Shown piece after piece: positions 1 through 58,610 of a stretch of 58,610 nucleotides of DNA. Source of the DNA: a virus (lineage: Duplodnaviria > Caudoviricetes); the IMG/VR virus record IMGVR_UViG_3300046007_005839, positions 1-58,610 of that record; one strand, given 5' to 3'. The position numbers and the translations under genes were made by a program. Within the stretch, counting starts at the first letter, position 1. Each line of letters opens with the position of its first letter. The notes beneath the pieces were generated by a model, which saw only the letters and a list, made by a program, of their open reading frames with translations, made no database searches and was not told the DNA's origin.

Positions 1-2517
1 GTCGGCAGTGTTGTAAGCACGATTCATTGCACGACCAACGGTCTCATAGATTCCGCCACGCCGTGTGATCTGGTCGATCTCGCCTAGGGTTTTGTCGATG
101 CGACCTTTGACTGCCTCGGCTGCTTTGCCAACAGGGCCGCGTTGGTAGCGAATGTTAGCAGCATCAGAAGGTTCACTCTTGGCAGGACCAAGTATTCTAT
201 AACCATCTTCACGATCGTTTAGAACGCCATCAACAATCTCGGCGTTGGGATACTTACGCTGCAATTCCGCTATGTAATCGTGAGGATAAGGTTCAAACGA
301 ATCAACATCATGGATAATTTTAGTAACTTGTTCAGGCTTAAAGCGTCCACGAAGAGCATTGTTATTAGCGTCTATGACACCGCGAGGTGATTCAATCTCC
401 ATTACGAATGCATCAGGCCAAATCTTTCCTTGCGCCATATGACGCAAACCAGTTTGATCATCAGCAGGATCTTGAAAGCTTCTGTAGTATTTATCTTCAC
501 TAGGCAAAAATTCCGGTGCATTTTCAATCCCAGGATATTTAGGATTTGCTTCATCCCAAGCGGTGTATTTTTCAAAGTAAGCATTCATAGCTTTCTTTGA
601 ATTCTCTTCTAAAGCTTTAATGCCTTCTCGATCATATGGATTTTGTTGCTTATAAGCTCTTTCAGCTTCTTGAGCTTGTTGTAGTTGAGCGTCTAACGCA
701 TTTAATTCAGCAGGCTTTTCACGGCGCTGTAGTCTCTCTTCACCCGGCTTCGCCACAGCAACACCCTTCCACGGCACAGCTTCAGTCGTTGCATAATCCA
801 TCCAAGCAAGAGCATCTTCAGGACTCATCTTGCCTGTAGTTATTCTCTTGATGTTTGCTTTGAATGCTGCAAACCACTGACGAAGCTCGCCGCGACTGAC
901 GTTCGGCAGCCTCTCACCAAAAGCCTGAATGAGCCCTTCCTCAAGCGCAATATCCCGAGCCTGCTGCTCAGTTAAACGCCCAGCCCTGACTTCATCTTGA
1001 CGCGCTGCGAGTTCTGATTTAAACGCAGGACTATCAATCGCAGTATCCATCAGCGACCGGCGCATTCCTTTACTAGTCACGCCTCTAAACACGTCATGAC
1101 CGATCTCATGAATAGCCGTATCAGCCGTGGCCATAAATGGATTGATACGAATAACGCGATTGCCTGTCTTCTTATCAACCAGAAACATACCACGCACTTC
1201 CTGACCGTCATCTGCGAAGGCGCGCTCTAGCTCAATCTTTAAGCCGCGACGATTAGCAATCTCATTCGCACGATTGATGTCTTCTTGCGTGATGCTATTC
1301 GATGCTTCTTCACCTGCGCGAGAGAATCGCTTAGAGATTTCATCATAGATCTCTTGCGCAGCTGCAATGTTTTCCTGATTACCAGTTTGCTTAGCCTCGT
1401 TCAACAAATCTTGAGCAGCCTTTGCATCTTCGGTAAGAGTTGAAGCAGCCGGACGATCTTCGGCAGGACCTTCAAGCTGTTTGAAAGCATTCTCCAAAGA
1501 CTCGTCAGCTTTATCTGCGATAAAAGCCTCACGTTGTTCTGGATCATACCCAAGCTGCTTACGACCTTCGTTAGGAAGTTGTCGTTGAGCAGACTCAGCC
1601 TCGATAAAGGGCCGCTCAAGAACACCAGGCTGACGACCAACACCTTCTGGGGAAAGATCAATTTCAACATCAGCAAAAGGTTGATTAAGCAAACGACCAG
1701 ACTCGTCAAACCTTGGAGCATTAAGAGCTCTACGCTGTTGTCCAACCCCAACACTTTCAGGGCTAAGCAATTCAGCCGTTTCAGTAGGTATAGTTTGCTT
1801 TCGCGCACGAGCTTCCGCGAGATCAGGATCGGGAAGACGAGCATTCTCAGGCGTATCCTGAAAGCCCATTGCACGACCCAATCTTGTAGGCTTGTTGAAC
1901 AAAGTTCCAAGAGCCACATCAGCAGCAAATCGAGGCCCAGAGAACTCTCCGCCTTCGCTCATGTTCACGAGCTGCCCAGCGGTTGAACCAGCTACGTTTG
2001 CAGCGACGTTCATAGCAGGCGCAAGGAACTCAGGTCTAGTCAAAGCTTCTCGCATAGTCGCAGCGCCTCCAGCAGTAGGTCTTAGCAAACTGCTCATACC
2101 TTGCAGCGACGGACGAAAAGCTAAAGCTGACGGCGCAAAGCCACCAACGTAAGAAGCAACAGGTTGATCAGTCTGGGCTCGTTGCATTTCTGCAATAGCC
2201 TCAGGAGCATAGTTCTCCAAGACAGCCTCTTGACCTTTACCTGTAAGATAACCTGCGCCGAGACCGCCACCGATTGCACCAAGTCCAACTCCGATAGGTC
2301 CGAATGGCGCGCCGGCCATCATGCCCAGCTTAGCACCACCAAGACCCGCCGCACTAGGCAATATGCTACCCGCAAACGAAGTAAGCCCCGCTCTAAGCGG
2401 CGACATTACTTCTGGCTTTTGTACAGGATTCTCAAAGATATTACCCTGATCATCTACATCGTAGACGGTCGGATCATATCCGTTATTCTTCAACCATTGA
2501 TATTGTGCTTGTGTCAT
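1..2517 (-). CDS. Large internal virion/ejection protein, variant A (truncated by window edge)
   Basis: ATG at 2517 (MTQAQYQWLKNNGYDP...) matches the start of the 1604-aa ORF at 47006-51820. Sampled segments are homologous through to position 1. Presumably absent from the ORF track because it runs off the window. Confidence 0.8.
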   Translation of the reverse strand, partial: MTQAQYQWLKNNGYDPTVYDVDDQGNIFENPVQKPEVMSPLRAGLTSFAGSILPSAAGLGGAKLGMMAGAPFGPIGVGLGAIGGGLGAGYLTGKGQEAVLENYAPEAIAEMQRAQTDQPVASYVGGFAPSALAFRPSLQGMSSLLRPTAGGAATMREALTRPEFLAPAMNVAANVAGSTAGQLVNMSEGGEFSGPRFAADVALGTLFNKPTRLGRAMGFQDTPENARLPDPDLAEARARKQTIPTETAELLSPESVGVGQQRRALNAPRFDESGRLLNQPFADVEIDLSPEGVGRQPGVLERPFIEAESAQRQLPNEGRKQLGYDPEQREAFIADKADESLENAFKQLEGPAEDRPAASTLTEDAKAAQDLLNEAKQTGNQENIAAAQEIYDEISKRFSRAGEEASNSITQEDINRANEIANRRGLKIELERAFADDGQEVRGMFLVDKKTGNRVIRINPFMATADTAIHEIGHDVFRGVTSKGMRRSLMDTAIDSPAFKSELAARQDEVRAGRLTEQQARDIALEEGLIQAFGERLPNVSRGELRQWFAAFKANIKRITTGKMSPEDALAWMDYATTEAVPWKGVAVAKPGEERLQRREKPAELNALDAQLQQAQEAERAYKQQNPYDREGIKALEENSKKAMNAYFEKYTAWDEANPKYPGIENAPEFLPSEDKYYRSFQDPADDQTGLRHMAQGKIWPDAFVMEIESPRGVIDANNNALRGRFKPEQVTKIIHDVDSFEPYPHDYIAELQRKYPNAEIVDGVLNDREDGYRILGPAKSEPSDAANIRYQRGPVGKAAEAVKGRIDKTLGEIDQITRRGGIYETVGRAMNRAYNTAD

Positions 2518-2518
2518 A

Positions 2519-3757
2519 TTAGTAGAACATCGGATCAGAGCCCATGGAAATATCACCGCTCTCACGTGCAGCTTGACGAGCTTTTATACGTTTAAGAACT
2601 TCAGGATCTTGTTGAGCGCCAGAGCTAAACAAAGCTTTATAGATATCAGTTCCAACAGATCGAAGAGGATCAGTCGCAGTTGTCGTAACACCTTTAAGAT
2701 ACTCTCCAGCTGAACGACCAAACCTTGGTAATAACGCAGTGTTAGGAACTTCAGGCGCAGGCGGAGGCGGTTTGACAATAGGTTTACTGGTAATGCGATC
2801 CACTTCTTCATCACCCACAGAACGAGCAGGCGGCTTAGAACCTTCGCCAGTAAGCATGCGGAATCTTGCAGGACGACCGGGCATTGCCTTAGAAAGACCC
2901 ATTATTTCAGGTTGAAACACAGCAAGATCTCCTTCAGGAGTTTGAAACAATCCATCGCCAATAGACTGATAACGAGGTTTTTTTACGGAAGCTTCTGTAG
3001 CAGCCACTCTTCGTTCTTCAAGAGCTAGTTTAGCAGCATCAGCAGCTTCCTTACGAACCATGTCTGCATCTTTAAGCACGGCTTCGTTGCCTTCTCTAGC
3101 AAGCTTAACAGCTTCGTCTTCGTAGCCTTTGATTTCATCTTGAATAGCTTTATCAGCTAAACGTTTCTGCTCTATATCAAACTGTCTAGCAGATTCTTTA
3201 TTGCGCGCAGCAATTTCATAGTCAAGATCTTCTCGTCTATTTTTTCGTTCTTTCTCGCTAGCAGCCTCAGCCTTCCACTCAGCACCTTGAGCCTGCTGAG
3301 CCTCAACGTTCATTCGATTAGCAGGATCTCCAAGGAAACTGCGAAAAAACCCAGCAGGCTTATAAGGCACATTCTCGCCACCGATAGCCTTGCTAGGATC
3401 GTAGGCAGTATTTGCACGCTCCGGAAAAAATCCACTAAGATCAATGCGTGGACCGCCACCTTGAATCATAAAGCGCGGATCAAAACCCGGTTGAGTGATA
3501 GGTTGTTGAGTCTCAACACGAGGCGCATTAGGATCTTCTCCGCTCTCAGCGTCAATGATAGGATTGTATTCCTGAGGCGACGGCAAAGCAGGACCGCCTT
3601 CGATCGGACGAGACGCCAGAGGCGCACCTTTAGCCGCAGTCTTACCGCTAAACAAAGAAGGATCAATCGTCGCACGACGTTGAGGCGCTCTATAAGACGG
3701 TGTCGCATAGCGAGCCTTCGCGATATTCTGCGCGTATTTATTTATCTGAGATGCCAT
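2519..3757 (-). CDS. Putative internal virion (ejection) protein, variant A
   Basis: 412-aa Pro/Ala/Gln-rich protein with a coiled-coil segment, between tail genes and the large ejection protein. Homologue at 51826-53061. Confidence 0.6.
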   Translation of the reverse strand: MASQINKYAQNIAKARYATPSYRAPQRRATIDPSLFSGKTAAKGAPLASRPIEGGPALPSPQEYNPIIDAESGEDPNAPRVETQQPITQPGFDPRFMIQGGGPRIDLSGFFPERANTAYDPSKAIGGENVPYKPAGFFRSFLGDPANRMNVEAQQAQGAEWKAEAASEKERKNRREDLDYEIAARNKESARQFDIEQKRLADKAIQDEIKGYEDEAVKLAREGNEAVLKDADMVRKEAADAAKLALEERRVAATEASVKKPRYQSIGDGLFQTPEGDLAVFQPEIMGLSKAMPGRPARFRMLTGEGSKPPARSVGDEEVDRITSKPIVKPPPPAPEVPNTALLPRFGRSAGEYLKGVTTTATDPLRSVGTDIYKALFSSGAQQDPEVLKRIKARQAARESGDISMGSDPMFY

Positions 3758-3762
3758 AATAT

Positions 3763-4095
3763 TTATTCCACAAAGTTCTCACCAGCACTTGTCACAGTGC
3801 CAGTATGTTTCTGAATGTTTACGAAAATCAAAGGAAGGTTGTCGTTTTGTAGCCAGTGTCTTTCGCCCTTCCGAATGTTATAAACTCGGAAATCAAAGAA
3901 AGGCCACACCTTTGTGATGTGACCTTTATTGATTATTCCTTTTCCGAAGAGCTTAAAGAACTTGCCATCAAAATCGTGATGATGCGGCGGAACGTATGTT
4001 AGCGCGGGTAAATGCCAAAATTCCACGGCCCACTGGCCAACCTTAAGTTGTATGCCTCGGCAGGAACGCCAGCGCGTGCGCCGTAATGTTCCCAC
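3763..4095 (-). CDS. Cupin-like small protein, variant A
   Basis: VPPHHH...FKLFGKG...IRKGERHWLQN resembles the two cupin motifs and is conserved in copy B. The start is uncertain (GTG at 4095 is conserved in both copies). Overlaps the upstream gene. Confidence 0.5.
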   Translation of the reverse strand: MGTLRRTRWRSCRGIQLKVGQWAVEFWHLPALTYVPPHHHDFDGKFFKLFGKGIINKGHITKVWPFFDFRVYNIRKGERHWLQNDNLPLIFVNIQKHTGTVTSAGENFVE

Positions 4096-5306
4096 ACGGC
4101 TAGATAGGTTTTCTGGAGCGGACTGAAGATCCATCCAAATCCTTTGCCGTTGACATACCACTCAGCATGTGAGGTCATCGGTTTGATCAGAAGGGCATTC
4201 ACGATAGCACGCCAGACTTTGGAGGTCTGCATCTTAGGTACAAGGAAACGGCTCATCATGCGATAGCCTTCGCGACGCTGAGGAGTATAGTGCAGATCAC
4301 GCGACACACGCACGCTATCAGGAATGTTGTCCCAGCCGTAGAACGCCTCAGCGAAAGTCCAGCAGCAAGACGGCAACGAACCCATAACCTGCGTAAACTG
4401 ATCGAGACCCGTCTTGCGCTGAGCATTAATCTGATTCTCTTGCTGTCTCATTTGCGAAGCATTGCCGAACAGATTCATGCCCATCGCGTTAGACTCTTGA
4501 CCAACCTCACGCGCAGGTCCAGTACGAGACTCGCCTTGATTAACAGACGGGCGACCAGTCGTGAGCTGGAAGGTATCAATGCGCGATGACAAAGGTTGAA
4601 CAGCCCCAGCCGCAAGCTGAGCCGCATTCGCAATAGCACTCTGTCGCTGCTGCTTACGAGCCTCACCTGCGCCACCAAACGCCATAGCATTCGAGACAGT
4701 CGAAGTCGCCGTGGGAGTAGCGCCAGTGCCGCGCGCATAGTTCTCACGCGCAAGAGACCTATCAATCTCAGCGCGCTCAGCCCCGCTCAGTCCAGCGTTG
4801 GGATCCGTGAGAGAACCCTGAAGCTGTTCAAGATTCTGCAGCGCAAGTTCACGCGCACGATAAGCTTCAGGATCAGCTTCTTTCTGCGTGCGCATTGCCT
4901 CACGGACAAGCTCACGGCCCGTCCCGCTCACGATCCCAAGATCAGTCTCGGCTTGAGCTTGAGCATTCTGCCGGGCAATCTGAGATCCGATGCGCGCAAA
5001 CTCAGGTCCAAACTGCTGATACAGCTGCGCATTCAACGCCTGCTCACGCGGCGAAATCTCTTCGCGCAGCTTCTGCATCTCAGGCTCATACTGCCGAGCC
5101 GCAGCAACCTGCTGCTGAATCATCGGGATAATGTTCTCCCGATAAGCCTTCATGACCTCAGCCATCGACTCTTGTGTTGTCGGTGCCGGTGAACCTCCAT
5201 TAACAAAGAATCCCTTAGGAATCCCGTTGTCAACTTCCAGTCGCGTAGATTCCCAGACCATCGAGTGGCCGAGAACTTTAGAGAGATTAATCTCAAATGT
5301 GTTCAT
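3999..5306 (-). CDS. Putative internal virion/ejection protein with C-terminal CCWTFAEAFYG domain, variant A
   Basis: 435 aa, Gln/Ala-rich helical body. C-terminus resembles CFI-box-CTERM-type modules. Homologue at 53303-54610. Confidence 0.6.
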   Translation of the reverse strand: MNTFEINLSKVLGHSMVWESTRLEVDNGIPKGFFVNGGSPAPTTQESMAEVMKAYRENIIPMIQQQVAAARQYEPEMQKLREEISPREQALNAQLYQQFGPEFARIGSQIARQNAQAQAETDLGIVSGTGRELVREAMRTQKEADPEAYRARELALQNLEQLQGSLTDPNAGLSGAERAEIDRSLARENYARGTGATPTATSTVSNAMAFGGAGEARKQQRQSAIANAAQLAAGAVQPLSSRIDTFQLTTGRPSVNQGESRTGPAREVGQESNAMGMNLFGNASQMRQQENQINAQRKTGLDQFTQVMGSLPSCCWTFAEAFYGWDNIPDSVRVSRDLHYTPQRREGYRMMSRFLVPKMQTSKVWRAIVNALLIKPMTSHAEWYVNGKGFGWIFSPLQKTYLAVWEHYGARAGVPAEAYNLRLASGPWNFGIYPR

Positions 5307-5668
5307 TGTTTGATAAAATCTGAAACTCTGTATTGTACGTTTTGCTTACTCTTGCGCCGCGCCCCACTCACGGTCCAGCCGGGATAAAGCGCCTGCCAAG
5401 CAGACACTGCATTAAACAGACAGCCTCGGTCGCCAAGAATATTTAAGATGTGAATGTTTTTGCGCTCAAGGTCTAACTCGCACCATAGCGCAACCAAAGG
5501 GGTTTCGTTCTCTTTCTCAAGAACAAAGAGTTCAGTGTTTTCGCTCTTGAGAATTCGATCACAATGCATGATTATATCAATGTCAGAAGCCTCTCCGAAC
5601 GTAGCCTCGCGGCCAGGATGCCGCAAGACCCATTCGAAAAGCTTAATCGCATTGATACAAGAACTCAT
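5303..5668 (-). CDS. Hypothetical protein (GNAT-like/tail assembly position), variant A
   Basis: 121 aa, overlapping both neighbours by 4 bp. Conserved in copy B (54607-54972). Confidence 0.6.
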   Translation of the reverse strand: MSSCINAIKLFEWVLRHPGREATFGEASDIDIIMHCDRILKSENTELFVLEKENETPLVALWCELDLERKNIHILNILGDRGCLFNAVSAWQALYPGWTVSGARRKSKQNVQYRVSDFIKQ

Positions 5669-8211
5669 ACTGGTTGAAAATACCTATCCAGAATTGAGCC
5701 AGTTGCGTTCTTGCACACAAACTCTACGCCTAGCTTACTCACAGAAGCTTCCCAATAGGCAGCTTGCGCGGCAGAAGCAAAGCGGGATTGCGCGATCGGA
5801 GGATTATGGACGGTAGTAAGAGCTTTGCCGCCAGCACCACTGATAAGAACGGGAAGCCCATTCCAATCAAGGCGTTCAACCAAAGCACTAGCTCCAGCCA
5901 ACAAGACAGTTGCGCCCCAGTTCTTAAAGGGCACAGCTTGGATAAAGGCCAACGCAGGGTTAAGATTTGTAGCGCTATAGTAGTCATCGCCGCTTGTGAA
6001 AGGAGGCTGATGCACGACAACCCATTTGTGTTTCTTCGTGCTATTCGCCAGCGCATTACGCAGCCATTGGAACTGAATGCTGTCGGCGATAGTCTGAGGC
6101 GGCACAAAAGCATTGTCGATCTCAGTCTGCATCAAAGCCGTGTCGAGGCCCGTGTTGATCAAGAAGATGTCAACATACTCGGTCGTGTGTTGGAAGTAAC
6201 GAAGATGTTGTTGATAGTTAAACAACGGACTTGCGGCCGCCGAGTCATTATCTTCGGTGCCGGGGACAAAGAGAAGCTTGTCTTTGATGCTATCCCAAAA
6301 CGGCGTGATCGTTTGAGCCAACGCGCCAACAGTCCCCGCACCGAATCCACCAAACGGCAATCCATAGTTATGATTGCCCGTGCCGATGACATTGGTTAGA
6401 CCACTCAGCGCCTTGATCTTTGCATTGATTGTCTTCCGTTGCGATACCTCAACGGCAGTAAACGTAGGCGGCGTAACTCCGCCGACGATATCAGGAATGC
6501 CATCGTTGCCAATGATCGCAAAGGTCTCATAAGAGACAGATCCAATCATTCCAAACGGATTAACCTTCGGCCACACGCCGCTTTGAGTAACCTCAGCGCT
6601 GGCCGAGATCAATGCGCCGTCTGTGTCAAACCTAACCATCACGCCCACGCGATCACCTTCGGGCGCCACGTCCATAAAATTGACTTCTGCGGTCGCAAAC
6701 ACGCCTTCAGTCAGCCCGCCATTATAAGGAATGCTGCCTGTGGATTTAGGATTGAATGGCAGCGGATTGATCGTCACGACTTTACGATTGCAGTATTGTC
6801 CGTTGACATACAGCGCCGCTTCTACAGTCCCACCTGCGGCCACACCATTAAAGCCAAGACGCAAAGTCTGCATCTTAACGCTCTTATGATCATCCGCCGG
6901 AACAACCTCAGATCCATACAACGTAACGGTCGCTTTTTGCGCAGAACCAAATAGGCGATAAATCCCGGTCGCCGTCATGAAATAAGTATAACGCGTACCA
7001 TTGTCTAATGTTGACGCGAACTTCAGTATGTTTCCGACGCCGGGATAAATATCAAGAGAGACAAACTTCTGCAACAGCATATCAAACCACAGAATGCCGT
7101 TGCCGTAAGTTGTCACCACAGAGAACAACGCATAGTTGTCGTGAGTGCCCGTGGCTGTGTTTGACTGCGTGACTCCGTCTATGAGAGAATTGATTGGGCC
7201 GCTAAAAGGTGCATTCCGACCCTCATATCGAAACTGCATGATCCCGTTAAAACTCCTAATTCCGGTGTCATGAACAAATGCCACATCCCCTAGCACGTCC
7301 ACAACAGAATCAGGATTTAGCGGCCCAATCGAAGAGATTACTTGATTACGGAAAGTAGGCTCTGCGTAGATAAGACTAGCTTGATCCGGAGATACAAGAT
7401 AGCCAGAGTTCTCAGTGCCTACAAAAAATGCTCCGTCAATGGAGTTAAGAGTCGAGAGCGCCGTGATGTTGTTATAGTCGACGTTAGTCGCCAGCGCCAA
7501 AGCTCCGCCCTCTGATTCAAGCGCAGATGTTTTGTCGCCCGAAGGATCGACGGCGATCACGAAGTTCAAAGGCGACCCAGTTACGGAGCGCACGATCTGA
7601 TTGCGCGTTGGGCGATTAAGCCAGAGAGCTGTGGGCGCAGCCGATGACGTGACGGCGTACAATACCCCGTTATAAAACATGGGATAATTCGCAACGGGGA
7701 CATACTCAGGAGTTTCTTTCGTCCACGTAGTGTATGACCCAACGACACGCGCAGAGCCATCGGGCAAGATAACCCAAGGCTGCAACACGCCATCCATCAC
7801 GATAAGTGCCGACGGGGAAGATCCAGCTGGACCACCAAGCGTAAGGCTGCCGGTCGACGACGTAGCAGAGCGGATAAAGTTTACAGTCGAGCCGGGAATA
7901 AGTGCAGTATAAACACGCGGCTGTAAGGAGTTCATTGTGAAAGTGGGAATCAACAGCCAATTTCCACTTGTGGTTTTATAGTACGCCTTACCGCCCACGA
8001 ACGCGATCAAGAGACCGCCTGCGGCCGTGATGTCTTGAAAGGTCTCGCCGACTGGCAAATCACTCGATACATTGAGCGGCAGATTCACAGCCTCTACGAC
8101 GTTCTTTCGAACGCGCGCATTGATCAGAATCCAATACTCGTTTTCGCCCAGCTTGCTAATGTCAGAAAGCTGATTGATTCCGCCAAGCCAATTAGTTTTT
8201 GTGACTACCAT
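5665..8211 (-). CDS. Tail nozzle/tubular-B-like protein fused to a degenerate metallophosphoesterase domain, variant A
   Basis: N-terminal WLGGIN...LINARVR resembles podovirus nozzle starts and the protein is beta-rich. C-terminal ~290 aa follow the calcineurin-like motif order. Start set at MVVTK by comparison with copy B. Confidence 0.65.
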   Translation of the reverse strand: MVVTKTNWLGGINQLSDISKLGENEYWILINARVRKNVVEAVNLPLNVSSDLPVGETFQDITAAGGLLIAFVGGKAYYKTTSGNWLLIPTFTMNSLQPRVYTALIPGSTVNFIRSATSSTGSLTLGGPAGSSPSALIVMDGVLQPWVILPDGSARVVGSYTTWTKETPEYVPVANYPMFYNGVLYAVTSSAAPTALWLNRPTRNQIVRSVTGSPLNFVIAVDPSGDKTSALESEGGALALATNVDYNNITALSTLNSIDGAFFVGTENSGYLVSPDQASLIYAEPTFRNQVISSIGPLNPDSVVDVLGDVAFVHDTGIRSFNGIMQFRYEGRNAPFSGPINSLIDGVTQSNTATGTHDNYALFSVVTTYGNGILWFDMLLQKFVSLDIYPGVGNILKFASTLDNGTRYTYFMTATGIYRLFGSAQKATVTLYGSEVVPADDHKSVKMQTLRLGFNGVAAGGTVEAALYVNGQYCNRKVVTINPLPFNPKSTGSIPYNGGLTEGVFATAEVNFMDVAPEGDRVGVMVRFDTDGALISASAEVTQSGVWPKVNPFGMIGSVSYETFAIIGNDGIPDIVGGVTPPTFTAVEVSQRKTINAKIKALSGLTNVIGTGNHNYGLPFGGFGAGTVGALAQTITPFWDSIKDKLLFVPGTEDNDSAAASPLFNYQQHLRYFQHTTEYVDIFLINTGLDTALMQTEIDNAFVPPQTIADSIQFQWLRNALANSTKKHKWVVVHQPPFTSGDDYYSATNLNPALAFIQAVPFKNWGATVLLAGASALVERLDWNGLPVLISGAGGKALTTVHNPPIAQSRFASAAQAAYWEASVSKLGVEFVCKNATGSILDRYFQPV

Positions 8212-9194
8212 AGGTTTCGAACTCCTCCTTGCACGAGCGGCCACACTGGGAACATGATCGCAGCATCTTGCGCGGCATGACGCTCAGTCTGCACCATAAG
8301 CTCAGTGCCGCTTTCAAGATTCTCACACACGCCCTTACAGATCTCAGCCATCACTTGCTTGCTTGCCTCAGCGACATCCATCTTTTCTTTTTCGAAAGCA
8401 TAGATGTACTTAACGCCATAGACCAACGCTTGCACGAGACGCTCGTCAGTCCAGATCGAATTAAGGTTGGCAAAGGGCGAGAAGCGTTGCTTATAGAGAA
8501 CCTCTACGCAATCTTCGCCGAGAATAAACGGAGTGCCTGCATTCCAATCAAGGATCTGCACGCGGATGTTTGAGGCGTATAGTTGATTGTTTGCGATGCG
8601 TGCAACTTCAAGCTGAGTCGCAGCCATGCGCACGATCACGTCGCTGTTGGTGTAAGCTGACTTCTTGATCGACGTAATGCCGAACGGGCTTTCTGGCTCG
8701 AACAGATTGACGGAGGTCTTAACGAGATCGCCGGGCGTAAAGGTTATGACTTCGGTTGTGTTCGCCGCGAGAGAAGTCTGGCCGTTGATGATGATGTCAA
8801 ACGGCTGCGTCTCTATCGCATTGATCTGAAAAGTCAAAGGCCCCGCGTTGGTCAGCGGGGTATGTAGCGGCGTGGCTGAGATCTGTCGCCATTGTAGATA
8901 AGGCTGCGTCCAAGGCACACCGTGATAACGCGGCCTCATGTCTCGCGTGGTCACGAGGCGCGACGAATCATGCCAGCGAACGCCTCTTATGGCGCCCACG
9001 TACCACGGAAACGTGATAACGTGTTTGTTATTGTCTACGCAGAAAAACTGCTCAAACACAGAACCGGGCAAATCATATTGGTCATAGATCATTACGGCCG
9101 CGCGGTTTAGCCACGCGAGAACTTGAGCTTCTTTATCGCGAGAGTCTGGAAGAACTCCAATCGTCTCGGAAACTTGTTGGATGAGGGAGTTCAT
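8205..9194 (-). CDS. Putative head-tail adaptor/tubular-A-like protein, variant A
   Basis: 329 aa, directly upstream of the nozzle gene. N-terminal helices LIQQVSETIG...LAWLNRA are typical of adaptors. Confidence 0.55.
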   Translation of the reverse strand: MNSLIQQVSETIGVLPDSRDKEAQVLAWLNRAAVMIYDQYDLPGSVFEQFFCVDNNKHVITFPWYVGAIRGVRWHDSSRLVTTRDMRPRYHGVPWTQPYLQWRQISATPLHTPLTNAGPLTFQINAIETQPFDIIINGQTSLAANTTEVITFTPGDLVKTSVNLFEPESPFGITSIKKSAYTNSDVIVRMAATQLEVARIANNQLYASNIRVQILDWNAGTPFILGEDCVEVLYKQRFSPFANLNSIWTDERLVQALVYGVKYIYAFEKEKMDVAEASKQVMAEICKGVCENLESGTELMVQTERHAAQDAAIMFPVWPLVQGGVRNLW

Positions 9195-9197
9195 AGA

Positions 9198-10379
9198 TTA
9201 GGCAGCTTTCATGGCGTAAAGACGCAGACGCCATTTATTTGGTACATTGATCGCATGATACGCTCCAGTAGTTTTATCACGAATTACAACATGACCTCCG
9301 TAAGTTTTAGTAACTTTAACAAAAGTGCTGGTAACGTAAAACATAAAAGCTGTAGTAAAATCACTACTAGCATCTAATGCAAGTTCCTGAGCATCAATTT
9401 CATCACCGTTTACGTAGTTAGCGTCATTAGACTCACAACGCAATACAACACGAAACATTAAAGGCATTGCGCCCAGTGTATGATTTAATGTAGTCGAAGA
9501 ACCTGCAGTGTCTACATAAGTTCCTAATGACCCAACATCAGTAACATACTGCACGATTGTTCCAGCAACCGTCGTAGGCGCAACCCAATCAGGAACGCCT
9601 CCGACTTTACTCAACAAATAACCATCAGGAATTCCCGCAGATTCAATTTTAATGGGCGCAACTGTACCATTTTGCAACTTGCCGCCGCTCAGCGTGTCAT
9701 TGAGCATATCTACATTCGGCTCAAGAAAACGCCATCCTGCAAAAGTGTCACCTATACGGCCAGTAAGAAACTTACTACGCGTAGTAGCTCCCGGCGCAGG
9801 CGATAATAAATCAGTGGGAATTGAACCATCAACCAAATCATTGATGATAGTTTGTGACGTATACCAATTTGCCAAGCCTGGTCCAAACGTGCCTGCAAAA
9901 CGCCATTGCCCAACGGGAATGCCCGTCGTGATCAACGAACCAACTGGAATAGATCCCGCCGTAACGAGAGAAGAAAGAGAAACAAACTCAAAGCCAGTCA
10001 CACCTGCATTAACGCGAATGAGTTGATTCGCTGCGCCACCGGCGACAGACAACTTAGCCAACGTCACGGCGTTATTCTGAATCATCGCCGTCGTGATCGA
10101 GTTCGGGCTGATGATGTCGTTTATGTTGACCCAGCCCGGCGACGAAGTCTTGTAGACGTAAAGAGCTGGCTCAGCGGGATTCGCTAAACTCAACCACAGA
10201 CAAGTCTTACGCCACGCATTCGACCCCGTTACGTCGGGCGCCGTGGTGTCAAACAGGATCATGCCATACGTCGACGACGGAATGGCCTGTCGGATAAGTT
10301 GCAACAGCACGCTGGCATATCCGCCAAACGTACTCGTTGGGTCGATGCCTTCGACAAAAGGGTTAGTGTTTAGAGCCAT
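9198..10379 (-). CDS. Tail fibre-like protein
   Basis: 393 aa with NSITTAMIQNNAVTLAKL-type fibre repeats and a C-terminal HTLGAMP (H-type lectin-like) segment. Confidence 0.65.
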   Translation of the reverse strand: MALNTNPFVEGIDPTSTFGGYASVLLQLIRQAIPSSTYGMILFDTTAPDVTGSNAWRKTCLWLSLANPAEPALYVYKTSSPGWVNINDIISPNSITTAMIQNNAVTLAKLSVAGGAANQLIRVNAGVTGFEFVSLSSLVTAGSIPVGSLITTGIPVGQWRFAGTFGPGLANWYTSQTIINDLVDGSIPTDLLSPAPGATTRSKFLTGRIGDTFAGWRFLEPNVDMLNDTLSGGKLQNGTVAPIKIESAGIPDGYLLSKVGGVPDWVAPTTVAGTIVQYVTDVGSLGTYVDTAGSSTTLNHTLGAMPLMFRVVLRCESNDANYVNGDEIDAQELALDASSDFTTAFMFYVTSTFVKVTKTYGGHVVIRDKTTGAYHAINVPNKWRLRLYAMKAA

Positions 10380-10384
10380 AAAGT

Positions 10385-10420
10385 AAAAAAGGGCTATCTC
10401 TTAAACAAGAGATAACCCTT
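10385..10420 (-). terminator. Intrinsic terminator
   Basis: Minus strand: AAGGGTTATCTCTT-GTTT-AAGAGATAGCCCTT followed by a T run. Confidence 0.8.
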
Positions 10421-10438
10421 AGGGTTGATTGGGATTAT

Positions 10439-12289
10439 TTAATCCGCAGCGCAAACGTAGAAGTTTTCAACCGGATAGACTGTCGGATATGGATTCGGCA
10501 GGGTTCCGATTTGACAAATACCGTTCGCAAGCGCGGTACCAACCTCGTCACAGCACGAGTCTGGCTTTTCTAAGATATCGGTTTCTAGCTCAAACGCCTC
10601 GGAGAAAGCTCTGCGCGCGAAAGATGTAGTCCAATACTCGAACTGTGCGCCTTCGCCGGGAATAATCTCGCCGTTGTACAGAGGATAACTCAAGACTTCG
10701 TGGCCATTCGACCAGAGCTTATAACGCCTCACGACGCCCTGAGCGATCCACTTTACAGTCATGACGTAAGTAGGCACCTTAAGATTTTGCCCGGGCCGAA
10801 TAGAGAAGTTTTGATTGGGAATGATGATATCCTGAACGGCAAAAATTCGAGACGCGCCAGCCCAAGCTTCTAAGTTTTGCGTAAACCCAGCCACCGTAAG
10901 ACTTTTGTAAACGAGCCTGTTCAAAACGACAGGCTTTGCACTCTTTGCGGGTTCGATGGTGACGGGTTTATAGTCCCAAGCGCGCGGCCCAGTGGGCGAC
11001 GTAGGGAGTTGGATGACACGAATGTCTGTGATGTTAGGCACTGGGCCAAAGGGTTCTCCGTTTTGGAAAGATCCCGTCGCGGGCCAATAGCCGCCGTTGT
11101 TGAATACGATATCGTTTCCTACAGAATTACTAATCGTATTGCCCTGAATGTTAATGTTCTTAAAGCCCGGAATCAGGCCGGGATTATAGAGAGCCGTGAC
11201 GTCGCGATCATACTGATAAAGCATGAAGGTCGCGTTATAGGGCGGCTGATTGTAGTCGTAGTAGAAGCTATTTGGTCCCGCGAGACCGACAGTGTTGCCT
11301 TGAATCGTCACGTTGACGTGCGACGAGATCAAAGGCGCAAAGGCTGGATTGCCTGTGAGGCGCGGCCAATTCTGCGTGACGAAGGAGATAAACTGCGGAC
11401 AGAGTGTCGCGCTGTTATCTTCGATTCGCAGCTCAAAGTTCTTATAGCTGTCGACGTAGATGTGTTGACCTTGAAAGTTTGTAAAGGTGTTATTCCTTAC
11501 GACACAACCGCGCGTCGTCGCTGGCGTAATGCCGTGCAATGGCGAGCGTTGATTTGCGCCGAAGGTGTTGTTTGTGAAGTCACAGCCCTCAACTACGCAG
11601 CCCGTGGCGTATTTGCCTGCGATGCCGTTGCCGCCAAAAGCAACCCACGTTACGGCCTCAGCGGTCGAGCCGGGCGGCAATGGGCGACTGTTTGCGCCCG
11701 GGGTGTTGAAGGAGCAATTGCGCACAGTCACACCCTTTGCGCCATCGGCGGCTGTCGAGGGTAGATAACTCTGCAGCGCAAAAGCTTCTTGATTGGCCAC
11801 GCCAATTCCTACACCTTTGAACTCACAATCTTCAATGAGGTTATTTGTGCCGACAAGGCGAACACCGCAGACTGTTTTGAAGAACGGATTGACGGGATCA
11901 TAGTTCTCGTCATAGTTGCCGTCGAAGGTGATTCCTGAGATCACACAATCACCGGCATCAAACGTATTGTCGTCGCCGATGTAGCTGTAGGTGTTGACGA
12001 GAAAGATTGCAGAGCCATAAGGCAACACGCTATGAGTGCCCGTTGAGGCCGCAAACTTAAGAATCGTCTTGCCTTTGCCTTTGCCAATGAGTTTGATTCC
12101 GCGCGTATAATTTGCCGGGAATCCCCAATAGATCGAGGCATCGAGCGGATTGCTAATCCCAATGCCACCGATCACGTAAGTGCCTTCGTCGAACTCTACA
12201 ACCCCAGTCTCTTGGAGACAGAGGTTGATCGCCCGAGCACAATTCGTAGAGCCATTAGCGATAGCTCCATAGTCTCTTGCTTTTGCCAT
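10439..12289 (-). CDS. Tailspike/depolymerase, right-handed beta-helix (pectate lyase-like)
   Basis: N-terminal DYGAIANGSTNCARAINLC (pectate_lyase_3-like), ISGITFDGN and repeated Asn-ladder beta-helix rungs. Confidence 0.8.
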   Translation of the reverse strand: MAKARDYGAIANGSTNCARAINLCLQETGVVEFDEGTYVIGGIGISNPLDASIYWGFPANYTRGIKLIGKGKGKTILKFAASTGTHSVLPYGSAIFLVNTYSYIGDDNTFDAGDCVISGITFDGNYDENYDPVNPFFKTVCGVRLVGTNNLIEDCEFKGVGIGVANQEAFALQSYLPSTAADGAKGVTVRNCSFNTPGANSRPLPPGSTAEAVTWVAFGGNGIAGKYATGCVVEGCDFTNNTFGANQRSPLHGITPATTRGCVVRNNTFTNFQGQHIYVDSYKNFELRIEDNSATLCPQFISFVTQNWPRLTGNPAFAPLISSHVNVTIQGNTVGLAGPNSFYYDYNQPPYNATFMLYQYDRDVTALYNPGLIPGFKNINIQGNTISNSVGNDIVFNNGGYWPATGSFQNGEPFGPVPNITDIRVIQLPTSPTGPRAWDYKPVTIEPAKSAKPVVLNRLVYKSLTVAGFTQNLEAWAGASRIFAVQDIIIPNQNFSIRPGQNLKVPTYVMTVKWIAQGVVRRYKLWSNGHEVLSYPLYNGEIIPGEGAQFEYWTTSFARRAFSEAFELETDILEKPDSCCDEVGTALANGICQIGTLPNPYPTVYPVENFYVCAAD

Positions 12290-12292
12290 AAA

Positions 12293-13228
12293 TTAAAGAT
12301 TGAAAGCTTTTTTAACCGACACAGTCATCTGATCGAGCGTAAAGTTACGCGCTTTTACAAAAGCCCCGGTGGCTTTCTCCATGACTTCTTGCTTATTATC
12401 ATAAGCGTAACGCATAGCGTATGCAAGATCGTCAACATTTAGCCTGCCTATCTCGCCTACGTGTTCGTAAATGTGACCGGGAGCCTGAACCATTTGCACG
12501 GGCAAGAGCCACGCGCAGGTGTTATCAAGAAATTCTACAGGTCCGCCAAATCCAGGACAGATCACAGGACGCCCATGCGCGATTGCGTCTTGATGCGGAT
12601 AGCCCCAGCCTTCGGCACCACAGGCGGAAACAAAAACGTGATTTTCCCGATGCAGATATGCTACATCTGGCTGAGCTTCTCGAATTACTTTAACGCGACT
12701 ATCAAATACTTTAAGATGCGTGCAAGTCACACCTTGCTTCATGATCAAGCGCACGTTTTCTTGATGGGGAAATGCTCGCGGAAAAGCGTCTACAATATCC
12801 TGCGCGCGTTTGCGTTCAAAGAATGTACAATCTTGATAGATTGTGTAGAATGTAAAGGTGTTAAATGACGGCAGCGGCAGCGGCTCATACTCTGACGCCA
12901 GAATTATCTTATCTACTGGAAAATTTTCATTACGAAAGATCTTTGATGTCTCTTCGCATGTGACTACGATCTTTCTTTCTGGAAAATTCTTGATAATTTC
13001 AATATCTCGCGGCCGTAGTTTAGTGGTTTCCCAGAAACAAAGACAATATTCTGCATCTATTGACGACGCTGGGCCACCAATCTCTACAAAATACTTACCT
13101 TCTCTGTTTTTTGAGAGTTCTGTCTTATAGCCCAAGCGGCGCACACACTCAACAAAGCTATATGCTACTCGCCCAAAAGAATTCATTGGGTCGAGCGAGG
13201 GCGAATAGATTCTGATTAGTTTAGACAT
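12293..13228 (-). CDS. Glycosyltransferase, GT-B fold (family 4-like)
   Basis: FWETT and EGWGYPHQDAIAHGRPVI (ExFGxxxxEA-type motif). Start taken at MSKLIRI. Confidence 0.8.
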   Translation of the reverse strand: MSKLIRIYSPSLDPMNSFGRVAYSFVECVRRLGYKTELSKNREGKYFVEIGGPASSIDAEYCLCFWETTKLRPRDIEIIKNFPERKIVVTCEETSKIFRNENFPVDKIILASEYEPLPLPSFNTFTFYTIYQDCTFFERKRAQDIVDAFPRAFPHQENVRLIMKQGVTCTHLKVFDSRVKVIREAQPDVAYLHRENHVFVSACGAEGWGYPHQDAIAHGRPVICPGFGGPVEFLDNTCAWLLPVQMVQAPGHIYEHVGEIGRLNVDDLAYAMRYAYDNKQEVMEKATGAFVKARNFTLDQMTVSVKKAFNL

Positions 13229-13871
13229 CGAAGCTGGGGTGTTTGAGTTTGAAATACGCTTTGTCTTTTTGAAGCTGTAGCTTGTACAACTCGGCTTCAA
13301 GGCCTTCTAGCCGCTTAAGCACAGCACTTCCGATGTGCGTGGTCGAGGGCGTACACACGCCAAGTTGACTTTTGCCGTTATGAGCTTGTCGGATATGAAA
13401 GTCGATGTCGGCGTAGTAGATATGAAAGCCTTCATCATGTCCTCCAATAGCCCAATAATTCTTTGTGTTGATCAGCGCATAGATGTCTGCATTGATCTCT
13501 GGATGCTTGGGATTATTTGTGACAATCCAATAGATGTTGTCGCCCGCAGTCTTGCGCGCCTCAAGCATACTGTTAAAATCTTCGCGGCTAATTGTCGCGT
13601 CGTCGTGCGCATAACCAAACCATGCTTCTTGGGCCTCACGGGCCAAACGCGCACACATACGCATTTTTTGAATCCATGAAAGATTAATCGCAGGAACGAA
13701 AAAAACTTCGCAAGATCTACGAAGTTTTGTCTTATCGAAGTTATCACGAACCCAAATGCGGATCTTGATATCTTCTGGGATGTTTTCGATTGCGCTGTTT
13801 ATCAGCGTGTAATCTTGTAGATGTGTAAATACATTGAGGGTCACACTGCCAGAAAGCAATGAGAGGGCCAA
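13221..13871 (-). CDS. Glycosyltransferase, GT-A fold (family 2-like)
   Basis: AHDD (DxD-like), IGGHDEGFHIYYADIDF and a distal HIGS motif. The true start may be downstream. Confidence 0.7.
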   Translation of the reverse strand: MALSLLSGSVTLNVFTHLQDYTLINSAIENIPEDIKIRIWVRDNFDKTKLRRSCEVFFVPAINLSWIQKMRMCARLAREAQEAWFGYAHDDATISREDFNSMLEARKTAGDNIYWIVTNNPKHPEINADIYALINTKNYWAIGGHDEGFHIYYADIDFHIRQAHNGKSQLGVCTPSTTHIGSAVLKRLEGLEAELYKLQLQKDKAYFKLKHPSFDV

Positions 13872-13874
13872 AAA

Positions 13875-14117
13875 CTACCAAGCCTTACAGCTCCAATACT
13901 TCGCGCTCAACTTTGAGCCGGGCTCTGCGCAGTTATGTCGCGCGCGGAAACTTTTGCGATTAGCTGGAATATGTTTTTTGATTGACATATTCGGATCGCC
14001 AAAGCGCACGAGCCTTACGACCTTACCTTCTTTCGCGAGCACAGCAGACTTCTTAGGTCCGCCCGGGGTTGATTTTGGGCTATTATAACCAGAGAATTTT
14101 TCGCCTCGATATTCCAT
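13875..14117 (-). CDS. Conserved basic phage hypothetical protein
   Basis: VRFGDPNM...RKSFRARHNC...AKYWSCKAW, a motif common in aquatic phages. Confidence 0.75.
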   Translation of the reverse strand: MEYRGEKFSGYNSPKSTPGGPKKSAVLAKEGKVVRLVRFGDPNMSIKKHIPANRKSFRARHNCAEPGSKLSAKYWSCKAW

Positions 14118-14119
14118 AG

Positions 14120-14332
14120 TTATTCTTTGGGTAGGGCATACCATCCTTCCGGGATGGTAATTCTATTCTTTGATTTTACTTTCCGGCCGCTTGAATCTAA
14201 AACCCACACTCGGGCTTTTACTGACTCGGCCAATCTCACTGGCTGCCCGTTGGGCACGTAGATCACTCTCGATGAGCAACTCGCGCTCATGAGCGTCAAT
14301 GCGAGCACGCAGATCTTGTCTAAGCTTTTCAT
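14120..14332 (-). CDS. Putative lipoprotein (o-spanin-like)
   Basis: MKSLDKICVLALTLMSASC has a hydrophobic stretch and lipobox Cys. Overlaps 14163-14423 in another frame, as in Rz/Rz1 pairs. Confidence 0.6.
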   Translation of the reverse strand: MKSLDKICVLALTLMSASCSSRVIYVPNGQPVRLAESVKARVWVLDSSGRKVKSKNRITIPEGWYALPKE

Positions 14333-14423
14333 CTTTTTGAGCGTCCTGTGAAATAGAATCTTTCTGCGACAGTTCATAGAACCATCGCAGAAGTTTCATG
14401 ATCAGATCGGAGAGAAAACTCAT
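14163..14423 (-). CDS. Putative i-spanin-like protein
   Basis: Amphipathic N-terminus plus coiled coil. Overlaps the lipoprotein gene in the lysis cluster. Confidence 0.45.
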   Translation of the reverse strand: MSFLSDLIMKLLRWFYELSQKDSISQDAQKDEKLRQDLRARIDAHERELLIESDLRAQRAASEIGRVSKSPSVGFRFKRPESKIKE

Positions 14424-14599
14424 TCTTTATTGGAGGCATCCTTCGCGAGGATCAATCCCACACCAGCACTCACGGCAGTGATTGTGGTGGTAAGGTCAAA
14501 AGTAGTCGCGGGGTCGCCATCAAAAATAGCCTTCAACGCGGTGCCAACGGCGACAAGAATAGCGCCGATGCCTGCGAAAGTAGTCTTACTGTTTTTCAT
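14420..14599 (-). CDS. Holin-like two-TM protein (59 aa, not in ORF track)
   Basis: MKNSKTTFAGIGAILVAVG...AVSAGVGLILAKDASNKE, translated by hand. Confidence 0.65.
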   Translation of the reverse strand: MKNSKTTFAGIGAILVAVGTALKAIFDGDPATTFDLTTTITAVSAGVGLILAKDASNKE

Positions 14600-14840
14600 T
14601 TGTATTTTTTACCTTACTGAGATGTGTGTCGAGATAAGCACGGATTGCAGTGAGGCCGCTGATGATTGAGCCAAGGCCGAGTGCTATCACTTCGTACCAA
14701 TTCTTTGGCCCATCTTGCGACGCCCACTCTACAAAAGCCGCGGACATTGGAGTCAATGCCGCGATTGAAAAATAAAGGGCACCTCGAAGATGCCCATTAT
14801 TTTGAAAGAAGTTTCCGACAAATTCAATTGCGCTTTTCAT
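14586..14840 (-). CDS. Small membrane protein (holin-like)
   Basis: 84 aa with two hydrophobic helices, in the lysis cluster. Confidence 0.6.
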   Translation of the reverse strand: MKSAIEFVGNFFQNNGHLRGALYFSIAALTPMSAAFVEWASQDGPKNWYEVIALGLGSIISGLTAIRAYLDTHLSKVKNTNEKQ

Positions 14841-15000
14841 TTCTGATTACTCGCCAGAGAATTATGCCTGAAGTGATAGCTGCAAAGATCGCTGCGAAAG
14901 GCGAGGCTATTTCGCCTAGAAGCTTTAGATGATTTATTACGGCGCCCATTATTCCGACTGTGGCGCCTACTGAAGCTTCTGTGGTGTTTGTTTGATTCAT
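14824..15000 (-). CDS. Small membrane protein (58 aa, not in ORF track)
   Basis: MNQTNTTEASVGATVGIMGAVI...FAAITSGIILWRVIRNEKRN, translated by hand. Confidence 0.6.
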   Translation of the reverse strand: MNQTNTTEASVGATVGIMGAVINHLKLLGEIASPFAAIFAAITSGIILWRVIRNEKRN

Positions 15001-15009
15001 GAAGAAAGT

Positions 15010-15043
15010 AAAAGGGCTAGATATCTTAGATACCTAGCCCTTT
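15010..15043 (-). terminator. Intrinsic terminator (possibly bidirectional)
   Basis: AAAAGGGCTAG...CTAGCCCTTT stem immediately after the 15047-15235 gene. Confidence 0.75.
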
Positions 15044-15046
15044 GTT

Positions 15047-15235
15047 TTACTTCTCCAAAGGAAGCTCGGCCTGCGCTGGAGCTTGCGGGATTCCGGACGC
15101 ATTTGCAGCGGCCAGAATCTTATCAAAGATCGGCAGACCAACCTTGGCGTTGGCGATACCGCCAGCCTTAATTGCGATGTCGATCAGTTGCAGCACGCCA
15201 TTAGCTTCTTCCGGAGTCAGTTCGAGTTTGATCAT
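15047..15235 (-). CDS. Small hypothetical protein of the tail-fibre module
   Basis: 62 aa MIKLELTPEEANGVLQLIDIAIKAGG..., typical of genes downstream of tail fibres. Confidence 0.7.
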   Translation of the reverse strand: MIKLELTPEEANGVLQLIDIAIKAGGIANAKVGLPIFDKILAAANASGIPQAPAQAELPLEK

Positions 15236-15255
15236 GTGGGGATGTGTGTTGATGT

Positions 15256-15720
15256 TTAGCCGAGGATTGTAGTGGACATACCATCGACGCTCGGCGGAAC
15301 GTCGCTAGTAGGAAGGAGGAACGGATCGACGATTTGCTCGTCGCGCAGTTTGGGAGTTTGCTGCTCAACCAAAGGAGGAACCGGCGCCGCCCACGGCAGC
15401 GGCGGAGCGATGACCGGCGGGTTGATCTGGTCAGCGATCTGCGCGGAGACGTTCGCCTCAATCGCGCTCTGATCGACGCCATTGCTGAAGCACCAGTTCA
15501 GCACCTGCTGCTCGGTTAGATCCTCGTAAGGCGTGAAGTTCTCGGTCGGAGGAGCGAACGACGCGCTGCCGTAGCAGGTGCCGTTGTAGGTCTTTGCGTC
15601 GTCGCCGGTGCCGATGGTTTCAATGCCGTTGCACCTCCAGTCGGCGGTGATGACGACATCGGTGAGAGTGCCTTCGGTCGGTTTAACGAGAAGGCGTTCG
15701 ATGATCCAAGAGATGTTCAT
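15256..15720 (-). CDS. Tail-fibre-associated hypothetical protein
   Basis: 154 aa with VITADWRC...FTPYEDLTEQQVLNWC, a family commonly adjacent to S74-type fibres. Confidence 0.75.
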   Translation of the reverse strand: MNISWIIERLLVKPTEGTLTDVVITADWRCNGIETIGTGDDAKTYNGTCYGSASFAPPTENFTPYEDLTEQQVLNWCFSNGVDQSAIEANVSAQIADQINPPVIAPPLPWAAPVPPLVEQQTPKLRDEQIVDPFLLPTSDVPPSVDGMSTTILG

Positions 15721-15721
15721 A

Positions 15722-17302
15722 TTAGGCGTTCTTCAGAGCGTTGACTTCAGCGGCCAGTTCTTTGATGGCGGCAACCAAGATGGGGACAACCTTAGATAGA
15801 TCTATCTGCTGAGCCTTAATGCTGCCGTCTTCGTTCACAGCATCTTTTTGTCCAACGACAGCAAGCGGGACAACAGCAGCAAGCTCGTGAGCAATGAAGC
15901 CTTCACCATCGGTTCCTGAATCTTTCCATTTGTAGGTAGAAGGTTTCAGAGCAGCGATTCGAGTCAACGCATTTGAAATCGGCTGAACATTTTCCTTCAG
16001 TCGATAATCCGAAACAGTACCATAAGTGATAGTAGTGTTGTTTGCATCTATTGAACCGCGAACAGTGCCGTTAGTGCAGAACGCAATGTGCGTATAAGCA
16101 GTTGCGCTAGAAACCGTCTGGTTAAAAGTTGAACCCCATTTTGCACCGCCGCTCCATTCATTAACAAACTGAGATTGGGTTCCTGCCGGAGCATTACTCG
16201 TCGTCCCCACCAACAGATTCCCGCTCGCGTCGAGCGTCATCGCTTGGGTGAAGGTGATGGCGTTTCCAGCGGTGCCGCTGGGGGCGTTTAGCCAAACATG
16301 AGAACCGGATGACTGCTCATAGGCAGTTGCTGCGCCAGTGATGATGTATTTGTTCGCTCCGTCATAAAAACGGTTGTTCGACAAATAAAGACCGCTCGAC
16401 AGGTTCCACAATGCGGCGGTGTTACCCACTTGGAACGCTTTTGTTCCAGCAGCCCACGCACTCGGCGTAACAGAAATGCCGACGTTGCCTCCAAGATCCT
16501 GAAGCACCAAGTCACGCGGACCATTTCCGGAGCCATTGTCGAACGAACTGATTGCAGCGTAGCGATTGGTAGCAGTCGCATCGGTCTTGATGCGGAAGAA
16601 AATGCCAAAATCGTCAGCATCGGTTGTGGTAATACCGCCAACAGTCGCAATCGCAGCGGTCGTCGCTTTAGTTCCCGACGATGCTTGGAAACGATACGAA
16701 GGAGTACGCCCCACGCCCAGCCCCGTGGAGTTCAGGGTCATGGCGGTGCCAGCGACTCCGCCGACGTTTGACCAAGTGGCTACGCCGTCGGAAGCGATGC
16801 GGTAGCGTTCAGTTCCGGCATTTGTGTTGAAAATAATCCCCTGCGATGTTCCTGACTGGAGATTCAGTATATTGCTTGCAACGAGTCCATCATAGGCTAA
16901 CGCAGTATTGACAGCGACGTTGTTGCTGTTGACTCGCAAAACAGGAGCCAGAGAAGTGTTGCTGTCGGAAACGATGTCAACCCTGCATCCGGGGGTCGTT
17001 GTTGCAACACCCACCCGATTGTTCGCCGAATCCACCTTCAGGGTCGACGTATCCACCGTCAGATCGCCGGTGATGGTGGCGGCTCCGACGGAAAGAAGAT
17101 CTGTAGTCTTGTTATACGTCAGACCAGCGTCGCCTCGCAAAGTACCCGCATCATTAAAAATGATCTGAGTGTTTGCACTATTGCCCGTCGTAGACGAGCC
17201 GATGTTAGTCTCTAGTACAGAGACTTGTTGCATGATCCGCTCAATAGCTTTCCTCAGAAGCCATGCGGAATCGCCTTTCGGCAATGTTGATAGAGAAGAC
17301 AT
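15722..17302 (-). CDS. Tail fibre with C-terminal peptidase S74 intramolecular chaperone
   Basis: SDYRLKENV autocleavage motif, GFIAHEL, LVAAIKEL, plus NRVGV/GNVGI fibre repeats. Confidence 0.85.
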   Translation of the reverse strand: MSSLSTLPKGDSAWLLRKAIERIMQQVSVLETNIGSSTTGNSANTQIIFNDAGTLRGDAGLTYNKTTDLLSVGAATITGDLTVDTSTLKVDSANNRVGVATTTPGCRVDIVSDSNTSLAPVLRVNSNNVAVNTALAYDGLVASNILNLQSGTSQGIIFNTNAGTERYRIASDGVATWSNVGGVAGTAMTLNSTGLGVGRTPSYRFQASSGTKATTAAIATVGGITTTDADDFGIFFRIKTDATATNRYAAISSFDNGSGNGPRDLVLQDLGGNVGISVTPSAWAAGTKAFQVGNTAALWNLSSGLYLSNNRFYDGANKYIITGAATAYEQSSGSHVWLNAPSGTAGNAITFTQAMTLDASGNLLVGTTSNAPAGTQSQFVNEWSGGAKWGSTFNQTVSSATAYTHIAFCTNGTVRGSIDANNTTITYGTVSDYRLKENVQPISNALTRIAALKPSTYKWKDSGTDGEGFIAHELAAVVPLAVVGQKDAVNEDGSIKAQQIDLSKVVPILVAAIKELAAEVNALKNA

Positions 17303-17315
17303 ATCCTTGAATTTT

Positions 17316-17332
17316 AGCTGTCAGGTTGCCAA
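17316..17332 (-). promoter_or_regulatory. sigma-54-type -24/-12 promoter (tail fibre)
   Basis: Minus strand TTGGCAACCTGACAGCT = GG-N10-GC. Intergenic, just downstream of a terminator. Confidence 0.65.
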
Positions 17333-17372
17333 TCCTAGATTGGGTTGCTTTTTAGGGTCATGTTATAACTCC

Positions 17373-17402
17373 AAAAAGCAACCCACTCTTTCGAGTGGGC
17401 TG
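17373..17402 (-). terminator. Intrinsic terminator of the capsid operon
   Basis: Minus strand CAGCCCACTC-GAAA-GAGTGGGTTG-CTTTTT. Confidence 0.85.
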
Positions 17403-17408
17403 GTTGTA

Positions 17409-17900
17409 TTACGGCAGAGGCTGACGGTCGATATTATAACCGCCAGCGCCAGTCGCGCTCAGCTGCAGACCAAAGGTCGTGCCTGCAGGATAAGTCGGCG
17501 TGAAGGTCACGGTGCCGTTGGCGGGCAATCGGAACGTAAACACGCGACGCGCCTGATTAGTGGCCGCAGCGACAGTGATGTTGTCAACCTTCAGCACGGT
17601 GTTAGTGTAGCTCTGAGCCACGCCGGTGAAGTTAGTGAAGGACATCACGACATTCGTGGTGTACTGCACAGCACCAGTGTACGCAGCAAACACACGATTG
17701 GTGCTACTAGCAGAGTCATTGTCATAGACAACGACAGTGTTAGCGGCGCCGCTGGTGTCAGTGAGCTGGATGTTGTTGATCGAGACACCAGTCGTAGAAA
17801 CGACGGTGATGCCCGAGCTAAACGTGCCAGAGATGACTTCAGCGAAGACCAGAGCGGCCATCGCCATGAACGAAACGAAGTATTTAAGGAACTGCTTCAT
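17409..17900 (-). CDS. Thr/Asn-rich beta protein with signal-peptide-like N-terminus (capsid decoration position)
   Basis: 163 aa, starting MKQFLKYFVSFMAMAALVFA. Directly downstream of the MCP gene. Confidence 0.7.
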   Translation of the reverse strand: MKQFLKYFVSFMAMAALVFAEVISGTFSSGITVVSTTGVSINNIQLTDTSGAANTVVVYDNDSASSTNRVFAAYTGAVQYTTNVVMSFTNFTGVAQSYTNTVLKVDNITVAAATNQARRVFTFRLPANGTVTFTPTYPAGTTFGLQLSATGAGGYNIDRQPLP

Positions 17901-17934
17901 TGTTTTGTGAGTTAGTTGTTGCTGTCGTTATCTA

Positions 17935-19233
17935 TCAGACGAAGAGCGACGGGGCGATCTGGCGGCGATAGATGATGGGGATGACGTTACGGTTGGTGTT
18001 GCCGATGATGCCGAGCACGGTGTCAGCGATCAGCTGCAAGAACTCACCGTACTTGTTGGTGTCGAGGTTGTTCGAACCGTAGTTGACCAGCACGTTGTCG
18101 GTCAGGCGCACTTCGCCATTCCAAGTGAGCTGGTTAAAGCGCTTGCCGTTGATCGAAGCGCCAGTGAACTCGCTGGGCGGCGGACCCACGTCGATCTGCT
18201 CATAGGCGTTATAGCCAATGAGGAACGCGACGCCGATCGGAGCAGCCGCATAAGCGGGATTGATGACGGTCTGACGCGTGGCATTCGGGGTCGAATAGCC
18301 GCTGTCAGGCAGCAACAGCTCGATCTCGGGCGCAGGCATCGTTCCGTCCTCAGCGAAGCGCAACGGATAGAACTCTTCGCGGAAGATGATGTTCGGCCCA
18401 ATAGCGCCCTGGAAGGAGCTATTCAGGAGGTTCATCGCCAGCGGCTTGGTGTTCAACACGTGAGTGTCGAAAGCGAGACCTTCATAGATCTCAGAGCCAC
18501 CGAGCAAAACGTACTTGCCCTTCGACATTTCATTGTCAGCCGGAGCGCCGCTCTGCATGCCTTCCATCGGCGGGATCATCAGGTAGTTCTTCGCGTAGGA
18601 AGCGACGGCCTGAATCTGTCGATAGGAGAGGAAACCGTTCTCATCGGAACCAATCTTGGCGGCCGCAGCGGCAACCCAAGCAGTGTCCTTGATCGCGCTG
18701 GTGTCGGTCGGCAGAGCAGCCGGGGCGTTCACCAAAGGCAGCTCGCCAGCGGTGGCATTGCCAACGATGTACACGAACGGCGAGTTCTGGAACACGTTGT
18801 CGCGCGTGAAGAAGTCGTAGCCGACAGCGATCTGCTTCGAGAGATCCTCAGCGGCAAACTTCAGCTGCTTCGTGCGGAAATCGCGGAAGCTAGGCAGGAA
18901 GTTGAACTGAGGAGATTCGAAGTTATGGCGCTTGACGCGGCTCTGATTCGTGCGCTCCCAAGTGCTCGCCACGGTCTTGAGCGGCAACTCGGTGATGTTC
19001 TTCGGGCGATGAACCTGATTGACGATCGGAGAGTTCTCCGCGATCACACCCTGCAGGATGTCACCCATGTTCTGTTTCCACTTGATCTTGGGAAACATGT
19101 CCTTCCAGCGCGACCACATCTGCATCTTCTTGGTCTGCTGGATCGCCATCCAGATCGGAAGGCGGTTGTAGTTAGCGATGTCTTGCTGATTCCAAAGGCC
19201 GCTTGAACGCGGCAAGTCCCATGTTGCTGGCAT
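17935..19233 (-). CDS. Major capsid protein (putative)
   Basis: ~432 aa, positioned after portal and scaffold. Strongly biased codon usage, own promoter, operon terminator downstream. Start taken at MPATWDL. Confidence 0.75.
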   Translation of the reverse strand: MPATWDLPRSSGLWNQQDIANYNRLPIWMAIQQTKKMQMWSRWKDMFPKIKWKQNMGDILQGVIAENSPIVNQVHRPKNITELPLKTVASTWERTNQSRVKRHNFESPQFNFLPSFRDFRTKQLKFAAEDLSKQIAVGYDFFTRDNVFQNSPFVYIVGNATAGELPLVNAPAALPTDTSAIKDTAWVAAAAAKIGSDENGFLSYRQIQAVASYAKNYLMIPPMEGMQSGAPADNEMSKGKYVLLGGSEIYEGLAFDTHVLNTKPLAMNLLNSSFQGAIGPNIIFREEFYPLRFAEDGTMPAPEIELLLPDSGYSTPNATRQTVINPAYAAAPIGVAFLIGYNAYEQIDVGPPPSEFTGASINGKRFNQLTWNGEVRLTDNVLVNYGSNNLDTNKYGEFLQLIADTVLGIIGNTNRNVIPIIYRRQIAPSLFV

Positions 19234-19388
19234 TGTTATACTTTCGTTTTTGTTTGATTCATCAGGGCAACAAAAAAGCCCTGACATCTCAAACGGTTAT
19301 TGGTTAGGTCTGTCCTAGCCGTAACCGCGTAGAGAGCAGAGCTTCTAGCGGAATCTCTCTGGGAGATTCGGTCTGACATTCGTTGTTT

Positions 19389-19405
19389 TGCTAACGATAT
19401 GCCAG
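19389..19405 (-). promoter_or_regulatory. sigma-54-type -24/-12 promoter (major capsid)
   Basis: Minus strand AAGT-CTGGCATATCGTTAGCA = GG-N10-GC, intergenic between scaffold and MCP. Confidence 0.8.
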
Positions 19406-19426
19406 ACTTTATTTTATTCAAAAAGA

Positions 19427-20569
19427 CTAATCATCTCCGAACATTCCGCCATCAGACAGCGGGATATCATCGCCGCCTGTGGATTTGCCCATTGGGCCTG
19501 CGCTTGGCGGAGGGATCACGCCGGGCTTTTGTTTCTGCTGGGCGATGTAGGCTTGAAATGCCTTAGCCATACGCAGATTGCCGATCATTGCATAGTGGGC
19601 GATCTTACGCGCGTCGGCCGCAGTCACGCTATCGGGAATGATCTTCTCAAGCAATGGCACATAGGTTTGTTCTTCGGGCGTGAGCTTGTCGGGATCAATG
19701 TCCTTAAAGATCTTCTTGAAGCTGCTATTGATAAACTCACGCTCTTCTGCGATTTTTGATTTATATTTGTCCGGGAATGTCTTGAAGCCATTAAAAGACT
19801 TCTCGTAGTTTGACTGGGCGCGACGATAGGCTTCAGTAAGTTCCAATTCCAGCGCAGGATCATGTTGTCCGCCACGACCGGGCTGAATGGTCTTAAAGAC
19901 AGGATTGCCTTCAGCGTCATAACCCTCAAGAAGCTCAAACGGCTTATTCTGCTTGAGCGCTACGATAGCATTCTTCAACGAGCCAACTTCGAAGCGATCT
20001 GTTTCGAGCTCGGCTTGAATCTGATTGTAACCCGTGTCGAGTTTGTAAGCTTCCGGATGTTGAGTGTAATGCTTGGGAATGTCAGCTTGCTTTTTGAATG
20101 CTTCATACCACTTCGGCAACTGCTCACGGACGGCATTGTAGGTTTGATTGGGAAGCTTCTTTAGGACAGAGACGACTTCATCGGGCAGATTGCTATAGTC
20201 TCGGCCTTGTTGATTTTGCGTCGGAGTAGTTTCAGTCTTTGGCGCCTCTGTCTTAGAAGTCTCTTCAGTCTTCGGCTTTGTCGACTTGATCGCCTCAGTG
20301 ACATCTTTGGGAAGATCAAACGGATCTGCTTCGTCGCTTGAGGTTTCCTCTACAGGAGTTTCAGTCTTCTGCTCAGCGGGTTTAGCCTCCGCTTTAGGCA
20401 GAAGCTTATTGACATCGAATGACGTGGAATCTTCGCCATCAAAGTCAAACGAGATGTTTTCGTTTGGCAAAGACGTTGGCGCCGCTGGAGGCAAGGGCGC
20501 CGAGGAAGGTCCGGTGTTGATGTTGAACGGCGTTGAGGCCGCCGGTGCTGGGGATGCTGCGGAGTCCAT
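19427..20569 (-). CDS. Capsid scaffolding protein (putative)
   Basis: 380 aa with an acidic low-complexity N-terminus and helical body, located between portal and MCP. Confidence 0.65.
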   Translation of the reverse strand: MDSAASPAPAASTPFNINTGPSSAPLPPAAPTSLPNENISFDFDGEDSTSFDVNKLLPKAEAKPAEQKTETPVEETSSDEADPFDLPKDVTEAIKSTKPKTEETSKTEAPKTETTPTQNQQGRDYSNLPDEVVSVLKKLPNQTYNAVREQLPKWYEAFKKQADIPKHYTQHPEAYKLDTGYNQIQAELETDRFEVGSLKNAIVALKQNKPFELLEGYDAEGNPVFKTIQPGRGGQHDPALELELTEAYRRAQSNYEKSFNGFKTFPDKYKSKIAEEREFINSSFKKIFKDIDPDKLTPEEQTYVPLLEKIIPDSVTAADARKIAHYAMIGNLRMAKAFQAYIAQQKQKPGVIPPPSAGPMGKSTGGDDIPLSDGGMFGDD

Positions 20570-20574
20570 AGGAG

Positions 20575-20778
20575 TTATTGCGTGAGTTCTGCGATGTGTT
20601 GTTTAATGTCTTCGAACGTCTTTGCTCGAAGGAGATCTTCTTGTGTGGGCATAGAAGAACAGGCTTTGTGCATTGCTGCTTTAAGCCTTTTGTTTTGTTC
20701 TTCAGAGATCCAAGCGAGGAAATGTAGAGTCTCCGCGCTATTTGCCCACATAATCCAGTTAGCCTTGCTGGGTTGCAT
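20575..20778 (-). CDS. Small hypothetical protein
   Basis: 67-aa ORF between portal and scaffold, a typical position. Confidence 0.65.
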   Translation of the reverse strand: MQPSKANWIMWANSAETLHFLAWISEEQNKRLKAAMHKACSSMPTQEDLLRAKTFEDIKQHIAELTQ

Positions 20779-22558
20779 TAGGTTGCTGAGCTAGTCGCTG
20801 CTCGACGGCTTGTTGAAGTTGCTGGAAGGATTGCGCCTCGGCGGCAAACTCAGGCTTCAACTGACCCGTCGCTTCATCCGTGACAACGGCCTGAAGAGCT
20901 TGACCGAGACCTTGGATAAGCTGTGAGTCGTTGCCTTGGCTGAGAATCTTCGACCACTGATCATACTTCTCGGGATAACGAAGACGCACGTATTCCTTCA
21001 TCATCTCTTGGCCAATGGGCGTACCTTGGAACATCGGCAAATCTTGCTGGATGTTCGTAATGCGCTGCTGCTTTTCTACGAAATCAATGTCGCCCGCGGG
21101 CTTTACTTCGTATTGCTTGCTAAGAATCGCTTCTTTCTCAGCGGGATCAGAAACCTCAATCAAAAACTTGATCGAGCCTTTCTTTGCCTCACTCTGCACA
21201 ATCGGCCACGTCATCGTGAGGACATCGCGTAGGAAGATACTGAACACAAGCGCAGCTGTACCCGTAAGCATGCCTTGCTGCTGCTGGGCAGCCTCGATCT
21301 CGGTCGCAGTCTTACGAGAATCTTTGCGATTATTGACAGCCCACGCGACCTGATTGTTCTCCATCGCGTTCTGCTGCGTAATGGCTTCAATCCCCTTAAA
21401 GATCATCGGGTCGGGCCACGGCGCAGTGAAGGCCTTCATAGGAGTCTTCCAGATCGCGTTGTTCTTGATCTTATACTGCAACTGCGCAGGCGCTACACCA
21501 TCAAGATTAGCGCCATCGGGCGACCACATTGTGTTGGCTGCTTGCGTACAACCATTGACCGCCGCAGTCATCAAGGTCGTGGCGGCTTCTTGCTTATGAT
21601 AATCTTCGACCGCTCGGCCCTCAGCCTCATCGTGTTTGCGATTTTCTTTGATCTCTGAACGCTTGACCGCAATGGGATAATAGGTCAGATGAACGGGCTT
21701 ATTGACATAAGTCGGCTCAGAGGTCATTGCCATCGGGTCAATGTTGATCTCAGGCACAGACTCCTCAATGCCATTGCTAAACGGCAAAGGCTGCTTGAGC
21801 CACTGGCGCGAATCTTTATAATACCAGCCGCGATAGACGAAGCCGTTGACTTTTACAAAGGTCTCATAAATCACCAAGTCGTCGCCTATGACGTTGACTT
21901 CTTCCGAGAGCAAGCGTTTAGCGATAGCTTTGTATGCATCACTGCTCTTGTCAAAGTTTTCAAATGAGTCCCAGTGATAGAAACTCACGGCCGTGATCAC
22001 GTGCTTGATCAAGATCGCAGGGCTATCTTGCAGAGACTTTAGACGACGATCGTATACGATCTCGTTAAACGGAATCGTCTCCATCGAGACGCCGCCGAGC
22101 TTGGTGTTGTCGGCCTTGACCATCATGTAGCCAATGCCATTAAGCTCTGCGCCATCGAGCACTTCAATGTAAGGAATCTCCCAGCCGGGATATTGAAGCA
22201 CGCGTGTGAACTCTTGATCGAGATAAGAGTTGTCGCCGGGGACAAACGTCGCCATCCGTGGGGATTGCTTTAGGTAAGAAAGCAACGGAGGCAACGCTTG
22301 ATTGATGTTTTGGTTGATAAGACGAACACCAATAAAAGTCTGATTCTCCTGAAGAAGACCCGCCGAACGCATCTGTTCAACGTCAGCTTTATTCGAGCGC
22401 AGACGCCGATTGGTGACCGTGGTCGCCTCTACAGCACCGTGCGACGAAATATATTGGCTAAACAACCCATTGGCGGTATTGAGGTCCAATAGGTTCTTTT
22501 GCCCAGCTTGCGCTAAGATAGCGGATGTTTCTGGATTGGTTGCGGATTCTTCGTTCAT
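20759..22558 (-). CDS. Portal protein
   Basis: ~600 aa, helical, containing the KTATEI motif. Follows the terminase. Start at 22558 or 22579. Confidence 0.8.
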   Translation of the reverse strand: MNEESATNPETSAILAQAGQKNLLDLNTANGLFSQYISSHGAVEATTVTNRRLRSNKADVEQMRSAGLLQENQTFIGVRLINQNINQALPPLLSYLKQSPRMATFVPGDNSYLDQEFTRVLQYPGWEIPYIEVLDGAELNGIGYMMVKADNTKLGGVSMETIPFNEIVYDRRLKSLQDSPAILIKHVITAVSFYHWDSFENFDKSSDAYKAIAKRLLSEEVNVIGDDLVIYETFVKVNGFVYRGWYYKDSRQWLKQPLPFSNGIEESVPEINIDPMAMTSEPTYVNKPVHLTYYPIAVKRSEIKENRKHDEAEGRAVEDYHKQEAATTLMTAAVNGCTQAANTMWSPDGANLDGVAPAQLQYKIKNNAIWKTPMKAFTAPWPDPMIFKGIEAITQQNAMENNQVAWAVNNRKDSRKTATEIEAAQQQQGMLTGTAALVFSIFLRDVLTMTWPIVQSEAKKGSIKFLIEVSDPAEKEAILSKQYEVKPAGDIDFVEKQQRITNIQQDLPMFQGTPIGQEMMKEYVRLRYPEKYDQWSKILSQGNDSQLIQGLGQALQAVVTDEATGQLKPEFAAEAQSFQQLQQAVEQRLAQQPNATQQG

Positions 22559-22562
22559 AAGA

Positions 22563-22865
22563 TTATTCCTCTTCGTCAAACATGGCGTTTTCCTTCAGAG
22601 GCACGTCGCCTTGAGGAGCCATGGTCTTGCGCTTAGACAAAGCTTTCGGAACGGTAGCGTTGCTGTCGCCGCCCTTGGCTTCGTTGTTCGGGCCTTTGCC
22701 ATTGGTGTATTCGTCGCTGTCGGAATCGTTAGGCTCTTCTTGATCGTCGCCGATTTCGATCTCGACTTTCGGGCCACCTTTGGCCATCTTCTTCTGCGCG
22801 TAAGCCAACTCTTCCGGGCTAAGTGACGAGAAAAACTCGTCGATGTAATCCATTGATCCGTCCAT
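22563..22865 (-). CDS. Acidic hypothetical protein
   Basis: 100-aa ORF filling the terL-portal gap. Confidence 0.65.
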   Translation of the reverse strand: MDGSMDYIDEFFSSLSPEELAYAQKKMAKGGPKVEIEIGDDQEEPNDSDSDEYTNGKGPNNEAKGGDSNATVPKALSKRKTMAPQGDVPLKENAMFDEEE

Positions 22866-22867
22866 AA

Positions 22868-24640
22868 TTATTTAGAGGTTACGAATTTGTGATATTGCCC
22901 GCGCAATTGTTCACGCGGCTCAGCCGAATTTAGCGTTTCTTGTGCCGGTCTGTGAGTCATCTGACCCCATAAAAGCGTGAGTTCTGTCTTTTCATCAAAA
23001 GTTAACGCGCCTTTTTTATTCTTTTCAAGCAGCTCAGCAAACCTACTTTCGGGTTCTGTTGAGTGTAAAGTTTCTTCTTTAAAAACAGGCAACGGAACGC
23101 TGTCAAAACACAACGCCAACGCGTCTGCTCGATCGGGCGAAGATAAACCACGAGAGCGCATTTCGGGCTTGGGCTCTAAATACGTGACAATTCCCTTAAC
23201 CGAAAAGCCACGCGTGCAAAGTTGTTGGCGAGTGAGATCGTCGTTGATTGCAGGAAAGGCACGATCTTCAATAGCACGCTTAAGACGATTCCAGTTTTCA
23301 ACGCCTCTGTTCTTGTAGAAATTTGGGTTGGTTGAACGGGCTTCGTTTCGTACTGGCACGACGTCATAACCTGCATTTTGCACACGCTGCACGATGGGTC
23401 GTCCCAGACCGCCATCGTCAATACGTACTTCAGAGGGCGTAATGTTGAATTCCTTAATCCAACTGATGATCTGATTATGGAGAATTGCCTCGTTGCGAAT
23501 CTTTGTTGTTCGAAGGTGGAGTTTTCCATGGACAAAGAAGTACGCCACAGTCTCGTCGCCGCCGAGCGATAAGTCGATGCCCGCTCGATTGGGCAATCCA
23601 AACGTACGAGGTGAATTGTTTGGGTAATTCTCGAAGAGGGTGGATGGAATGAATGCAGCCTCGTCGAGTGAGGTAAACTCAGCCAAGACTTGGCTTCGAT
23701 AAATAAGGGATTGCTCGCCATGTTCGTCTTTAAGATGCTCGATGTGTTTGCCGAGAAGATGAGGACAATCGAATGCTGTGACACGGCGCCAATAGAATTC
23801 GCCTATTATTAAAGGATCTGGAAAGGTATATTTGGCTTTTGTGCAACGCTTGAAGAAATGGCCAGAGTTCTTACCGGGCGAAGAGATTTCAAGCCAGTAG
23901 TTATAACCTGTAAAGCGCGAGAAAGCTTGGAACATTTCGTCCGTGATTGATTTTGCCTCGTTGATGATCACAGCCATCTCGGCGCCGGGCTCGTCAAACG
24001 GGTGACGCCCTTCGGCTTTGCCGGGGTCATCTGTCACGAAGCATTTGATCTCGCTGCCTGTGTCATTACAAGTGATCAAGAACTCAACGATCTCAAAGAC
24101 CTTGCGGCCATACGAGACATTGATCTCTTCGCATATGTTTTTTATGTACTTATACGTCTGATCTTTAAGCTGCTCGTACGAAGATGACGTAATGACGCAT
24201 CGAGAACGGACTTTGGAAAGGCAAAACCAGACAGCGAAGGCGCTAATAACGACCTGATCTTTTCCGCTTCCGTTGGCCGCGACAAGATTGTAGTATAGCG
24301 GCGTCTTGTCGGTTGGTCGAGTTTTAGGCAGATCGAGATCATTGATGTCTGTGTATCCTGCGAGTTGAAATAGGGTTTCTGCTTGCCACTTGTAGAGCTT
24401 TAGGTCGGGCCGATGGGCGAGCAGAAGATCCGCGGGCGTGTCGATTTGATGCGCGATGTAGCGTTTGTTGACTGGAGTTTGCTCGGCTACAACGACAGCC
24501 TCAGGCGCCTTAGCCGGAGTCTCGACGGCTTTCTTTTTGGCGGCTTTTGCGCGCTCTTTTTCAGCAGCTTTTTCTGCCTCCAGCGAACGACGGGCCTGAA
24601 CGAGCTTTAGTGTGTCGGGCGAGATTGGGGCTTTGATCAT
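22868..24640 (-). CDS. terL: Terminase large subunit
   Basis: Walker A AANGSGKD, Walker B-like IINEA, coupling motif ISSP, nuclease motifs GIDLSLGGD and SPDRADAL. Confidence 0.9.
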   Translation of the reverse strand: MIKAPISPDTLKLVQARRSLEAEKAAEKERAKAAKKKAVETPAKAPEAVVVAEQTPVNKRYIAHQIDTPADLLLAHRPDLKLYKWQAETLFQLAGYTDINDLDLPKTRPTDKTPLYYNLVAANGSGKDQVVISAFAVWFCLSKVRSRCVITSSSYEQLKDQTYKYIKNICEEINVSYGRKVFEIVEFLITCNDTGSEIKCFVTDDPGKAEGRHPFDEPGAEMAVIINEAKSITDEMFQAFSRFTGYNYWLEISSPGKNSGHFFKRCTKAKYTFPDPLIIGEFYWRRVTAFDCPHLLGKHIEHLKDEHGEQSLIYRSQVLAEFTSLDEAAFIPSTLFENYPNNSPRTFGLPNRAGIDLSLGGDETVAYFFVHGKLHLRTTKIRNEAILHNQIISWIKEFNITPSEVRIDDGGLGRPIVQRVQNAGYDVVPVRNEARSTNPNFYKNRGVENWNRLKRAIEDRAFPAINDDLTRQQLCTRGFSVKGIVTYLEPKPEMRSRGLSSPDRADALALCFDSVPLPVFKEETLHSTEPESRFAELLEKNKKGALTFDEKTELTLLWGQMTHRPAQETLNSAEPREQLRGQYHKFVTSK

Positions 24641-25182
24641 AACTTAAAGGGCCGGGGTTTTTGCGCCGCAGGCTGTTCGGATGTTGGGGATTGAGTAGGT
24701 TGTTGAGGAGCTTCTACAGTCGCCTCTACGGTTATTGGGGCCTCGATGGTGATCTCTTTAGCGGTGAGACTTTGGCCACCTAATGCGGCCCGGGCGCGCA
24801 TAGAGGCAGACGTATAGGCTTCGTTTATTTTGAGAAGCAATTCGCCCGAGCCTACGTTAAGATCAAGATGCCGCTTATGATATCCGCGCTTGGCGCCGTG
24901 GGCATACTTAGCTGCGTTTAGGCGGGCATAGACGCCGCTTTCTTCATTACGGGCTATGTCCTTGATGATGCCCATCATCTCTTTAGCTTCTTGCTCAGAG
25001 ACATCGTCGGTGATGTCGTCTTCTTTGAGAGCTTCTTTTCTCAAGGCTACACTACCGCCAGTAGCTTCTAGCGCAAGTTTTACGACCATACTATCAACCT
25101 CCAGAGCCGCACTTATTTCTTCACAACTCATCCCGGCCCTTCTTAACCCCAAAATCTGATTTCTTAACATCAAGTTACTCAT
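24637..25182 (-). CDS. terS: Terminase small subunit (putative)
   Basis: N-terminal HTH (LRRAGMSCEEISAALEV) and ARLNAAK motif. Overlaps the terL start by 4 bp. Confidence 0.65.
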   Translation of the reverse strand: MSNLMLRNQILGLRRAGMSCEEISAALEVDSMVVKLALEATGGSVALRKEALKEDDITDDVSEQEAKEMMGIIKDIARNEESGVYARLNAAKYAHGAKRGYHKRHLDLNVGSGELLLKINEAYTSASMRARAALGGQSLTAKEITIEAPITVEATVEAPQQPTQSPTSEQPAAQKPRPFKL

Positions 25183-25195
25183 ATAAAACGGTTAA

Positions 25196-25212
25196 AGCTT
25201 TTAAGATGCCAG
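25196..25212 (-). promoter_or_regulatory. sigma-54-type -24/-12 promoter (late operon/terS)
   Basis: Minus strand AAGT-CTGGCATCTTAAAAGCT = GG-N10-GC. Shares AAGTCTGGCAT with the capsid promoter. Confidence 0.8.
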
Positions 25213-25312
25213 ACTTAAATACACTTTTAAAGGCTAAAATTTTACAAAAATCTGTGTGCATGCATGTTCGGACATTCGCAAAAAAGTTCGGGTCTTTCTT
25301 GTGCGTGTCGGG

Positions 25313-25462
25313 GATACGTAGGAGTGTGATGCATTGAGCTGTGATGGGTAGAACATGGATGCATAGGAGTGTGATGCATTGAAGAGGGATGCATTGGAGT
25401 CTTAGGGATAGAAGTGCAAGGAATTGCGCTGTGATGCATTGCAGAGGGATGCATTGAGGTGC
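25313..25462. repeat. Degenerate 15-bp tandem array (GATGCATWG-type units)
   Basis: GATGCAT at 25328, 25358, 25373, 25388, 25433 and 25448, with degenerate units at the intervening 15-bp positions. Confidence 0.9.
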
Positions 25463-25774
25463 TATGTAAATAGCGTTTGCTTCGTGAAGCCTCGAATACA
25501 CAAAACGGGGTCAGGCGATTTTGGGCTTCTTTCCTTTTCAGCCTCAATAACGTATTTCTGGGGGCGTTGAAGTTGTCATATGTTATTTTAAATATTTTTT
25601 TATAGTGTTAACTCCTTCATATTGTATTAAGTGTATTTTTTTGTTTTTTTTCTCTTAATATGGTATTTGACCTAAAACAAAGATAAGCACAAAATTATAA
25701 AACCCCATTTTGTGTATTTCCTACCCTTTTCCTAACTTTTAACTAAAAAACTACCTAAAGAATTTTCTTGCCTA

Positions 25775-25816
25775 TTTTGAGAATTACAAGCGTTTTTTGA
25801 GATTTACAAGTGTTTT
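25775..25816. repeat. 20-bp direct repeat x2
   Basis: TTTTGAGAATTACAAGCGTT / TTTTGAGATTTACAAGTGTT. Confidence 0.8.
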
Positions 25817-25892
25817 GCTGGCTTGTAGGGCATTAGAAAGTCTTTAGTGTTTTTTAGGTTAGATTAGAGTTTCTTATAGTTTTTCTTTAAGG

Positions 25893-25920
25893 TTGACTCT
25901 TTTGGAGTTTTCTTTAGTAT
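25893..25920 (+). promoter_or_regulatory. Possible sigma-70-type early promoter
   Basis: TTGACT-16 bp-TAGTAT upstream of the first + strand gene. The AT-rich context makes a chance match possible. Confidence 0.3.
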
Positions 25921-25980
25921 TCCCGTTTTTTACTTAAAAACGAGGCTTTTGGCGTACTTAAAAGGCTTGTCAAGTTAAGG

Positions 25981-26012
25981 TTAGGTTACGATTAGGTTAC
26001 GATTAGGTTACA
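25981..26012. repeat. 11-bp tandem repeat x3
   Basis: TTAGGTTACGA TTAGGTTACGA TTAGGTTACA. Confidence 0.85.
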
Positions 26013-26271
26013 TTTTGGGTTTTTGATTGACCGTTTTCGGCCCATAGAGTCTAGTCGTCACCGTCAGTCTTTGTTCTTTTCCGAAAACACGTTAGAGCCT
26101 TGTGGGATTCTTTCCCACCGGACTCGTTTTGTAGTGTTTTTACAGAATCCTTTGTTTTTGAATCTCTTTTGATTCAACGGGACAAGTCATATTTATTTGT
26201 GTGTGTTAGGTTCACTCTTTGATTTATTCAAAGTGTGAAGTTAAAAACTAAAACTAAAACCTAATACTAAA

Positions 26272-26643
26272 ATGCAAAACAAAAACAACACTACCGTCAA
26301 TGTCACCGTCATTCCTTTTGTGCGCGACTTGGTTTCTTTGTGCGCGATTCACCCTGCCGATTTTGTTAGAGAGATTGGCAAGGCTGAGAGCCTCAAGGAT
26401 ACAGCCAAGGCTGTTGGTATCAGCAAAGGCTCTGCGATTGGTCCTATCGTGCGTAATAGCTTCGCCAAGGGAACGCATAAGAGTGTGATTGAAAGCGAAA
26501 CTGCCCGATGGGAAGCCTTGAGCGGAATCGCCAATGCCTTTGGAGTGCGCTTAAATTCCTTGCTGCGGGCCTGCGAAGTTCAGACTGGTAGCAGCATGCA
26601 AGAACGCCTTAACGCTCTTCCTGAGGCTCCGGCAAAGGCTTAA
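26272..26643 (+). CDS. First early gene, hypothetical (possible HTH)
   Basis: 123 aa. SLKDTAKAVGISKGSAI is HTH-like. A-rich leader. Confidence 0.65.
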   Translation: MQNKNNTTVNVTVIPFVRDLVSLCAIHPADFVREIGKAESLKDTAKAVGISKGSAIGPIVRNSFAKGTHKSVIESETARWEALSGIANAFGVRLNSLLRACEVQTGSSMQERLNALPEAPAKA

Positions 26644-26654
26644 ACGGTAACACT

Positions 26655-27605
26655 TCACACTCTCCCGTGTTATGCGGGAGAGTGAACCTAGCACACACAA
26701 GCCCGGTTTAGATAATACAAAAAACCGGATTCAATAAAAGCATAGCGTGCCTTTGTGACTAACACTCCAAAGGAACGGCAATAATTCTTTAGAAGTAGCG
26801 TGAAGCTATTAAGGCAAAGTGTAAATTGCTTTAAGAGTCTAGGTAAATCGGTAGAAACGCATTTAACCTAGTAGCGGGAAAAGCTAAAGTGTTAAGAGAA
26901 ACACTAGAGAATCGGACAAAGTAGCTTTGTGGACATTGAATCCCTTTTGTTAAAGTAGGAATATTAAACCGGTTTTCTTTGTTTAATGTTAAGACCTTAA
27001 AATCAAACGCATTTACCAAAGAAACGTTAGAAGTTCAACTTACAAATTGCGGGATTTACTCGCGATTCTTCCTTGCGTGAATAGGAAAGGCTTTTGTTAG
27101 TAGTCTTTGTGAGGTTGTCTAGGTTCTACGATAGAACGAACCGATTAAATGCGGGACAACCAACCAAAGAAACGAAAACAAAAGCCCAATAGTCTTTGAG
27201 ACTAGTTTGCTTGGCTAGGCAATAGACCGGAAGCAAACTAAAAACGTGTTAGGTGCAACGCCTAATGACGGCTCTTTGCGTTAACCTTCCTTTGGTTTAA
27301 GAAACTGTCTAAAGGATTTAACATGACAGAAACGCAAAAAACAAAAGACTCTTTGTAGGTTACCATTGGTAGCTTGCCCAATGAAATAACCTCAAAAACT
27401 AAATCAAAAGCCTTGCGCTATTGCCTTGTCTTTTACAAGGAACTACAATAGGTGACTCGCAAGGCTTTTGCATTTAGTCTTTGCTTTGTAGTGTTGCGCA
27501 TTATCCACAACGCAATATCCACGTTTATAAATAACTCTATTCGAGTCTTCTCTTTCTTCAAACTATCCACACACTACAAGGCAAAGACTAGATGCAAAGT
27601 CTAGT
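26655..27605 (+). ncRNA. Candidate large structured non-coding RNA
   Basis: ~950 nt with no + strand ORF in the track, near-continuous hairpins and several long-range stems (see findings). Strand is inferred from flanking genes. Confidence 0.55.
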
Positions 27606-27613
27606 TCTTTGTT

Positions 27614-27844
27614 ATGCCCAAAACATACACCCAGAAAAAATTTGACAGATTTAACTCTGTCAATTTAGGCAAATACTTTGCCTCGAAGCAATCCAAAATG
27701 CACAAGCAACTTGTGCCTTTGTCAAAGCGCAACGCCAAGAAAGACAAGCAATCTGTCCACAAGGCAAAGGCTTGGCTCTGCCATAAACCAAGTGTCTCAC
27801 GTATTGTGAGAGCGACTGAGAAAAGTAAAATTGATTGGATTTGA
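27614..27844 (+). CDS. Basic hypothetical early protein
   Basis: 76-aa Lys-rich ORF at the head of the early gene run. Confidence 0.5.
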   Translation: MPKTYTQKKFDRFNSVNLGKYFASKQSKMHKQLVPLSKRNAKKDKQSVHKAKAWLCHKPSVSRIVRATEKSKIDWI

Positions 27845-27849
27845 TATTT

Positions 27850-27957
27850 ATGAAACAAAGACAGAAAGATGAATTGATTCTTATTATCGTTGGCTCTGTC
27901 ATATTGTTGACAGCGCTTTATTACTTTATCAAAGCCATCGTGGGCTTTGATAATTAA
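27850..27957 (+). CDS. Small single-TM protein (35 aa, not in ORF track)
   Basis: MKQRQKDELILIIVGSVILLTALYYFIKAIVGFDN fills the gap between neighbouring genes. Confidence 0.55.
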   Translation: MKQRQKDELILIIVGSVILLTALYYFIKAIVGFDN

Positions 27958-27968
27958 ACAACAAACAT

Positions 27969-28283
27969 ATGAAAATTACACTAGACAAACAAGAAGCCGA
28001 AAGATTGTTGTCTCATTACTTCTATCTCAAGCTTGACGAAGATGTCAAAGTTGAGATCTCCGACATGGAGCCTATTCGTGAGGTTCACGCCGTAACATAC
28101 ACGAGCCTTATGGTGCAAGATCTCTGGTCTGACCTTATGCAGCCATCGGACAAAGACGAAAGACTTGGGCCTGTGAAGATTCGCATGATGAAGCTCTTCA
28201 TGGGCTTGCATCTCAAGCTAACAGGTTATCCTTGCAGTCTTATTAACGCCAAGAACTTTATTGAGAGTCATAAAGCTTTTTAA
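27969..28283 (+). CDS. Hypothetical early protein
   Basis: 104 aa with AAACATATG start context. C-terminal SLINAKNFIE resembles L7/L12-CTD-like phage proteins. Confidence 0.7.
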   Translation: MKITLDKQEAERLLSHYFYLKLDEDVKVEISDMEPIREVHAVTYTSLMVQDLWSDLMQPSDKDERLGPVKIRMMKLFMGLHLKLTGYPCSLINAKNFIESHKAF

Positions 28284-28287
28284 TAAT

Positions 28288-28545
28288 ATGAACTGTGAAG
28301 ATTATCCATGCTGCGGCCATGAGCCGGGCGGTTGTCCTATTGTAGATCAGAATGGCGTTGCGCGTTATTCTTGTGCAACTTGTGGAGTTCTTATGCCTCC
28401 AAAGGCAAGGAGTGCCGTCTGTGAGCCTTGTCACAAGCGCTGGGCATTTGAGGAGTTCTCCGACGAGATGCCAGACAAGTATTATGAAGACGAGCCATCT
28501 GATTCTGACACAGGATGGGATTTAGGAAAGGAAGAAAGTTTATGA
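28288..28545 (+). CDS. Cys-rich (Zn-binding) hypothetical protein
   Basis: CEDYPCCGH...CATC...CEPC. Confidence 0.7.
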   Translation: MNCEDYPCCGHEPGGCPIVDQNGVARYSCATCGVLMPPKARSAVCEPCHKRWAFEEFSDEMPDKYYEDEPSDSDTGWDLGKEESL

Positions 28546-28802
28546 CAAATCGTTGCTTACGTTGTTTACAAATCATCGACAGCGATCGCAAAGCATTAGG
28601 CTTTGATCGCTGTATCAAATGTGCGCCACAATGGCAATACAAAGGCGCTCTCAACTTCGGCCACAAAACAGGCGGCTCTGTGCAACCAATGCATCCTGAT
28701 GCTTTTAAGGTGCATAAGCGTGTGACACATCGTTCTGCAAAAGGTACGAATGGCCGTGCTTTTCAGCAAGGTACTTGCGTAATCACAATAAAAGATGCAT
28801 AA
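28542..28802 (+). CDS. Zn-finger hypothetical protein (DksA/TraR-type C4-like)
   Basis: CLRC-QII--DR-ALG--RCIKC spacing. Confidence 0.6.
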   Translation: MTNRCLRCLQIIDSDRKALGFDRCIKCAPQWQYKGALNFGHKTGGSVQPMHPDAFKVHKRVTHRSAKGTNGRAFQQGTCVITIKDA

Positions 28803-28805
28803 CAT

Positions 28806-28979
28806 ATGATCATCATAATCCCATCACACATAAAGGGTTTCTACTCTTATTGTCTCGCGCCGGTTAGTTATACATTAGATGTTCATATCTACATACAGAA
28901 GCTCTTTGCAGAGAATCTTTTGTTTGTAGATTTCAACCTTACACAAGAAGAGATAGGCCAGATTCTCGGAGGTAATTGA
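28806..28979 (+). CDS. Small hypothetical protein (57 aa, not in ORF track)
   Basis: AACATATG start. Open to TGA at 28979, directly before the terminator. Confidence 0.45.
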   Translation: MIIIIPSHIKGFYSYCLAPVSYTLDVHIYIQKLFAENLLFVDFNLTQEEIGQILGGN

Positions 28980-28981
28980 GT

Positions 28982-29035
28982 CTCCACAAAGCACAAGCCC
29001 TTTAAGGAGGGCTTCTTTTTGTGGAGCTTTTTTTT
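28982..29035 (+). terminator. Intrinsic terminator of the early cluster
   Basis: CTCCACAAAG..AAGCCCT-TTAAGG-AGGGCTT..TTTGTGGAG followed by T8. Confidence 0.8.
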
Positions 29036-29051
29036 GTTGTCAAGAAATAAC

Positions 29052-29068
29052 TTGGCACTTCAAGAGCT
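29052..29068 (+). promoter_or_regulatory. sigma-54-type -24/-12 promoter
   Basis: TTGGCACTTCAAGAGCT = GG-N10-GC, just after a terminator and upstream of 29179. Confidence 0.75.
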
Positions 29069-29178
29069 TTATCCCTTTGCCGGTCCTGTTGGTGACTGTG
29101 CGATAATGTTAGCGGTTCAACGTAAAACCGTAAACATCCCAAAACAAACAACCAACAATTCAGAAAACATAAATCAAA

Positions 29179-29826
29179 ATGAGCACTAAGAACCTCGAAC
29201 TCGTCGCCTCCTTTGCCGGTAGCGTGTTCCAATCCGACGCCGACGGCAATCCTATCTTCGCCACGAGCGAGCGTCATGTCCGTAAGACTGCCAAGAGCGC
29301 AGAGCGCACCGTGTCGTTTCAGAAGCCCGTCTTGGCTGTGAGCGATCTCGCTTACTACATCAAGCGCGGCGAAGCTCTCGCTGAGATCCCGACCGAGCAC
29401 ATCACCAAAACCAAGAACGAAGACGGCTCGACGACCGAGACCAAGCGCATCTCGAATGCTCTCAGTGACTTGGTCGCCGATCATCTCAATGATATCGCCG
29501 AAGATGCTTCTGAGGCCTATCTCAGCAAGGGCAATACGCCCGATTACTTCGCCGCCTTTATCTACGGTGTCAGCGCCGACCGTGAGACTGAGAAGTCTGT
29601 CCTCAAGAAGATCGAGAGCATCCGCTCGGAGATAGGCTCCATTGTGTTCGCTCTCGCTGGCGAGTGGAACGACGACACTGCGCGTTCGTTGGGCGTGAGC
29701 GACAAGGACGCTGCGATCGCGAAGCAGTCCAACCTCATCGCCTCTCTGGCCCAGCTTCTCGCCAAGGCCAATGAGCTCAATGCCGCGAAGGCCAAGCGCG
29801 AGGCCAAGAAGACTGCGAAGGTGTAA
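29179..29826 (+). CDS. Hypothetical protein with Lys/Ala-rich C-terminal tail, probably highly expressed
   Basis: 215 aa with codon bias like the MCP gene. Bracketed by a promoter and a terminator. Confidence 0.8.
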   Translation: MSTKNLELVASFAGSVFQSDADGNPIFATSERHVRKTAKSAERTVSFQKPVLAVSDLAYYIKRGEALAEIPTEHITKTKNEDGSTTETKRISNALSDLVADHLNDIAEDASEAYLSKGNTPDYFAAFIYGVSADRETEKSVLKKIESIRSEIGSIVFALAGEWNDDTARSLGVSDKDAAIAKQSNLIASLAQLLAKANELNAAKAKREAKKTAKV

Positions 29827-29861
29827 TTTGTAGGAGTAATCAAAATACTCAACAAACAACA

Positions 29862-29900
29862 GAGCCTCTGTGGGAGCAATCTCACAGAGGCTTTTTCTTT
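29862..29900 (+). terminator. Intrinsic terminator
   Basis: AGCCTCTGTGGGA-GCAA-TCTCACAGAGGCT followed by TTTTCTTT. Confidence 0.85.
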
Positions 29901-29939
29901 AAGGTGTTCCAACTTTTGGCATCCCACAGGTGCCAAAAT

Positions 29940-29956
29940 TTGGCATACTTTAGGCT
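29940..29956 (+). promoter_or_regulatory. sigma-54-type -24/-12 promoter (rpoN/replication operon)
   Basis: TTGGCATACTTTAGGCT = GG-N10-GC, 34 bp before the rpoN ATG. Preceded by two more TTGGCA half-sites in alternating orientation. Confidence 0.65.
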
Positions 29957-29989
29957 CTATCGCAATAGTCTGCACCAACCATCAGACAA

Positions 29990-31282
29990 ATGAAATTCTC
30001 TCTCTCAATAAATCAAACTCAGAGTCTTATTCTGAGTCCACAACTCCAGCAATCTCTCGCGCTTCTACAAGCTCCTCTCTGTGAGCTTCATACCCTGATG
30101 GAGTCTTTCGTCGGAGATAATCCGTGCGTTGAACTCCTTGACCGAGAGATGCCTGAAGAAGAGATCTTGTTTAGGAATGACAAAGCAGAACTTCCACAAG
30201 ACATGCAGTGGACTTCTTCTTATAACCTTCCACCCAAGGAAGAATATCCGTTGGAGAATAACCCATCGCGCGGAGAGACTCTTGAAGAATACCTTGAGAG
30301 GGAATTGACAATCGCTTCTCACGATACGAGCATCATCCATCTACTCGACGAGCGGGGATTCTACATGGGCGATCTTGATAGCCTCACAACCCCACAAAGA
30401 GATGCTTTGCGTTTTATCCGCACTCTCGAACCAAAAGGCCTAGGCGCTTTGGGATTAGCAGATTGTCTTTGTCTCCAGCTAGATGAGAACTCACTAGCCT
30501 ATCGCATTCTTCAACAAGACGAAGACTTATTCACGCGCCGTCAGATTCCTCTCTTAAGCAAAAAATACAACGAGACCTTCACGACCATAGAGAATCTTTA
30601 CAAGTCTCTAGCAAAGCTTAAATACAACCCAGCCATAGAGTTCTCTGCCCCAACGCACACGCCAAAAGATCCAGAGATCTTTCTCGACAAAGATCTCACG
30701 ATCACGATCCCGAACGAGCGATTGCCTGTCTACAAAATCAATCAAGGCTATCTAAACTATCTCGATAAGCTCTCGCCGCAAGACAGAGAATACATCCGAG
30801 AGCGCGTAAAGCAGGGGAAGTTCTTGATTCGCTCGATCATGCAGAGGCAAAGCACTTTGTTTAATGTCACAAAGGCGATTGTAGATTATCAATCTGAGTT
30901 CTTCAAAACCGGAAATATCAAGGATCTCAAGCCTCTCATCATGGCGCAGATCGCCCTCGTGTGTGAGATCCATGAGACCACTGTCTCCCGCGCGGTCCAT
31001 AACAAATACATAAGCACACCAAAAGGGACATATGAACTTCGCTTTTTCTTCACCAGCGCAATCATCAACCATGAACAAAACACCATGCAGAGTAACCTAA
31101 GCATTAAGAATCAGATCGCAGAGATCATCTCGCGAGAGGACAAGTCTCGCCCTTTGAGTGATGAAGATATCGTTGTCCTATTAAAGAACACCATCGCTCG
31201 CCGCACAATCGCCAAATACAGAGCCGAACTAGGCATTCAACCATCTCACTTAAGAAAAGTCTATGCCTCCTCTTCAAAATGA
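29990..31282 (+). CDS. rpoN: RNA polymerase sigma-54 factor (phage-encoded)
   Basis: Region I LSPQLQQSLALLQ, core-binding LDERGF and LEPKGLGA...CLCLQL, HTH IHETTVSRAVHNKY, PLSDEDI, and RpoN box ARRTIAKYR. Confidence 0.97.
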   Translation: MKFSLSINQTQSLILSPQLQQSLALLQAPLCELHTLMESFVGDNPCVELLDREMPEEEILFRNDKAELPQDMQWTSSYNLPPKEEYPLENNPSRGETLEEYLERELTIASHDTSIIHLLDERGFYMGDLDSLTTPQRDALRFIRTLEPKGLGALGLADCLCLQLDENSLAYRILQQDEDLFTRRQIPLLSKKYNETFTTIENLYKSLAKLKYNPAIEFSAPTHTPKDPEIFLDKDLTITIPNERLPVYKINQGYLNYLDKLSPQDREYIRERVKQGKFLIRSIMQRQSTLFNVTKAIVDYQSEFFKTGNIKDLKPLIMAQIALVCEIHETTVSRAVHNKYISTPKGTYELRFFFTSAIINHEQNTMQSNLSIKNQIAEIISREDKSRPLSDEDIVVLLKNTIARRTIAKYRAELGIQPSHLRKVYASSSK

Positions 31283-31940
31283 AAACGAAGAAACAATCAC
31301 GAGCGAAGCCCTCTGGGGATTGCTCTTCCCAGCCTGTGCCTGTCATGTCGATACAGAGCGAGGTCACTTCATCCGACGAACTGCAGGGAATAATCTTGCC
31401 CATGCGATTGTTGCTACAAATGAAACAGCGGAGTGGGTCAAGGCTCACTGCGCAGGTGAGCATATCCATATACAGAGAATCGACGAAGATGGTCTCAGCT
31501 ACAGCGTCATCTGGGACTCGACCGAATGGAACCTTTCCGACGAACGCAGAAGAACACTTCGTGCAAACCACCTTGCCTCTGACATATCATTCCTCCATAA
31601 AAAAGCGCAGGAACTCAGGATCGAAATGATCGCCGACGCTTTATCAAAAGCTAAGTTATTCAACAAACAAAAAGCCTTCGAAGTAGCCGCCGCGATCACA
31701 TCGCAGGGCGAAGAAGTCTATCTCAATAAATCCCGCCAGCTCAACGACGCCCTTCGCGGGGCATTCAACAATATCAACTGTTACTTTCCCATTGAAGAAG
31801 TTCTCCGTATAGTAGACACAAGAAACATCCTAACCTATGAACAAAGCCCTACAACAGAAGACAATCAAAGAATCACTGCGCTTGAGGAAGAAGATGGACG
31901 CGGCCACGAAGAAGAACGTCCTGTTGAGACAGAAACTTGA
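31263..31940 (+). CDS. Hypothetical protein
   Basis: 225-aa ORF overlapping the end of rpoN. Confidence 0.65.
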   Translation: MPPLQNENEETITSEALWGLLFPACACHVDTERGHFIRRTAGNNLAHAIVATNETAEWVKAHCAGEHIHIQRIDEDGLSYSVIWDSTEWNLSDERRRTLRANHLASDISFLHKKAQELRIEMIADALSKAKLFNKQKAFEVAAAITSQGEEVYLNKSRQLNDALRGAFNNINCYFPIEEVLRIVDTRNILTYEQSPTTEDNQRITALEEEDGRGHEEERPVETET

Positions 31941-32142
31941 AGATGAGATGCTTTCTCTCCAGAAAAAACTAACCCCACTTCTTAACAAACGCGACGCGAT
32001 CAACAAGTGCTACACGCAACTTGACAAACCCACCGCGGAGAGTATCGTGTTCGGAGAGTACATCTCTCTTATCTCCCGCACGCCACAAGCATACGGCTTC
32101 AAGAACGCCGAAGAAGTGATCGCGAAGTTGATGGACCTATAA
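31837..32142 (+). CDS. Hypothetical coiled-coil protein
   Basis: 101-aa ORF leading up to the helicase start. Confidence 0.55.
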   Translation: MNKALQQKTIKESLRLRKKMDAATKKNVLLRQKLEDEMLSLQKKLTPLLNKRDAINKCYTQLDKPTAESIVFGEYISLISRTPQAYGFKNAEEVIAKLMDL

Positions 32143-32149
32143 TAACATT

Positions 32150-34318
32150 ATGAACATATTCTCAACGCCAAGCGGAGTAAAGAAAGCTCCTGTTCAAACC
32201 GAACAATATACAAGCAAAGAGGACAGACTACAACAGACCGCCCTCACGACCGCAAGATCGCAGGCGAAGAAGCTCACTGACCTCTATCGCCGTGAGCCTT
32301 TTGAGTGGGAGTTTCTGCAGCGTGAATTGAATCTCGCCACTATCCCATCCATCAAGCTCGACTATGCCACGCTGCTGGGGTTTCTACAGGGCTGGGTTAA
32401 TCAAGCGCCCTTGCGCCAACAACGAGAAGCTATTCGCCTCGCCGAGGAGGCCGCTCTTCGAGAAAAAAGAACCTACAGCACAATCGACATCAAGCTCCCA
32501 AACGGCCTAGACTTCAAGCCCCAGCAGAAGAAAGCTATCGCGGCCTTGCTCGATGTCTTGTACAAAGACAACCTCAACGGCGCACTTGTCCCACTCGGCA
32601 CCGGCAAAGGTAAGTCATGGATCGCCGCTGGTCTCGCACTGTGGCTACAGAAGCATGATCCGCAGAAGTTCTGTAACTTTCTCGGTCTCTTTCCGCCCAT
32701 CCTAATCATCACCAAGAAGTCTGTGGTGCTAGACTTCAGAGACACTCTCAAAAAACTAGGCCTTGAATCTGTCGGACTCGCTGTCGATGTATGGTCATAC
32801 AACGAAGTCTTCTCTACGAAGAACAAGAACTTCTTTAAGGAAGAAACCACGGAGATCTTCGGTCAGTCCACAAAGGTCATTCGTTTCAATCTCCCAGAAC
32901 AAGCAGCACCAAGACTCATCATTCTCGACGAGTGTCAAGAGATCAAGAAGGAGAAGTCAAAGCGCACTAAATATCTCGAAGCATTCCTTCAGTTCCCATC
33001 TATCAAATGGGTCTTCACATCGGCCACGCCCGCGGTCACAGTATGGGACACGATGTTCATGACCCTCGCAATGGGTGTGACTTATGGCGCTCGCCATGTC
33101 TCACGGGAAACCTTTCCCGAATTTGCACGCACTCTAACTCTCGGAGCAGATCCCCGTCAAGCTAACGCGGCCGCCCTCGAACGCTGGGGCGCAGCGATTG
33201 GGGATCGCTTTGTCAAGCCGCCGGGCGATCCTCAAAAGGTCAAGGCTCTTAACAAAGTCAAACTCTTCGAGATCACCGACGAGGCCAACAAGAACATGCT
33301 CAAGAACGCGATGAAGAATTATCTTGAGGCATTGGAAAGAACAGGCCGCTCAATAGATCCACAAGGTCAAGTCATGGTCGCCTTCATGGTCATGGCCCGA
33401 GCGGCAGAGCTTGCGACCGTAGACACATGGGTCGCCGACGCAATTCATGCCCATCAAAACGGCTACGCGCCAGTCATTGCCATTCGTTTCGTCGAGACTC
33501 TGAAGGAGCTTGTGATGAAGCTCTGTGAGTCTGAGTATTTCAAGAGTAAGAACCTCACAAAACAAAAAATCTCTCTAATCTGGGGCGGCAATCGAGAGAT
33601 CAAGCCCGAAGAACTCTTGCCCGAGACACGCGCCGCAGAGATCGCTGCGAAGATGGGCATGTGGATTCTCGACAATCCAGACGAGGCCCGTAAGCCTAAA
33701 GCAGATGACATCGGCATCACGAAGGAAGAGTTCCGCTCATTCCATAAGGGCATCAAGTACACCTCGGAGAGAATCTTCCGAGAGATGACGAAGGATGCAT
33801 TCGCCGCGAGGAATGAGAAGCTTCGAGAGATGAAGCTACACAATCAGAACCAGAAAGAACGCCACGAAAACGTGCAAGACTTTCTCAACGGCGCGACTGA
33901 GTTCTGTATCTATACCTTGTCAAGCGGTGGCACAGGTATCTCGCTCGACCATCGCTACGCCCACACTCGGCCGCGTGATGTCATGAGCACGATGACTTAT
34001 TGGGCAGAGGAATTTGCACAGGCACTTGGTCGCTGCGTGCGTATCACCACACTCACCGACACACGACAGAGTATCTATGTTCCCGAAGGCACAATCCTCA
34101 GCGACCACATGGCGCCGAAGTTGGCGAGGAAACTCAAGTCAGTCGATGCCATTGGCTCATCGAACGTGGACCTTGCAGGCGAGCTAGAGAAAGCCCTGCG
34201 CGACAAGGCCACTGTGATTAAACTAACCGCCGAAGATCTTACAGCCTCCGAGTCTTCAGGCGTCGTCGAGGTGGAGGAAGAAGATGACGATGAAGAAGAA
34301 CTTGTAGAGACTAACTAA
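32150..34318 (+). CDS. Superfamily 2 helicase
   Basis: GTGKGKS (motif I), ILDECQ (II), SAT (III), SGGTGISL (V), QALGRCVR (VI), and an acidic tail. Confidence 0.9.
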   Translation: MNIFSTPSGVKKAPVQTEQYTSKEDRLQQTALTTARSQAKKLTDLYRREPFEWEFLQRELNLATIPSIKLDYATLLGFLQGWVNQAPLRQQREAIRLAEEAALREKRTYSTIDIKLPNGLDFKPQQKKAIAALLDVLYKDNLNGALVPLGTGKGKSWIAAGLALWLQKHDPQKFCNFLGLFPPILIITKKSVVLDFRDTLKKLGLESVGLAVDVWSYNEVFSTKNKNFFKEETTEIFGQSTKVIRFNLPEQAAPRLIILDECQEIKKEKSKRTKYLEAFLQFPSIKWVFTSATPAVTVWDTMFMTLAMGVTYGARHVSRETFPEFARTLTLGADPRQANAAALERWGAAIGDRFVKPPGDPQKVKALNKVKLFEITDEANKNMLKNAMKNYLEALERTGRSIDPQGQVMVAFMVMARAAELATVDTWVADAIHAHQNGYAPVIAIRFVETLKELVMKLCESEYFKSKNLTKQKISLIWGGNREIKPEELLPETRAAEIAAKMGMWILDNPDEARKPKADDIGITKEEFRSFHKGIKYTSERIFREMTKDAFAARNEKLREMKLHNQNQKERHENVQDFLNGATEFCIYTLSSGGTGISLDHRYAHTRPRDVMSTMTYWAEEFAQALGRCVRITTLTDTRQSIYVPEGTILSDHMAPKLARKLKSVDAIGSSNVDLAGELEKALRDKATVIKLTAEDLTASESSGVVEVEEEDDDEEELVETN

Positions 34319-34620
34319 AACATATGAGCTATGAATGGAAACCAACAGGTGGCCCTAAGTGCCCGGGCTGTGGCCAACTGGAAACAATAAATCAATACAA
34401 GCATATCCAATGGCGCTGTGGATCTCGATGGACTGATGACGAGAAGACAGACTTCCTACAATCAAACCGCTGTCAACGCTATGAACTCGACACCTTGCAC
34501 GCAAAGATAAAACAACTATCAGACAACATCGAATCATATCAAAAAGAAATCAAACGACAAGAAGCGTTCAAATATATACCTCCAGTCGGTATAAGATTAA
34601 AGGACTAACTAAAACATATG
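34309..34620. repeat. 18-bp direct repeats flanking a single gene
   Basis: GACTAACTAAAACATATG at 34309-34326 and at 34603-34620. Confidence 0.9.
34324..34608 (+). CDS. Hypothetical Zn-ribbon protein
   Basis: CPGC...WRCGS...C followed by a coiled coil. Confidence 0.7.
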   Translation: MSYEWKPTGGPKCPGCGQLETINQYKHIQWRCGSRWTDDEKTDFLQSNRCQRYELDTLHAKIKQLSDNIESYQKEIKRQEAFKYIPPVGIRLKD

Positions 34621-34935
34621 CCCCTAAAAAAATCAACACACATCACACGCAGCAACTATTATCTCACGCTCGAAGAGAAACTAAAGATTCGAGACTACAT
34701 CCACGCACATCCCGGCATGCCTTATCAAAAGATCGGCGATCACTTTGGGATCTCGCGGGGCACAGTATCAAACATCAACCGCATTCCTTATCATAAGGAA
34801 CACTACGAGAAGATGATCTTTCAGTTGACGAATCATAACAACATTATCTCTGCAAACATGGCGGCAATGGGTAGACAAATCATATTACTAAAAAGAAAGC
34901 TACAAGAATATGAGCAAGTTCCACCAGCGCGGTGA
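34618..34935 (+). CDS. HTH DNA-binding protein
   Basis: LTLEEKLKI...PYQKIGDHFGISRGTVSNI. Confidence 0.8.
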   Translation: MPLKKSTHITRSNYYLTLEEKLKIRDYIHAHPGMPYQKIGDHFGISRGTVSNINRIPYHKEHYEKMIFQLTNHNNIISANMAAMGRQIILLKRKLQEYEQVPPAR

Positions 34936-35092
34936 ACAATACGTTAGTAAATACAAACTCGGCTCGCTCGACGAGGAGTATCTTAACAGAGAAGAGATGG
35001 CCGCCGCGCGCAAGGCTATCATGAATTACAAACTAAAAGATCCCGGGCCGTCTTTGTATAGAAAGAAACCTAAGAATAAAAAGAAAAAATGA
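34910..35092 (+). CDS. Small basic hypothetical protein
   Basis: 60 aa. Its stop overlaps the ATG of the activator gene. Confidence 0.6.
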   Translation: MSKFHQRGEQYVSKYKLGSLDEEYLNREEMAAARKAIMNYKLKDPGPSLYRKKPKNKKKK

Positions 35093-35937
35093 ACATCCAC
35101 GCAAACGTCCTTAACACCGCAGCCGCCGACAGCTTCCTCGATAACATCCGCAAGGATGTCCTCAAGATCACAGGCGATGCGCTGAAAGATAGCAGTATCC
35201 ACAACGTCGCATCATGCTATGCCACGCAAGACCCAGCGACTAAGAGAATGCTCACGGCCGCAATAACCTACGCCGAAGAGAGCCTTCAGAAATATAACGT
35301 CTTGATTGAGGGACCTTCAGGTACGGGTAAGGAGTTAGTTGCAAAGATCCTTGCCCACAAACGCAAGCCTCTAAAGGCTATGAACATGGCTGGCTTGACT
35401 GATACACTCTTTCAAAGCGAGCTCTTTGGCTACATGCCCGGTGCATTTACCGGCGCTAAATCAAGAGGCGACGTGGGCTTTCTCCGTGCAGTCGGCAAGG
35501 GCACTGCTTTCCTCGACGAGATAGGCGAGTTGCCATTGGCACATCAAGCAAAGTTGTTGCGTGTGTTGCAGGATAAAACCGTATTGCCCGTCGGGGCTGT
35601 TGATCCTGTGCCGATTCAATGTAGGTTTGTCTTTGCGACAAACAGAGATCTCCTCAAGATGGTAAAAGAGGGGAGCTTCCGAGAGGATCTTTACTTCCGA
35701 ATCAACGAACTCGGACTGAAGACTTTCTCTCTACAACAAAGAGGTGTGCAGGAAATCCGCTGTGTCGCCTCGGCGATTATCACAGAAGAAAACTGGACAC
35801 CTCTCGGCGAAAGGGAACACTTCGGCGACGAGACATTCTCCTTTGGGAATGTACGGGCGCTGAGAAACTTGCTACTCAAACGTGAACTTGGGGAACTAGA
35901 ACTACCTGAATATGAAACCTTTAACAAACTTGACTAA
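35089..35937 (+). CDS. Sigma-54 activator (bEBP AAA+ domain only)
   Basis: GPSGTGKE, SELFGYMPGAFTGA, FLDEIGE, LLRVLQ, ATNRDL, FREDLYFRI and GNVRAL. No receiver/GAF domain and no C-terminal HTH. Confidence 0.97.
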   Translation: MNIHANVLNTAAADSFLDNIRKDVLKITGDALKDSSIHNVASCYATQDPATKRMLTAAITYAEESLQKYNVLIEGPSGTGKELVAKILAHKRKPLKAMNMAGLTDTLFQSELFGYMPGAFTGAKSRGDVGFLRAVGKGTAFLDEIGELPLAHQAKLLRVLQDKTVLPVGAVDPVPIQCRFVFATNRDLLKMVKEGSFREDLYFRINELGLKTFSLQQRGVQEIRCVASAIITEENWTPLGEREHFGDETFSFGNVRALRNLLLKRELGELELPEYETFNKLD

Positions 35938-36085
35938 AGAAAAGAGACCCGTCGCTAAGATGTTTGTAGTCAGTGATGAGACACATCGTAGGCTGAAGGA
36001 GTATGCAGTTAAGAAAGGTTACAAATTGCAGTACGTTGCGGACGAAGCAATTGCAGAATATCTAAAGAGACAGGAGGGGAAATGA
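35912..36085 (+). CDS. Ribbon-helix-helix DNA-binding protein (57 aa, not in ORF track)
   Basis: KMFVVSDETHRRLKEYAVKKGYKLQYVADEAIAEYL, translated by hand. Overlaps the activator 3' end. Confidence 0.75.
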   Translation: MKPLTNLTKEKRPVAKMFVVSDETHRRLKEYAVKKGYKLQYVADEAIAEYLKRQEGK

Positions 36086-36140
36086 CTAAAGAACAAAGCC
36101 AAGGAGGCCAAGCCGTGAACCCTAACAATAAAAACTAACT

Positions 36141-36800
36141 ATGAACATATTCAATCCCTCAAATCAACAACCCCAACACGACCCAGCCGCGCTGCTCAAA
36201 CAAGCAGACAGCATTCTCAACAAGACAGAGCGCAAGCAAGGCTGGCCATACTACGACATCAAGCATGCGATTCAATTCGCGCAGTTGGTGATTAAGCTCT
36301 CTAAGATCCCTTCGAAGAAAGCCACCATCAATTCCCTAACCCTCAGACAACAACCTCAAACCATACGCGCTCGCCTCTCACAAGGCAAAGCATTCATCAA
36401 CGACAAGGGCGTCGGGGTTCTTCAAGGCACAATCGACCCTGATGATATTCCTATCGTCGATGAGCTGAAAGAAAAAGTGCACATCTCAGTGCGTAAAGTA
36501 AATCTTGTCATTGAGATTCTTGAACCAATCGAAAACATTCTCGACGCAATGACTCCGCTCTTGGGCGGCACAGACGAAGAACCCTTTACCTTCAACGAAG
36601 AAGTCTTCCGCGAAGAGATCATCTCATTCGTCAACAGTGGCGAGGTGGGAAGTCAGGCAAGCTGGCAGAATTACACAAGCAGCGCAGAGAAGTTCGCCCG
36701 GCAGCTCGCCATGCAAGACAACACAATCATCATCGAGACAACTCCCAACGAACTCATCGCGATGAAGATGAGCGAGGAGATGTTGAAAGGATTAGAATAA
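36141..36800 (+). CDS. Hypothetical protein
   Basis: 219-aa ORF with an A-rich leader. Confidence 0.75.
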   Translation: MNIFNPSNQQPQHDPAALLKQADSILNKTERKQGWPYYDIKHAIQFAQLVIKLSKIPSKKATINSLTLRQQPQTIRARLSQGKAFINDKGVGVLQGTIDPDDIPIVDELKEKVHISVRKVNLVIEILEPIENILDAMTPLLGGTDEEPFTFNEEVFREEIISFVNSGEVGSQASWQNYTSSAEKFARQLAMQDNTIIIETTPNELIAMKMSEEMLKGLE

Positions 36801-36933
36801 TGAAAGAAGAAACTAAATGGGTCATCAATCCCGAGTGGGAAAAACTTGGACCAGAACACGACATACACTTTCCATGCCTTGATCCAAACGAGTATCAAGA
36901 ATTTAACATAGGCCCCGAACCACAAAATCTACA

Positions 36934-37347
36934 GTGCAAATCTTCCTCCCATATCCCGACATCGAACAAAGCGCCCGCGTGCTCGACACCCAGCGCCTCA
37001 TGAAGCAGCGCGTCGAGTCTCTTCAAATCCTCAACACCCTGCAAGGTAAGTCAACTGGCTGGCGCAGTCATCCCGCTGTGCGCATGGTAAAGAACTATCC
37101 CGCTTGGCTCTGTCTATACTCCATCAAGATCTGCCAAGAAGCTCGCCGCCGGGGCTATCAAGATAATCTACTTCCTCATTTCGAGAAAGAGATCCTAACA
37201 TATCCTTACATCATCCAGCCTCATTGGCTCGGCTCTTATCTACACAAGACACATCAGAGTAATCTGATCCGCAAGAAAGCAGACTATTACAGACCACACT
37301 TTCCAAATGTCCCCGATAACCTGCCATACTTCTGGCCACCGCTATGA
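36934..37347 (+). CDS. Pyrimidine-dimer DNA glycosylase/endonuclease V-like (MSMEG_6728-type)
   Basis: MQIFLPY...LDTQRLMKQRVESLQI...GWRSHPAVRM...HQSNLIRK...PYFWP. Confidence 0.85.
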   Translation: MQIFLPYPDIEQSARVLDTQRLMKQRVESLQILNTLQGKSTGWRSHPAVRMVKNYPAWLCLYSIKICQEARRRGYQDNLLPHFEKEILTYPYIIQPHWLGSYLHKTHQSNLIRKKADYYRPHFPNVPDNLPYFWPPL

Positions 37348-37790
37348 AATCTCTTATGCTCTCTATAGTATTTTTCACAGCAGAAACAACACTCATCGCC
37401 CTGCAGCAAGACTTCGACGCGAAGCTTCGGGCAATCAGTCAGATCGAATCTAACGACAACGACAAAGCGAAAGGCCGCAATGGTGAACTCTCAAGATATC
37501 AACTCAAGCGCGCAGTCTGGCGCCAGCATTTCCCTTCTGAAAAAGATAGCCGCCATATTCCAACCGAAGCGCGGCGCTGTGCTAAGGCGCATCTATGCTG
37601 GCTTGAACTCAGACTTTGCCTCGCCCAGCGAAAGAACACTCCAGATCCAAGGGATGTTTACGCCGCATGGAATATCGGACTTGAAGCTTTCGCCCGGCGA
37701 GATTACGACTTTGATAGACTCCCCGCTAACATCAGAAAAAGATCGGAAAGATTTAATAACTTATACGCAGAGTTCAGAAATAATCAATGA
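37344..37790 (+). CDS. Lysozyme-like/lytic transglycosylase with hydrophobic N-terminus
   Basis: AISQIES (catalytic Glu), G---SRYQL and AAWNIG. Confidence 0.7.
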   Translation: MKSLMLSIVFFTAETTLIALQQDFDAKLRAISQIESNDNDKAKGRNGELSRYQLKRAVWRQHFPSEKDSRHIPTEARRCAKAHLCWLELRLCLAQRKNTPDPRDVYAAWNIGLEAFARRDYDFDRLPANIRKRSERFNNLYAEFRNNQ

Positions 37791-37791
37791 T

Positions 37792-38001
37792 ATGAGTGCC
37801 ACACCAAACAACGAAGGAGTTACATATGCAACCGCCAGAGAAGAAGCTAATCCTCCAAGAGAGTATTACTTCTATTGCTACAAATACAGCATGAATGGCA
37901 CATGGTTCTCGACCATGCTCTACGACAGCCCGGCAAAAGCAGCGGAAAGCATGACGGATAAAGCAATCATCCGAACAAAACTCTGCTGTGTTGTTCTATG
38001 A
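37792..38001 (+). CDS. Hypothetical protein
   Basis: 3' part of the 37480-38001 ORF. The ATG at 37792 follows the upstream stop. Confidence 0.55.
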   Translation: MSATPNNEGVTYATAREEANPPREYYFYCYKYSMNGTWFSTMLYDSPAKAAESMTDKAIIRTKLCCVVL

Positions 38002-38004
38002 CTT

Positions 38005-38226
38005 ATGAGTAACTCCTCTCTTAATGAACTCGATCTCCTTCTCGGCCTCCCTAAACCCGTCGAAGAGATGACAGACAAAGAGCTTGAGAAGTTCCTGCTC
38101 AAGCATTTCCCTCACACGCGCCCAACCGGCACCGATCTCGCTTCCCTCCTAAACGACCCTCTGCTAAAAGGCATAGACGTTCAAGCCATCATCAATCAAA
38201 CTCAAAACTTCAAGCTGAAGAAGTGA
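38005..38226 (+). CDS. Hypothetical protein
   Basis: 73-aa ORF, tightly packed with its neighbours. Confidence 0.65.
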   Translation: MSNSSLNELDLLLGLPKPVEEMTDKELEKFLLKHFPHTRPTGTDLASLLNDPLLKGIDVQAIINQTQNFKLKK

Positions 38227-38411
38227 AAGTTTCAAAGAAAAAACGCCCCGGTAATAATGCATGTAAGCCAGTCATCTGTCTTGAGACCGGCAAAGAATAT
38301 CCTTCTGCCAAAGCCGCAGCCTTATCTCTTAAAGTAAATCCAGCCGCAGTGTCTCAGCAAATCTATCGCGGCCAGAAATGCCGGGGCTTTACTTTCAAAT
38401 ATAAAAAATAA
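38223..38411 (+). CDS. Stand-alone NUMOD1-type DNA-binding protein
   Basis: KPVICLETGKEYPSAKAAA...GFTFKY. Confidence 0.75.
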   Translation: MKVSKKKRPGNNACKPVICLETGKEYPSAKAAALSLKVNPAAVSQQIYRGQKCRGFTFKYKK

Positions 38412-38415
38412 TTTT

Positions 38416-38532
38416 GAGCTACTCAGTGCGTTCTGCAAGCTGTTCTTGCAGCAGGGTTTATAGGTTTCCCCTGGGACGGCGCGCTGGGTAGCTCTTTCTT
38501 TCTCTTTCTTTTCTTTCTTTTCTTTCTTTTCC
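38416..38532 (+). ncRNA. Three-way-junction RNA element followed by a CU-rich tract
   Basis: 15-bp closing stem with two G-U pairs, two inner hairpins, then ~38 nt of pure pyrimidines. Confidence 0.5.
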
Positions 38533-38544
38533 CTAAATAATATA

Positions 38545-39471
38545 ATGAAAATAACATACAAAGACTTGCCCCATGAAGGCATTCCATCCGTTATCCCAAT
38601 CAACGCAAGCGGCCTAAAGATCTCAGCCTGTCCGCGGCGCTGGTTCTTTACAGTCTTCCTCGGCCTTAAACCCGCCGAAGATATCACCGCCTTGACTGTC
38701 GGCAAGATTATTCACAAGTTCGCAGAGAACGTAGCCTTTGACCGGAGCGGAGAGAAGTGGCAAGAAGCCTGTCTCGAAGCCTTCAAAGCCGCGAAGGAAA
38801 AGAACCTTCCCACTAAAGATCAAGATCAGATTCGGAAGGCTTTGACTGCGGCGCCTTTGTCTTCTCTCCCAATGCCCCTCAAGTTTGGCGATAATCGCGG
38901 GGCTGAGTTTCACTTCAACATCCCAGTCGTCGACCGCCCGGGCTTCGCTTATGTGGGCACCGTTGACGTTCTCTCTGCCACGCCCGCCGGGATCGTGCAG
39001 ATCACAGACTATAAGACAACGCGCAAGTACGCGTTCAAAGACGCAGTCGCAGGCTATGAAGGCGACACGCAGTTCTCTTTCTACTACTACATCTTCCAGA
39101 AGTTCGCTTATGAGATCTTCAAAGACGACATCAACTATGCAAACTCTGCATGGTATCGTCGCATGGTCATAAGGACTCTCATTGTCCAGATCTCTCTTCC
39201 TTCTCCAGCATGGCGCCTTGGTCCAGACTGGAGCTTCACTGAAGAACAACTCGCTGAGTTCGATTCGGAAGTCAAAGATCGCATCGAGACTTTCTCCAAA
39301 GACATTAACGAAGCCTTGGCCCACGATAAGCTCCCGCCGCCTAGTGGCAAAGCGTGCAATGCCTGCCCGAGCTGTCCCTTCAAGCGAATCTGCTTTGCGC
39401 AGAACGCTGTGCAGCTTGAACTCTTTTTGTCGGAGTGCTCAATAACTAAGTACGAGCCTTTGACTTGGTAA
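38545..39471 (+). CDS. PD-(D/E)XK exonuclease (RecB/Cas4-like)
   Basis: ACPRRW, G--IH, GTVD...DYKT, Q--FY, and C-terminal C--C--CPF--IC. Confidence 0.85.
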   Translation: MKITYKDLPHEGIPSVIPINASGLKISACPRRWFFTVFLGLKPAEDITALTVGKIIHKFAENVAFDRSGEKWQEACLEAFKAAKEKNLPTKDQDQIRKALTAAPLSSLPMPLKFGDNRGAEFHFNIPVVDRPGFAYVGTVDVLSATPAGIVQITDYKTTRKYAFKDAVAGYEGDTQFSFYYYIFQKFAYEIFKDDINYANSAWYRRMVIRTLIVQISLPSPAWRLGPDWSFTEEQLAEFDSEVKDRIETFSKDINEALAHDKLPPPSGKACNACPSCPFKRICFAQNAVQLELFLSECSITKYEPLTW

Positions 39472-39482
39472 AAATAAAACAT

Positions 39483-40196
39483 ATGGCAATAGAAATACTA
39501 CAGCCTCAAATGCCTCAAGCAAAACCTCAATGGCCAAAGACCCTCATCGCACTCGTTGGCCCGAGTGGCTCAGGCAAGTCTACGTCCTTCCGCAACGTCG
39601 ATCCCGCACGCACCGTTATCTTCGACGCCGAGCGAAAGGGTATGCCGTTTCGTGTGCGCTCGGAAGGACTTGTCATCCCAATCGACAGCTACGATAAGCT
39701 GACTGTCGAACTGAACAAAGTCAAGAAAGATTCTTCTAAGGACCTAGTCGTCATTGACTCAATCACCGCCGCGATTGATCAGTTACAAGTTAAGTGCGAA
39801 CAAATCTACAAAGGCTTCGATATCTGGAAGAACTACAACGACGGCATCCAGACTTTGTGCACTAACCTAAAGTCTTTAGATAAAACCGTCATCATCACCG
39901 GCCTTGAGGAGATCGTCCCGATTCAAGGTCTTGACGGCAGTATGACTACGCGCCGCCGCCTCTATGTCCAAGGTAAAGAGTGGGCAAACAAAGGCATCGA
40001 GTCTGAGTGTCTCGCCGTGTGGTCTGTCTATGCGAAGAAAGAGAAAGGATCTGATACCATTCAATACTACTTCGCCACACAGACCGATGGCGTCACGACC
40101 GCGAAGACTCCTATCTTCTGGGGCTTGCCTAATCCCATGGAGAATTGTGTTGTGAAGGCATTGAATAAGATTGCCGCTGAACTCTCTAAACCCTAA
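39483..40196 (+). CDS. AAA_24/Sak4-like ATPase recombinase
   Basis: GPSGSGKST and VVIDSIT, located between exonuclease and SSB. Start at AAACATATG. Confidence 0.8.
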   Translation: MAIEILQPQMPQAKPQWPKTLIALVGPSGSGKSTSFRNVDPARTVIFDAERKGMPFRVRSEGLVIPIDSYDKLTVELNKVKKDSSKDLVVIDSITAAIDQLQVKCEQIYKGFDIWKNYNDGIQTLCTNLKSLDKTVIITGLEEIVPIQGLDGSMTTRRRLYVQGKEWANKGIESECLAVWSVYAKKEKGSDTIQYYFATQTDGVTTAKTPIFWGLPNPMENCVVKALNKIAAELSKP

Positions 40197-40200
40197 TACT

Positions 40201-40461
40201 ATGAGCATTGAAACTATCGCACCTGTCGCATCTAACTTACCTTTCGTAGAAAAGGAACGCATCGACATTCGACTCTGCCTCACAATCAAGCGTAACCCAC
40301 AGACGGGCGAGACTAAAGCATATGTCAATCAACTAGACCTCACTAACTATGATGGTCTTGTTGATAATGTTCCTGAGTTCCTTAACGCATTTGAATTAAG
40401 GTACGGTATAAATCAAATCATATCGGCCGCAAAGAATCATCTATCAAACGTGGCCCAATAA
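40201..40461 (+). CDS. Hypothetical protein
   Basis: 86 aa from the ATG at 40201. Confidence 0.6.
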   Translation: MSIETIAPVASNLPFVEKERIDIRLCLTIKRNPQTGETKAYVNQLDLTNYDGLVDNVPEFLNAFELRYGINQIISAAKNHLSNVAQ

Positions 40462-40514
40462 AAGCTCCCTCCCATTTGTCGGTGCTAGTAAACAAAACAA
40501 AAAACAAAACAAAA

Positions 40515-41030
40515 ATGAAAAAAGGTACTGAAGTCAAGATCGGTTTCATCCCCGCAAACGTCTATAAGGTTCTGGTCCACAAGACCGAGACTCGGCAGAG
40601 CGCAAAGGGTTTCAAGATGGTTGTCTGTGAGTGCGAGATCATTGCGCCCGAGACCACTGTGGCCGCTGGCGTGACCTATAAGACGCTGGGCGCAAAGGGC
40701 AACATGTACATCATGCTGGAGAACAAGAACGGCGTTGACTCTGCGCTGGAGATTCTTGCCGGTGCGCTGCAGACTGTCGGCCTGTATGACGGATTGCCCG
40801 ACGACTATTCCGACTTGGATGTGGCCGACGCGTTGAAGTCTCTCGAAGGTCAGGCTTTCAACATGCTCGTCCAGTCGCAGCCTGAGTATGTCACCGACGA
40901 CCCATCGAACTCCCGCGATCTCAAGTTCGCCAAGCGCGATGAGAACGGCGAGGCTATCGTCAAGCGATACAACAGCCAGTTTGACTTCTCTCAAGTCAAA
41001 GGCCCCGCGTCGCCCTTGGCCGCCTTTTAA
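40515..41030 (+). CDS. Putative single-stranded DNA-binding protein (DUF669-like)
   Basis: IPANVYKVLV...SAKGFKMV pattern, strong codon bias, C-terminal Phe, and position next to a Sak4-like gene. Confidence 0.65.
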   Translation: MKKGTEVKIGFIPANVYKVLVHKTETRQSAKGFKMVVCECEIIAPETTVAAGVTYKTLGAKGNMYIMLENKNGVDSALEILAGALQTVGLYDGLPDDYSDLDVADALKSLEGQAFNMLVQSQPEYVTDDPSNSRDLKFAKRDENGEAIVKRYNSQFDFSQVKGPASPLAAF

Positions 41031-41069
41031 GTCTCAGCGATAGAGTGGTTGCTATCACAGAGACACGCG

Positions 41070-41109
41070 CCTCTTAGAAAGACTGCGAGACTTTCTAAGA
41101 GGTTTCTTT
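41070..41109 (+). terminator. Terminator-like hairpin 1
   Basis: CCTCTTAGAAAG-N9-CTTTCTAAGAGG followed by TTTCTTT. Confidence 0.65.
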
Positions 41110-41136
41110 CCTCAGACATATCCCCATCGCACCGCT

Positions 41137-41167
41137 GGCAGACCGGAAATAGTCTGCCTTTTCTTTT
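41137..41167 (+). terminator. Terminator-like hairpin 2
   Basis: GGCAGAC-N8-GTCTGCC followed by TTTTCTTTT. Confidence 0.7.
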
Positions 41168-41187
41168 CTCTTTAATTAACCATCAAC

Positions 41188-42618
41188 ATGATAGCCCTCG
41201 TTCTCCATGGACCTTCGCGATTTGATAAAGAAAACAACGGTATCCTTCTCGGACCCGCCGGAGATTTTGTTCGTTCTGTGTTGGCTAATTATAATATTGA
41301 CTTGGATAATCCATCTGATCTTTTTATAACATTCGCAGATGATTTTTTCAAAGGAGCCAATAAGCCAAGCGGCATCAAGAAGATAATCTTCGCCGGGGCC
41401 AAAGCCTTAGATTATCTCCCGCTTGCGAAAGGTAAATCTCTCGATGCTTTTCGCGGCGTCGTCTATCTCTCTCCAAACAAAACACAATACATAGTAACCT
41501 ATTGGCCCCAAGATTGTGTGGACGCGTGGGCTATGGAAGATTCTTTGGAAGATGCCTTAGAAGGCGAAGACATCCTAGATAAGGATGATGGAAAAAGCAC
41601 AAGCCCCACGAAGCGCAGTAACTACTCTTTCTGGTTCGCACAAGACATCAAGAAACTCCTAACTTATGACCCCGAAAAAGTTCAACCTGAACCCCAAACC
41701 GTCATCTGTCAACGCGCCGCCGAATGCACAAGTGTCTTCGACTTCGAAGGTCCAATCTTCTTCGACATTGAGACCCATCCAAAGACCAACACACTCACCT
41801 GCTTGGCCATTGCGTGTGGCGAGAGTCCTGTCTATTCTGTTCCTGTGTATGATTGGGGCGGCAATCTTAATGTCGGTGTGGTTTTCTTTGCTCGCTTCAT
41901 TAGAGAACTAAAGAAACGCCGTGTCGTAATCCACAACGCCCTCTTCGACCTATGCTTCCTCGCCGCCTTCTACAAGATCCCTTTCGGCCATGACATCTAT
42001 GACACCATGGTCGCAGGCCATCGAATCTTTCCGGAGGCTGAGAAGTCTCTGGCCCATCAAGCCACTCTTTACAGCAACAGACCCTTCCATAAAGATGAAG
42101 CAGGAAACTTTGATCCTCGCAATCGAGCACAATTTGAGCAGCTCCGCGCTTACAACGTTAAAGACGTTATTGTCCTCCGAGAAATTTACTATGGTCAAAT
42201 TAACCTCATCCGAAACGACGCTGGACTTCAAGACTCTGTCGATCAAGCCAGTCGATCTCTCGCAGACTACGCCTTCATGTCCCTCCACGGAATGCACTTC
42301 GATCCTGTCAAGCGCGGATACATCGTACGACGCTGCGAAGAACGCTATAAGCAGTTAAATAGAATCCTCAAAATCCTCGTCGGCTTCGACCTTAATCCCG
42401 GCAGCCCGGATCAGGTCGTGAAGTATCTGCATCAGCAGTTAAGATACAAGCCCGAGAAAACAACAGACAAAGGCGCGCCGAGTGTCGCCGGGGATGCGCT
42501 TTATAAGATCAAACTCAAGCATCCGAAGAACGTCGCCATCGACGTAATCTTCGAGATGCGTCGTATGGTTAAGCTGAAAGGTATGTTAGGATTTCAACAG
42601 TGGATTTGGGAATATTAA
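41188..42618 (+). CDS. DNA polymerase A, N-terminal part (UDG-like domain, 3'-5' exonuclease, thumb)
   Basis: LHGPSRFD...LGPAG...AGAKA...RG...TYWP (UDG family-4-like), FDIET (ExoI), HNALFD (ExoII), YNVKD (ExoIII), LNPGSPDQV (thumb). Confidence 0.85.
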   Translation: MIALVLHGPSRFDKENNGILLGPAGDFVRSVLANYNIDLDNPSDLFITFADDFFKGANKPSGIKKIIFAGAKALDYLPLAKGKSLDAFRGVVYLSPNKTQYIVTYWPQDCVDAWAMEDSLEDALEGEDILDKDDGKSTSPTKRSNYSFWFAQDIKKLLTYDPEKVQPEPQTVICQRAAECTSVFDFEGPIFFDIETHPKTNTLTCLAIACGESPVYSVPVYDWGGNLNVGVVFFARFIRELKKRRVVIHNALFDLCFLAAFYKIPFGHDIYDTMVAGHRIFPEAEKSLAHQATLYSNRPFHKDEAGNFDPRNRAQFEQLRAYNVKDVIVLREIYYGQINLIRNDAGLQDSVDQASRSLADYAFMSLHGMHFDPVKRGYIVRRCEERYKQLNRILKILVGFDLNPGSPDQVVKYLHQQLRYKPEKTTDKGAPSVAGDALYKIKLKHPKNVAIDVIFEMRRMVKLKGMLGFQQWIWEY

Positions 42619-42622
42619 GTTT

Positions 42623-43471
42623 ATGACAAAAGATACAAAAGAAAAAGACCCACAAATCGCCGCATCCTTTATGCGCGCTGGGATTTATGACGCCTCGAAG
42701 TTCGGCCACGTGGTCTCGATGCCCAAGCTGAATGGCCTGAGGTGCATGTACATTCCCGGTCAAGGGTTTTATTCAAGAGATGGCAAGCGGTGGAATGATG
42801 CTGTCTTGGAAGGTATCTTTCCGCCGCCGCTTAACGACTATATTATCGACGGCGAGCTATACTGCCATGGCATGAGCCTGCAGAAGATCAATGCCGCCGT
42901 GGGCGTAAATCGCATTCTGCCCGGCGAGGACGCAAAGCATATCAGTTTCTATGCGTTCGATATTGTAGAGCCGAAGTACAATGCTCTTACGAGAATGCTC
43001 TTGCTTGAGAAGATCATCAAGGAATCTACTGGCGTCGGCGTAGAAATGATTCCGTGGTCTATTTGCAAGACTCGCATTGAACTCGACGAGTGTTACGAAG
43101 AATATCTCAAGCAACAATTCGAAGGCCAAATGCTCAAGAGCGTCTTCGGTTCGTATATGCCTCAAGGCACAAAGGAACGCTCGACGATGAATCTCCAGAA
43201 GCGCAAAGCCTTCCTCGACGACGAGTTCCAGTGCATTGGGCGCGTCGTCTCTGACGAAGGCAAGTGCAAAGGCAAACTAGGCGCGCTTAAGTTCATCACC
43301 AACAGAGGCGTAAGCTTTGAAGTAGGCACAGGCTTCACCGACGAAGAGCGTGAGGAATTCATTACCCCAAATTATCACTTCCAAAAGAAAGCAACAATCA
43401 AATATCTAAACCTCACCGACGACGGTCGCCCGTTCAATGCGTCGTTTGTCGGATGGCGCGATGACGTTTAA
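42623..43471 (+). CDS. ATP-dependent DNA ligase
   Basis: PKLNGLRC, IDGELY, YAFDI, EGQMLK and OB-fold VGTGFTDEER. Confidence 0.9.
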   Translation: MTKDTKEKDPQIAASFMRAGIYDASKFGHVVSMPKLNGLRCMYIPGQGFYSRDGKRWNDAVLEGIFPPPLNDYIIDGELYCHGMSLQKINAAVGVNRILPGEDAKHISFYAFDIVEPKYNALTRMLLLEKIIKESTGVGVEMIPWSICKTRIELDECYEEYLKQQFEGQMLKSVFGSYMPQGTKERSTMNLQKRKAFLDDEFQCIGRVVSDEGKCKGKLGALKFITNRGVSFEVGTGFTDEEREEFITPNYHFQKKATIKYLNLTDDGRPFNASFVGWRDDV

Positions 43472-43483
43472 TCTCCCAAAAAT

Positions 43484-44026
43484 ATGTTCACAAAAAACCT
43501 ACCCAAGCATCTCTACCTAAACGTAGACACAGCTTTCACACATAAACATAAGCAAGGCTACATGCCTGCGATATGGTTCGCCATAACCTCAACGCCCGGC
43601 CGCGCATGGGGCTGTCATGTATTGCTAGAGAACGGAGCGATCTATCGCAACCTTCCGCTCCATGCGCTATACTTCGGCTCTGATATACTCCCCAGCGAAT
43701 GGCCTCTTGAACAATCTCAACGCTGGGATTGCTATGGTTGGAACTTCGAGACCATTGAGTACACTTATCTTCGCAGCCAGCGTTGTATGGCTAATTGCGA
43801 TGGTGACTATTATCACGGCGACTATCTCTTCACCGCCGCGCCCTTCGACGACGGCTTCAGTGACGATCCCGAGCAAAACAAAGAGTTCCTCTTTATCAAG
43901 CTCGACAACGGGCGCATCACCGCACAGCCCACGAATAAAGTCATGATCCTCGACGATAGCTTTCACAAAGCTATGGACTGGCCATCGGATCTGAAAGTCT
44001 CTAAAGAGGTTTATTCTTGCGAATAA
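43484..44026 (+). CDS. Conserved phage hypothetical protein
   Basis: 180 aa with GAIYRNLPLHAL...QRWDC...LDNGRITAQPTN. Confidence 0.8.
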   Translation: MFTKNLPKHLYLNVDTAFTHKHKQGYMPAIWFAITSTPGRAWGCHVLLENGAIYRNLPLHALYFGSDILPSEWPLEQSQRWDCYGWNFETIEYTYLRSQRCMANCDGDYYHGDYLFTAAPFDDGFSDDPEQNKEFLFIKLDNGRITAQPTNKVMILDDSFHKAMDWPSDLKVSKEVYSCE

Positions 44027-44028
44027 CT

Positions 44029-45021
44029 ATGCCCACTCCACACATCCACTGCCTGACCTCGCTTAAGGTCGCCGGGACAGGAAGCTTTCGTCTAGCCTCT
44101 GGACAATTCCTAGGCGACTACGGAGCGAATCTCCAGAATCCCGACAAAGAAGCTCTCGATATCTACATCGCCCCGCCGGGGATGACATTCGTACAGTGCG
44201 ATCAAAGCGGCGCCGAGGCTCTTATCGTCGCCAACCTTACGCGACCGGGGCGTTATAGAGAACTCTTCAACGTGGGCATCAAACCTCATACCTTCATCGC
44301 GCTGCATATCTTCTGCGAGCAGATGCAGAACGAATGGCCTCTCGCGGGGAAGTCGCCGAGTTATTGGAAAAGCTTAAGTCCGACAGAACTCAAGAAAGAC
44401 CCCGATTGGAAACCTCTCGACAAAGCAATCAAATCCTCCGACAAGGAATACAAGATCGGCAAGATGGTCTGCCATGCTTCCTCCTACAGAATGCGTGAGC
44501 GGACCTTTCAACTTCAAACCCTCAAGCAGAGTCATGGCACTCTTACCCTCAGTCTCCAAGAATGCAAAGTCTTCCTTGGCTTCTTCGCGTCACTGTTTCC
44601 CGAAATCATAGAATGGCAAGATGAAATTGAATTTCAGATTAGAACTAACCGTCAGCTCCGTAATCTGTTTGGATATCCACGCAGGTTCGAGCGTACTATT
44701 ACTGACTCTTATATCAGGGAAGGCATCTCGTGGGTTCCTCAGTCCACCGTGGGCTGTATCACACACCTCGCAGTCAACCGCTATAACAACGAGCGACCGC
44801 TCAAAACATTACCGGCGATTAACAATAAACATGACTCTTTTCTGGCGCTGGTTCCAGATGGGATTGTCAACGACACGGCGAAGCTCATGCAAGAATGCCT
44901 CGCGATCTCACTTACCGGCCGAGACGGAGTGAACTTCACCATGAAATCTGAGGCCCAAGCTGGAAAGAACTGGGGTAAGTATTTAAAAGAGAATCCCAAC
45001 GGCATGAGAGACCTCGCCTAA
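44029..45021 (+). CDS. DNA polymerase A, C-terminal polymerase domain
   Basis: RLAS...NLQN, motif A DQSGAEA, motif B KMVCHASSY, PQST and motif C HDS. Confidence 0.9.
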   Translation: MPTPHIHCLTSLKVAGTGSFRLASGQFLGDYGANLQNPDKEALDIYIAPPGMTFVQCDQSGAEALIVANLTRPGRYRELFNVGIKPHTFIALHIFCEQMQNEWPLAGKSPSYWKSLSPTELKKDPDWKPLDKAIKSSDKEYKIGKMVCHASSYRMRERTFQLQTLKQSHGTLTLSLQECKVFLGFFASLFPEIIEWQDEIEFQIRTNRQLRNLFGYPRRFERTITDSYIREGISWVPQSTVGCITHLAVNRYNNERPLKTLPAINNKHDSFLALVPDGIVNDTAKLMQECLAISLTGRDGVNFTMKSEAQAGKNWGKYLKENPNGMRDLA

Positions 45022-45051
45022 ACTCGGCCCAAGAAAAGCTCCCTCCGCTTT

Positions 45052-45279
45052 ATGCGTCAGACGAACGACCGAATAACCCAGATCACGAATGCGATCCGGG
45101 AGAAGATCAAAGAGTGGCCGCCTAACCTGCCGCCGCCCTCGGTCGTTATTGTACATGAGACTCATCTTCCCAGCGAGTTCGATCCGAACCTTGAGAAGCT
45201 AGAAGGTTTCGACGTAATCACCACACTACAAATCCGCAAGAACTCTGTAAGACTCGCATACTTGCATGAGCCTATATGA
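45052..45279 (+). CDS. Hypothetical protein
   Basis: 75-aa ORF between polA-C and the helicase. Confidence 0.6.
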   Translation: MRQTNDRITQITNAIREKIKEWPPNLPPPSVVIVHETHLPSEFDPNLEKLEGFDVITTLQIRKNSVRLAYLHEPI

Positions 45280-46525
45280 AGACTGGTGCTTGTACACAAA
45301 AGACGTACAAAGCCCGCAGCCGTTTGTTGACGCTGCGTTTTATTTCATGATCGGCGCCGCCCTTCAAAGGCGCGTCTGGTTCGGTGACTTAGACTTCCAC
45401 GCAGTATTTCCGAATCAATACATCGCTTTCATCGGACCCGCTTCGGCGGGTAAATCTCTCATTACGAGTCCGATGAAAGAGCTCCTCGAAATCCCCGCAG
45501 AGATCAAGACTCCAGAGAATGATCTCGCCGCAGAACTCCTTGGCGAAGATGCCTCAGACAACCGCAAAGGCGCACGTCAGCCTCTTATCTACATCGCTCC
45601 GAACAGCACGACGTTCGAGCAATTCACGCAAGAGACTTCTCGCGTTGCGTATTTACATCGCTATGTTGATGAACAGAACAGAAGAAAAGCCTATCATCAC
45701 AGTTCCCTCGTATTCATCCTCGACGAACTAACCTCAATCTTTAAGAAAAATGCCGAACAACTTTCAGACTTTCTTCTCGAAGCTTATAACGGTGGAAGAA
45801 AGTACGTCCGAAAACTTAAGCATAGCGACACAGACTTCTGCACGAATATGTGCATCAGTCTCTTGGGCAACACAACGCTCGGAAAGTTCCAAAGTCTTCA
45901 GAATCAAGATATTCTCTCGGACGGTTTTATGGCTCGAACGATTATCGTTTACGGCGTTGAAAAGCGTTTCCATCTTTATTCTATTCCCCCGCTTAACGAG
46001 GAACAAAAAGCGGCTAAACTTCGCTTGCAATCTTACATTAGGGAACTATCGAAACTATATGGCCCTTTGGTTCTAAACGACGAAGCCAAAGAATACATCC
46101 ACCATCACTTCGAACTTCATCCTTCTTTAGTCCACACGAACAAACATCCAATGCTGGACGAATACTATGGCCGCAAGAATCTTCATCATCAGAAGATCCT
46201 CTTTGCCGTACACTTCGCGCGGACGTTGGATATGACCGTCACTCGCGAGGACGCAGAGAAAGCCACGGCGCACCTCGCCAATCTCGAAAAAGATATGCAT
46301 ATCCCATTCGTCGGCATGGGCCGCAATGAGAGTGCAAAGATCACAGAAGACATCTGGCGCTTTATCAAAACCTCACATAGATCTACAAAGAAATCTATCT
46401 TCGTTCGTTTCTATCAATCCCTCAAAACACCCGATGAACTCACTAGAGTCCTCGATGACCTCACCACAATGGATAGAATCTGCCGTGTCAAAGAAAACAA
46501 CATTGAATACTATGCTGCAAAATAA
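45266..46525 (+). CDS. DUF3987-like P-loop ATPase (putative replicative helicase)
   Basis: GPASAGKS, ILDEL and DGFMART, with a C-terminal winged-helix-like region. Confidence 0.75.
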   Translation: MSLYEDWCLYTKDVQSPQPFVDAAFYFMIGAALQRRVWFGDLDFHAVFPNQYIAFIGPASAGKSLITSPMKELLEIPAEIKTPENDLAAELLGEDASDNRKGARQPLIYIAPNSTTFEQFTQETSRVAYLHRYVDEQNRRKAYHHSSLVFILDELTSIFKKNAEQLSDFLLEAYNGGRKYVRKLKHSDTDFCTNMCISLLGNTTLGKFQSLQNQDILSDGFMARTIIVYGVEKRFHLYSIPPLNEEQKAAKLRLQSYIRELSKLYGPLVLNDEAKEYIHHHFELHPSLVHTNKHPMLDEYYGRKNLHHQKILFAVHFARTLDMTVTREDAEKATAHLANLEKDMHIPFVGMGRNESAKITEDIWRFIKTSHRSTKKSIFVRFYQSLKTPDELTRVLDDLTTMDRICRVKENNIEYYAAK

Positions 46526-46961
46526 TAATAAAGAAGATTCTTTGCGTCAAGCAAAGATAGAAGAGATCCTGCGTCAAGCAACGATGAACGTAGGAATTGG
46601 TATCATCCCAACCACCAACCAACAAGCCAACAGACCAGAAAAAACCAACGCCGACCGCCGCGCAGAGTTTCTTGAGACTGTAAGAAACTTTGTCTGCAAA
46701 GACCGCAACGTGACCCATGGCGACGCTGAGGATAACTTCCGCGTTATCTCACAGCTTTGGAATGTCTATTTGCACAATAGCAAATGTGAGCCAGCCTCAC
46801 AAGACCTCAACTCCGTCGACGTTGCCATCATGATGTGCCTCTTCAAAACAGCACGCTTGATGGCCAATCCAAAGAACATGGAGAACTGGCACGATCTCGC
46901 GGGCTATGCAGCCTGTGGCGGCGGAATAGTAATGAAGAAACTTGAGGAAGAGAAACCCTAA
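46512..46961 (+). CDS. DUF6378-like protein
   Basis: DRNVTHGDAEDNF..I..LW...DVAIMM..K.AR...WHDLAGYAACG. Confidence 0.8.
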   Translation: MLQNNNKEDSLRQAKIEEILRQATMNVGIGIIPTTNQQANRPEKTNADRRAEFLETVRNFVCKDRNVTHGDAEDNFRVISQLWNVYLHNSKCEPASQDLNSVDVAIMMCLFKTARLMANPKNMENWHDLAGYAACGGGIVMKKLEEEKP

Positions 46962-46968
46962 CAAAAAG

Positions 46969-47003
46969 AAAACCCGCTCTGCTTATCACAGGGCGGGTTT
47001 TTT
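46969..47003. terminator. Bidirectional terminator at the convergence of the two transcription arms
   Basis: AAAACCCGCTCTG-CTTATCA-CAGGGCGGGTTTTTT between convergent stop codons. Confidence 0.85.
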
Positions 47004-47005
47004 AT

Positions 47006-50000
47006 TTATCTCAATCCACTCATTCCTTCTATCAAACTCTTTCGATACTTGTTCTCTTGTTCTCTCGTTAGATACCGTCTCATCGTCTCAGCCCCAGCGC
47101 CTTCCTCTGCGCCTTCGACAAAGCTCAGATATCTCGCTGCTTTCATCGGCTGCCTTTCCAACGAAGGCATGATCTGATTCTGACTTGTCTTATACTTCCT
47201 AATCCGGCTCGCATAATCTTCTCGTGATGTTGCGCTTTCACGGGCAGTTTTCACTAACTCAAATGCCTCTTCGCCGGTCTTCTCTGTCACAGAACCACGC
47301 TCAAACTCCTGCTCTGCAAGGTTCTCATAACTCACAGGGAACATTCCATTCGACCGACCAGTTCCACTCAGCTCTTCAAACAACCGCATCTTGCGCCGAT
47401 CAGCACTGCGTAGATTTTCCGTACCTTCATTCGCAATCTCGTCTACCCAGTTATTGGCGACGCGCAGCATCTGAGTCTTTCCGACAATAACATTCTCTCC
47501 AAAGCGTTGCAGCACAAGCCCAACATCTTCGCCCTTGTCAATCGCCGTTATGGCTCCAGCGAGATTCTTCGCAAGGTCTGTCGCCAATTCAGCGGCAGGA
47601 AAAACTCCCACTGCCGATTGAGTATCTCCAACCAAAGCATTGATTGGCATCATTGCAAGATCACCCGCAAAGCCAAACGTACCTGTCTTCTGGGCCATCA
47701 TCATCAATTTCTGTAGAAGCAATTCGCCACCATCAGTGCCGATAGTTCCTTCATTCTGCTCAGCCCAGCTTTGAAGCTCGCTCCAATTAACAGCCTTCGA
47801 TTCCTTGTTATTGAGCCATTCCTGAATCTGCTCAATAGCTCCGCCGCCAGCCATACCAACAAGCACTTGAGCAATCAGAGGCTTAAGGTTACCTTGCATC
47901 GCAGGCTCGACCGCAAACTTGCGGAAGTTATTCATCTGGCCCATGCTCCACTTGCTCCATGTCAAGTAAGGTGCGGCACCACCTTCAAGGAACCAAGCGG
48001 GCAACTGACGCATATCATAAGAACCTTGCATCATACGGCCAAACTGTGCCGCAAGATCCATGTCTGATTGTGTGCGCCAGTCGCTGTTGAGTGTATCCAG
48101 AAAGCGCACAGCGTCTTTGTCGCCCGTGGCTGCCTTACGCTTGTTAATGCTCACGATCATCTCGCCCTGTGCCTGAGCCAGCGTGCGTGCAACAGACTCT
48201 AGCTTGCTTGATCCTGTGATAAACCCAAGCCCGTCCAAAACTTTCTGCATATACTTACCAGCATCCTCACCCATACCAACAACTTGATGAAAGTTCTGAT
48301 GCGCATTAGGATTATTCAAACCAGACTCGATCGAGCGCGCCTGTAGTTTGCTCCAATTACTAAGCTTCTCAGCCATTCCACCCATGTAAGCACCGTAATC
48401 ACCAAGCCCAATATAAGCAAGAGGCTTCGTGATTGTGCCGCCCACGTCGCCGATACGCGAAATAGTCTGCAACGCAAGAGCACTAGCCATAGAGCCAAAT
48501 GAACGCACTGTTTTACCGGGCATCTGCAAAGGCTGTCCGCTAAACTCACGCATTACAGACTGCACGCTAGGATCAGGCGCAATCACATCCGTATTTTGCA
48601 ACACGCTTGCTGGGATATCTTGATCGTTAAAGAACTTCTTCGAACCCAATGCCGCCATAATTTCTGGCGACTTCTCGAAGTGTTCTTGTGAGGCATAGTC
48701 CTTAGCCGAACGTCGATTGTAATTCTCAAACACTTTCCGGAAGTCTTTCTCAATCCAGCTTTCCGGAAGCGGCCGACCCATAGGCTTACGAGCACCTGCA
48801 AATGTTGCCGGGGCAGAAGGATCAAAATTTTGATTTATAAGCGCACGCCTTTCTTCAAAGTCTGCAAGAGCTTTTTCTTGCGCCTTGTTCTGCTGCATTC
48901 CTTTAGACAGATAATCATCCGTCGCGTCGCGCAGATAGTCATCCTTGAGTTTCTGATATTCAGGAGTTCCAACTTTAGATGCTAGGATGTCTCGAACCTC
49001 GTCAGATTCCTTCTGACCAGGCAGCCAAAACTCGCTCTCAATACGATCACGCAAACCTTTGCCGCTACGAATCTGATGACCAGCTTTGTTGGCTTCATTG
49101 ACCCAGAAAGGCTTAGCCTGTGTGCGCCATTCATTATAAGCCGCCGCGATCGCAGGCGCAGGTGTAATCAACTGTTGATTCCTATATTCGTTATACAGAT
49201 GCGAAGTAAGTTTTGCCGCGTCGCTATAACTCAACTTGGAGATAGAAGTCCCAAGCGATCGAGCCTTACCGAGCATTGAGTCAGCGGTGTTATACGCACG
49301 AGTCATTGCGCGACCGACGGTTTCATAAATGCCGCCGCGCCGTGTGATCTGGTCGATCTCGCTGAGTGTTTTGTCGATGCGGCCTTTGACTGCATCGGCG
49401 GCTTTGCCGACAGGACCGCGTTGATAACGGATGTCAGAACTATCCGCAGAAGGCTCACTCTTGGCAGGCCCAAGTATTCTATAACCATCTTCACGATCAT
49501 TCAAAACGCCGTCAACAATCTCAGCGTTAGGATACTTACTCTTCAATTCCGCTATGTAATCGTGAGGATAAGGTTCAAACGAGTCAACATCATGGATAAT
49601 TTTAGTAACTTGTTCAGGCTTAAAACGTCCACGAAGAGCATTGTTATTAGCATCTATAACACCGCGAGGTGATTCAATCTCCATTACGAATGCGTCAGGC
49701 CAAATTTTTCCCTGCGCCATATGACGCAAGCCAGTTTGATCATCAGCGGGATCTTGAAAGCTTCTGTAGTATTTATCTTCGCTAGGCAAAAACTCCGGCG
49801 CATTTTCAATCCCAGGATATTTAGGGTTTGCTTCTTCGTAAGCTTGATATTTCTCAAAGTAAGCATTCATCGCTTTCTTTGAGTCAGCTTCTAAAGCTTT
49901 AATACCTTCTCGATCGTATGGATTTTGTTGCTTGTAATCTCTTTCAGCTTCTTGAGCTTGCTTTAATTGAGCCTCTAAAGTTTTTAATTCAGGAGGCTTT

Positions 50001-51820
50001 TCACCCCGCTGCATCCTTTCTTCTCCAACATCACCAGTCTTCGCCACAGCAACACCCTTCCAAGGCACAGCCTCAGTGGTCGCATAGTCCATCCAAGCAA
50101 GAGCGTCTTCGGGCGACATCTTGCCTGTGGCTATTCTTTTAATATTTGCTTTGAACGCAGCAAACCAAGCGCGCAACTCGCCACGATTAACATTCGGCAG
50201 TCTCTCACCAAACGCCTGAATAAGTCCTTCTTCGAGCGCAATGTCGTTAGCTTGCTCTTGCGTGATCTTGCCCGCCCGAACTTCATCCTGACGCGCTGCA
50301 AGCTCAGCCTTGTATGCTGGAGAATCGAGAGCAGTATCCATCAGCGAGCGGCGCATTCCTTTATTCGTCACGCCTCTAAATACATCATGACCGATCTCAT
50401 GAATAGCCGTATCAGCCGTGGCCATAAATGGATTGATGCGAATGACTCTATCACCAGTCTTCTTATCAACCAAAAATATACCACGCACTTCTTGACCATC
50501 GTCTGCAAAAGTGCGCTCTAGTTCAATCTTCAAGCCGCGACGATTAGCGATCGCATTCGCACGATTGATGTCTTCTTGCGTGATGCTGTTTGAAGCTTCT
50601 TCACCCGCGCGAGAAAAACGCTTTGAGATATCATCATAGATCTCTTGCGCGGCTGCTATGTTTTCCTGATTACCACTCTGCTTAGCTTCGTTTAATAGAT
50701 CTTGAGCAGCCTTTGCATCTTCTGTAAGAACAGTTTCACCGGGGCGACCAGAAACAACTTCACCTTCAGTAGGACCTTCAATCTGTTTGAAAGCGTTCTC
50801 CAAAGATTCGTCAGCTTTCTCGGCAATAAAAGCCTTACGTTCTTCTGGATTGTATCCAAGTTGTTTACGACCTTCATTAGGAAGTTGTCGTTGAGCAGGC
50901 TCAGCTTCAATAAAAGGTCGTTCAAGAGCACCTGGCTGACGACCAACACCTTCTGGAGAGATGTCAATTTCAACATCAGCAAAAGGTTGATTAAGTAGAC
51001 GACCAGACTCATCATACCTCGGAGCATTAAGAGCTCTGCGCTGTTGACCAACTCCAACGCTCTCAGGGCTAAGCACTTCAGCCGTTTGCGTAGGTACGGT
51101 TTGTTTTCGCGCACGAGCCTCAGCGAGATCAGGATCAGGAAGTCGTGCATTCTCAGGAAGATCCTGAAAACCAATAGCTCTACCAAGTGCAGTAGGTTTG
51201 TTGAACAATGATCCAAGCGCAACGTCAGCTGCAAAACGAGGCACAGAAAACTCGCCGCCTTCGCTCATGTTAACAAGCTGACCGGCGGTTGAGCCTGCGA
51301 CATTCGCCCCTACATTCATAGCAGGTGCAAGGAACTCAGGCTTAGATAAAGCTTCTCGTAGAGTCGCAGTGCCTCCGGTAGCAGGCCGCAACAAACCACT
51401 CAGCCCTTTAATTGACGGACGCATTGCCAGCGCATTCGGAGCAAAGCCGCCTAGATACGAATAGATAGGCTGATCTTGTTCTGCTTGAGCCATCTGCTGC
51501 AAAGCCTCAGGCGCATAGTTTTCTAAGACAGCCTGCTGAGCTTTCCCTGTTCCATAACCACCCAGAAGACCAGCACCCAGCATAACTGGAACGCCTACCA
51601 AAGGATTGGCTGCAGCAAGCGGCATAAACGGAGCACTTGCTGCCATAGCGCCACCAGTAGGCAACACACTACCCGCAAACGAAGTAAGCCCCGCTCGAAG
51701 CGGCGACATTACTTCTTTCTTTTGTACAGGATTCTCAAAGATATTACCCTGATCATCTACATCGTAGACGGTCGGATCATATCCGTTATTCTTCAGCCAT
51801 TGATATTGTGCTTGTGTCAT
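47006..51820 (-). CDS. Large internal virion/ejection protein with HExxH motif, variant B
   Basis: 1604 aa, last gene of the structural arm. AIHEIGHD zincin-like motif. Confidence 0.75.
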   Translation of the reverse strand: MTQAQYQWLKNNGYDPTVYDVDDQGNIFENPVQKKEVMSPLRAGLTSFAGSVLPTGGAMAASAPFMPLAAANPLVGVPVMLGAGLLGGYGTGKAQQAVLENYAPEALQQMAQAEQDQPIYSYLGGFAPNALAMRPSIKGLSGLLRPATGGTATLREALSKPEFLAPAMNVGANVAGSTAGQLVNMSEGGEFSVPRFAADVALGSLFNKPTALGRAIGFQDLPENARLPDPDLAEARARKQTVPTQTAEVLSPESVGVGQQRRALNAPRYDESGRLLNQPFADVEIDISPEGVGRQPGALERPFIEAEPAQRQLPNEGRKQLGYNPEERKAFIAEKADESLENAFKQIEGPTEGEVVSGRPGETVLTEDAKAAQDLLNEAKQSGNQENIAAAQEIYDDISKRFSRAGEEASNSITQEDINRANAIANRRGLKIELERTFADDGQEVRGIFLVDKKTGDRVIRINPFMATADTAIHEIGHDVFRGVTNKGMRRSLMDTALDSPAYKAELAARQDEVRAGKITQEQANDIALEEGLIQAFGERLPNVNRGELRAWFAAFKANIKRIATGKMSPEDALAWMDYATTEAVPWKGVAVAKTGDVGEERMQRGEKPPELKTLEAQLKQAQEAERDYKQQNPYDREGIKALEADSKKAMNAYFEKYQAYEEANPKYPGIENAPEFLPSEDKYYRSFQDPADDQTGLRHMAQGKIWPDAFVMEIESPRGVIDANNNALRGRFKPEQVTKIIHDVDSFEPYPHDYIAELKSKYPNAEIVDGVLNDREDGYRILGPAKSEPSADSSDIRYQRGPVGKAADAVKGRIDKTLSEIDQITRRGGIYETVGRAMTRAYNTADSMLGKARSLGTSISKLSYSDAAKLTSHLYNEYRNQQLITPAPAIAAAYNEWRTQAKPFWVNEANKAGHQIRSGKGLRDRIESEFWLPGQKESDEVRDILASKVGTPEYQKLKDDYLRDATDDYLSKGMQQNKAQEKALADFEERRALINQNFDPSAPATFAGARKPMGRPLPESWIEKDFRKVFENYNRRSAKDYASQEHFEKSPEIMAALGSKKFFNDQDIPASVLQNTDVIAPDPSVQSVMREFSGQPLQMPGKTVRSFGSMASALALQTISRIGDVGGTITKPLAYIGLGDYGAYMGGMAEKLSNWSKLQARSIESGLNNPNAHQNFHQVVGMGEDAGKYMQKVLDGLGFITGSSKLESVARTLAQAQGEMIVSINKRKAATGDKDAVRFLDTLNSDWRTQSDMDLAAQFGRMMQGSYDMRQLPAWFLEGGAAPYLTWSKWSMGQMNNFRKFAVEPAMQGNLKPLIAQVLVGMAGGGAIEQIQEWLNNKESKAVNWSELQSWAEQNEGTIGTDGGELLLQKLMMMAQKTGTFGFAGDLAMMPINALVGDTQSAVGVFPAAELATDLAKNLAGAITAIDKGEDVGLVLQRFGENVIVGKTQMLRVANNWVDEIANEGTENLRSADRRKMRLFEELSGTGRSNGMFPVSYENLAEQEFERGSVTEKTGEEAFELVKTARESATSREDYASRIRKYKTSQNQIMPSLERQPMKAARYLSFVEGAEEGAGAETMRRYLTREQENKYRKSLIEGMSGLR

Positions 51821-51825
51821 ATAAA

Positions 51826-53061
51826 TTAAAACATAGGACCGTAATCAACAACATTCTCAGTTCCTCGAGCAGCCTCACGTGCCTTCATACGTTTAAGAAC
51901 ATCAGGATCTTGCTGTGCTCCAGAACTAAACAAAGTCTTATAAATGTCAGTTCCTAAAGCACGCAAAGGATCTGTAGCGGTAGTAGCAGCTGAGCCAAAA
52001 GCTTCACCTGCACCACGCATAAAACGTGGAACAATAGCCGTGTTAGGAACTTCAGGTGCAGGCGGAGGCGGTTTGACAATAGGCTTACTGGTAAGTCTAT
52101 CAACCTCTACATCGCCAATAGAACGAGCCGGCGGCTTTGAGCCCTCGCCAGTAAGCATACGGAATCCAGCAGGCCGACCGGGCATTGCATCAGAAATGCG
52201 CATTACCTCAGGTTGAAATACGGCAAGGTCTCCTTCAGGAGTTTGGAACAATCCATCTCCGATACCCTGATAACGAGGTTTTTTTACGGAGGCTTCTGCA
52301 GCGGCTACTCTACGCTCTTCAAGAGCTAGTTTAGCGGCGTCAGCAGCTTCCCTACGAACCATGTCTGCATCTCTGAGAACATCTTCGTTACCTTCTTTAA
52401 GAAGCGCAAGATCAATGGCATTTTGTCGTTCAATCTCATCTTGAATTTCTTTATCTGCTAAACGTTTTTGCTCAATATCAAACCGACGCTGGGGACCTTT
52501 CTCACGCAAAGCAATCTCATCCTCAAGATCTTGCTTACGTTCAGCTCGCTCTTTTGCCGCCTTAGCATCCGCACGCCACTCAGCCCCTTGAGCCTGCTGG
52601 GCCTCAATGTTCATGCGATTCGATGGATCGCCTAGGAAGCTACGAAAAAATCCTGAGGGTTTATAAGGCACATTCTCGCCACCGATGGCCTTGCTAGGAT
52701 CATAGTTAGGATTAGCGCGTTCAGGAACTAATCCACTAAAATCAAGACGAGGACCGCCGCCTTGAATCATAAACCGAGGATCGACTCCCCGTTGAGTAAT
52801 AGGCTGCTGAGTCTCGACCCGCGGCGCATTAGGATCTTCTCCGCTCTCGGCATCAATGATCGGATTGTATTCCTGCGGCGAAGGCAAAGCAGGGCCGCCT
52901 TCAATCGGACGAGACGCCAGAGGCGCGCCCGCAGCAGCTTTCTTTCCCGAGAACAACGTCGGATCAATAGTCGCACGACGCTGAGGGGTAGTAGAAGGCC
53001 GTCTCGCATAGCGAGCCTGTGCAACATTCTGCCTAGCGTAACTCATGATGTCTTTAGCCAT
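51826..53061 (-). CDS. Putative internal virion protein, variant B
   Basis: 411-aa homologue of 2519-3757. Confidence 0.6.
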   Translation of the reverse strand: MAKDIMSYARQNVAQARYARRPSTTPQRRATIDPTLFSGKKAAAGAPLASRPIEGGPALPSPQEYNPIIDAESGEDPNAPRVETQQPITQRGVDPRFMIQGGGPRLDFSGLVPERANPNYDPSKAIGGENVPYKPSGFFRSFLGDPSNRMNIEAQQAQGAEWRADAKAAKERAERKQDLEDEIALREKGPQRRFDIEQKRLADKEIQDEIERQNAIDLALLKEGNEDVLRDADMVRREAADAAKLALEERRVAAAEASVKKPRYQGIGDGLFQTPEGDLAVFQPEVMRISDAMPGRPAGFRMLTGEGSKPPARSIGDVEVDRLTSKPIVKPPPPAPEVPNTAIVPRFMRGAGEAFGSAATTATDPLRALGTDIYKTLFSSGAQQDPDVLKRMKAREAARGTENVVDYGPMF

Positions 53062-53066
53062 AATAT

Positions 53067-53399
53067 TTATTCTACAAAGTTCTCACCAGCACTTGTCACA
53101 GCGCCAGTATGTTTCTGAATGTTTACGAAAATTAAAGGAAGGTTGTCGTTTTGTAGCCAGTGTCTTTCGCCCTTGCGAATATTATAAAGTCTGAAATCAA
53201 AGAAAGGCCACATCTTGGTGATGTGACCTTTGTTGATTACTCCTTTTCCAAAGAGCTTAAAGAACTTACCATCAAAGTCGTGATGATGTGGCGGGACAAA
53301 TGTCAGTGCGGGTAAATGCCAGAGTTCCACGGCCCAGCGGCCAACCTTAAGTTGAACACCGCGGCAGGAACGCCAGCGCGTTCGCCGTAGTAATCCCAC
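53067..53399 (-). CDS. Cupin-like small protein, variant B
   Basis: Homologue of 3763-4095. Confidence 0.5.
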   Translation of the reverse strand: MGLLRRTRWRSCRGVQLKVGRWAVELWHLPALTFVPPHHHDFDGKFFKLFGKGVINKGHITKMWPFFDFRLYNIRKGERHWLQNDNLPLIFVNIQKHTGAVTSAGENFVE

Positions 53400-54610
53400 A
53401 GAGCGAGATAAGTTTTCTGGAGCGGACTGAATATCCATCCAAATCCTTTGCCATTGACATACCACTCAGCATGAGCGGTCATCGGCTTGATGAGAAGGGC
53501 GTTAACAACCGCGCGCCAGACTTTTGATTCCCTCATGCGAGGCACCAAGAAACGACTCATCATCCGATAGCCCTCGCGAATCCGCGGCGTATAGTGCAAA
53601 TCACGCGACACCTTCACAGCATCGGGGATATTCTCCCAGCCGTAATAAGCCTCTGCAAAAGTCCAGCAGCAAGACGGCAAAGAACCCATGACCTGCGAGA
53701 ACTGATCGAGCGCAGTTTTGCGTTGAGCATTGATTTGATTCTCCTGCTGACGCATCTGACTCGCGTTGCCAAACAGATTCATGCCCATCGCGTTAGACTC
53801 TTGTCCGACCTCACGCGCAGCGCCCGTGCGAGCCTCACCTTGATTGATCGAGGGGCGACCAGTCGTGAGCTGGAAGGTATCAATACGCGACGACAAAGGC
53901 TGCACTGAGCCAGCAGCCAACTGAGCAGCATTAGCAATCGCACTTTGACGTTGTTGCTTTCGTGCTTCTCCCGCGCCACCAAAGGCCATCGCATTCGAGA
54001 CAGTCGAAGTCGCCGTCGGGGTCGCTCCAACACCACGCGCAAAGTTCTCACGCGCCATTGACCTATCAATCTCAGCGCGCTCAGCCCCACTCAAGCCTGC
54101 ATTGGGATCAGTCAGCGAGCCTTGAAGCTGTTCAAGATTCGCCAGAGCCAACTCACGCGCACGATAAGCTTCAGGATCAGCCTCACGCTGAGTACGCATG
54201 GCCTCACGCACAAGCTCTCGGCCGGTGCCACTCACGATCCCGAGATCAGTCTCAGCTTGAGCCTGTGCATTCTGCCGGGCAATGTCAGATCCAATGCGCG
54301 CAAACTCAGGCCCAAACTGCTCATACAACCGTGCATTCAATGCCTGCTCGCGCGGCGAAATCTCTTCGCGCAACTTCTGCATCTCAGGCTCATACTGCCG
54401 TGCAGCAGCGACTTGCTGTTGAATCATCGGGATAATGTTTTCCCGATAAGCCTTCATGACCTCAGCCATAGATTCTTGAGTCGTTGCGGCTGGCGAGCCT
54501 CCGTTACGATAATATCCCAGAGGAATATCATTGTCGACTTCAAGACGAGAAGATTCCCAGACCATCGAGTGGCTGAGAACTTTAGAGAGATTAAACTCAA
54601 ATGTGTTCAT
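53303..54610 (-). CDS. Putative internal virion/ejection protein, variant B
   Basis: 435-aa homologue of 3999-5306. Confidence 0.6.
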   Translation of the reverse strand: MNTFEFNLSKVLSHSMVWESSRLEVDNDIPLGYYRNGGSPAATTQESMAEVMKAYRENIIPMIQQQVAAARQYEPEMQKLREEISPREQALNARLYEQFGPEFARIGSDIARQNAQAQAETDLGIVSGTGRELVREAMRTQREADPEAYRARELALANLEQLQGSLTDPNAGLSGAERAEIDRSMARENFARGVGATPTATSTVSNAMAFGGAGEARKQQRQSAIANAAQLAAGSVQPLSSRIDTFQLTTGRPSINQGEARTGAAREVGQESNAMGMNLFGNASQMRQQENQINAQRKTALDQFSQVMGSLPSCCWTFAEAYYGWENIPDAVKVSRDLHYTPRIREGYRMMSRFLVPRMRESKVWRAVVNALLIKPMTAHAEWYVNGKGFGWIFSPLQKTYLALWDYYGERAGVPAAVFNLRLAAGPWNSGIYPH

Positions 54611-54972
54611 TGTTTTACGAAGTCTGAAATTCTATACTGCACATTCTTCTTACTCTTGCGCCGCGCACCGCTCACAGTCCAGCCGGGATAAAGTGCATTC
54701 CACGCCCCGACGGCTTGGAATAAAGAGCCATGGTCGCCAAGAATATTCAGAATGTGTATGTTCTTACGTTCACTATCAAGCTCGCACCATAGTACGATCA
54801 AAGGGGTTTCGTTCTCTTTCTCAAGAACAAACAACTCATTGTTTTCATTCTTAAGAATCCGATCACAATGCATGACGATGTCAACGTCGGAAGCTTTTCC
54901 GAAACAACTCTCGCGCCCGGGATGCTGCAAGACCCATTCGAAAAGCTTTACGGCGTTGATAGCGCAACTCAT
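54607..54972 (-). CDS. Hypothetical protein, variant B
   Basis: 121-aa homologue of 5303-5668. Confidence 0.6.
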   Translation of the reverse strand: MSCAINAVKLFEWVLQHPGRESCFGKASDVDIVMHCDRILKNENNELFVLEKENETPLIVLWCELDSERKNIHILNILGDHGSLFQAVGAWNALYPGWTVSGARRKSKKNVQYRISDFVKQ

Positions 54973-57494
54973 ACTGGTTGAAAATACCTATCCAGAATTG
55001 AGCCAGTTGCAGTTTTGCAAACAAACTCAACCGAAAGCTTGCTCACGATAGCTTCCCAGTAAGCTCCTTCGGCGGCCGCAAAGCGCGATTGAGCAATGGG
55101 AGGATTGTGTACGGTAGTAAGAGACTTGCCGCCAGCGCCGCTGATAATAACGGGTAGCCCATTCCAGTCAAGCCTTTCAACCAAAGCGCTAGTTCCAGCC
55201 AAGAGGACAGTCGCGCCCCAGTTCTTAAAGGGCACAGATTGGATAAAGGCCAATGCAGGATTAAGATTCGTAGCGCTATAGTAGTCATTGCCGCTCGTGA
55301 ACGGAGGCTGATGCAGAACAACCCATTTATGCTTCTTAGTGCTATTAGCCAGAGCCAAACGCAGCCATTGAAACTGCACACTGTCCGCCAGAGTCTGAGG
55401 CGGCGTGAAGGCGTTGTCGATCTCAGTCTGGAAGAATGTAGTATCGAGACCAGTATTGATCAAGAAGATGTCAACGTGCTCGGTCGTGTGCTGGAAGTAA
55501 CGCAGATGTTGTTGATAATCAAACAACGGACTGCCCGCGGCCGAGTCATTATCTTCGGTGCCCGGTACGAACAAGAGCTTATTCTTCAAAGCATCCCAGA
55601 AAGGCGTGATGGTTTGAGCCAATGCGCCCACTGTGCCCGGACCGAATCCGCCAAACGGCAGACCATAGTTATGATTGCCGGTGCCGATGACGTTTGTCAG
55701 GCCAGTGATGCGCTTAATCGCGTTATTGAGAGCCTTGCGCCGCGAAACTTCTTCGGCGGTAAATGTTGGCGGCGTAGTTCCACCGACGATATCAGGAATG
55801 CCATCATTCCCAATCACGGCAAAAGTCTCATACTCGGTCGAGATCACAGCCCCAAGCGCATTAACCTTCGGCCACACAGTGCTTTCTTGCACGTCGCCCG
55901 ACACGGAGACCAATGCGCCGTCGGTGTCAAAGCGCATCATCACGCCCACACGATCGCCCTCGGGGCAAACGTCCATAAAGTTAAACTCGGCCGTGTTGAA
56001 CACGCCTTCGGTCAAGCCGCCGTTGTAAGGAATGCTTGAGCTGTTGGCTTTGTTATATGGCAGCGACGTCATATGCACAACTTTACGGCTGACATATTGC
56101 CCATTAACGAACAACGACGCCTCTACAGTTCCACCTTCGACGATGTTGTTGAAGCCAGCGCGCAGAGTCTGCAAGCGCACACTCTTCGTATCATCAGACG
56201 GCGCAACTTCTGATCCATAGAGCGTGACTGTGGCTCTTTCCGCAGATCCGAACAAGCGATAAATCCCAGTCGCCGTCATGAAGTAAGTGTATCTCTTTCC
56301 ACCATCCAACGTAGAAGCAAACTTAAGAATAGTTCCGACGCTGGGATAAATATCAAGAGAGACGAACTTATTCAACAGCATATCAAACCACAGAATGCCA
56401 TTGCCGTAAATCGTCGTGACGGCGAACAACGCATAGTTATCGTGCGTGCCTGTGGCCGCAGAAGTCTGCGTGATGCCGTCGATTAAGGAATTGATTGGGC
56501 CGCTAAAGGGTGCATTCCGACCCTCATATCGGAACTGCATGATCCCGTTGAAGCTCCTGATTCCGGTGTCATGAACAAATGCCACATCCCCTAGCACGTC
56601 CACAACAGAATCGGGATTTAGCGGCCCAATCGAAGAGATAACCTGATTGCGGAAAGTAGGCTCCGCATAGATCAGATTGTTATAGTCCGGATAAACAAGA
56701 TAGCCGGAGTTCTGTGTACCAACGAAGAAACCGCCGTCGATAGAGTTAAGCGTCGAGAGCGCAGTGATGTCGTTATAGTCAACATTCGTAGCCATCGCCA
56801 AAGCTCCGCCCTCGGATTCGTTTGTAGAGGTTTTATCCCCGGCAGGCGTGACTGCGATCACGAAGTTCAAAGGCGCTCCAGTAACTGAGCGCACGATTTG
56901 ATTCTTCTTTTGCGAAGTAGAAGATTCCGCCGCCACAGCATACAAAACACCGTTGTAGAAAACAGGATAATTGGCGACTGGAACATATTCAGGATCGTTT
57001 GAGAGCCACTGCGCATAGGTCTGTGTCACACGAGCAGAACCATCAGGCAGAATAATCCAAGGCTGTGCGACACCATCCATCACAACAAGCGCACTGGGTG
57101 ACGCTCCGACTGGGCCACCGAGCGTGAGTGTGCCGGTCGATGACGTAGCGCCACGGACGGCTCGAATCGTCGACGCGGGCACAAGCGCAGTGTAAACGCG
57201 AGGCTGCACTGAGTTCATTGCGAAAGTCGCAATAAGAACCCAATTACCGCTTGTCGTTTTATAGTAGGCTTTGCCGCCCACGAACGCAATCAGAAGATCC
57301 CCGGCGGCCGTAATGTCTTGAAAGGTCTGGCCGACGGGCAAATCCGCCGAGACGTTCAGAGGAAGCTGCACAGCCTCGACGACATTCTTGCGCACGCGAG
57401 CATTGATAAGAATCCAATACTCGTTTTCAGTCAGCTTCGTAATGTCCGAGAGCTGATTGATGCCGCCAAGCCAATTTGTCCTAGAGATTACCAT
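54969..57494 (-). CDS. Tail nozzle-like protein with degenerate phosphoesterase domain, variant B
   Basis: 841-aa homologue of 5665-8211. Confidence 0.65.
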   Translation of the reverse strand: MVISRTNWLGGINQLSDITKLTENEYWILINARVRKNVVEAVQLPLNVSADLPVGQTFQDITAAGDLLIAFVGGKAYYKTTSGNWVLIATFAMNSVQPRVYTALVPASTIRAVRGATSSTGTLTLGGPVGASPSALVVMDGVAQPWIILPDGSARVTQTYAQWLSNDPEYVPVANYPVFYNGVLYAVAAESSTSQKKNQIVRSVTGAPLNFVIAVTPAGDKTSTNESEGGALAMATNVDYNDITALSTLNSIDGGFFVGTQNSGYLVYPDYNNLIYAEPTFRNQVISSIGPLNPDSVVDVLGDVAFVHDTGIRSFNGIMQFRYEGRNAPFSGPINSLIDGITQTSAATGTHDNYALFAVTTIYGNGILWFDMLLNKFVSLDIYPSVGTILKFASTLDGGKRYTYFMTATGIYRLFGSAERATVTLYGSEVAPSDDTKSVRLQTLRAGFNNIVEGGTVEASLFVNGQYVSRKVVHMTSLPYNKANSSSIPYNGGLTEGVFNTAEFNFMDVCPEGDRVGVMMRFDTDGALVSVSGDVQESTVWPKVNALGAVISTEYETFAVIGNDGIPDIVGGTTPPTFTAEEVSRRKALNNAIKRITGLTNVIGTGNHNYGLPFGGFGPGTVGALAQTITPFWDALKNKLLFVPGTEDNDSAAGSPLFDYQQHLRYFQHTTEHVDIFLINTGLDTTFFQTEIDNAFTPPQTLADSVQFQWLRLALANSTKKHKWVVLHQPPFTSGNDYYSATNLNPALAFIQSVPFKNWGATVLLAGTSALVERLDWNGLPVIISGAGGKSLTTVHNPPIAQSRFAAAEGAYWEAIVSKLSVEFVCKTATGSILDRYFQPV

Positions 57495-58477
57495 AAATTA
57501 CGCACTCCTCCCTGCACCAAAGGCCAGACTGGGAACATGATCGCGGCGTCTTGCGACGCGTGGCGTTCAGTCTGGATCATTAGCTCTTGGCCGCTTTCCA
57601 TGTTCTCACACACGCCACGGCAAATCTGCTCCATCATGTCTTTGCTGACAGATGCCACGTCCATCTTCTCTTTCTCGACGGCAAAGATATACTTTACGCC
57701 ATAGACAAGACCTTGCACGAGACGCTCGTCGGTCCAGATTGAGTCGATGTTGACGAACGGAGAGAAGCGTTGTTTGTATAGCACCTCAACGCAATCCTCG
57801 CCCAGGATAAAAGGCGTGCTTGCATTCCAATCAAGAATCTGTACGCGGATGTTTGAGGCATAGAGTTGGTTATTGGGAATGCGCCCAATCTCTTCTTGCG
57901 TCGTGCCTTGACGCACAACCACATCGCTCTTTGTGAAGATAGTCTTCTTGAGCGACTTAACGCCAAAAGGACTCTCTGGCTCAAACATGTTCACGGAGGT
58001 CTTGATCAGGTCGCCGGGCGCGAACGAGATGATCTCTGTGACATTCGCGGCCTGAGGAGTCTGGCCGTTGACGATAATGTCAAATGGCTCAGTCTCGGGC
58101 AGCGTGAGCTGAAAGGTCAACAGACCGCTATTCACGAGCGGGGTATGCAGCGGCGTGGGCGCAATCTGGCGCCATTGCAAATAAGGCTGCGTCCAAGGCA
58201 CTGCGTGATATCGCGGCCTCATGTCTCGCGTGGTCACGAGGCGCGACGAATCGTGCCAGCGCACGCCTCGAATCGCACCTACATACCACGGAAACGTGAT
58301 GACGTGTTTGTTGTTGTCGACGCAGAAGAACTGCTCAAACACAGAGCCGGGCAGATCATACTGGTCGTAGATCATCACGGCTGCGCGGTTTAGCCACGCG
58401 AGAACTTGAGCTTCTTTATCGCGAGAGTCTGGAAGAACTCCAATCGTCTCGGAAACTTGTTGGATGAGGGAGTTCAT
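57488..58477 (-). CDS. Putative head-tail adaptor, variant B
   Basis: 329-aa homologue of 8205-9194. Confidence 0.55.
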   Translation of the reverse strand: MNSLIQQVSETIGVLPDSRDKEAQVLAWLNRAAVMIYDQYDLPGSVFEQFFCVDNNKHVITFPWYVGAIRGVRWHDSSRLVTTRDMRPRYHAVPWTQPYLQWRQIAPTPLHTPLVNSGLLTFQLTLPETEPFDIIVNGQTPQAANVTEIISFAPGDLIKTSVNMFEPESPFGVKSLKKTIFTKSDVVVRQGTTQEEIGRIPNNQLYASNIRVQILDWNASTPFILGEDCVEVLYKQRFSPFVNIDSIWTDERLVQGLVYGVKYIFAVEKEKMDVASVSKDMMEQICRGVCENMESGQELMIQTERHASQDAAIMFPVWPLVQGGVRNLW

Positions 58478-58480
58478 AGA

Positions 58481-58600
58481 TTAGGCAGCTTTCATGGCGT
58501 AAAGACGCAGACGCCATTTATTTGGTACATTGATCGCATGATACGCTCCAGTAGTTTTATCACGAATTACAACATGACCTCCGTAAGTTTTAGTAACTTT
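58481..58600 (-). CDS. 3' end of the tail fibre gene (partial, duplicate of 9198-9317)
   Basis: Identical sequence encoding ...NKWRLRLYAMKAA*. Confidence 0.8.
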   Translation of the reverse strand, partial: KVTKTYGGHVVIRDKTTGAYHAINVPNKWRLRLYAMKAA

Positions 58601-58610
58601 TTCTTCATCC

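Follow-up and report, generated by a model that had tools for sequence, protein, structure and literature searches.

Do the five -24/-12-like sites of an uncultured lake phage form the regulon of the sigma-54 that the phage itself encodes, and does their unusual -12 element mark them as promoters for that factor? Sigma-54 transcription is regarded as cellular, tightly gated by signal-sensing, enhancer-bound activators. An earlier note on this DNA had read the sites as such a regulon and proposed that the -12 specificity of the phage factor has shifted to AGC. We analyzed the whole stretch of DNA, hereafter the window, of 58,610 nt; the phage itself is roughly 49 kb. The five 17-mers quoted in the note were all found at their coordinates and strands, and terminator-like hairpins indeed precede three of them (fibre, gene 29179 and rpoN):

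17316 to 17332, minus strand: predicted sigma-54-type tail-fibre promoter, TTGGCAACCTGACAGCT
17379 to 17402, minus strand: terminator-like hairpin upstream of the fibre promoter
19389 to 19405, minus strand: predicted sigma-54-type MCP promoter, CTGGCATATCGTTAGCA, upstream of the putative major capsid gene
25196 to 25212, minus strand: predicted sigma-54-type terS promoter, CTGGCATCTTAAAAGCT, upstream of putative terS
28995 to 29014, plus strand: terminator-like hairpin upstream of the gene 29179 promoter
29052 to 29068, plus strand: predicted sigma-54-type promoter of gene 29179, TTGGCACTTCAAGAGCT
29861 to 29894, plus strand: 15-pair terminator-like hairpin separating gene 29179 from the rpoN promoter
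29940 to 29956, plus strand: predicted sigma-54-type rpoN promoter, TTGGCATACTTTAGGCT

The described geometry was confirmed as well. GG-N10-GC spacing is exact at 5/5 sites, all five are non-coding and point in sense orientation into the next gene, and the terS and MCP sites have AAGTCTGGCAT in common. The -24 flank is TGGCA throughout, followed by T (three sites), A (one) or C (one). At -12, AGC is found at four sites, GGC at one and TTGC at none, so that the consensus flank TTGC(A/T) occurs at 0/5; TTGC is nevertheless a consensus rather than an invariant element, and PMC12316311 includes validated E. coli promoters that deviate from TGGCACN5-7TTGCT. GG precedes the start codon by 28 nt for terS, 116 for MCP, 28 for the fibre, 125 for gene 29179 and 48 for rpoN. 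For terS, this places the predicted transcription start ~3 nt before the ATG, and the MCP site is followed by a leader of ~90 nt. The fibre promoter lies 47 nt downstream of its hairpin, and gene 29179-29826 (215 aa, no assigned function) is flanked by two terminators. As to the gene names, tail fibre is backed by Peptidase_S74 and tail-fibre PHROGs. The MCP has no Pfam, PHROG or PDB match, yet its language-model features resemble Phage_capsid_3 clusters, which is a lead only. The name terS is consistent with position and a sub-threshold Terminase_6N match (E = 0.1) but is unconfirmed, and terL is likewise named from position and a sub-threshold Terminase_6N match (E = 0.1).

The earlier note expected a few chance matches in 58 kb, but not at five operon starts. 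The signal lies in their placement, not in their number. TGGCA-N8-GC occurs seven times in the whole window where 8.82 would be expected, and at least as many were obtained in 79 of 100 shuffles, i.e. there is no enrichment; TGGCA-N7-AGC occurs four times against 2.30 expected, a count reached by 24/100 shuffles. Yet five of the seven TGGCA-N8-GC matches, each pointing into the adjacent gene, fall in the non-coding 4072 of 58610 bases (6.95%; binomial P = 3e-5). Non-coding here means outside a greedy ORF set built for this analysis, from which a spurious 56-aa TTG ORF (29019-29189, crossing a terminator) was removed and to which six short pieces were added by hand. Scored with a position weight matrix (PWM), the five sites reach 25-30 bits and the next match 15.5. 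When the PWM was trained with one family left out (117,158 positions), three sites, terS and gene 29179 among them, were each the best non-training match, and the other two ranked 11th and 12th.

The motif is also conserved in related viral contigs (10-18 per site), where GG and GC are always retained while the spacer drifts. GG-N10-GC is kept in 10/10 contigs for terS, with -24 variants TGGCA, TGGCC, TGGCT and TGGTC, in 10/10 for MCP and in 16/16 for gene 29179. The MCP site reads CTGGCACGCTAGCTGCT in L033, whose MCP is 53% identical. The fibre site is kept in 10/10 contigs with five spacer variants, TTGGCA and AGCT being fixed, and the rpoN site in 18/18, with AGC or GGC at -12. Orthologous sites also lie upstream of the MCP genes of G009, G006 and G007, three relatives that lack rpoN. 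The sites are very probably real sigma-54-type promoters. An RNA-library contig, X19 (record 18), spans the MCP promoter (19110-19414); it is an assembled contig in which RNA ends are not visible, and its crossing of the promoter points to read-through transcription or DNA carry-over there. Three further candidates were found:

13855 to 13870, minus strand: candidate promoter with canonical -12 (TTGC), TGGCCCTCTCATTGCT, directly past the stop of gene 13875-14144
40451 to 40466, plus strand: candidate promoter, TGGCCCAATAAAAGCT then CCCTCC, ~64 nt upstream of ATG 40516
45025 to 45040, plus strand: weaker candidate promoter, CGGCCCAAGAAAAGCT then CCCTCC, GG 26 nt upstream of ATG 45052

The first keeps GG and GC in 3/3 alignable relatives, while its spacer shows 2 to 5 changes; it overlaps ORF 13221-13871 when that ORF is read from a putative TTG start. 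The second is kept in 5/5 alignable relatives with a variable spacer, and its G009 orthologue, TTGGCACACCACTAGCTTCCTCCC, lies upstream of the orthologous gene. The third keeps GG and GC in 3/3 relatives with an invariant spacer, the T preceding GG not being kept. The promoter set probably comprises the five sites plus one to three of the candidates at 13869 (minus), 40452 (plus) and 45026 (plus). Since the predicted start is only 1-5 nt before the ATG for terS, the fibre and 45026, near-leaderless translation would be required for these genes, which counts against the promoter reading.

Two proteins of the phage could act at these promoters:

29990 to 31282, plus strand: rpoN, sigma-54 of 430 aa with activator-interacting region I, core-binding domain and DNA-binding domain with RpoN box
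35089 to 35937, plus strand: minimal enhancer-binding-type activator of 282 aa with an AAA+ sigma-54 interaction domain

The name rpoN is well founded, as three Pfam domains match above cut-off: Sigma54_DBD (PF04552, 2.7e-48), CBD (PF04963, 2.1e-19) and AID (PF00309, 6.9e-12). The protein aligns full-length to E. coli sigma-54 structures (E = 2e-42), including the stretches LSPQLQQSLALLQ, HETTVSR and ARRTIAKYR. Its RpoN box, ARRTIAKYR, compares with ARRTVAKYR in E. coli and its -12-reading helix, HETTVSR, with HESTISR; at the level of sequence, the DNA-reading motifs are canonical. In nine clade members RpoN is 76-91% identical to that of the window, neither the HTH nor the RpoN box varies, and region I and the core-binding domain are conserved too. 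Identity to the 120 best database relatives ranges from 73 to 96%; all three domains are present in the 113 with a query coverage of at least 99%, and the seven shorter ones (75-92% coverage) lack the AID. The full length and the domain conservation across the clade fit a functional sigma factor kept under purifying selection. RpoN matched no PHROG family and had no close match among catalogued phage records, and no paper describing a phage-encoded sigma-54 was found in the literature searched.

The activator, which does not appear in the earlier note, matches Sigma54_activat (PF00158, 2e-49). The AAA+ match spans residues 49-210 with the Walker A (GPSGTGKE), Walker B (TAFLDE) and GAFTGA loop intact, the chain stops 30 residues past GNVR, and the profile search matched no HTH/DNA-binding or receiver family. 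A C-terminal HTH and an N-terminal regulatory domain are typical of this family, but CtcC (PMC7482065) lacks the DNA-binding domain and PspF and HrpR/S (PMC7057263) lack a regulatory domain. No plus-strand terminator-like site was predicted between 29894 and 41137, so the activator is probably co-transcribed with rpoN.

We then compared the phage with its relatives. PF00158 is present in 5/5 relatives tested, and relatives of the activator are encoded in 373 of 464 candidate stretches of viral contigs. Sigma54_DBD, on the other hand, was found in only one of another 30 records with the activator, half of which (15) are at least 90% complete, and in two of five relatives in another tested set. 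Most relatives, having the activator without rpoN, must rely on host sigma-54. The closest complete rpoN-less relative, and the closest outgroup, is G009 (49,848 b, direct terminal repeats, no Sigma54_DBD match), with an activator 61% and an MCP 75% identical to those of the window. At matching positions it carries counterparts of five promoters of the window. TGGCAC-N5-TAGC/AAGC promoters lie upstream of its orthologues of MCP, gene 29179 (site TTGGCACAGCCGTAGCT), gene 31263 and gene 40516, and the counterpart of the rpoN promoter, GTGGCACAAGCTAAGCT, stands 30 nt upstream of the orthologue of window gene 31263-31940. In the window, rpoN has the appearance of a gene inserted downstream of a promoter that was already there.

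We consider it likely that the sites are genuine sigma-54-type promoters which, with the phage activator, organise middle and late transcription, and that the activator system is old and rpoN a later gain. Core RNA polymerase with sigma-54 would form closed complexes at these promoters, which the phage activator, acting from solution without enhancer sites, would open through ATP hydrolysis; activator accumulation would therefore set the timing of transcription. As rpoN and the activator apparently form one unit behind the 29940 promoter, positive feedback would follow, probably primed by read-through of the 28995 and 29861 terminators from early promoters. Both genes are placed behind a promoter that itself needs both products. 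The activator and promoters would be the ancestral, family-wide component, and rpoN would have been gained later by the clade of the window, inserted between the pre-existing promoter and gene 31263. The earlier note is upheld in part: the sites behave as a conserved sigma-54-type promoter set in a genome that encodes a sigma-54 and a matching activator, a set that may be read by the phage factor or by that of the host, whereas the shifted -12 specificity found no support.

The least unlikely alternative, to which we give a small probability, is that phage sigma-54 and the enhancer-independent activator make up a self-contained, self-amplifying switch that captures host core polymerase, with AGC being poor for host sigma-54 and better read by the phage factor. 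An AGC-favouring phage factor would explain the purely AGC-type sites in both rpoN-bearing lineages, i.e. the clade of the window and G016, with an RpoN that shares only 33% identity with that of the window. If this were true, rpoN-less AGC-type relatives such as G009 would infect hosts whose sigma-54 prefers AGC or would have lost rpoN.

We are slightly more doubtful of the stronger version, the one put forward in the earlier note, in which the phage factor prefers AGC over TTGC, and phage and host promoters are mutually unread, giving an orthogonal regulon. Besides the AGC at four window sites and the lack of TTGC, the base at -14 speaks for it: all five rpoN-bearing genomes examined are A-dominant (A/T: G000 3/0, G001 3/1, G004 5/1, G005 4/0, G016 3/0), and five of seven rpoN-less genomes are T-dominant or mixed. 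Four of those rpoN-bearing genomes belong to one clade and are non-independent, however, so that only two independent lineages are represented. G009, moreover, has TAGC/AAGC at four orthologous promoters without an rpoN, and among activator loci L097-L104 only AGC-type sites occur, L102 excepted, and five of these loci (L098, L099, L101, L103 and L104) belong to records G009-G013 without a Sigma54_DBD match. As rpoN-less relatives use the same AGC element, AGC is not a private recognition code. Activator-only genomes also mix AGC and TGC: counting TGGCAY-N6-yGCW sites (~0.3-0.6 expected) with y = A or T in them gave six and four in G024, three and four in G006, and three and five in G023, and G007, also rpoN-less, has eight TGGCAY-N6-TGCW sites against 0.35 expected. 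Site sets this strong in rpoN-less phages also favour the reading of the sites as promoters. Even among rpoN-bearing relatives, the terS promoter has TGC in six of ten (TTGC in two of them) and AGC in four, the 13869 candidate has TTGC, and both the RpoN box and the recognition helix of the HTH follow the canonical pattern. The AGC element is probably a lineage trait that rpoN-less relatives share, rather than a mark of the phage-encoded factor.

Somewhat less probable again is that host sigma-54 alone reads the promoters, and phage rpoN is a decoy for host activators, a competitor for core polymerase that shuts off host genes, or a gene being lost. The same promoter set without phage rpoN in G009 and most activator-bearing relatives, together with the late-insertion appearance of rpoN, agrees with this; but the gene is full length with three domains and key regions invariant across the nine clade members, and a factor with such canonical motifs would be expected to bind exactly these sites. 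Finally, that the sites are chance matches, or sites or promoters of another phage factor, is highly improbable: the missing window-wide enrichment and the departure of the -12 element from consensus would fit, but the sites are non-coding and correctly oriented, both doublets are strictly conserved in every relative despite the drifting spacer, the sites co-occur with rpoN and the GAFTGA activator across the phage family, and the profile search of the phage found no RNA polymerase domain or convincing second sigma factor, only a Sigma70_r4-like HTH below the Pfam cut-off in ORF 34618-34935.

The preferred reading, promoters served by an old activator system and a later rpoN, has parallels in known systems. 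T4 gp55 and SPO1 gp28 and gp33/34 are phage alternative sigma factors for middle and late genes. Like the phage studied here, they provide a promoter-specificity subunit of the phage's own for host core polymerase and so time late genes; they are of the sigma-70 family and need no ATPase, whereas this phage would pair a sigma-54-family factor with an ATP-driven activator.

Bacterial systems, as described for Chlamydia CtcC (PMC7482065) and for PspF and HrpR/S (PMC7057263), are alike in the -24 GG/-12 GC geometry, in sigma-54 region I, core-binding domain, HTH and RpoN box, and in a GAFTGA AAA+ activator whose ATPase domain alone suffices for the whole regulon. The phage differs in that genes and promoters are viral, the promoters would serve virion and replication genes, AGC takes the place of TTGC at -12, and the activator lacks both regulatory and DNA-binding domains. 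Enhancer-free activation of sigma-54 regulons by ATPase-only activators is described for Chlamydia, Salmonella and S. meliloti (PMC7482065). In Salmonella, the regulon was switched on by a promiscuous, constitutively active activator domain (PMC3844500) that fires every sigma-54 promoter without enhancer binding or signal control, as the phage design would; that activator is described as a laboratory construct, and the phage version is apparently a natural gene. Among phages, Htm (Gp204) of Mosigvirus AV110 is enhancer-binding-protein-like but has no GAFTGA loop, and its account describes no promoters or phage rpoN alongside (bioRxiv 10.64898/2026.10.06.757011); a 'sigma-54-type regulator' of phage phi1422 is mentioned in passing (PMC3391216). 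In these accounts, neither protein is linked to a sigma-54 gene or to mapped promoters.

Taken together, a widespread uncultured family of ~50 kb phages appears to run its middle and late genes on a sigma-54 system, its members each appearing to carry a bare ATPase activator and one clade to have gained a sigma-54 gene as well. Confirmation would make this a virus-encoded sigma-54 and a compact, natural three-part switch (sigma factor, activator and 16-nt promoter) of interest for orthogonal gene control. Because related phages use AGC or TGC, it would also offer a natural experiment on the importance of the -12 flank, and a simple model of phage temporal control through the ATP-dependent closed-to-open promoter step.

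The five 17-mers described in the earlier note were all recovered exactly, with GG-N10-GC in each:

25212-25196, minus strand, site of the putative terS gene
19405-19389, minus strand, site of the putative capsid gene ('MCP')
17332-17316, minus strand, site of the fibre gene
29052-29068, plus strand, site of gene 29179
29940-29956, plus strand, site of rpoN

The -12 element is AGC at four sites and GGC at one, the terS and MCP sites have AAGTCTGGCAT in common, and terminator-like hairpins were detected upstream of the fibre, gene 29179 and rpoN sites, agreeing with the description of three sites as following terminators. The note had also argued that chance matches are expected, but not at five operon starts. 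The raw count is indeed at chance, with TGGCA-N8-GC found 7 times over the whole window against 8.82 expected and therefore not over-represented (TGGCA-N7-AGC, 4 against 2.30), but the placement is unusual. Five of the seven matches fall in the 6.95% of bases outside the ORF set (binomial P = 3e-5), every one directed into the neighbouring gene, and the remaining two, at 18762 (-) and 28633 (+), are within ORFs. Using a weight matrix built from related sites, the five sites scored 25-30 bits and the next window position 15.5. When a site family was withheld from training, the sites of terS, gene 29179 and rpoN each came out as the best non-training match of 117,158 positions, and the MCP and fibre sites ranked 11th and 12th.

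Conservation was assessed in related viral loci, 20 collected via an RpoN search and 14 via a search with the putative capsid protein, counting site orthologues where the 200 nt upstream of the orthologous gene were present. GG-N10-GC occupies the equivalent place at terS (10/10 contigs), MCP (10/10), fibre (10/10), gene 29179 (16/16) and rpoN (18/18), some contigs being near-identical and not all independent. The GG and GC doublets and their immediate flanks are constant and the spacer varies; variants of the fibre site include AACCTGAC, AACTCGGC, AATTCGGC, AACTAGGC and AATCGGAC. Two further sets of TGGCA..GC matches in relatives were rejected as coding sequence, one in a membrane-helix ORF (GIGVAL), where variation is at codon third positions, and one in the Walker B region (GTAFLDE) of the activator described below.

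Both protein components of a sigma-54 system are encoded in the window. ORF 29990-31282 is a complete sigma-54, with the Pfam AID, CBD and DBD domains well above cut-off; its alignment with E. coli sigma-54, taken from solved holoenzyme structures, covers the full length, and region I is conserved. The -12-reading helix-turn-helix is HETTVSR in the phage and HESTISR in E. coli, and the RpoN box is ARRTIAKYR and ARRTVAKYR, respectively; PMC7057263 links the RpoN box with -24 and the helix-turn-helix with -12. The second component, absent from the earlier note, is ORF 35089-35937, a 282-aa sigma-54 interaction AAA+ protein (PF00158, 2e-49) with Walker A, GAFTGA and Walker B. Its chain ends 30 residues past GNVR, so the activator is, judged from its sequence, without a DNA-binding, receiver or sensor domain. 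The prediction of no plus-strand terminator-like site between 29,894 and 41,137 makes it probable that the 29940 promoter serves rpoN and the activator as one transcription unit. RpoN has no PHROG match, and the activator has one, of unknown function. Among catalogued phage records, the only matches to the two proteins are 28-48% identical, many of them in large or bacterial-named records resembling host DNA, and the window has no DNA match to catalogued phages.

The reading of the sites as promoters of a sigma-54-type regulon is thus well supported by where they lie, by their conservation and by the two protein components being encoded alongside them. The other part of the earlier proposal, that AGC marks a shifted -12 specificity of the phage factor that sets phage apart from host promoters, found no support, because AGC occurs in a relative without rpoN, the terS promoter has TGC in 6/10 relatives within the rpoN-bearing clade, and the DNA-reading motifs are canonical. 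The relative in question, G009, is the closest outgroup and is complete (direct terminal repeats, 49,848 b); its activator is 61% and its capsid protein 75% identical to those of the window. It has the following sites:

Sites in the rpoN-less relative G009
TTGGCACAGCACTAGCA, upstream of the capsid gene
TTGGCACAGCCGTAGCT, upstream of the gene 29179 orthologue
GTGGCACAAGCTAAGCT, 30 nt upstream of the orthologue of window gene 31263
TTGGCACACCACTAGCT then TCCTCCC, before the gene 40516 orthologue
ATGGCATTAGGCTTGCA, before terS

Since these sites stand at the same genes in a phage with no rpoN, AGC-type promoters would work without a phage's own sigma-54. The activator was found in 5/5 relatives tested, and of 464 candidate stretches in viral contigs, 373 encode its relatives. 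Sigma54_DBD is rarer, being detected in 2/5 records and then in 1/30 other records with the activator, a set in which 15 have a completeness of at least 90%. Other rpoN-less phages carry TGGCAY-N6-yGCW with y = T (G007, 8; G022, 6; G014, 5; about 0.3-0.5 expected) or with both A and T (6 and 4 in G024, 3 and 4 in G006, 3 and 5 in G023). A set of 51 more distant activator loci (715 kb) has A at -14 in 30 cases, T in 52, C in 8 and G in 2, with about 5.5 expected each; these loci are mostly single-type, and only 1/51 has at least two of both A and T. Of L097-L104, the eight loci closest to the clade of the window, seven have AGC-type sites only and L102, from record G006, is mixed; five of the eight, when checked, were in records without a Sigma54_DBD match. 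The rpoN-less site sets, the TGC terS promoters of the clade and the canonical DNA-reading motifs together argue that AGC is a lineage trait rather than a mark of the phage factor, a trait perhaps linked to the host. A specificity shift would fit the observation that both independent rpoN-bearing lineages, the window's clade and G016, are purely A-type, which with n = 2 is a hint rather than evidence. G016 (L148, L152-L154) is an unrelated activator-bearing phage with direct terminal repeats (52,003 b) and its own 488-aa RpoN, 33% identical to the window's. The sequence of G016 suggests that phages acquired rpoN more than once.

The G009 equivalent of the 29940 promoter is directly ahead of the gene 31263 orthologue, and the orthologues of genes 31263 and 29179 are about 100 nt apart. 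In the window's clade, rpoN sits between the 29940-type promoter and gene 31263. The simplest reading of this arrangement would be an insertion of rpoN behind a sigma-54 promoter already in place; alternatively, G009 may have lost rpoN. The best 120 database relatives of RpoN are all 73-96% identical and come from this phage clade throughout, and no donor can be named from them. Directly upstream of the rpoN promoter is an inverted repeat, TTGGCAT-N7-GTGCCAA (29916-29946), whose right arm forms with the promoter's -24 element the palindrome TGCCAA-AAT-TTGGCA. Most clade members keep its arms, with a variable loop, and the equivalent promoter of G009 lacks it; it could be an operator that arrived together with rpoN.

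Three further candidate promoters were identified:

40452, plus strand, TGGCCCAATAAAAGCT then CCCTCC; GG and GC kept in 5/5 alignable relatives
45026, plus strand, CGGCCCAAGAAAAGCT then CCCTCC; GG and GC kept in 3/3 alignable relatives
13869, minus strand, TGGCCCTCTCATTGCT with canonical TTGC; GG and GC kept in 3/3 alignable relatives

The 40452 and 45026 sites share a 21-nt pattern (0.01 expected by chance), present in 2-3 copies, always on one strand, in 5/5 relatives (reversed control, 0). The 45026 site appears the weakest candidate, having a constant spacer and losing the T before GG in relatives. A look-alike at 39318 (+) was rejected, as it lies in the nuclease gene, encodes AHDKLPPP and varies at wobble positions only; its GG is kept in 15/16 relatives and lost in G005.

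Counting 12 nt on from the C of the GC, the predicted +1 positions of the five sites are about 25185 (-) for terS, 19378 (-) for MCP, 17305 (-) for the fibre gene, 29079 (+) for gene 29179 and 29967 (+) for rpoN. Predicted starts are 1-5 nt ahead of the ATG at terS, the fibre gene and 45026 (start codons 25182, 17302 and 45052), which implies near-leaderless mRNAs there. The GG-to-ATG distance is 26-28 nt at these sites, and 27-29 nt in 8/10 terS and 10/10 fibre orthologues. Given such starts and a Shine-Dalgarno-like motif in only 5/65 genes, the host probably translates leaderless or unstructured A-rich leaders. The predicted capsid-gene leader, 19288-19377 (-), folds compactly with a closing stem from the second transcribed base (-28.6 kcal/mol, z = -3.25; 1/200 shuffles as good) and is conserved in relatives; an Rfam search matched no family to it or to any other part of the window. 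Gene 29179-29826 encodes a protein of 215 aa that is rich in alanine and lysine and matched no family. The gene is served by a sigma-54-type promoter of its own with a leader of 125 nt and is flanked on either side by a terminator, and both gene and promoter are conserved in rpoN-less G009; the product is probably made at high level as a middle or late protein. Contigs 88-99% like the structural genes are present in four RNA libraries (three studies); being assembled, they carry no RNA ends, strand or level, and they give no cover over 25207-28041. These data have no bearing on start sites.

Regarding the host, L049, a 4.4-kb phage-clade fragment with an RpoN 78% identical, was binned in a Phycisphaerales MAG (G039). 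The MAG's own rpoN locus is by eye far richer in G+C than the phage (49%), and its RpoN is 27% identical to the phage RpoN. We therefore distrusted the bin; the placing of L049 in it probably comes from faulty binning and does not point to a host. In this distrusted bin, the counts for motif and reversed control are 9 and 4 with TGGCAY-N5-TTGCW, and 9 and 17 with TGGCAY-N5-WAGCW. The PDB sequence searches with the 'MCP' and 'terL' proteins returned nothing meaningful, and the AlphaFold model of 'MCP' (7-sequence alignment) has a mean pLDDT of 33.7. The phage clade is abundant, with 16 lake-water runs holding at least half of the sampled query-stretch words.

The window covers an entire viral record (58,610 bases), which has a completeness rating of 100% and the class 'linear'. 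Bases 49,280-58,600 are 80.9% identical to the first 9,317 (period 49,279 b), both being copies of the tail and fibre module. As complete relatives measure 49.3-50.7 kb, one with direct terminal repeats, the unit genome is probably about 49.3 kb and the record holds a second, diverged tail-module copy. Either the assembly passed all the way round a circularly permuted genome and on into the variant of a second strain, or the tail module is truly duplicated. A motif-bearing stretch is likewise repeated in G005, at 72 and 51296. A leftward arm from about 25,200 carries packaging, head and tail genes, and a rightward arm from about 27,970 carries small early ORFs, gene 29179, rpoN, helicase, activator and replication genes. 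Between them is a non-coding, A+T-rich 2.8 kb laden with repeats, in which three sets (25328-25456, 25775-25816 and 25981-26011) were found:

GATGCATTG, five copies in a single orientation (over the whole window, 0.88 expected)
20-nt direct repeat, 2.1 copies, inter-arm non-coding region
TTAGGTTACGA, exact 11-nt repeat, 2.8 copies, inter-arm non-coding region

These sets resemble iterons or operator arrays that might serve an origin or an early regulator. A polypyrimidine tract (TCTTTCTTT, 4.2 copies, 38493-38531) occupies the gap preceding a PD-(D/E)XK nuclease gene. Two genes share the family A DNA polymerase, 41188-42618 encoding the exonuclease and the first part of the polymerase domain and 44017-45021 the last part of that domain; an ATP-dependent DNA ligase gene (42623-43471) and a 180-aa ORF lie between the halves.

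We propose that closed complexes would form at the sites from core polymerase and sigma-54 supplied by the phage, the host or both, and that the phage activator, a bare ATPase, would open them from solution. PMC7482065 describes whole sigma-54 regulons switched on by ATPase-only activator domains, with no enhancers. Because rpoN and the activator would themselves be behind a sigma-54-type promoter, the circuit would be self-amplifying; it would have to be primed, either by a host activator or by transcription from early promoters that reads through the terminators at 28995 and 29861. Our full-text literature search found no paper on a phage-encoded sigma-54 or a phage sigma-54 regulon. The closest reports are a 'sigma-54-type regulator' annotation, mentioned in passing for phage phi1422 (PMC3391216), and Htm, a T4-like phage protein whose fold is activator-like but which lacks GAFTGA. 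As far as we found, what is new here is a phage family with an activator-driven sigma-54 programme, one clade of which apparently gained rpoN.

Follow-up and report, generated by a model that had tools for sequence, protein, structure and literature searches.

Genes and gaps at the locus

In the window, i.e. the whole stretch of 58,610 nt that was analysed (a 58.6-kb record of a freshwater phage), the largest gap free of ORFs of at least 70 aa on either strand lies at 26644-27600 (957 nt), followed by a gap of 706 nt at 25548-26253, and the remaining gaps do not exceed 203 nt. The block considered here (26655-27605) practically coincides with the first of them. It is the point of divergence between leftward terminase and structural genes and rightward early and replication genes; the genes flanking it are all located on the + strand, the cumulative GC skew peaks at this locus and GC drops to 0.37-0.43. 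An earlier, sequence-only reading described here an ORF-free, densely base-paired block in a tightly packed genome and proposed a new large structured non-coding RNA, with folding energy against dinucleotide shuffles, covariation among homologues and an Rfam covariance search named as checks. The first part of that description was borne out by the gap count and by the absence of shared small ORFs: the short ORFs within the block reach 62 aa at most and none is common to the five homologues, no ORF of at least 35 aa is shared by the five type-A sequences, and the 3-base substitution periodicity is absent, the ratio of the largest phase to the mean being 1.06-1.50 in 16 windows against about 1.9 in the neighbouring gene P0001. 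The block is non-coding.

The upstream neighbour, P0001, is clearly a coding sequence, with 23/14/62 differences per codon position between the window and L009 and a like pattern in all 10 pairs. It is probably a small DNA-binding regulator; the family leads are weak (Atlas, XRE/CI-like, 0.91; RHH_4 in four of five members, best E 0.03; NUMOD1 in three of five) and its AF2 model has a pLDDT of 52 and a pTM of 0.43. The downstream neighbour, P0002, is conserved in both type A and type B relatives (see below) with an invariant SKR.AK.DK and a ..KIDWI end, and it has 29 homologue clusters without Pfam assignment. No Pfam or PHROG family was found for P0002 at E up to 0.01, Atlas gave nothing, and a PDB profile search returned a single match (E 2.8, a ribosomal protein), which leaves the protein with no PDB relative; PDB sequence searches with the neighbour proteins were empty or meaningless. 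Its AF2 model comprises three helices (pLDDT 70, pTM 0.25); the models of both neighbours are too weak for a fold search. The leader and the N-terminal half of P0002 move together among relatives as a mosaic module.

Table 1. Features of the structured zone and its surroundings (positions of the window)
Feature	Position	Strand	Remarks
Candidate sigma-70-type promoter of the rightward early transcript	25893..25920	+	TTGACT-16 nt-TAGTAT, 9 of 12 consensus matches
GTTAC x3, iteron- or operator-like	25979..26012		11-bp period; downstream of the candidate promoter
5' leader hairpins	26060..26196	+	e.g. GAAAACAC/GTGTTTTT at 26083-26141, TTGAATC/GATTCAA at 26158-26177
5' arms of two long-range helices around P0001	26197..26240	+	Ha 26197-26218, Hb 26231-26240
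P0001	26272..26643	+	123-aa protein; "loop" within the long-range stem
3' arms of the long-range helices	26652..26700	+	Hb 26652-26661, Ha 26679-26700; overlap the local hairpin 26658-26684 (alternative pairings)
Domain 1	26703..26972	+	four stacked closing helices around a multi-hairpin junction
136-nt core	26781..26916	+	closing stem ATTCTTT/AGAGAAT and five hairpins; most conserved part
Hairpin 26974-27024 and three small hairpins	26974..27087	+	including 27045-27067, loop GGATTTACT
Domain 3	27089..27186	+	GGCTTTTGTT/AACAAAAGCC (27089-27098/27177-27186) around three nested helices; inner part swappable
Hairpins	27203..27392	+	TAGTTTGCT/AGCAAACTA, GTTAGG../..CCTAA, TTTGCGTT/AACGCAAA (two nested hairpins), AGGTTACCATTGG/CCAATG..AACCT
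Composite 24-bp hairpin	27406..27469	+	12 + 6 + 6 bp
Terminal long hairpin	27467..27598	+	25-28-bp stem, 76-nt G-poor loop; ends 15 nt upstream of the P0002 ATG
P0002	27614..27844	+	76-aa very basic helical protein; first gene past the structured block
First terminator-like hairpin with T-run downstream	28995..29014	+	probable end of the early unit

Covariation and selection in type-A relatives

Covariation was assessed in five distinct type-A sequences, i.e. the window and four relatives that are 75-88% identical; L010, L021, L038, L040 and L024-L032 were left out of the alignments since they duplicate L009, L019, L035 and L013, either by an identical sequence or because the contig is the same. 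A metagenome pattern scan had returned eight stretches, of which four are true homologues (L035 = L038, L037, L040), and L033, L034, L036 and L039 were dropped as chance matches with just one 18-21-nt word in common. RNAalifold predicts 274 pairs, 52 of them compensatory. For the 224 pairs that are predicted on both strands 97% of the cells are paired. A change of both partners is seen in 51 of these pairs, while the 500 shuffles give 24.7 +/- 3.2 (none of them reaches 51) and the six slid controls 2-7. Since the five sequences are tied by a tree and by recombination, these cells are not independent events. At least one pair is changed on both sides in 22 of the 31 helices. The stems said by the sequence-only reading to tile the block almost continuously were all recovered, at or within a few bases of where it had placed them, and the dense base pairing that it saw proved to be non-random, with about thirty hairpins compensated in relatives and with controls far below the 51 pairs counted.

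The identity to the window across the block is 81-88%, with 82-88% in paired and 79-89% in unpaired columns, while third codon positions are only 45-71% identical in P0001 and 49-58% in sigma-54. The block is under strong purifying selection, and its structure is present, non-random and kept through compensatory change. The conserved structure of many stems extends over more than 500 nt and has covariation support, which is a mark of the large ornate phage RNAs.

Organization of the structured zone

The structured zone exceeds the block, as it begins at about 26060 in the 5' leader of P0001 (Table 1). The leader helices GAAAACAC/GTGTTTTT and TTGAATC/GATTCAA have two and three pairs changed on both sides, respectively (RNAalifold on A4). 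P0001 itself is enclosed by a covarying helix of 22-23 bp (Ha) and a helix of 10 bp (Hb). The inverted repeat of Ha measures 22 nt (95%) in the window, 22 nt of another sequence (100%) in L013 and 23 nt (96%) in L009; six of its 23 pairs are changed on both sides over a span of 460 nt. For Hb, the alignment rows of L013 give a perfect 10-nt pair of its own. The local hairpin CACTCTCCCG/CGGGAGAGTG at 26658-26684 is compensated in L013 as CTTCTAAA/TTTAGAAG.

Domain 1 (helices 2-12) is closed by the helices 26703-26709/26966-26972, 26717-26722/26944-26950, 26727-26735/26935-26942 (the stem GGATTCAAT/ATTGAATC) and 26741-26746/26924-26929, and closing helices 3, 4 and 5 have two, one and two pairs changed on both sides. 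The covarying helices are both nested and long-range, the four stacked ones closing a multibranch domain of 270 nt, which points to a single-strand fold and not to duplex palindromes. The core of this domain has a mean column identity of 96% in the five sequences; its hairpin loops are GTGAA, AGTGTAAA, CGGTAGAAACGC, GGGAAAA and AAGAGA, and the loop of the hairpin GTAGC-GTGAA-GCTAT (26795-26809) is invariant in all five. One core hairpin is wholly replaced in L009 and still pairs (five of eight pairs changed on both sides).

Further downstream, the pairs changed on both sides number 3, 1, 4 and 1 in helices 13-16 (hairpin 26974-27024 and its three small companions), 0, 4, 3 and 3 in helices 17-20 (Domain 3), and 4, 0, 0, 3, 3 and 2 in helices 21-26 (the hairpins that follow), where the hairpin AGGTTACCATTGG/CCAATG..AACCT is predicted on the + strand only. 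The composite hairpin contains a perfect 13-nt repeat (27405-27417/27458-27470); its helices 27-29 are 100% paired, the apical one has two pairs changed on both sides, and it overlaps a promoter-like TTGCCT-17-TACAAT. The stem of the terminal hairpin (helix 30) is formed by a 28-nt repeat that is 93% complementary (27467-27494/27571-27598), is 99% paired and has two pairs changed on both sides. Its loop carries TATCCAC three times (27502, 27516, 27564) and a tract rich in C and U, and it encloses a covarying hairpin of 4 bp at 27534-27546 (helix 31, three of four pairs changed on both sides). The hairpins of the block differ from each other and yielded no family of repeated elements.

A second type of block and exchange of modules

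Seven relatives (type B) have another hairpin block at this place, likewise free of ORFs and not homologous to the first. It measures 470-810 nt and covaries equally well: of 130 predicted pairs, 62 are compensatory. Blastn between the A and B blocks gives just short flanking matches. In all, 470-950 nt of folded block are kept in 12 of 12 examined relatives that reach this far upstream. The covariance model R1 of the core matches only the + strand of type-A loci, at six places (the five training sequences and L037, a copy of the L009 type), and no type-B locus among 22 sources. The type-B blocks contain a hairpin with a GGATTTAY loop that is like the one at 27045-27067. The counterpart of the terminal hairpin in L007, L016 and L011 is a stem of 23-25 nt (96%) whose 3' arm includes the start codon (ATG) of the P0002 homologue; this stem occurs in two sequence variants with 9-10 compensated differences.

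Modules are exchanged between relatives at hairpin boundaries. L009 and L035 carry another inner module in Domain 3 with the pairing kept, and a metatranscriptome contig has 100 other letters in place of 27097-27195. Because of such swapping, a string of semi-independent stem-loop modules fits the block better than a single globular fold, and the swapping together with the lack of detectable A/B homology argues against a single precisely folded machine. Since two or more unrelated versions occupy this locus, a swap experiment is in effect provided by nature.

Folding energy and strand

The minimum free energy of the block is -289 kcal/mol on the + strand, compared to -220.5 +/- 7.5 for 20 dinucleotide shuffles (z -9.11), and the - strand has a z of -7.04, so that the expectation of unusual folding was confirmed for both strands. 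In a scan of positions 1-46000 (230 windows of 200 nt, eight shuffles each) 22 windows have a z of -3 or lower on the + strand, and the sole run longer than two such windows is formed by the five windows of 26601-27600 (-3.2, -3.7, -4.3, -4.7 and -10.0); in four of these five the + strand is the more negative one. The RNAalifold energy is -254.6 on the + strand versus -241.4 on the - strand, while the single-sequence energies are almost equal between strands (e.g. -292.2 vs -291.8). In strand-neutral helices G-U occurs in 30 cells (25 pairs) and A-C in 13 cells (12 pairs), and mismatch positions sandwiched inside helices comprise 13 G-U versus two A-C cells. A looser helix census gives 48 G-T versus 29 A-C in type A and 29 versus 20 in type B. 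Unpaired positions are rich in A (38-42%, vs 23-26% T). In the cells of the common helices G-U makes up 2.7% and Watson-Crick pairs 94%. An old RNA is expected to hold more wobble than that, and the low value would likewise be compatible with DNA palindromes that template switching has homogenised. The strand signal for + is weak. It is likely that the block acts as RNA and from the + strand, because of the nested multibranch and long-range covarying helices, the modest excess of G-U over A-C, the A-rich unpaired positions, the + strand gene context and a relative's contigs from one metatranscriptome library.

Transcript context

The candidate promoter is present in all five type-A sequences, with the TTG of the first hexamer, the spacing and the second hexamer (TAGTAT, CAGTAT or TAGAAT) kept, and GTTAC-N6-GTTAC-N6-GTTAC is likewise conserved in five of five homologues. 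Canonical terminators are found at 28995-29014 and 29861-29894. On the + strand of 26655-27605 no hairpin is called as terminator-like, and the G+C-rich hairpins with T-runs that an array of intrinsic terminators or attenuators would show are missing there. By the alignment, neither the window nor three of the four relatives has such a hairpin closing the block; in the fourth, L019, a + strand T-run terminator is inserted directly after the block and is followed by a mini-ORF before the next gene. A promoter-like 9/12 match at 27421-27449 is situated inside a covarying hairpin. The Bacteroidota-type TAnnTTTG gains no support, with 38 occurrences in the window versus 28.6 expected and one in the block, within a hairpin; of 11 sigma-54-type GGC-N8-AGCT matches in the window none lies within 25211-29053.

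Nine contigs of a relative from one metatranscriptome run were compared along 12 kb. Two of them fall in the block (26769-26963; 27033-27097 and 27195-27375) and a third spans the 3' end of P0001; these contigs are unstranded, have a depth of 2-7 and come from a run that was chosen by words from the same stretch, and DNA carry-over is possible. The uncovered parts of the 12 kb carry no information, and contig depth cannot rank expression. The DNA runs X1-X8 contain 84-100% of the words sampled.

Searches for known families and for the host

Rfam 15 (whose families include GOLLD, ROOL, 6S, RNase P, tmRNA, group I and II introns and ribozymes) gives no match at gathering thresholds in the whole window or in the loci of six relatives (93.8 kb). 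At E up to 10, two matches of 14-16 bits, against thresholds of 43-50, are returned for 25400-28000 and none of them lies inside 26655-27600. ARAGORN finds no tRNA or tmRNA gene in the window. The proposed family search hence left the block without a match, and the sequence-only reading, which recognised no hallmarks of group I or II introns or of tRNA, agrees with both programs. No match of 26200-28000 was obtained by blastn against GenBank phages, and literature searches, at title and abstract level, yielded no paper on the element or on a phage-encoded sigma-54 with its activator. A 78% relative of the sigma-54 (L041) is located on one contig of a MAG labelled Phycisphaerales. The block was found neither in that MAG nor, by BLAST, in 401 sampled genomes of its phylum, nor by a search with R1 of 151 of those genomes; a single 23-nt BLAST match among the 401 (E 0.006 per genome) was taken as chance.

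The preferred interpretation

It is very probable that the block is a new large structured RNA inside a phage early transcript, as about thirty hairpins are preserved by matching mutations in related phages. The original proposal of a new large structured non-coding RNA is partly supported: the non-coding nature, the fold, its compensation, the selection and the absence of an Rfam match all stand, while action as RNA is likely only. The reading preferred here, with a probability of roughly one half, is that the block is the non-coding folded part of the rightward early RNA and acts mainly in cis. A cis-acting part of an early polycistronic transcript is put first because the block has no terminator of its own, is interlocked with the upstream gene and has an end stem that abuts or contains the next start codon. 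Nothing was found in support of the more specific suggestion, a free RNA that works in trans as a scaffold, decoy or anti-defence molecule.

In the scheme outlined here we infer the RNA nature and the strand of the block, the ends of the transcript and every functional step. The host RNA polymerase would probably start at the sigma-70-like promoter at about 25.9 kb and stop at the first T-run terminator at about 29.0 kb, and about 1.2 kb of the early transcript would be structured RNA and not message: a hairpin-rich 5' leader, a 23 + 10-bp stem looping out P0001, 950 nt of about thirty helices and a 25-28-bp stem on or beside the P0002 start. Near-perfect stems of at least about 20 bp, the size regarded as typical of RNase III-type substrates, are present as the 22-23-nt (95-100%), the 28-nt (93%) and the composite 24-bp stems, and such long stems could serve as processing sites for a double-strand-specific RNase of this type, whose cuts would yield the P0001 message, a downstream message and, between them, a stable piece of structured RNA. 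The phage genes have no Shine-Dalgarno sequences; the terminal stem may gate translation of P0002, its G-poor loop being an open landing place for the ribosome. The core and the loop motifs may bind a protein, possibly leading to polymerase read-through of the strong terminators which precede the genes for sigma-54, its activator and replication. The ideas of cutting by RNase, of gated translation and of antitermination come from a likeness to lambda, T7 and rRNA operons.

Alternative interpretations

A stand-alone large non-coding RNA acting in trans is the next candidate, although a rather doubtful one. It would be a middle piece of about 770-900 nt that accumulates early, from its own promoter or via cleavage at the flanking long stems, and works as a scaffold, decoy or counter-defence molecule on a host or phage factor. 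The core, with 96% identity over stems as well as loops against a divergence of about 50% at neutral sites, would be in keeping with specific binding or tertiary contacts; the flanking stems of 22-23 bp and 25-28 bp are possible excision sites, the size and multibranched shape recall known ornate phage-associated RNAs, and the terminator after the block in L019 implies that the upstream RNA can end there as a separate molecule. Such a molecule is, however, not closed by a terminator-like hairpin in the window or in three other relatives, its only internal promoter candidate is the unconvincing match in the covarying hairpin, and its 5' boundary is interlocked with the upstream gene. Replacement of the whole block by an unrelated one is also easier to accept for a cis element, which changes together with the genes around it, than for an RNA directed at a fixed host factor. 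That the block, and above all its core, represents a new class of phage RNA excised from the early transcript and acting in trans on the host is a shade less likely again; it might then capture RNA polymerase holoenzyme, an RNase or a defence sensor during the switch to sigma-54 and its activator, and the type-B block would serve the same task by convergence.

A DNA-level element is improbable, be it a replication origin or a protein-binding control region with palindromes, cruciforms or single-stranded hairpins and host DnaA at TATCCAC. It would profit from the position at the divergence of the gene arms with its skew peak and low GC, from the good folding of both strands and from helices that are almost purely Watson-Crick. 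Three of the six TATCCAC of the record lie in 27502-27570, one of them in a perfect TTATCCACA, and are kept in five of five type-A sequences; the DnaA-box-like 9-mers TTATCCACA, ATATCCACG and CTATCCACA form a cluster in 27501-27570. The motif AGTCTTTG is enriched, with eight copies in the record versus 2.5 expected and five of them in 26066-27589. The seven type-B gaps, on the other hand, hold no or one TATCCAC-like site each, their loops having TATCCTC/TATCCTAC or GTCTTCTCT repeats in place of the boxes, and better iteron candidates (GTTAC x3 and an AT-rich tract) are located outside the block at 25.6-26.0 kb. Stems change freely with the pairing kept and whole hairpins are replaced, whereas protein-binding palindromes should keep their sequence. 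Nested, branched and covarying helices with a range of 250-460 nt would be impossible as duplex cruciforms, and the lean to G-U on the + strand and the A-rich unpaired bases also speak against this explanation.

That the block has no function of its own and is a junkyard of hairpins left by template-switch mutation, which in a single step can produce what looks like compensation, or by small selfish elements of palindromic form in a tolerated spacer, is very improbable, since near-perfect helices almost without wobble pairs and modules that come and go among relatives are outweighed by a conservation that beats synonymous sites in unpaired columns too (79-89% vs 45-71%), by the 96% identity of the core, by retention of 470-950 nt in 12 of 12 examined relatives of a compact 49-kb phage and by hairpins that are mutually different and form no repeated-element family.

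Comparison with known systems

For the cis-acting early leader preferred here, the nearest parallels are found in phage lambda. The early leftward leader of lambda carries nutL and an RNase III-sensitive hairpin, followed by gene N, in about 200 nt. Both systems have a first early operon served by the host polymerase, with a long structured leader that ends in a long hairpin before the gene of a small basic protein, strong terminators downstream in the same operon (here at 28995 and 29861), and a leader that forms a mosaic module with the N-terminal half of the protein. The 5-bp core hairpin GTAGC-GTGAA-GCTAT, with its G-N-R-N-A-type pentaloop, resembles boxB, a likeness in appearance only. 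P0002 itself has no detectable similarity to N or to Pfam or PDB entries; the leader here has 950 nt and about 30 helices, and in L019 a terminator precedes P0002 itself.

RNase III stems flank the rRNAs in bacterial rrn operons and lie between the early genes of phage T7. The long-range flanks of 22-23 bp and 10 bp loop out a whole unit in the manner of rrn operons, although the enclosed unit, P0001, is here an mRNA and not an rRNA. The near-perfect 24-28-bp stems may be likened to the sites between T7 cistrons, and they are longer and more perfect than those. The HK022 put RNA, an RNA-only processive antiterminator of about 70 nt with two stem-loops, could be compared as another cis-acting folded RNA that faces intrinsic terminators early in a phage operon. 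The block has no sequence or model match to put, and the terminator between the block and the next gene in L019 would need a protein-independent or leaky mechanism. Some likeness to ColE1 RNA II and to origins with DnaA boxes is given by a folded RNA of several hundred nucleotides that ends close to DnaA-box-like motifs, the replicon having a gene for a family-A polymerase; the boxes are, however, missing in type B, and the element is upstream of protein genes and interlocked with them.

Large structured RNAs supported by covariation are rare, and new ones have tended to bring unexpected biology. Here strong support was obtained from just five sequences, at a defined regulatory position between the first early gene and the genes leading to a phage sigma-54 and its activator. 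GOLLD and ROOL are large ornate RNAs linked to phages (PMC12286853). The block is similar to such RNAs in its 0.8-1 kb, many helices and multibranch junctions, covariation and phage or lake origin. It differs in having no Rfam match and no tRNA genes nearby, in not being obviously a separate gene, and in its modularity and wholesale replacement between close relatives.

A released and trans-acting RNA would add a new ornate phage RNA with a 136-nt core tractable for structural work. As a cis-acting leader, the element would show how early expression can be timed without Shine-Dalgarno sequences by a phage whose freshwater host has received little study and possibly belongs to the Planctomycetota-Verrucomicrobiota group. 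The folded RNA takes about 2% of the 49-kb genome.

An ORF-free and strongly folding block

The sequence-only reading described a densely base-paired block without ORFs, and this observation is confirmed: every stem that it named is present, and the block (957 nt) is the largest gap of the record when ORFs of at least 70 aa on either strand are counted. The second-largest gap (25548-26253) lies just upstream and all others are of 203 nt or less. The block folds at -289 kcal/mol, compared with -220.5 +/- 7.5 for shuffled versions (z -9.1), and its reverse complement also folds well (z -7.0). In a coarse sliding scan (200-nt windows, 8 shuffles each, the record covered to 46 kb) 22 out of 230 windows reached a + strand z of -3 or lower, and the sole run longer than two consisted of five windows tiling the block. 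The other strongly folding spots (z down to -10.7) are ordinary canonical hairpin-plus-T-run terminators. No ORF of at least 35 aa is common to the homologues of the block and its substitutions have no codon periodicity; such periodicity is present in P0001, the gene just upstream (differences 23/14/62 by codon position), and likewise in the sigma-54 genes.

Features of the window and their coordinates
Feature	Position	Strand	Remark
End copies	1-9317, 49280-58600		direct, ~9.3 kb each
AT-rich tract	25560-25720		very AT-rich
Direct repeat TTTTGAGAWTTACAAGYG	25775-25792, 25795-25812
sigma-70-like promoter (candidate)	25893-25920	+	conserved
Three GTTAC repeats	25979-26012		11-bp period
5' leader	26060-26196
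Helix Ha	26197-26218/26679-26700		22 nt
Helix Hb	26231-26240/26652-26661		10 nt
P0001	26272-26643	+	123 aa
ORF-free block	26644-27600
Core	26781-26916		136 nt
Inner module	27097-27195
P0002	27614-27844	+	76 aa
Terminator at folding spot	17303-17408	-	just before next unit's promoter-like sequences
Terminator at folding spot	28995-29040 (canonical terminator 28995-29014)	+	just before next unit's promoter-like sequences
Terminator at folding spot	29861-29894	+	canonical; just before next unit's promoter-like sequences
sigma-54 promoter-like sites	17316-17330, 25196-25210	-	pattern match
sigma-54 promoter-like sites	29054-29068, 40452-40466, 45026-45040, 29941-29955	+	pattern match
Palindrome TTTTGGCA-N9-TGCCAAAA	29914-29938		ahead of sigma-54 gene
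sigma-54 gene	29990-31282	+
sigma-54 activator gene	35089-35937	+	282 aa
Polymerase-region ORFs	41188-42618, 42623-43471, 43484-44026, 44017-45021

Conservation of the structure in relatives

Twenty IMG/VR loci encode a sigma-54 that is 75-98% identical to that of the window, and the block was found in only some of them. Each DNA-word search of IMG/VR gave an identical set of five contigs. Scanning metagenome contigs contributed one new type; four further matches of that scan were dropped as chance. After removal of identical copies five distinct sequences were left (the window and L009, L013, L019 and L035, which are 81-88% identical to it over the block), and the structure counts for the block rest on these.

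Covariation among the homologues bears out the proposed structure. RNAalifold predicted 274 pairs, 52 of which changed on both sides with pairing kept. In a strand-neutral set of 224 pairs, predicted on both strands and chosen to favour neither, 97% of cells pair and 51 pairs changed on both sides versus 24.7 +/- 3.2 in shuffled alignments; none of 500 column shuffles reached 51, and sliding the partners by 1-3 columns gave 2-7 pairs. At least one such pair occurs in 22 of 31 helices. Whole hairpins are swapped for other sequence with pairing kept (AAGGCAA/TTGCCTT versus ATCTTAG/CTAAGAT), and the inner module is also replaced by a different, still pairing one. Identity in the block is 82-88% for paired columns and 79-89% for unpaired ones, and the core, a closing stem with five hairpins, is 96% identical, as against 45-71% at third codon positions of P0001 (49-58% for sigma-54), so that constraint on the block, on loops as well as stems, equals that on first codon positions.

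No Rfam family matches the block and it contains no tRNA. Similar DNA was not found in GenBank phages, nor a counterpart in sampled genomes of the phylum to which the one metagenome-assembled genome (MAG) with a related contig belongs, and the literature searched yielded nothing on it. The block is very probably a new family of a known kind, namely large structured phage RNAs or leaders.

Long-range helices, folded state and strand

The structured zone is larger than first reported. The upstream arm of Ha, located 55 nt ahead of the P0001 start, is complementary to a segment just past the P0001 stop. At the same places L013 pairs perfectly over 22 nt with a different sequence, and in L009 the pair measures 23 nt; RNAalifold recovers Ha, and 6 of its 23 pairs have changed on both sides. 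Hb, as read in the alignment rows, is likewise replaced in L013 by a perfect 10-nt pair of other sequence. P0001, the first early gene, thus sits in a loop that about 33 bp close, with its A-rich 30-nt leader left open. Since the arms overlap local hairpins, alternative folds are possible. More covarying hairpins are predicted by RNAalifold in the 5' leader.

The argument that the block would act as a folded single strand is topological. Covariation supports nesting, branching and long-range pairing: four helices enclose a domain of 270 nt, one bridges 460 nt, and the loop of the 28-bp stem contains a covarying 4-bp hairpin. Palindromes or cruciforms of duplex DNA cannot give such an arrangement, and a palindrome that binds protein would conserve its sequence. 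Several signs, each weak but all concordant, favour the + strand: alignment folding energy (-254.6 versus -241.4), G-U versus A-C cells (30:13 in strand-neutral helices, 13:2 at sandwiched positions), A over T at unpaired positions (38-42% versus 23-26%), the + orientation of all neighbouring genes, the conserved candidate sigma-70-like promoter, and a canonical + strand terminator that in L019 is inserted, together with a 28-codon CxxC mini-ORF, directly after the block. Against it, single sequences fold with equal energy on either strand, a looser helix census gives only 48:29 and 29:20 (G-U versus A-C), and the helices are 94% Watson-Crick. One metatranscriptome library, unstranded, shallow, of biased run choice and possibly with DNA carry-over, contains contigs from a relative resembling L035 (two in the block, one on the P0001 end, four elsewhere; 12 kb compared), which is compatible with transcription.

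A sister element and the P0002 gene

Seven relatives (sigma-54 75-90% identical) have an ORF-free gap of 470-810 nt at the same place, which neither BLAST nor R1, the covariance model of the core, could relate to the block. It is likewise hairpin-dense, with 130 predicted pairs, 62 of them compensatory. The swapped module covers ~25.72-27.83 kb; the small ORF upstream belongs to it and is wholly different between the two types. Each type finishes with a long stem (25-28 bp in the window; 23-25 nt at 96% in L007, L016 and L011), and the G-poor loop that it encloses carries short repeats and a AGTCTTCYCTTT-like tract. In the sister type the 3' arm of this stem contains the ATG of the next gene; in the window that ATG comes 15 nt past the arm. 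That gene encodes P0002, very basic and predicted helical, and the protein is conserved in both types.

P0002 is a mosaic of two N-terminal-half and two C-terminal-half versions recombining at an invariant SKR.AK.DK motif, all four combinations being seen among 14 aligned members; its 29 homologue clusters are all unannotated. In L019 a 175-nt insertion (5327-5488 of that locus) separates the block from the P0002 homologue, with a 28-codon ORF bearing two CxxC pairs, then an 11-bp hairpin and TTTTTT abutting the next ATG.

Possible role and alternative explanations

As no + strand terminator-like hairpin was found inside the block and canonical ones follow it, 25.93-29.0 kb may be read as one early transcript, about 1.2 kb of which would be structure. 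With its unpaired G-poor loop, the long terminal stem, which lies on or next to the start of P0002, resembles a translational gate offering ribosomes a landing site; of the mechanisms we infer this is the most concrete. The 22-28-bp stems would suit cutting by a double-strand RNase, and such cuts would part the P0001 message from a stable structured piece in the middle, and this in turn from the message downstream. The sigma-54, activator and replication genes sit past two strong terminators (in L019 P0002, too, is past one), which makes a role of the leader in read-through plausible, either with P0002 as a lambda-N-like partner or by RNA only, like HK022 put. A conserved 5-bp hairpin with the loop GTGAA resembles lambda boxB; this fits read-through and proves nothing. 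The steps proposed here are drawn by analogy with lambda, T7 and rRNA operons.

The near-invariant core, and flanking stems that could excise the block, would also suit a free trans-acting RNA; the interlocking with neighbouring genes and the wholesale replacement in relatives make this unlikely. An origin or control region acting at the DNA level is more doubtful still: three of the six DnaA-box-like TATCCAC motifs of the record are in the block, the word AGTCTTTG is enriched, GC is low and the gene arms diverge there, but the sister type has no such boxes and better iteron candidates lie outside. Functionless accumulation of hairpins is contradicted by the level of conservation and is very improbable.

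The phage and its sigma-54 system

The window takes in a whole IMG/VR virus record, 58,610 bp long. Its end copies are only 80.9% identical and relatives measure 49-51 kb, hence the true genome is probably ~49 kb (a circle or concatemer of ~49.3 kb), and the record probably two related strains joined end to end, with no true 9-kb repeat. Leftward genes, the large terminase among them, occupy the part left of 25.5 kb. Right of 26.27 kb the genes point rightward; their products are small early proteins, sigma-54, a helicase, the activator, a nuclease, a split family-A polymerase, a ligase and a primase-helicase. The features of the gap 25548-26253 (AT-rich tract, direct repeat, GTTAC repeats) are kept in 5/5 relatives with the block and are candidate operators for P0001 or the candidate true replication origin.

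Among the phage's products are a complete sigma-54, with each of the three Pfam domains present, and its AAA+ activator. No GenBank phage record covers at least 80% of this sigma-54, and the literature, as far as it was searched, gave no description of a phage with its own sigma-54 and activator. GG-N10-GC sequences of the form TGGCA/C-N..-AGCT stand just 5' of several genes, among them the terminase operon and a structural gene of 526 aa, and a -24/-12-type promoter-like sequence follows each canonical + strand terminator; the pattern count is not above chance (11 versus 8.8 expected).

As to the host, there are only hints: no Shine-Dalgarno sequence before 40 start codons read, terminase matches that are best, among GenBank phages, to Akkermansia phages (30% identity), a 4.4-kb contig (L041, 78% sigma-54 relative) binned in a MAG titled Phycisphaerales, and phage DNA in runs that are lake water in every case, plus one river RNA run. 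The family-A polymerase is seemingly split, with the exonuclease and the start of the polymerase domain in one ORF and the end of that domain in another; these two are separated by an ATP-dependent ligase and a 180-aa ORF.

What the first reader, a model, noticed from the sequence alone, without database searches (positions are those of the whole stretch)
29990..35937. Phage-encoded complete sigma-54 transcription system: its own RpoN plus its own GAFTGA activator
Seen: an intact 430-aa RpoN (region I, core-binding domain, HTH, RpoN box ARRTIAKYR) and, ~3.8 kb downstream in the same gene run, an AAA+ protein with all bEBP motifs including GAFTGA. Both sit among phage replication genes with no host-like flanks, and no phage RNA polymerase is recognisable. 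Established: sigma-54 holoenzyme cannot melt promoters without an ATP-hydrolysing bEBP. Characterised phage transcription programmes use sigma-70-type factors (T4 gp55, SPO1 gp28/gp34), single-subunit RNAPs (T7) or antitermination. Inference: this phage redirects host core RNAP with a sigma-54/activator pair to drive its middle and late genes. I do not know of a characterised phage with this architecture, but that needs a literature check.
Basis: partly seen in the sequence, partly recalled or inferred. Interest (0 to 1): 0.95.

Follow-up and report, generated by a model that had tools for sequence, protein, structure and literature searches.

The report
Lake phage with its own sigma-54
An abundant uncultured lake phage carries a complete sigma-54 gene and a stripped-down activator ATPase, with matching promoters in front of its own genes, so a virus appears to run this unusual bacterial transcription system itself.

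Summary
ORF 29990-31282 is a full-length sigma-54 (RpoN): all three Pfam domains score over cut-off, and so does TIGR02395. ORF 35089-35937 is a sigma-54 activator (bEBP) with GAFTGA, but it is only an AAA+ domain, with no sensor and no DNA-binding domain. The window is a whole phage record of about 49 kb, assembled as a two-variant concatemer. All 21 related viral loci carry both genes, both are under strong purifying selection, and 24 lake-water runs hold the stretch, so misassembly is excluded.

Six conserved -24/-12 elements with GG-N10-GC spacing lie before the packaging, capsid and tail-fibre genes, before rpoN itself, and before two other genes.

Two relatives change the reading. A distant family member (G006) also has both genes, with rpoN at another locus. 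A complete intermediate relative (G011) keeps the bEBP and the promoters but has no rpoN. So the activator plus the promoters are the family's core, and rpoN is an add-on. The phage's A-GCT -12 variant does not depend on a phage-encoded sigma.

The nearest cellular RpoNs are verrucomicrobial, at 31-41% identity. Ten literature searches found no virus-encoded sigma-54. The scan's own unchecked notes describe bEBP-only phages elsewhere, but not this lineage or a phage RpoN.

The parts
29990..31282 (+). rpoN: full-length sigma-54, 430 aa (region I/AID, core-binding domain, HTH, RpoN box at residues 403-411)
   Evidence: dN/dS 0.09-0.13. 75-98% identical copies in 21 viral loci.
35089..35937 (+). 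Minimal bEBP: AAA+ sigma-54 interaction domain only, 282 aa, GAFTGA at residues 118-123. No receiver and no HTH.
   Evidence: 91-99% identical in 21 of 21 loci. 43% identical in G006 and 61% in G011. dN/dS 0.04-0.06.
29941..29956 (+). Site C: -24/-12 element TGGCATACTTTAGGCT, ending 33 nt before the rpoN ATG. Heads the run rpoN ... helicase ... bEBP.
   Evidence: GG-N10-GC kept in 19 of 19 anchored rows. An equivalent element sits in the empty rpoN slot of G011.
29861..29894 (+). Intrinsic terminator hairpin (15 pairs plus a T run) that insulates the rpoN operon from upstream transcription
   Evidence: Conserved with compensatory changes in the alignment. An equivalent hairpin is present in G011.
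29916..29945 (+). Three TTGGCA/TGCCAA boxes. The TGCCAA-N3-TTGGCA palindrome overlaps the -24 box of site C.
   Evidence: The proximal palindrome is kept in 19 of 19 rows and the distal half-site only in some. Function unknown.
29053..29068 (+). Site B: -24/-12 element TGGCACTTCAAGAGCT upstream of gene 29179-29826, directly after the terminator at 28995-29014
   Evidence: Kept in 17 of 17 rows. G011 equivalent.
25196..25211 (-). Site A: late promoter TGGCATCTTAAAAGCT. The ATG of the first gene of the packaging and structural module (24637-25182) follows the GC by 14 nt, a leaderless geometry.
   Evidence: GG-N10-GC is kept in 10 of 10 rows with very variable spacers (the script located 8 of 10). 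G006 has GGCAC-N5-CTGCA plus 12 nt then ATG. G011 has TGGCAT-N5-TTGCA plus 12 nt then ATG.
19389..19404 (-). Site F: TGGCATATCGTTAGCA upstream of the major capsid homologue (17935-19287)
   Evidence: Kept in 4 of 4 rows. Equivalent elements lie before the capsid gene in G006 and G011. It overlaps an imperfect hairpin, so its reading as a promoter is less sure.
17316..17331 (-). Site G: TGGCAACCTGACAGCT, with 14 nt between its GC and the tail-fibre ATG (15722-17302)
   Evidence: Kept in 4 of 4 rows. The spacer varies while the flanks are kept.
40451..40466 (+). Site E: TGGCCCAATAAAAGCT upstream of gene 40476-41030 and the polymerase genes
   Evidence: Kept in 11 of 11 rows. G011 equivalent.
32150..34318 (+). 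SNF2/DEAD-type helicase between rpoN and the bEBP. It stays adjacent to the bEBP in G006 and G011.
34618..34935 (+). 105-aa HTH protein with a sigma-70 region-4-like match below cut-off. A fast-evolving possible regulator that is not kept at family depth.
   Evidence: 46-58% identical in G001, G004 and G005, and absent from G006 and G011.
25325..25458 (.). 15-bp-period array of ATGCAT palindromes, about 110-260 bp upstream of late promoter A. Could be an enhancer, an origin or a pac site.
   Evidence: G006 and G011 have other AT-rich repeats at the same place.

Best explanation
This is a family of about 50-kb tailed lake phages, probably infecting Verrucomicrobiota.

Its middle genes (replication and regulation) and late genes (packaging, capsid, tail fibre) sit behind sigma-54-type -24/-12 promoters. 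A phage-encoded AAA+-only activator acts on sigma-54 holoenzyme from solution, with no enhancer binding and no sensor domain. Timing is therefore set by when the activator is made.

The window's lineage also carries its own full-length sigma-54. This most likely loads host core RNA polymerase onto the same promoters. It would supplement or replace the scarce host sigma-54, and it would make late transcription independent of the host's rpoN level.

rpoN and the activator lie behind a terminator plus one of these promoters, so the pair forms a positive-feedback switch once a little of each is made.

Shown here: gene identity, integrity, co-occurrence, purifying selection, and conserved promoter-like elements with fixed geometry.

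Inferred: binding to host core, promoter use by the phage sigma, activation by the phage ATPase, and timing.
For: - Family membership of both proteins is over curated cut-offs, with end-to-end alignment to solved sigma-54 and bEBP AAA+ domains.
- Both genes occur in 21 of 21 lineage loci, 3.5-4.6 kb apart, in 5 of 5 near-complete relatives, and in the distant syntenic G006 (RpoN 33%, bEBP 43%, 22 shared proteins).
- dN/dS is 0.09-0.13 for rpoN and 0.04-0.06 for the bEBP.
- At six sites the xGGC and GC+T columns are 100% conserved, while spacers and flanks average 77%. Rows keeping GG-N10-GC: A 10 of 10, B 17 of 17, C 19 of 19, E 11 of 11, F 4 of 4, G 4 of 4.
- All six sites are co-oriented with the downstream genes. 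Two follow strong terminators. At A and G the ATG follows the GC by 14-15 nt. The same geometry, 12 nt, holds at the late promoters of G006 and G011.
- A sigma-70 reading does not fit. Sites A, B and E have no -10 hexamer at a usable spacing (sequences).
- No phage RNAP is recognisable.
- rpoN autoregulation from sigma-54 promoters is reported for Verrucomicrobiia and Planctomycetia (PMC12316311, passages read).
Against: - There are no expression data. No RNA run holds the stretch.
- The genome-wide count of the loose pattern is not enriched: TGGCAC-N5-TTGC with up to 2 mismatches gave 40 against 57 expected, and TGGC-N9-GCT gave 13 against 9.4. The case for the promoters rests on position and conservation.
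- G011, a complete relative, has the bEBP and the same promoters but no rpoN. So the phage sigma is dispensable for this promoter set in at least one lineage, and its specific role here is unproven.
- Most -12 elements read A/G-GCT. The six host-type candidates upstream of verrucomicrobial rpoN read yTGCT (6 of 23 loci).
- How the first activator is made is unexplained. No conserved sigma-70 promoter was found inside the operon.
- Site F overlaps a hairpin, and site D (39317) is inside a coding region.
- The host is inferred only from quick trees of RpoN and from habitat.
- A cryptic polymerase among the unannotated giant proteins cannot be excluded by sequence.
Confidence: 0.6

Rival explanations
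1. Host sigma-54 does the promoter reading, and the phage RpoN is mainly a take-over tool. It competes with sigma-70 for host core RNA polymerase and parks it in silent closed complexes. This shuts down host transcription, and only promoters served by the phage activator fire.
For: - G011 shows that the promoters work, or at least persist, without a phage sigma.
- Sigma-54 holoenzyme is transcriptionally silent without a bEBP (established knowledge; also stated in the abstracts listed).
- The core-binding domain is intact.
Against: - This is not exclusive of the main explanation.
- The DNA-binding domain and RpoN box are as well conserved as the core-binding domain, and dN/dS is low over the whole gene. 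A pure core-sequestering decoy would not need this.
- No shut-off data exist.
Confidence: 0.15
2. A private, orthogonal pair. The phage sigma-54 has a changed -12 specificity (A/G-GCT instead of TTGCW) and responds only to the phage activator. Phage promoters would then be invisible to the host holoenzyme, and host promoters invisible to the phage one.
For: - Most phage -12 elements carry A or G at -14. Six host-type candidates upstream of verrucomicrobial rpoN carry T.
- The phage RpoN is at most about 41% identical to any cellular RpoN sampled.
- Paralogue-specific sigma-54/activator pairs are known in Cereibacter sphaeroides (recalled; one abstract listed).
Against: - G011, which has no rpoN, carries the same A-GCT type at the B, C, E and F equivalents.
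- Some lineage members have TGCT at site A, and G006 has CTGCA.
- The RpoN box is canonical.
Confidence: 0.1
3. The two genes are host-derived cargo ('morons') that reprogramme the host's sigma-54 regulon, for example motility, envelope or nitrogen genes, and do not transcribe phage genes.
For: - The genes are of cellular, probably verrucomicrobial, ancestry.
- An activator without DNA binding could act on any sigma-54 promoter in the cell.
- The preprint on phage protein Htm proposes host reprogramming by a bEBP-like protein (10.64898/2026.10.06.757011, passages read).
Against: - Conserved -24/-12 elements lie in front of phage genes, including rpoN itself.
- The genes sit inside the replication module behind phage terminators.
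- The bEBP is kept across the whole family at 43-99% identity.
Confidence: 0.08
4. Artefact: host DNA misassembled into a viral contig, or a bacterial contig misfiled as viral.
For: - The window itself is a chimeric concatemer of two variants.
- In GenBank 'phage' records, the RpoN and bEBP matches look like host DNA.
Against: - 21 independent viral contigs have the same gene order.
- 24 runs from 24 studies hold the stretch (three may be the source).
- Flanks on both sides are phage genes.
- The duplicated part (1-9317 and 49280-58600) does not touch the finding.
Confidence: 0.01

Closest known systems
Bacterial sigma-54 / bEBP transcription (for example E. coli sigma-54 with PspF, Aquifex NtrC1)
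   Same: Sigma-54 has the same three-domain architecture, aligning end to end with E. coli sigma-54. The AAA+ module has the same GAFTGA, Walker A/B and sensor II motifs. The promoter geometry is the same GG-N10-GC.
   Different: Both proteins are encoded by a virus. The activator has neither an enhancer-binding HTH nor a sensor domain. The -12 element is mostly A/G-GCT. Several promoters place the start codon 12-15 nt after the GC, which implies leaderless mRNA.
bEBPs that lack a DNA-binding domain and act from solution: Helicobacter pylori FlgR, Chlamydia CtcC, Rhodobacter FleT (recalled from memory, not from a call)
   Same: An AAA+ activator without a C-terminal HTH, expected to contact the holoenzyme directly.
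   Different: FlgR and CtcC keep a receiver domain and are controlled by phosphorylation. The phage protein has only about 45-65 residues before the AAA+ core, so it is presumably constitutively active.
Phage-encoded sigma factors of the sigma-70 family: T4 gp55, SPO1 gp28 and gp33/34 (recalled; T4 late transcription review listed)
   Same: A phage supplies a sigma that redirects host core RNAP to phage middle or late promoters.
   Different: Those belong to the sigma-70 family and need no ATP-driven activator. This one is a sigma-54, with no sigma-70 domain, and the PHROGs library has no family for it.
Pseudomonas phage YuA
   Same: [quoted passage not shown] 2008).
   Different: In that passage YuA depends on host sigma factors, and no phage-encoded RpoN or bEBP is mentioned.
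Htm (Gp204 of Mosigvirus AV110), a phage bEBP-like AAA+ protein (bioRxiv 10.64898/2026.10.06.757011, passages read)
   Same: [quoted passage not shown]
   Different: Htm lacks the GAFTGA loop and has a changed Walker B motif. It is proposed to alter host genes, and no phage sigma-54 is involved.
Extra rpoN copies on mobile elements or as paralogues with their own activators: Mesorhizobium loti ICE rpoN2, Ralstonia megaplasmid rpoN2, Cereibacter sphaeroides RpoN1-4 (abstracts listed; details recalled)
   Same: A second sigma-54 dedicated to a subset of promoters and activators, sometimes carried on a mobile element.
   Different: Those are cellular replicons or integrative elements, not a lytic-type phage genome. 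Their activators are full-length bEBPs.

Membership tests
Sigma-54 (RpoN) family | N-terminal region I / activator-interacting domain | tested here: met
   PF00309, 45.5 bits against cut-off 23.8, residues 4-49. L..Q..L..LQ pattern kept in the alignment.
Sigma-54 (RpoN) family | Core RNAP-binding domain | tested here: met
   PF04963, 70.4 bits against cut-off 22.9, residues 89-254, covering profile positions 3-185 of 185.
Sigma-54 (RpoN) family | DNA-binding domain with HTH and RpoN box (ARRTVAKYR-type) | tested here: met
   PF04552, 164.2 bits. ARRTIAKYR at residues 403-411 lies in invariant columns.
Sigma-54 (RpoN) family | Full-length equivalog score | tested here: met
   TIGR02395, 290.9 against cut-off 277.35, profile 1-434 of 434. 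The narrower NF00459x models are far below their cut-offs, so this is a divergent member.
Sigma-54 (RpoN) family | Forms holoenzyme with core RNAP and binds -24/-12 promoters as a closed complex | not testable with these tools
   Only indirect evidence: conserved GG-N10-GC elements before phage genes.
Bacterial enhancer-binding proteins (bEBP, NtrC family) | AAA+ sigma-54 interaction domain | tested here: met
   PF00158, E 2e-49, 167.9 bits against cut-off 20.2. Aligned to 33 solved bEBP AAA+ sequences.
Bacterial enhancer-binding proteins (bEBP, NtrC family) | GAFTGA loop that contacts sigma-54 region I | tested here: met
   GAFTGA at residues 118-123.
Bacterial enhancer-binding proteins (bEBP, NtrC family) | Walker A, Walker B and sensor II for ATP hydrolysis | tested here: met
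   GPSGTGKE 75-82, FLDE 141-144, GNVRALRN 253-260.
Bacterial enhancer-binding proteins (bEBP, NtrC family) | C-terminal helix-turn-helix that binds upstream enhancer sites | tested here: not met
   No HTH_8 or other DNA-binding Pfam hit. Only 22 residues follow sensor II. It therefore belongs with the DNA-binding-less subclass.
Bacterial enhancer-binding proteins (bEBP, NtrC family) | N-terminal regulatory or sensor domain | tested here: not met
   No receiver, GAF, PAS or V4R hit. The PF00158 match begins at residue 49.
Bacterial enhancer-binding proteins (bEBP, NtrC family) | ATP-dependent remodelling of the sigma-54 closed complex | not testable with these tools
   Needs biochemistry.
Phage-encoded late sigma factors (sigma-70 family: T4 gp55, SPO1 gp28/gp34) | Sigma-70 region 2 and/or region 4 homology | tested here: not met
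   The RpoN ORF has only sigma-54 domains. It works like a phage sigma but is not a member of that family.

The most novel reading that the evidence does not exclude
This would be the first virus-encoded sigma-54. Phages whose gene programme already runs on sigma-54 promoters plus a minimal, enhancer-independent activator have captured the host's rpoN, possibly more than once, since it sits at different loci in two lineages and is absent from a lineage between them. The result is a self-contained module of two proteins plus promoters. It takes over host core RNA polymerase and switches itself on by positive feedback. It could serve as a compact orthogonal expression system.
Probability: 0.45. 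Interest if true: 0.9.

Novelty: new variant of a known kind. Interest (0 to 1): 0.8.

Why it matters
- All characterised phage sigma factors belong to the sigma-70 family. Sigma-54, the only bacterial sigma that needs an ATP-driven activator, has been treated as a purely cellular device. A virus that encodes it, together with a bare AAA+ activator, would add a new way of timing viral genes and of capturing host polymerase.
- The family offers a natural comparison. Lineages with rpoN at two different loci can be set against a complete relative without it. This makes the question 'what does owning the sigma add?' directly testable.
- The lineage is abundant in lakes: the 120 best RpoN clusters are all at least 73% identical, and 24 runs hold the stretch. 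It probably infects Verrucomicrobiota, for which few phages are characterised (recalled from my own knowledge, not checked here).
- A sigma, an activator and a 16-bp promoter that need no enhancer and no signal would also make a compact orthogonal expression switch.

Tried and rejected
- Canonical promoter scan. TGGCAC-N5-TTGC with up to 2 mismatches gave 40 hits against 57 expected. TGGC-N9-GCT gave 13 against 9.4. There is no genome-wide enrichment, so I moved to positional and comparative evidence.
- Sigma-70 reading of the TTGGCA boxes. Rejected, because no -10 hexamer lies at a usable spacing at sites A, B and E.
- Internal sigma-70 promoter at 32021-32048 as the source of the first bEBP. 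It is kept in 19 of 20 lineage rows, but it lies in coding sequence and is absent from G011 and G006. Not supported.
- RHH ORF 35912-36085 as the missing DNA-binding partner of the bEBP. The Pfam hit is weak and below cut-off. The ORF was found in only 2 of the 21 related sources plus G006 that I searched. Rejected as an obligate partner.
- HTH ORF 34618-34935. Evolves fast and is absent from G006 and G011.
- Physical genome ends next to the bEBP. The 127- and 123-nt 'terminal repeats' of G001 and G006 look like assembler overlaps (my inference from their lengths). Dropped.
- GenBank phages. There were 15 records with RpoN matches and 62 with bEBP matches, all under 60% identity and none covering 80% of the query, in records with host-type annotation or none. 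I judged them host DNA without inspecting each record.
- Other viral RpoN loci. Of the 10 outlier loci, L055, L056 and L060 are the G006 lineage. L057, L058, L061 and L064 have cell-like neighbours (HAD, DUF3592, PAP2). L059, L062 and L063 remain unresolved and have no PF00158 match.
P0121 was not found in viral contigs, and the listing of cluster members gave only an 8.2-kb unnamed contig.
- Expression. No RNA holder was listed, and read laying was not used.
- Host by DNA matches. A 24-nt match in G016 and a 31-nt match in G028 are not in CRISPR arrays. The first lies in coding sequence and the second is a look-alike terminator. The other 15 of the 16 genomes with matches matched within the rpoN and bEBP genes. 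No independent host evidence was obtained.
- Trees. The careful search did not finish, so only quick trees are reported. In one search my longest-ORF picking put six rows on a spurious long branch. For one search I kept 33 of the 80 bacterial rows (PVC groups plus a few outgroups), and for I kept 19.
- AU test. p = 0.32, so a single phage clade is not rejected.
- Rfam: no hit in the window. tRNAs: none.
- Complex prediction, structure prediction, fold search and the protein-atlas search were not used. A sigma-54/bEBP pair would pass by likeness to solved complexes and would not have changed my odds.
- Supplementary tables of PMC12316311, which hold class-specific promoter matrices that may include Verrucomicrobiota, were not opened.

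Full report
WHAT IS THERE

The window is one whole IMG/VR virus record, with CheckV completeness of 100%. Its first 9,317 bases repeat its last 9,321 at 81% identity. The true genome is therefore about 49.3 kb, and the record is a concatemer of two variants. The finding lies in the unique part.

Genes run leftward from about 25.2 kb. These are the packaging and virion genes, including a tail fibre and a capsid homologue. Genes run rightward from about 27.4 kb to 47 kb. These are small early genes, then regulation and replication genes: helicase, PD-(D/E)XK exonuclease, Sak4, a split family-A polymerase, ligase and primase.

THE TWO GENES

ORF 29990-31282 is a full-length sigma-54.
- The AID, CBD and DBD domains are all over Pfam cut-offs.
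- TIGR02395 scores 290.9 against a cut-off of 277.35.
- It aligns end to end with E. coli sigma-54.
- Every family-invariant residue of region I, the HTH and the RpoN box is kept.

ORF 35089-35937 is a sigma-54 activator. PF00158 matches at E 2e-49, and Walker A, GAFTGA, Walker B and sensor II are all present. It is only the AAA+ module. About 45-65 residues precede it and 22 follow it, and there is no receiver, GAF or HTH domain. It should therefore work from solution and be active as soon as it is made.

NOT AN ARTEFACT

- RpoN copies at 75-98% identity lie on 21 other viral contigs. In 21 of 21 the bEBP follows 3.5-4.6 kb downstream.
- 5 of 5 near-complete relatives have both genes.
- The 120 best database RpoN clusters are all at least 73% identical and sit on contigs of 74 kb or less.
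- 24 lake- or fresh-water runs from 24 studies hold part of the stretch, 12 of them at least half the sampled words. Three may be the source, and none is RNA.
- Both genes are under strong purifying selection. dN/dS is 0.09-0.13 for rpoN and 0.04-0.06 for the bEBP, with dS near saturation.
- The bEBP is the best-conserved protein of the block: 94-96% identical where RpoN is 78-90% and the neighbouring HTH protein is 46-58%.

PROMOTERS

The loose canonical pattern is not enriched genome-wide. Six co-oriented elements stand out all the same:
- A at 25211-25196 (-), before the first packaging gene.
- F at 19404-19389 (-), before the capsid homologue.
- G at 17331-17316 (-), before the tail fibre.
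- B at 29053-29068 (+).
- C at 29941-29956 (+), ending 33 nt before rpoN.
- E at 40451-40466 (+).

All six have exact GG-N10-GC spacing and read yTGGCAY-N5-6-(A/G/T)GCT.

Anchoring on the downstream gene starts in all related sequences gives these counts of rows keeping the core: A 10 of 10, B 17 of 17, C 19 of 19, E 11 of 11, F 4 of 4, G 4 of 4. The xGGC and GC+T columns are 100% conserved, while spacers and upstream flanks average 77%. At site A the spacer differs almost completely between relatives.

Sites B and C each follow a strong intrinsic terminator. The one before C shows compensatory changes in its stem.

At A and G the start codon follows the GC by 14-15 nt. Sigma-54 would then start transcription at or next to the ATG, giving leaderless mRNA.

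A seventh match, D at 39317, lies inside a coding region, and I do not count it.

TWO RELATIVES THAT CHANGE THE READING

G006 is a complete 52-kb phage. It shares 22 proteins with the window at 23-49% identity, in the same order. It has a 488-aa RpoN (33% identical) and a 282-aa bEBP (43% identical). Its rpoN sits between Sak4 and the polymerase genes, not upstream of the helicase. Its late promoter reads GGCAC-N5-CTGCA followed 12 nt later by ATG. A TGGCATA-N6-AGCA element precedes its capsid gene.

G011 is a complete 49.8-kb relative found through the capsid protein, which is 73% identical. It has the bEBP (61% identical) but no rpoN.
- PF04552 finds nothing in six frames.
- tblastn with both phage RpoNs gives nothing better than E 0.7.
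- The homologues of the two genes that flank rpoN in the window lie 146 nt apart.
- That gap still holds a terminator and TGGCACAAGCTAAGCT.
- The B, E and F equivalents are present with the same A-GCT type of -12 element.
- The late promoter is a textbook TGGCAT-N5-TTGCA plus 12 nt to the ATG.

G012 also lacks a match, but its contig ends before the place where rpoN would lie, so it says nothing.

WHAT FOLLOWS

The activator and the -24/-12 promoters are the family's common core. rpoN is an addition present in some lineages.

The A-GCT flavour does not need a phage sigma. This weakens the idea of a private promoter specificity, even though six candidate host promoters upstream of verrucomicrobial rpoN (6 of 23 loci) read yTGCT.

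The phage sigma therefore most likely adds supply, or independence from the host's sigma-54. It may also compete with sigma-70 for core.

rpoN and the bEBP both lie behind site C, so the pair should feed back on itself. rpoN autoregulation from sigma-54 promoters is reported for Verrucomicrobiia and Planctomycetia (PMC12316311, passages).

How the first activator is made is open. The one good sigma-70-like match inside the operon is not kept in G011 or G006. Terminator leak is my guess.

ORIGIN AND HOST

Outside its own clade, the next RpoN in 1.84 billion representatives is 44% identical (P0121, context unknown). The rest are 45% or lower.

Only quick trees are available, because the careful search did not finish.
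- The window's clade plus P0121 sits on a long branch inside Verrucomicrobiota plus Kiritimatiellota (SH-aLRT 99), next to Opitutia (86).
- G006's RpoN sits elsewhere, with an Akkermansiaceae-labelled MAG (94-98).
- An AU test does not reject a single phage clade (p 0.32).

One capture followed by a move and a loss, or two captures, are equally parsimonious.

DNA searches of 5 and then 401 verrucomicrobial genomes gave no CRISPR-type match. The host call therefore rests on the RpoN phylogeny and the lake habitat only.

COMPARISON WITH WHAT IS KNOWN

Ten full-text searches found no virus-encoded sigma-54. The library lacks most subscription journals.
- PHROGs has no family that matches the RpoN. 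The bEBP matches phrog_7998, of unknown function.
- Phage YuA is reported to depend on sigma-70 and sigma-54 and has a sigma-54-like promoter (PMC10914365, passage).
- Htm of a T4-like phage is a bEBP-like protein without GAFTGA (preprint, passages).
- Known phage sigmas are of the sigma-70 family (recalled).
- DNA-binding-less bEBPs such as FlgR, CtcC and FleT are the nearest cellular analogues of the activator (recalled).
- The scan's own unchecked notes describe other uncultured phages with minimal bEBPs and sigma-54-type promoters, but no phage RpoN. By sequence, they have not met this lineage elsewhere.

VERDICT

This is very probably a working phage sigma-54 module, but the sigma is an optional addition to an activator-plus-promoter strategy, the activator is a bare AAA+ domain, and nothing has been shown at the RNA or protein level. 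I rate it a new variant of a known kind, with interest 0.8.

Noticed in passing
window 1-9317 and 49280-58600: The two ends of the record are 81% identical copies of the same tail and ejection module, so the record is a concatemer of two co-occurring variants. The true genome is about 49.3 kb, in line with relatives of 49.3-50.7 kb.
   Followed up: partly
window 26655-27605: About 950 nt between an early ORF (26272-26643) and the small early genes has no ORF of 60 aa or more on the + strand. Rfam has no match anywhere in the window.
   Followed up: partly
window 25325-25458: A 15-bp-period array of ATGCAT palindromes lies about 110-260 bp upstream of the late promoter. G006 and G011 have different AT-rich repeat arrays at the same place. 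It could be an enhancer, a replication origin or a packaging site.
   Followed up: partly
window 25981-26011 and 25775-25816: Two more short tandem repeats in the divergent control region: TTAGGTTACGA x2.8 with 100% matches, and a 20-nt unit x2.1.
   Followed up: no
window 41188-42618 and 44017-45021: The family-A DNA polymerase is split into two genes, with a ligase and another gene between them. The same split is seen in G006 and G011.
   Followed up: partly
window 25182, 17302; L068 about 1232 (-); G011 about 40633: Late genes begin 12-15 nt after the -12 GC, which implies leaderless or near-leaderless mRNAs. This geometry is kept across the family.
   Followed up: partly
window 41137-41158 and L175 653-683: A phage terminator hairpin matches 30 of 31 nt of a terminator-like hairpin in a verrucomicrobial genome (G028). 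It is not a CRISPR spacer. It may be chance or a shared terminator.
   Followed up: yes
window 47006-51820 (-): A 1604-aa protein has no Pfam, PHROG or PDB sequence match and is conserved in G006 (27%) and G011 (37%). It is probably an ejection or tail protein, but it is unannotated.
   Followed up: partly
P0121 (no locus): A 431-aa RpoN, 44% identical, is the strongly supported sister of the window's RpoN clade in both quick trees. It sits on an 8.2-kb contig of unknown context and may mark a further phage lineage.
   Followed up: partly
window 36934-37347: A pyrimidine-dimer DNA glycosylase (PF03013, E 1.7e-24) is encoded just downstream of the bEBP block.
   Followed up: no
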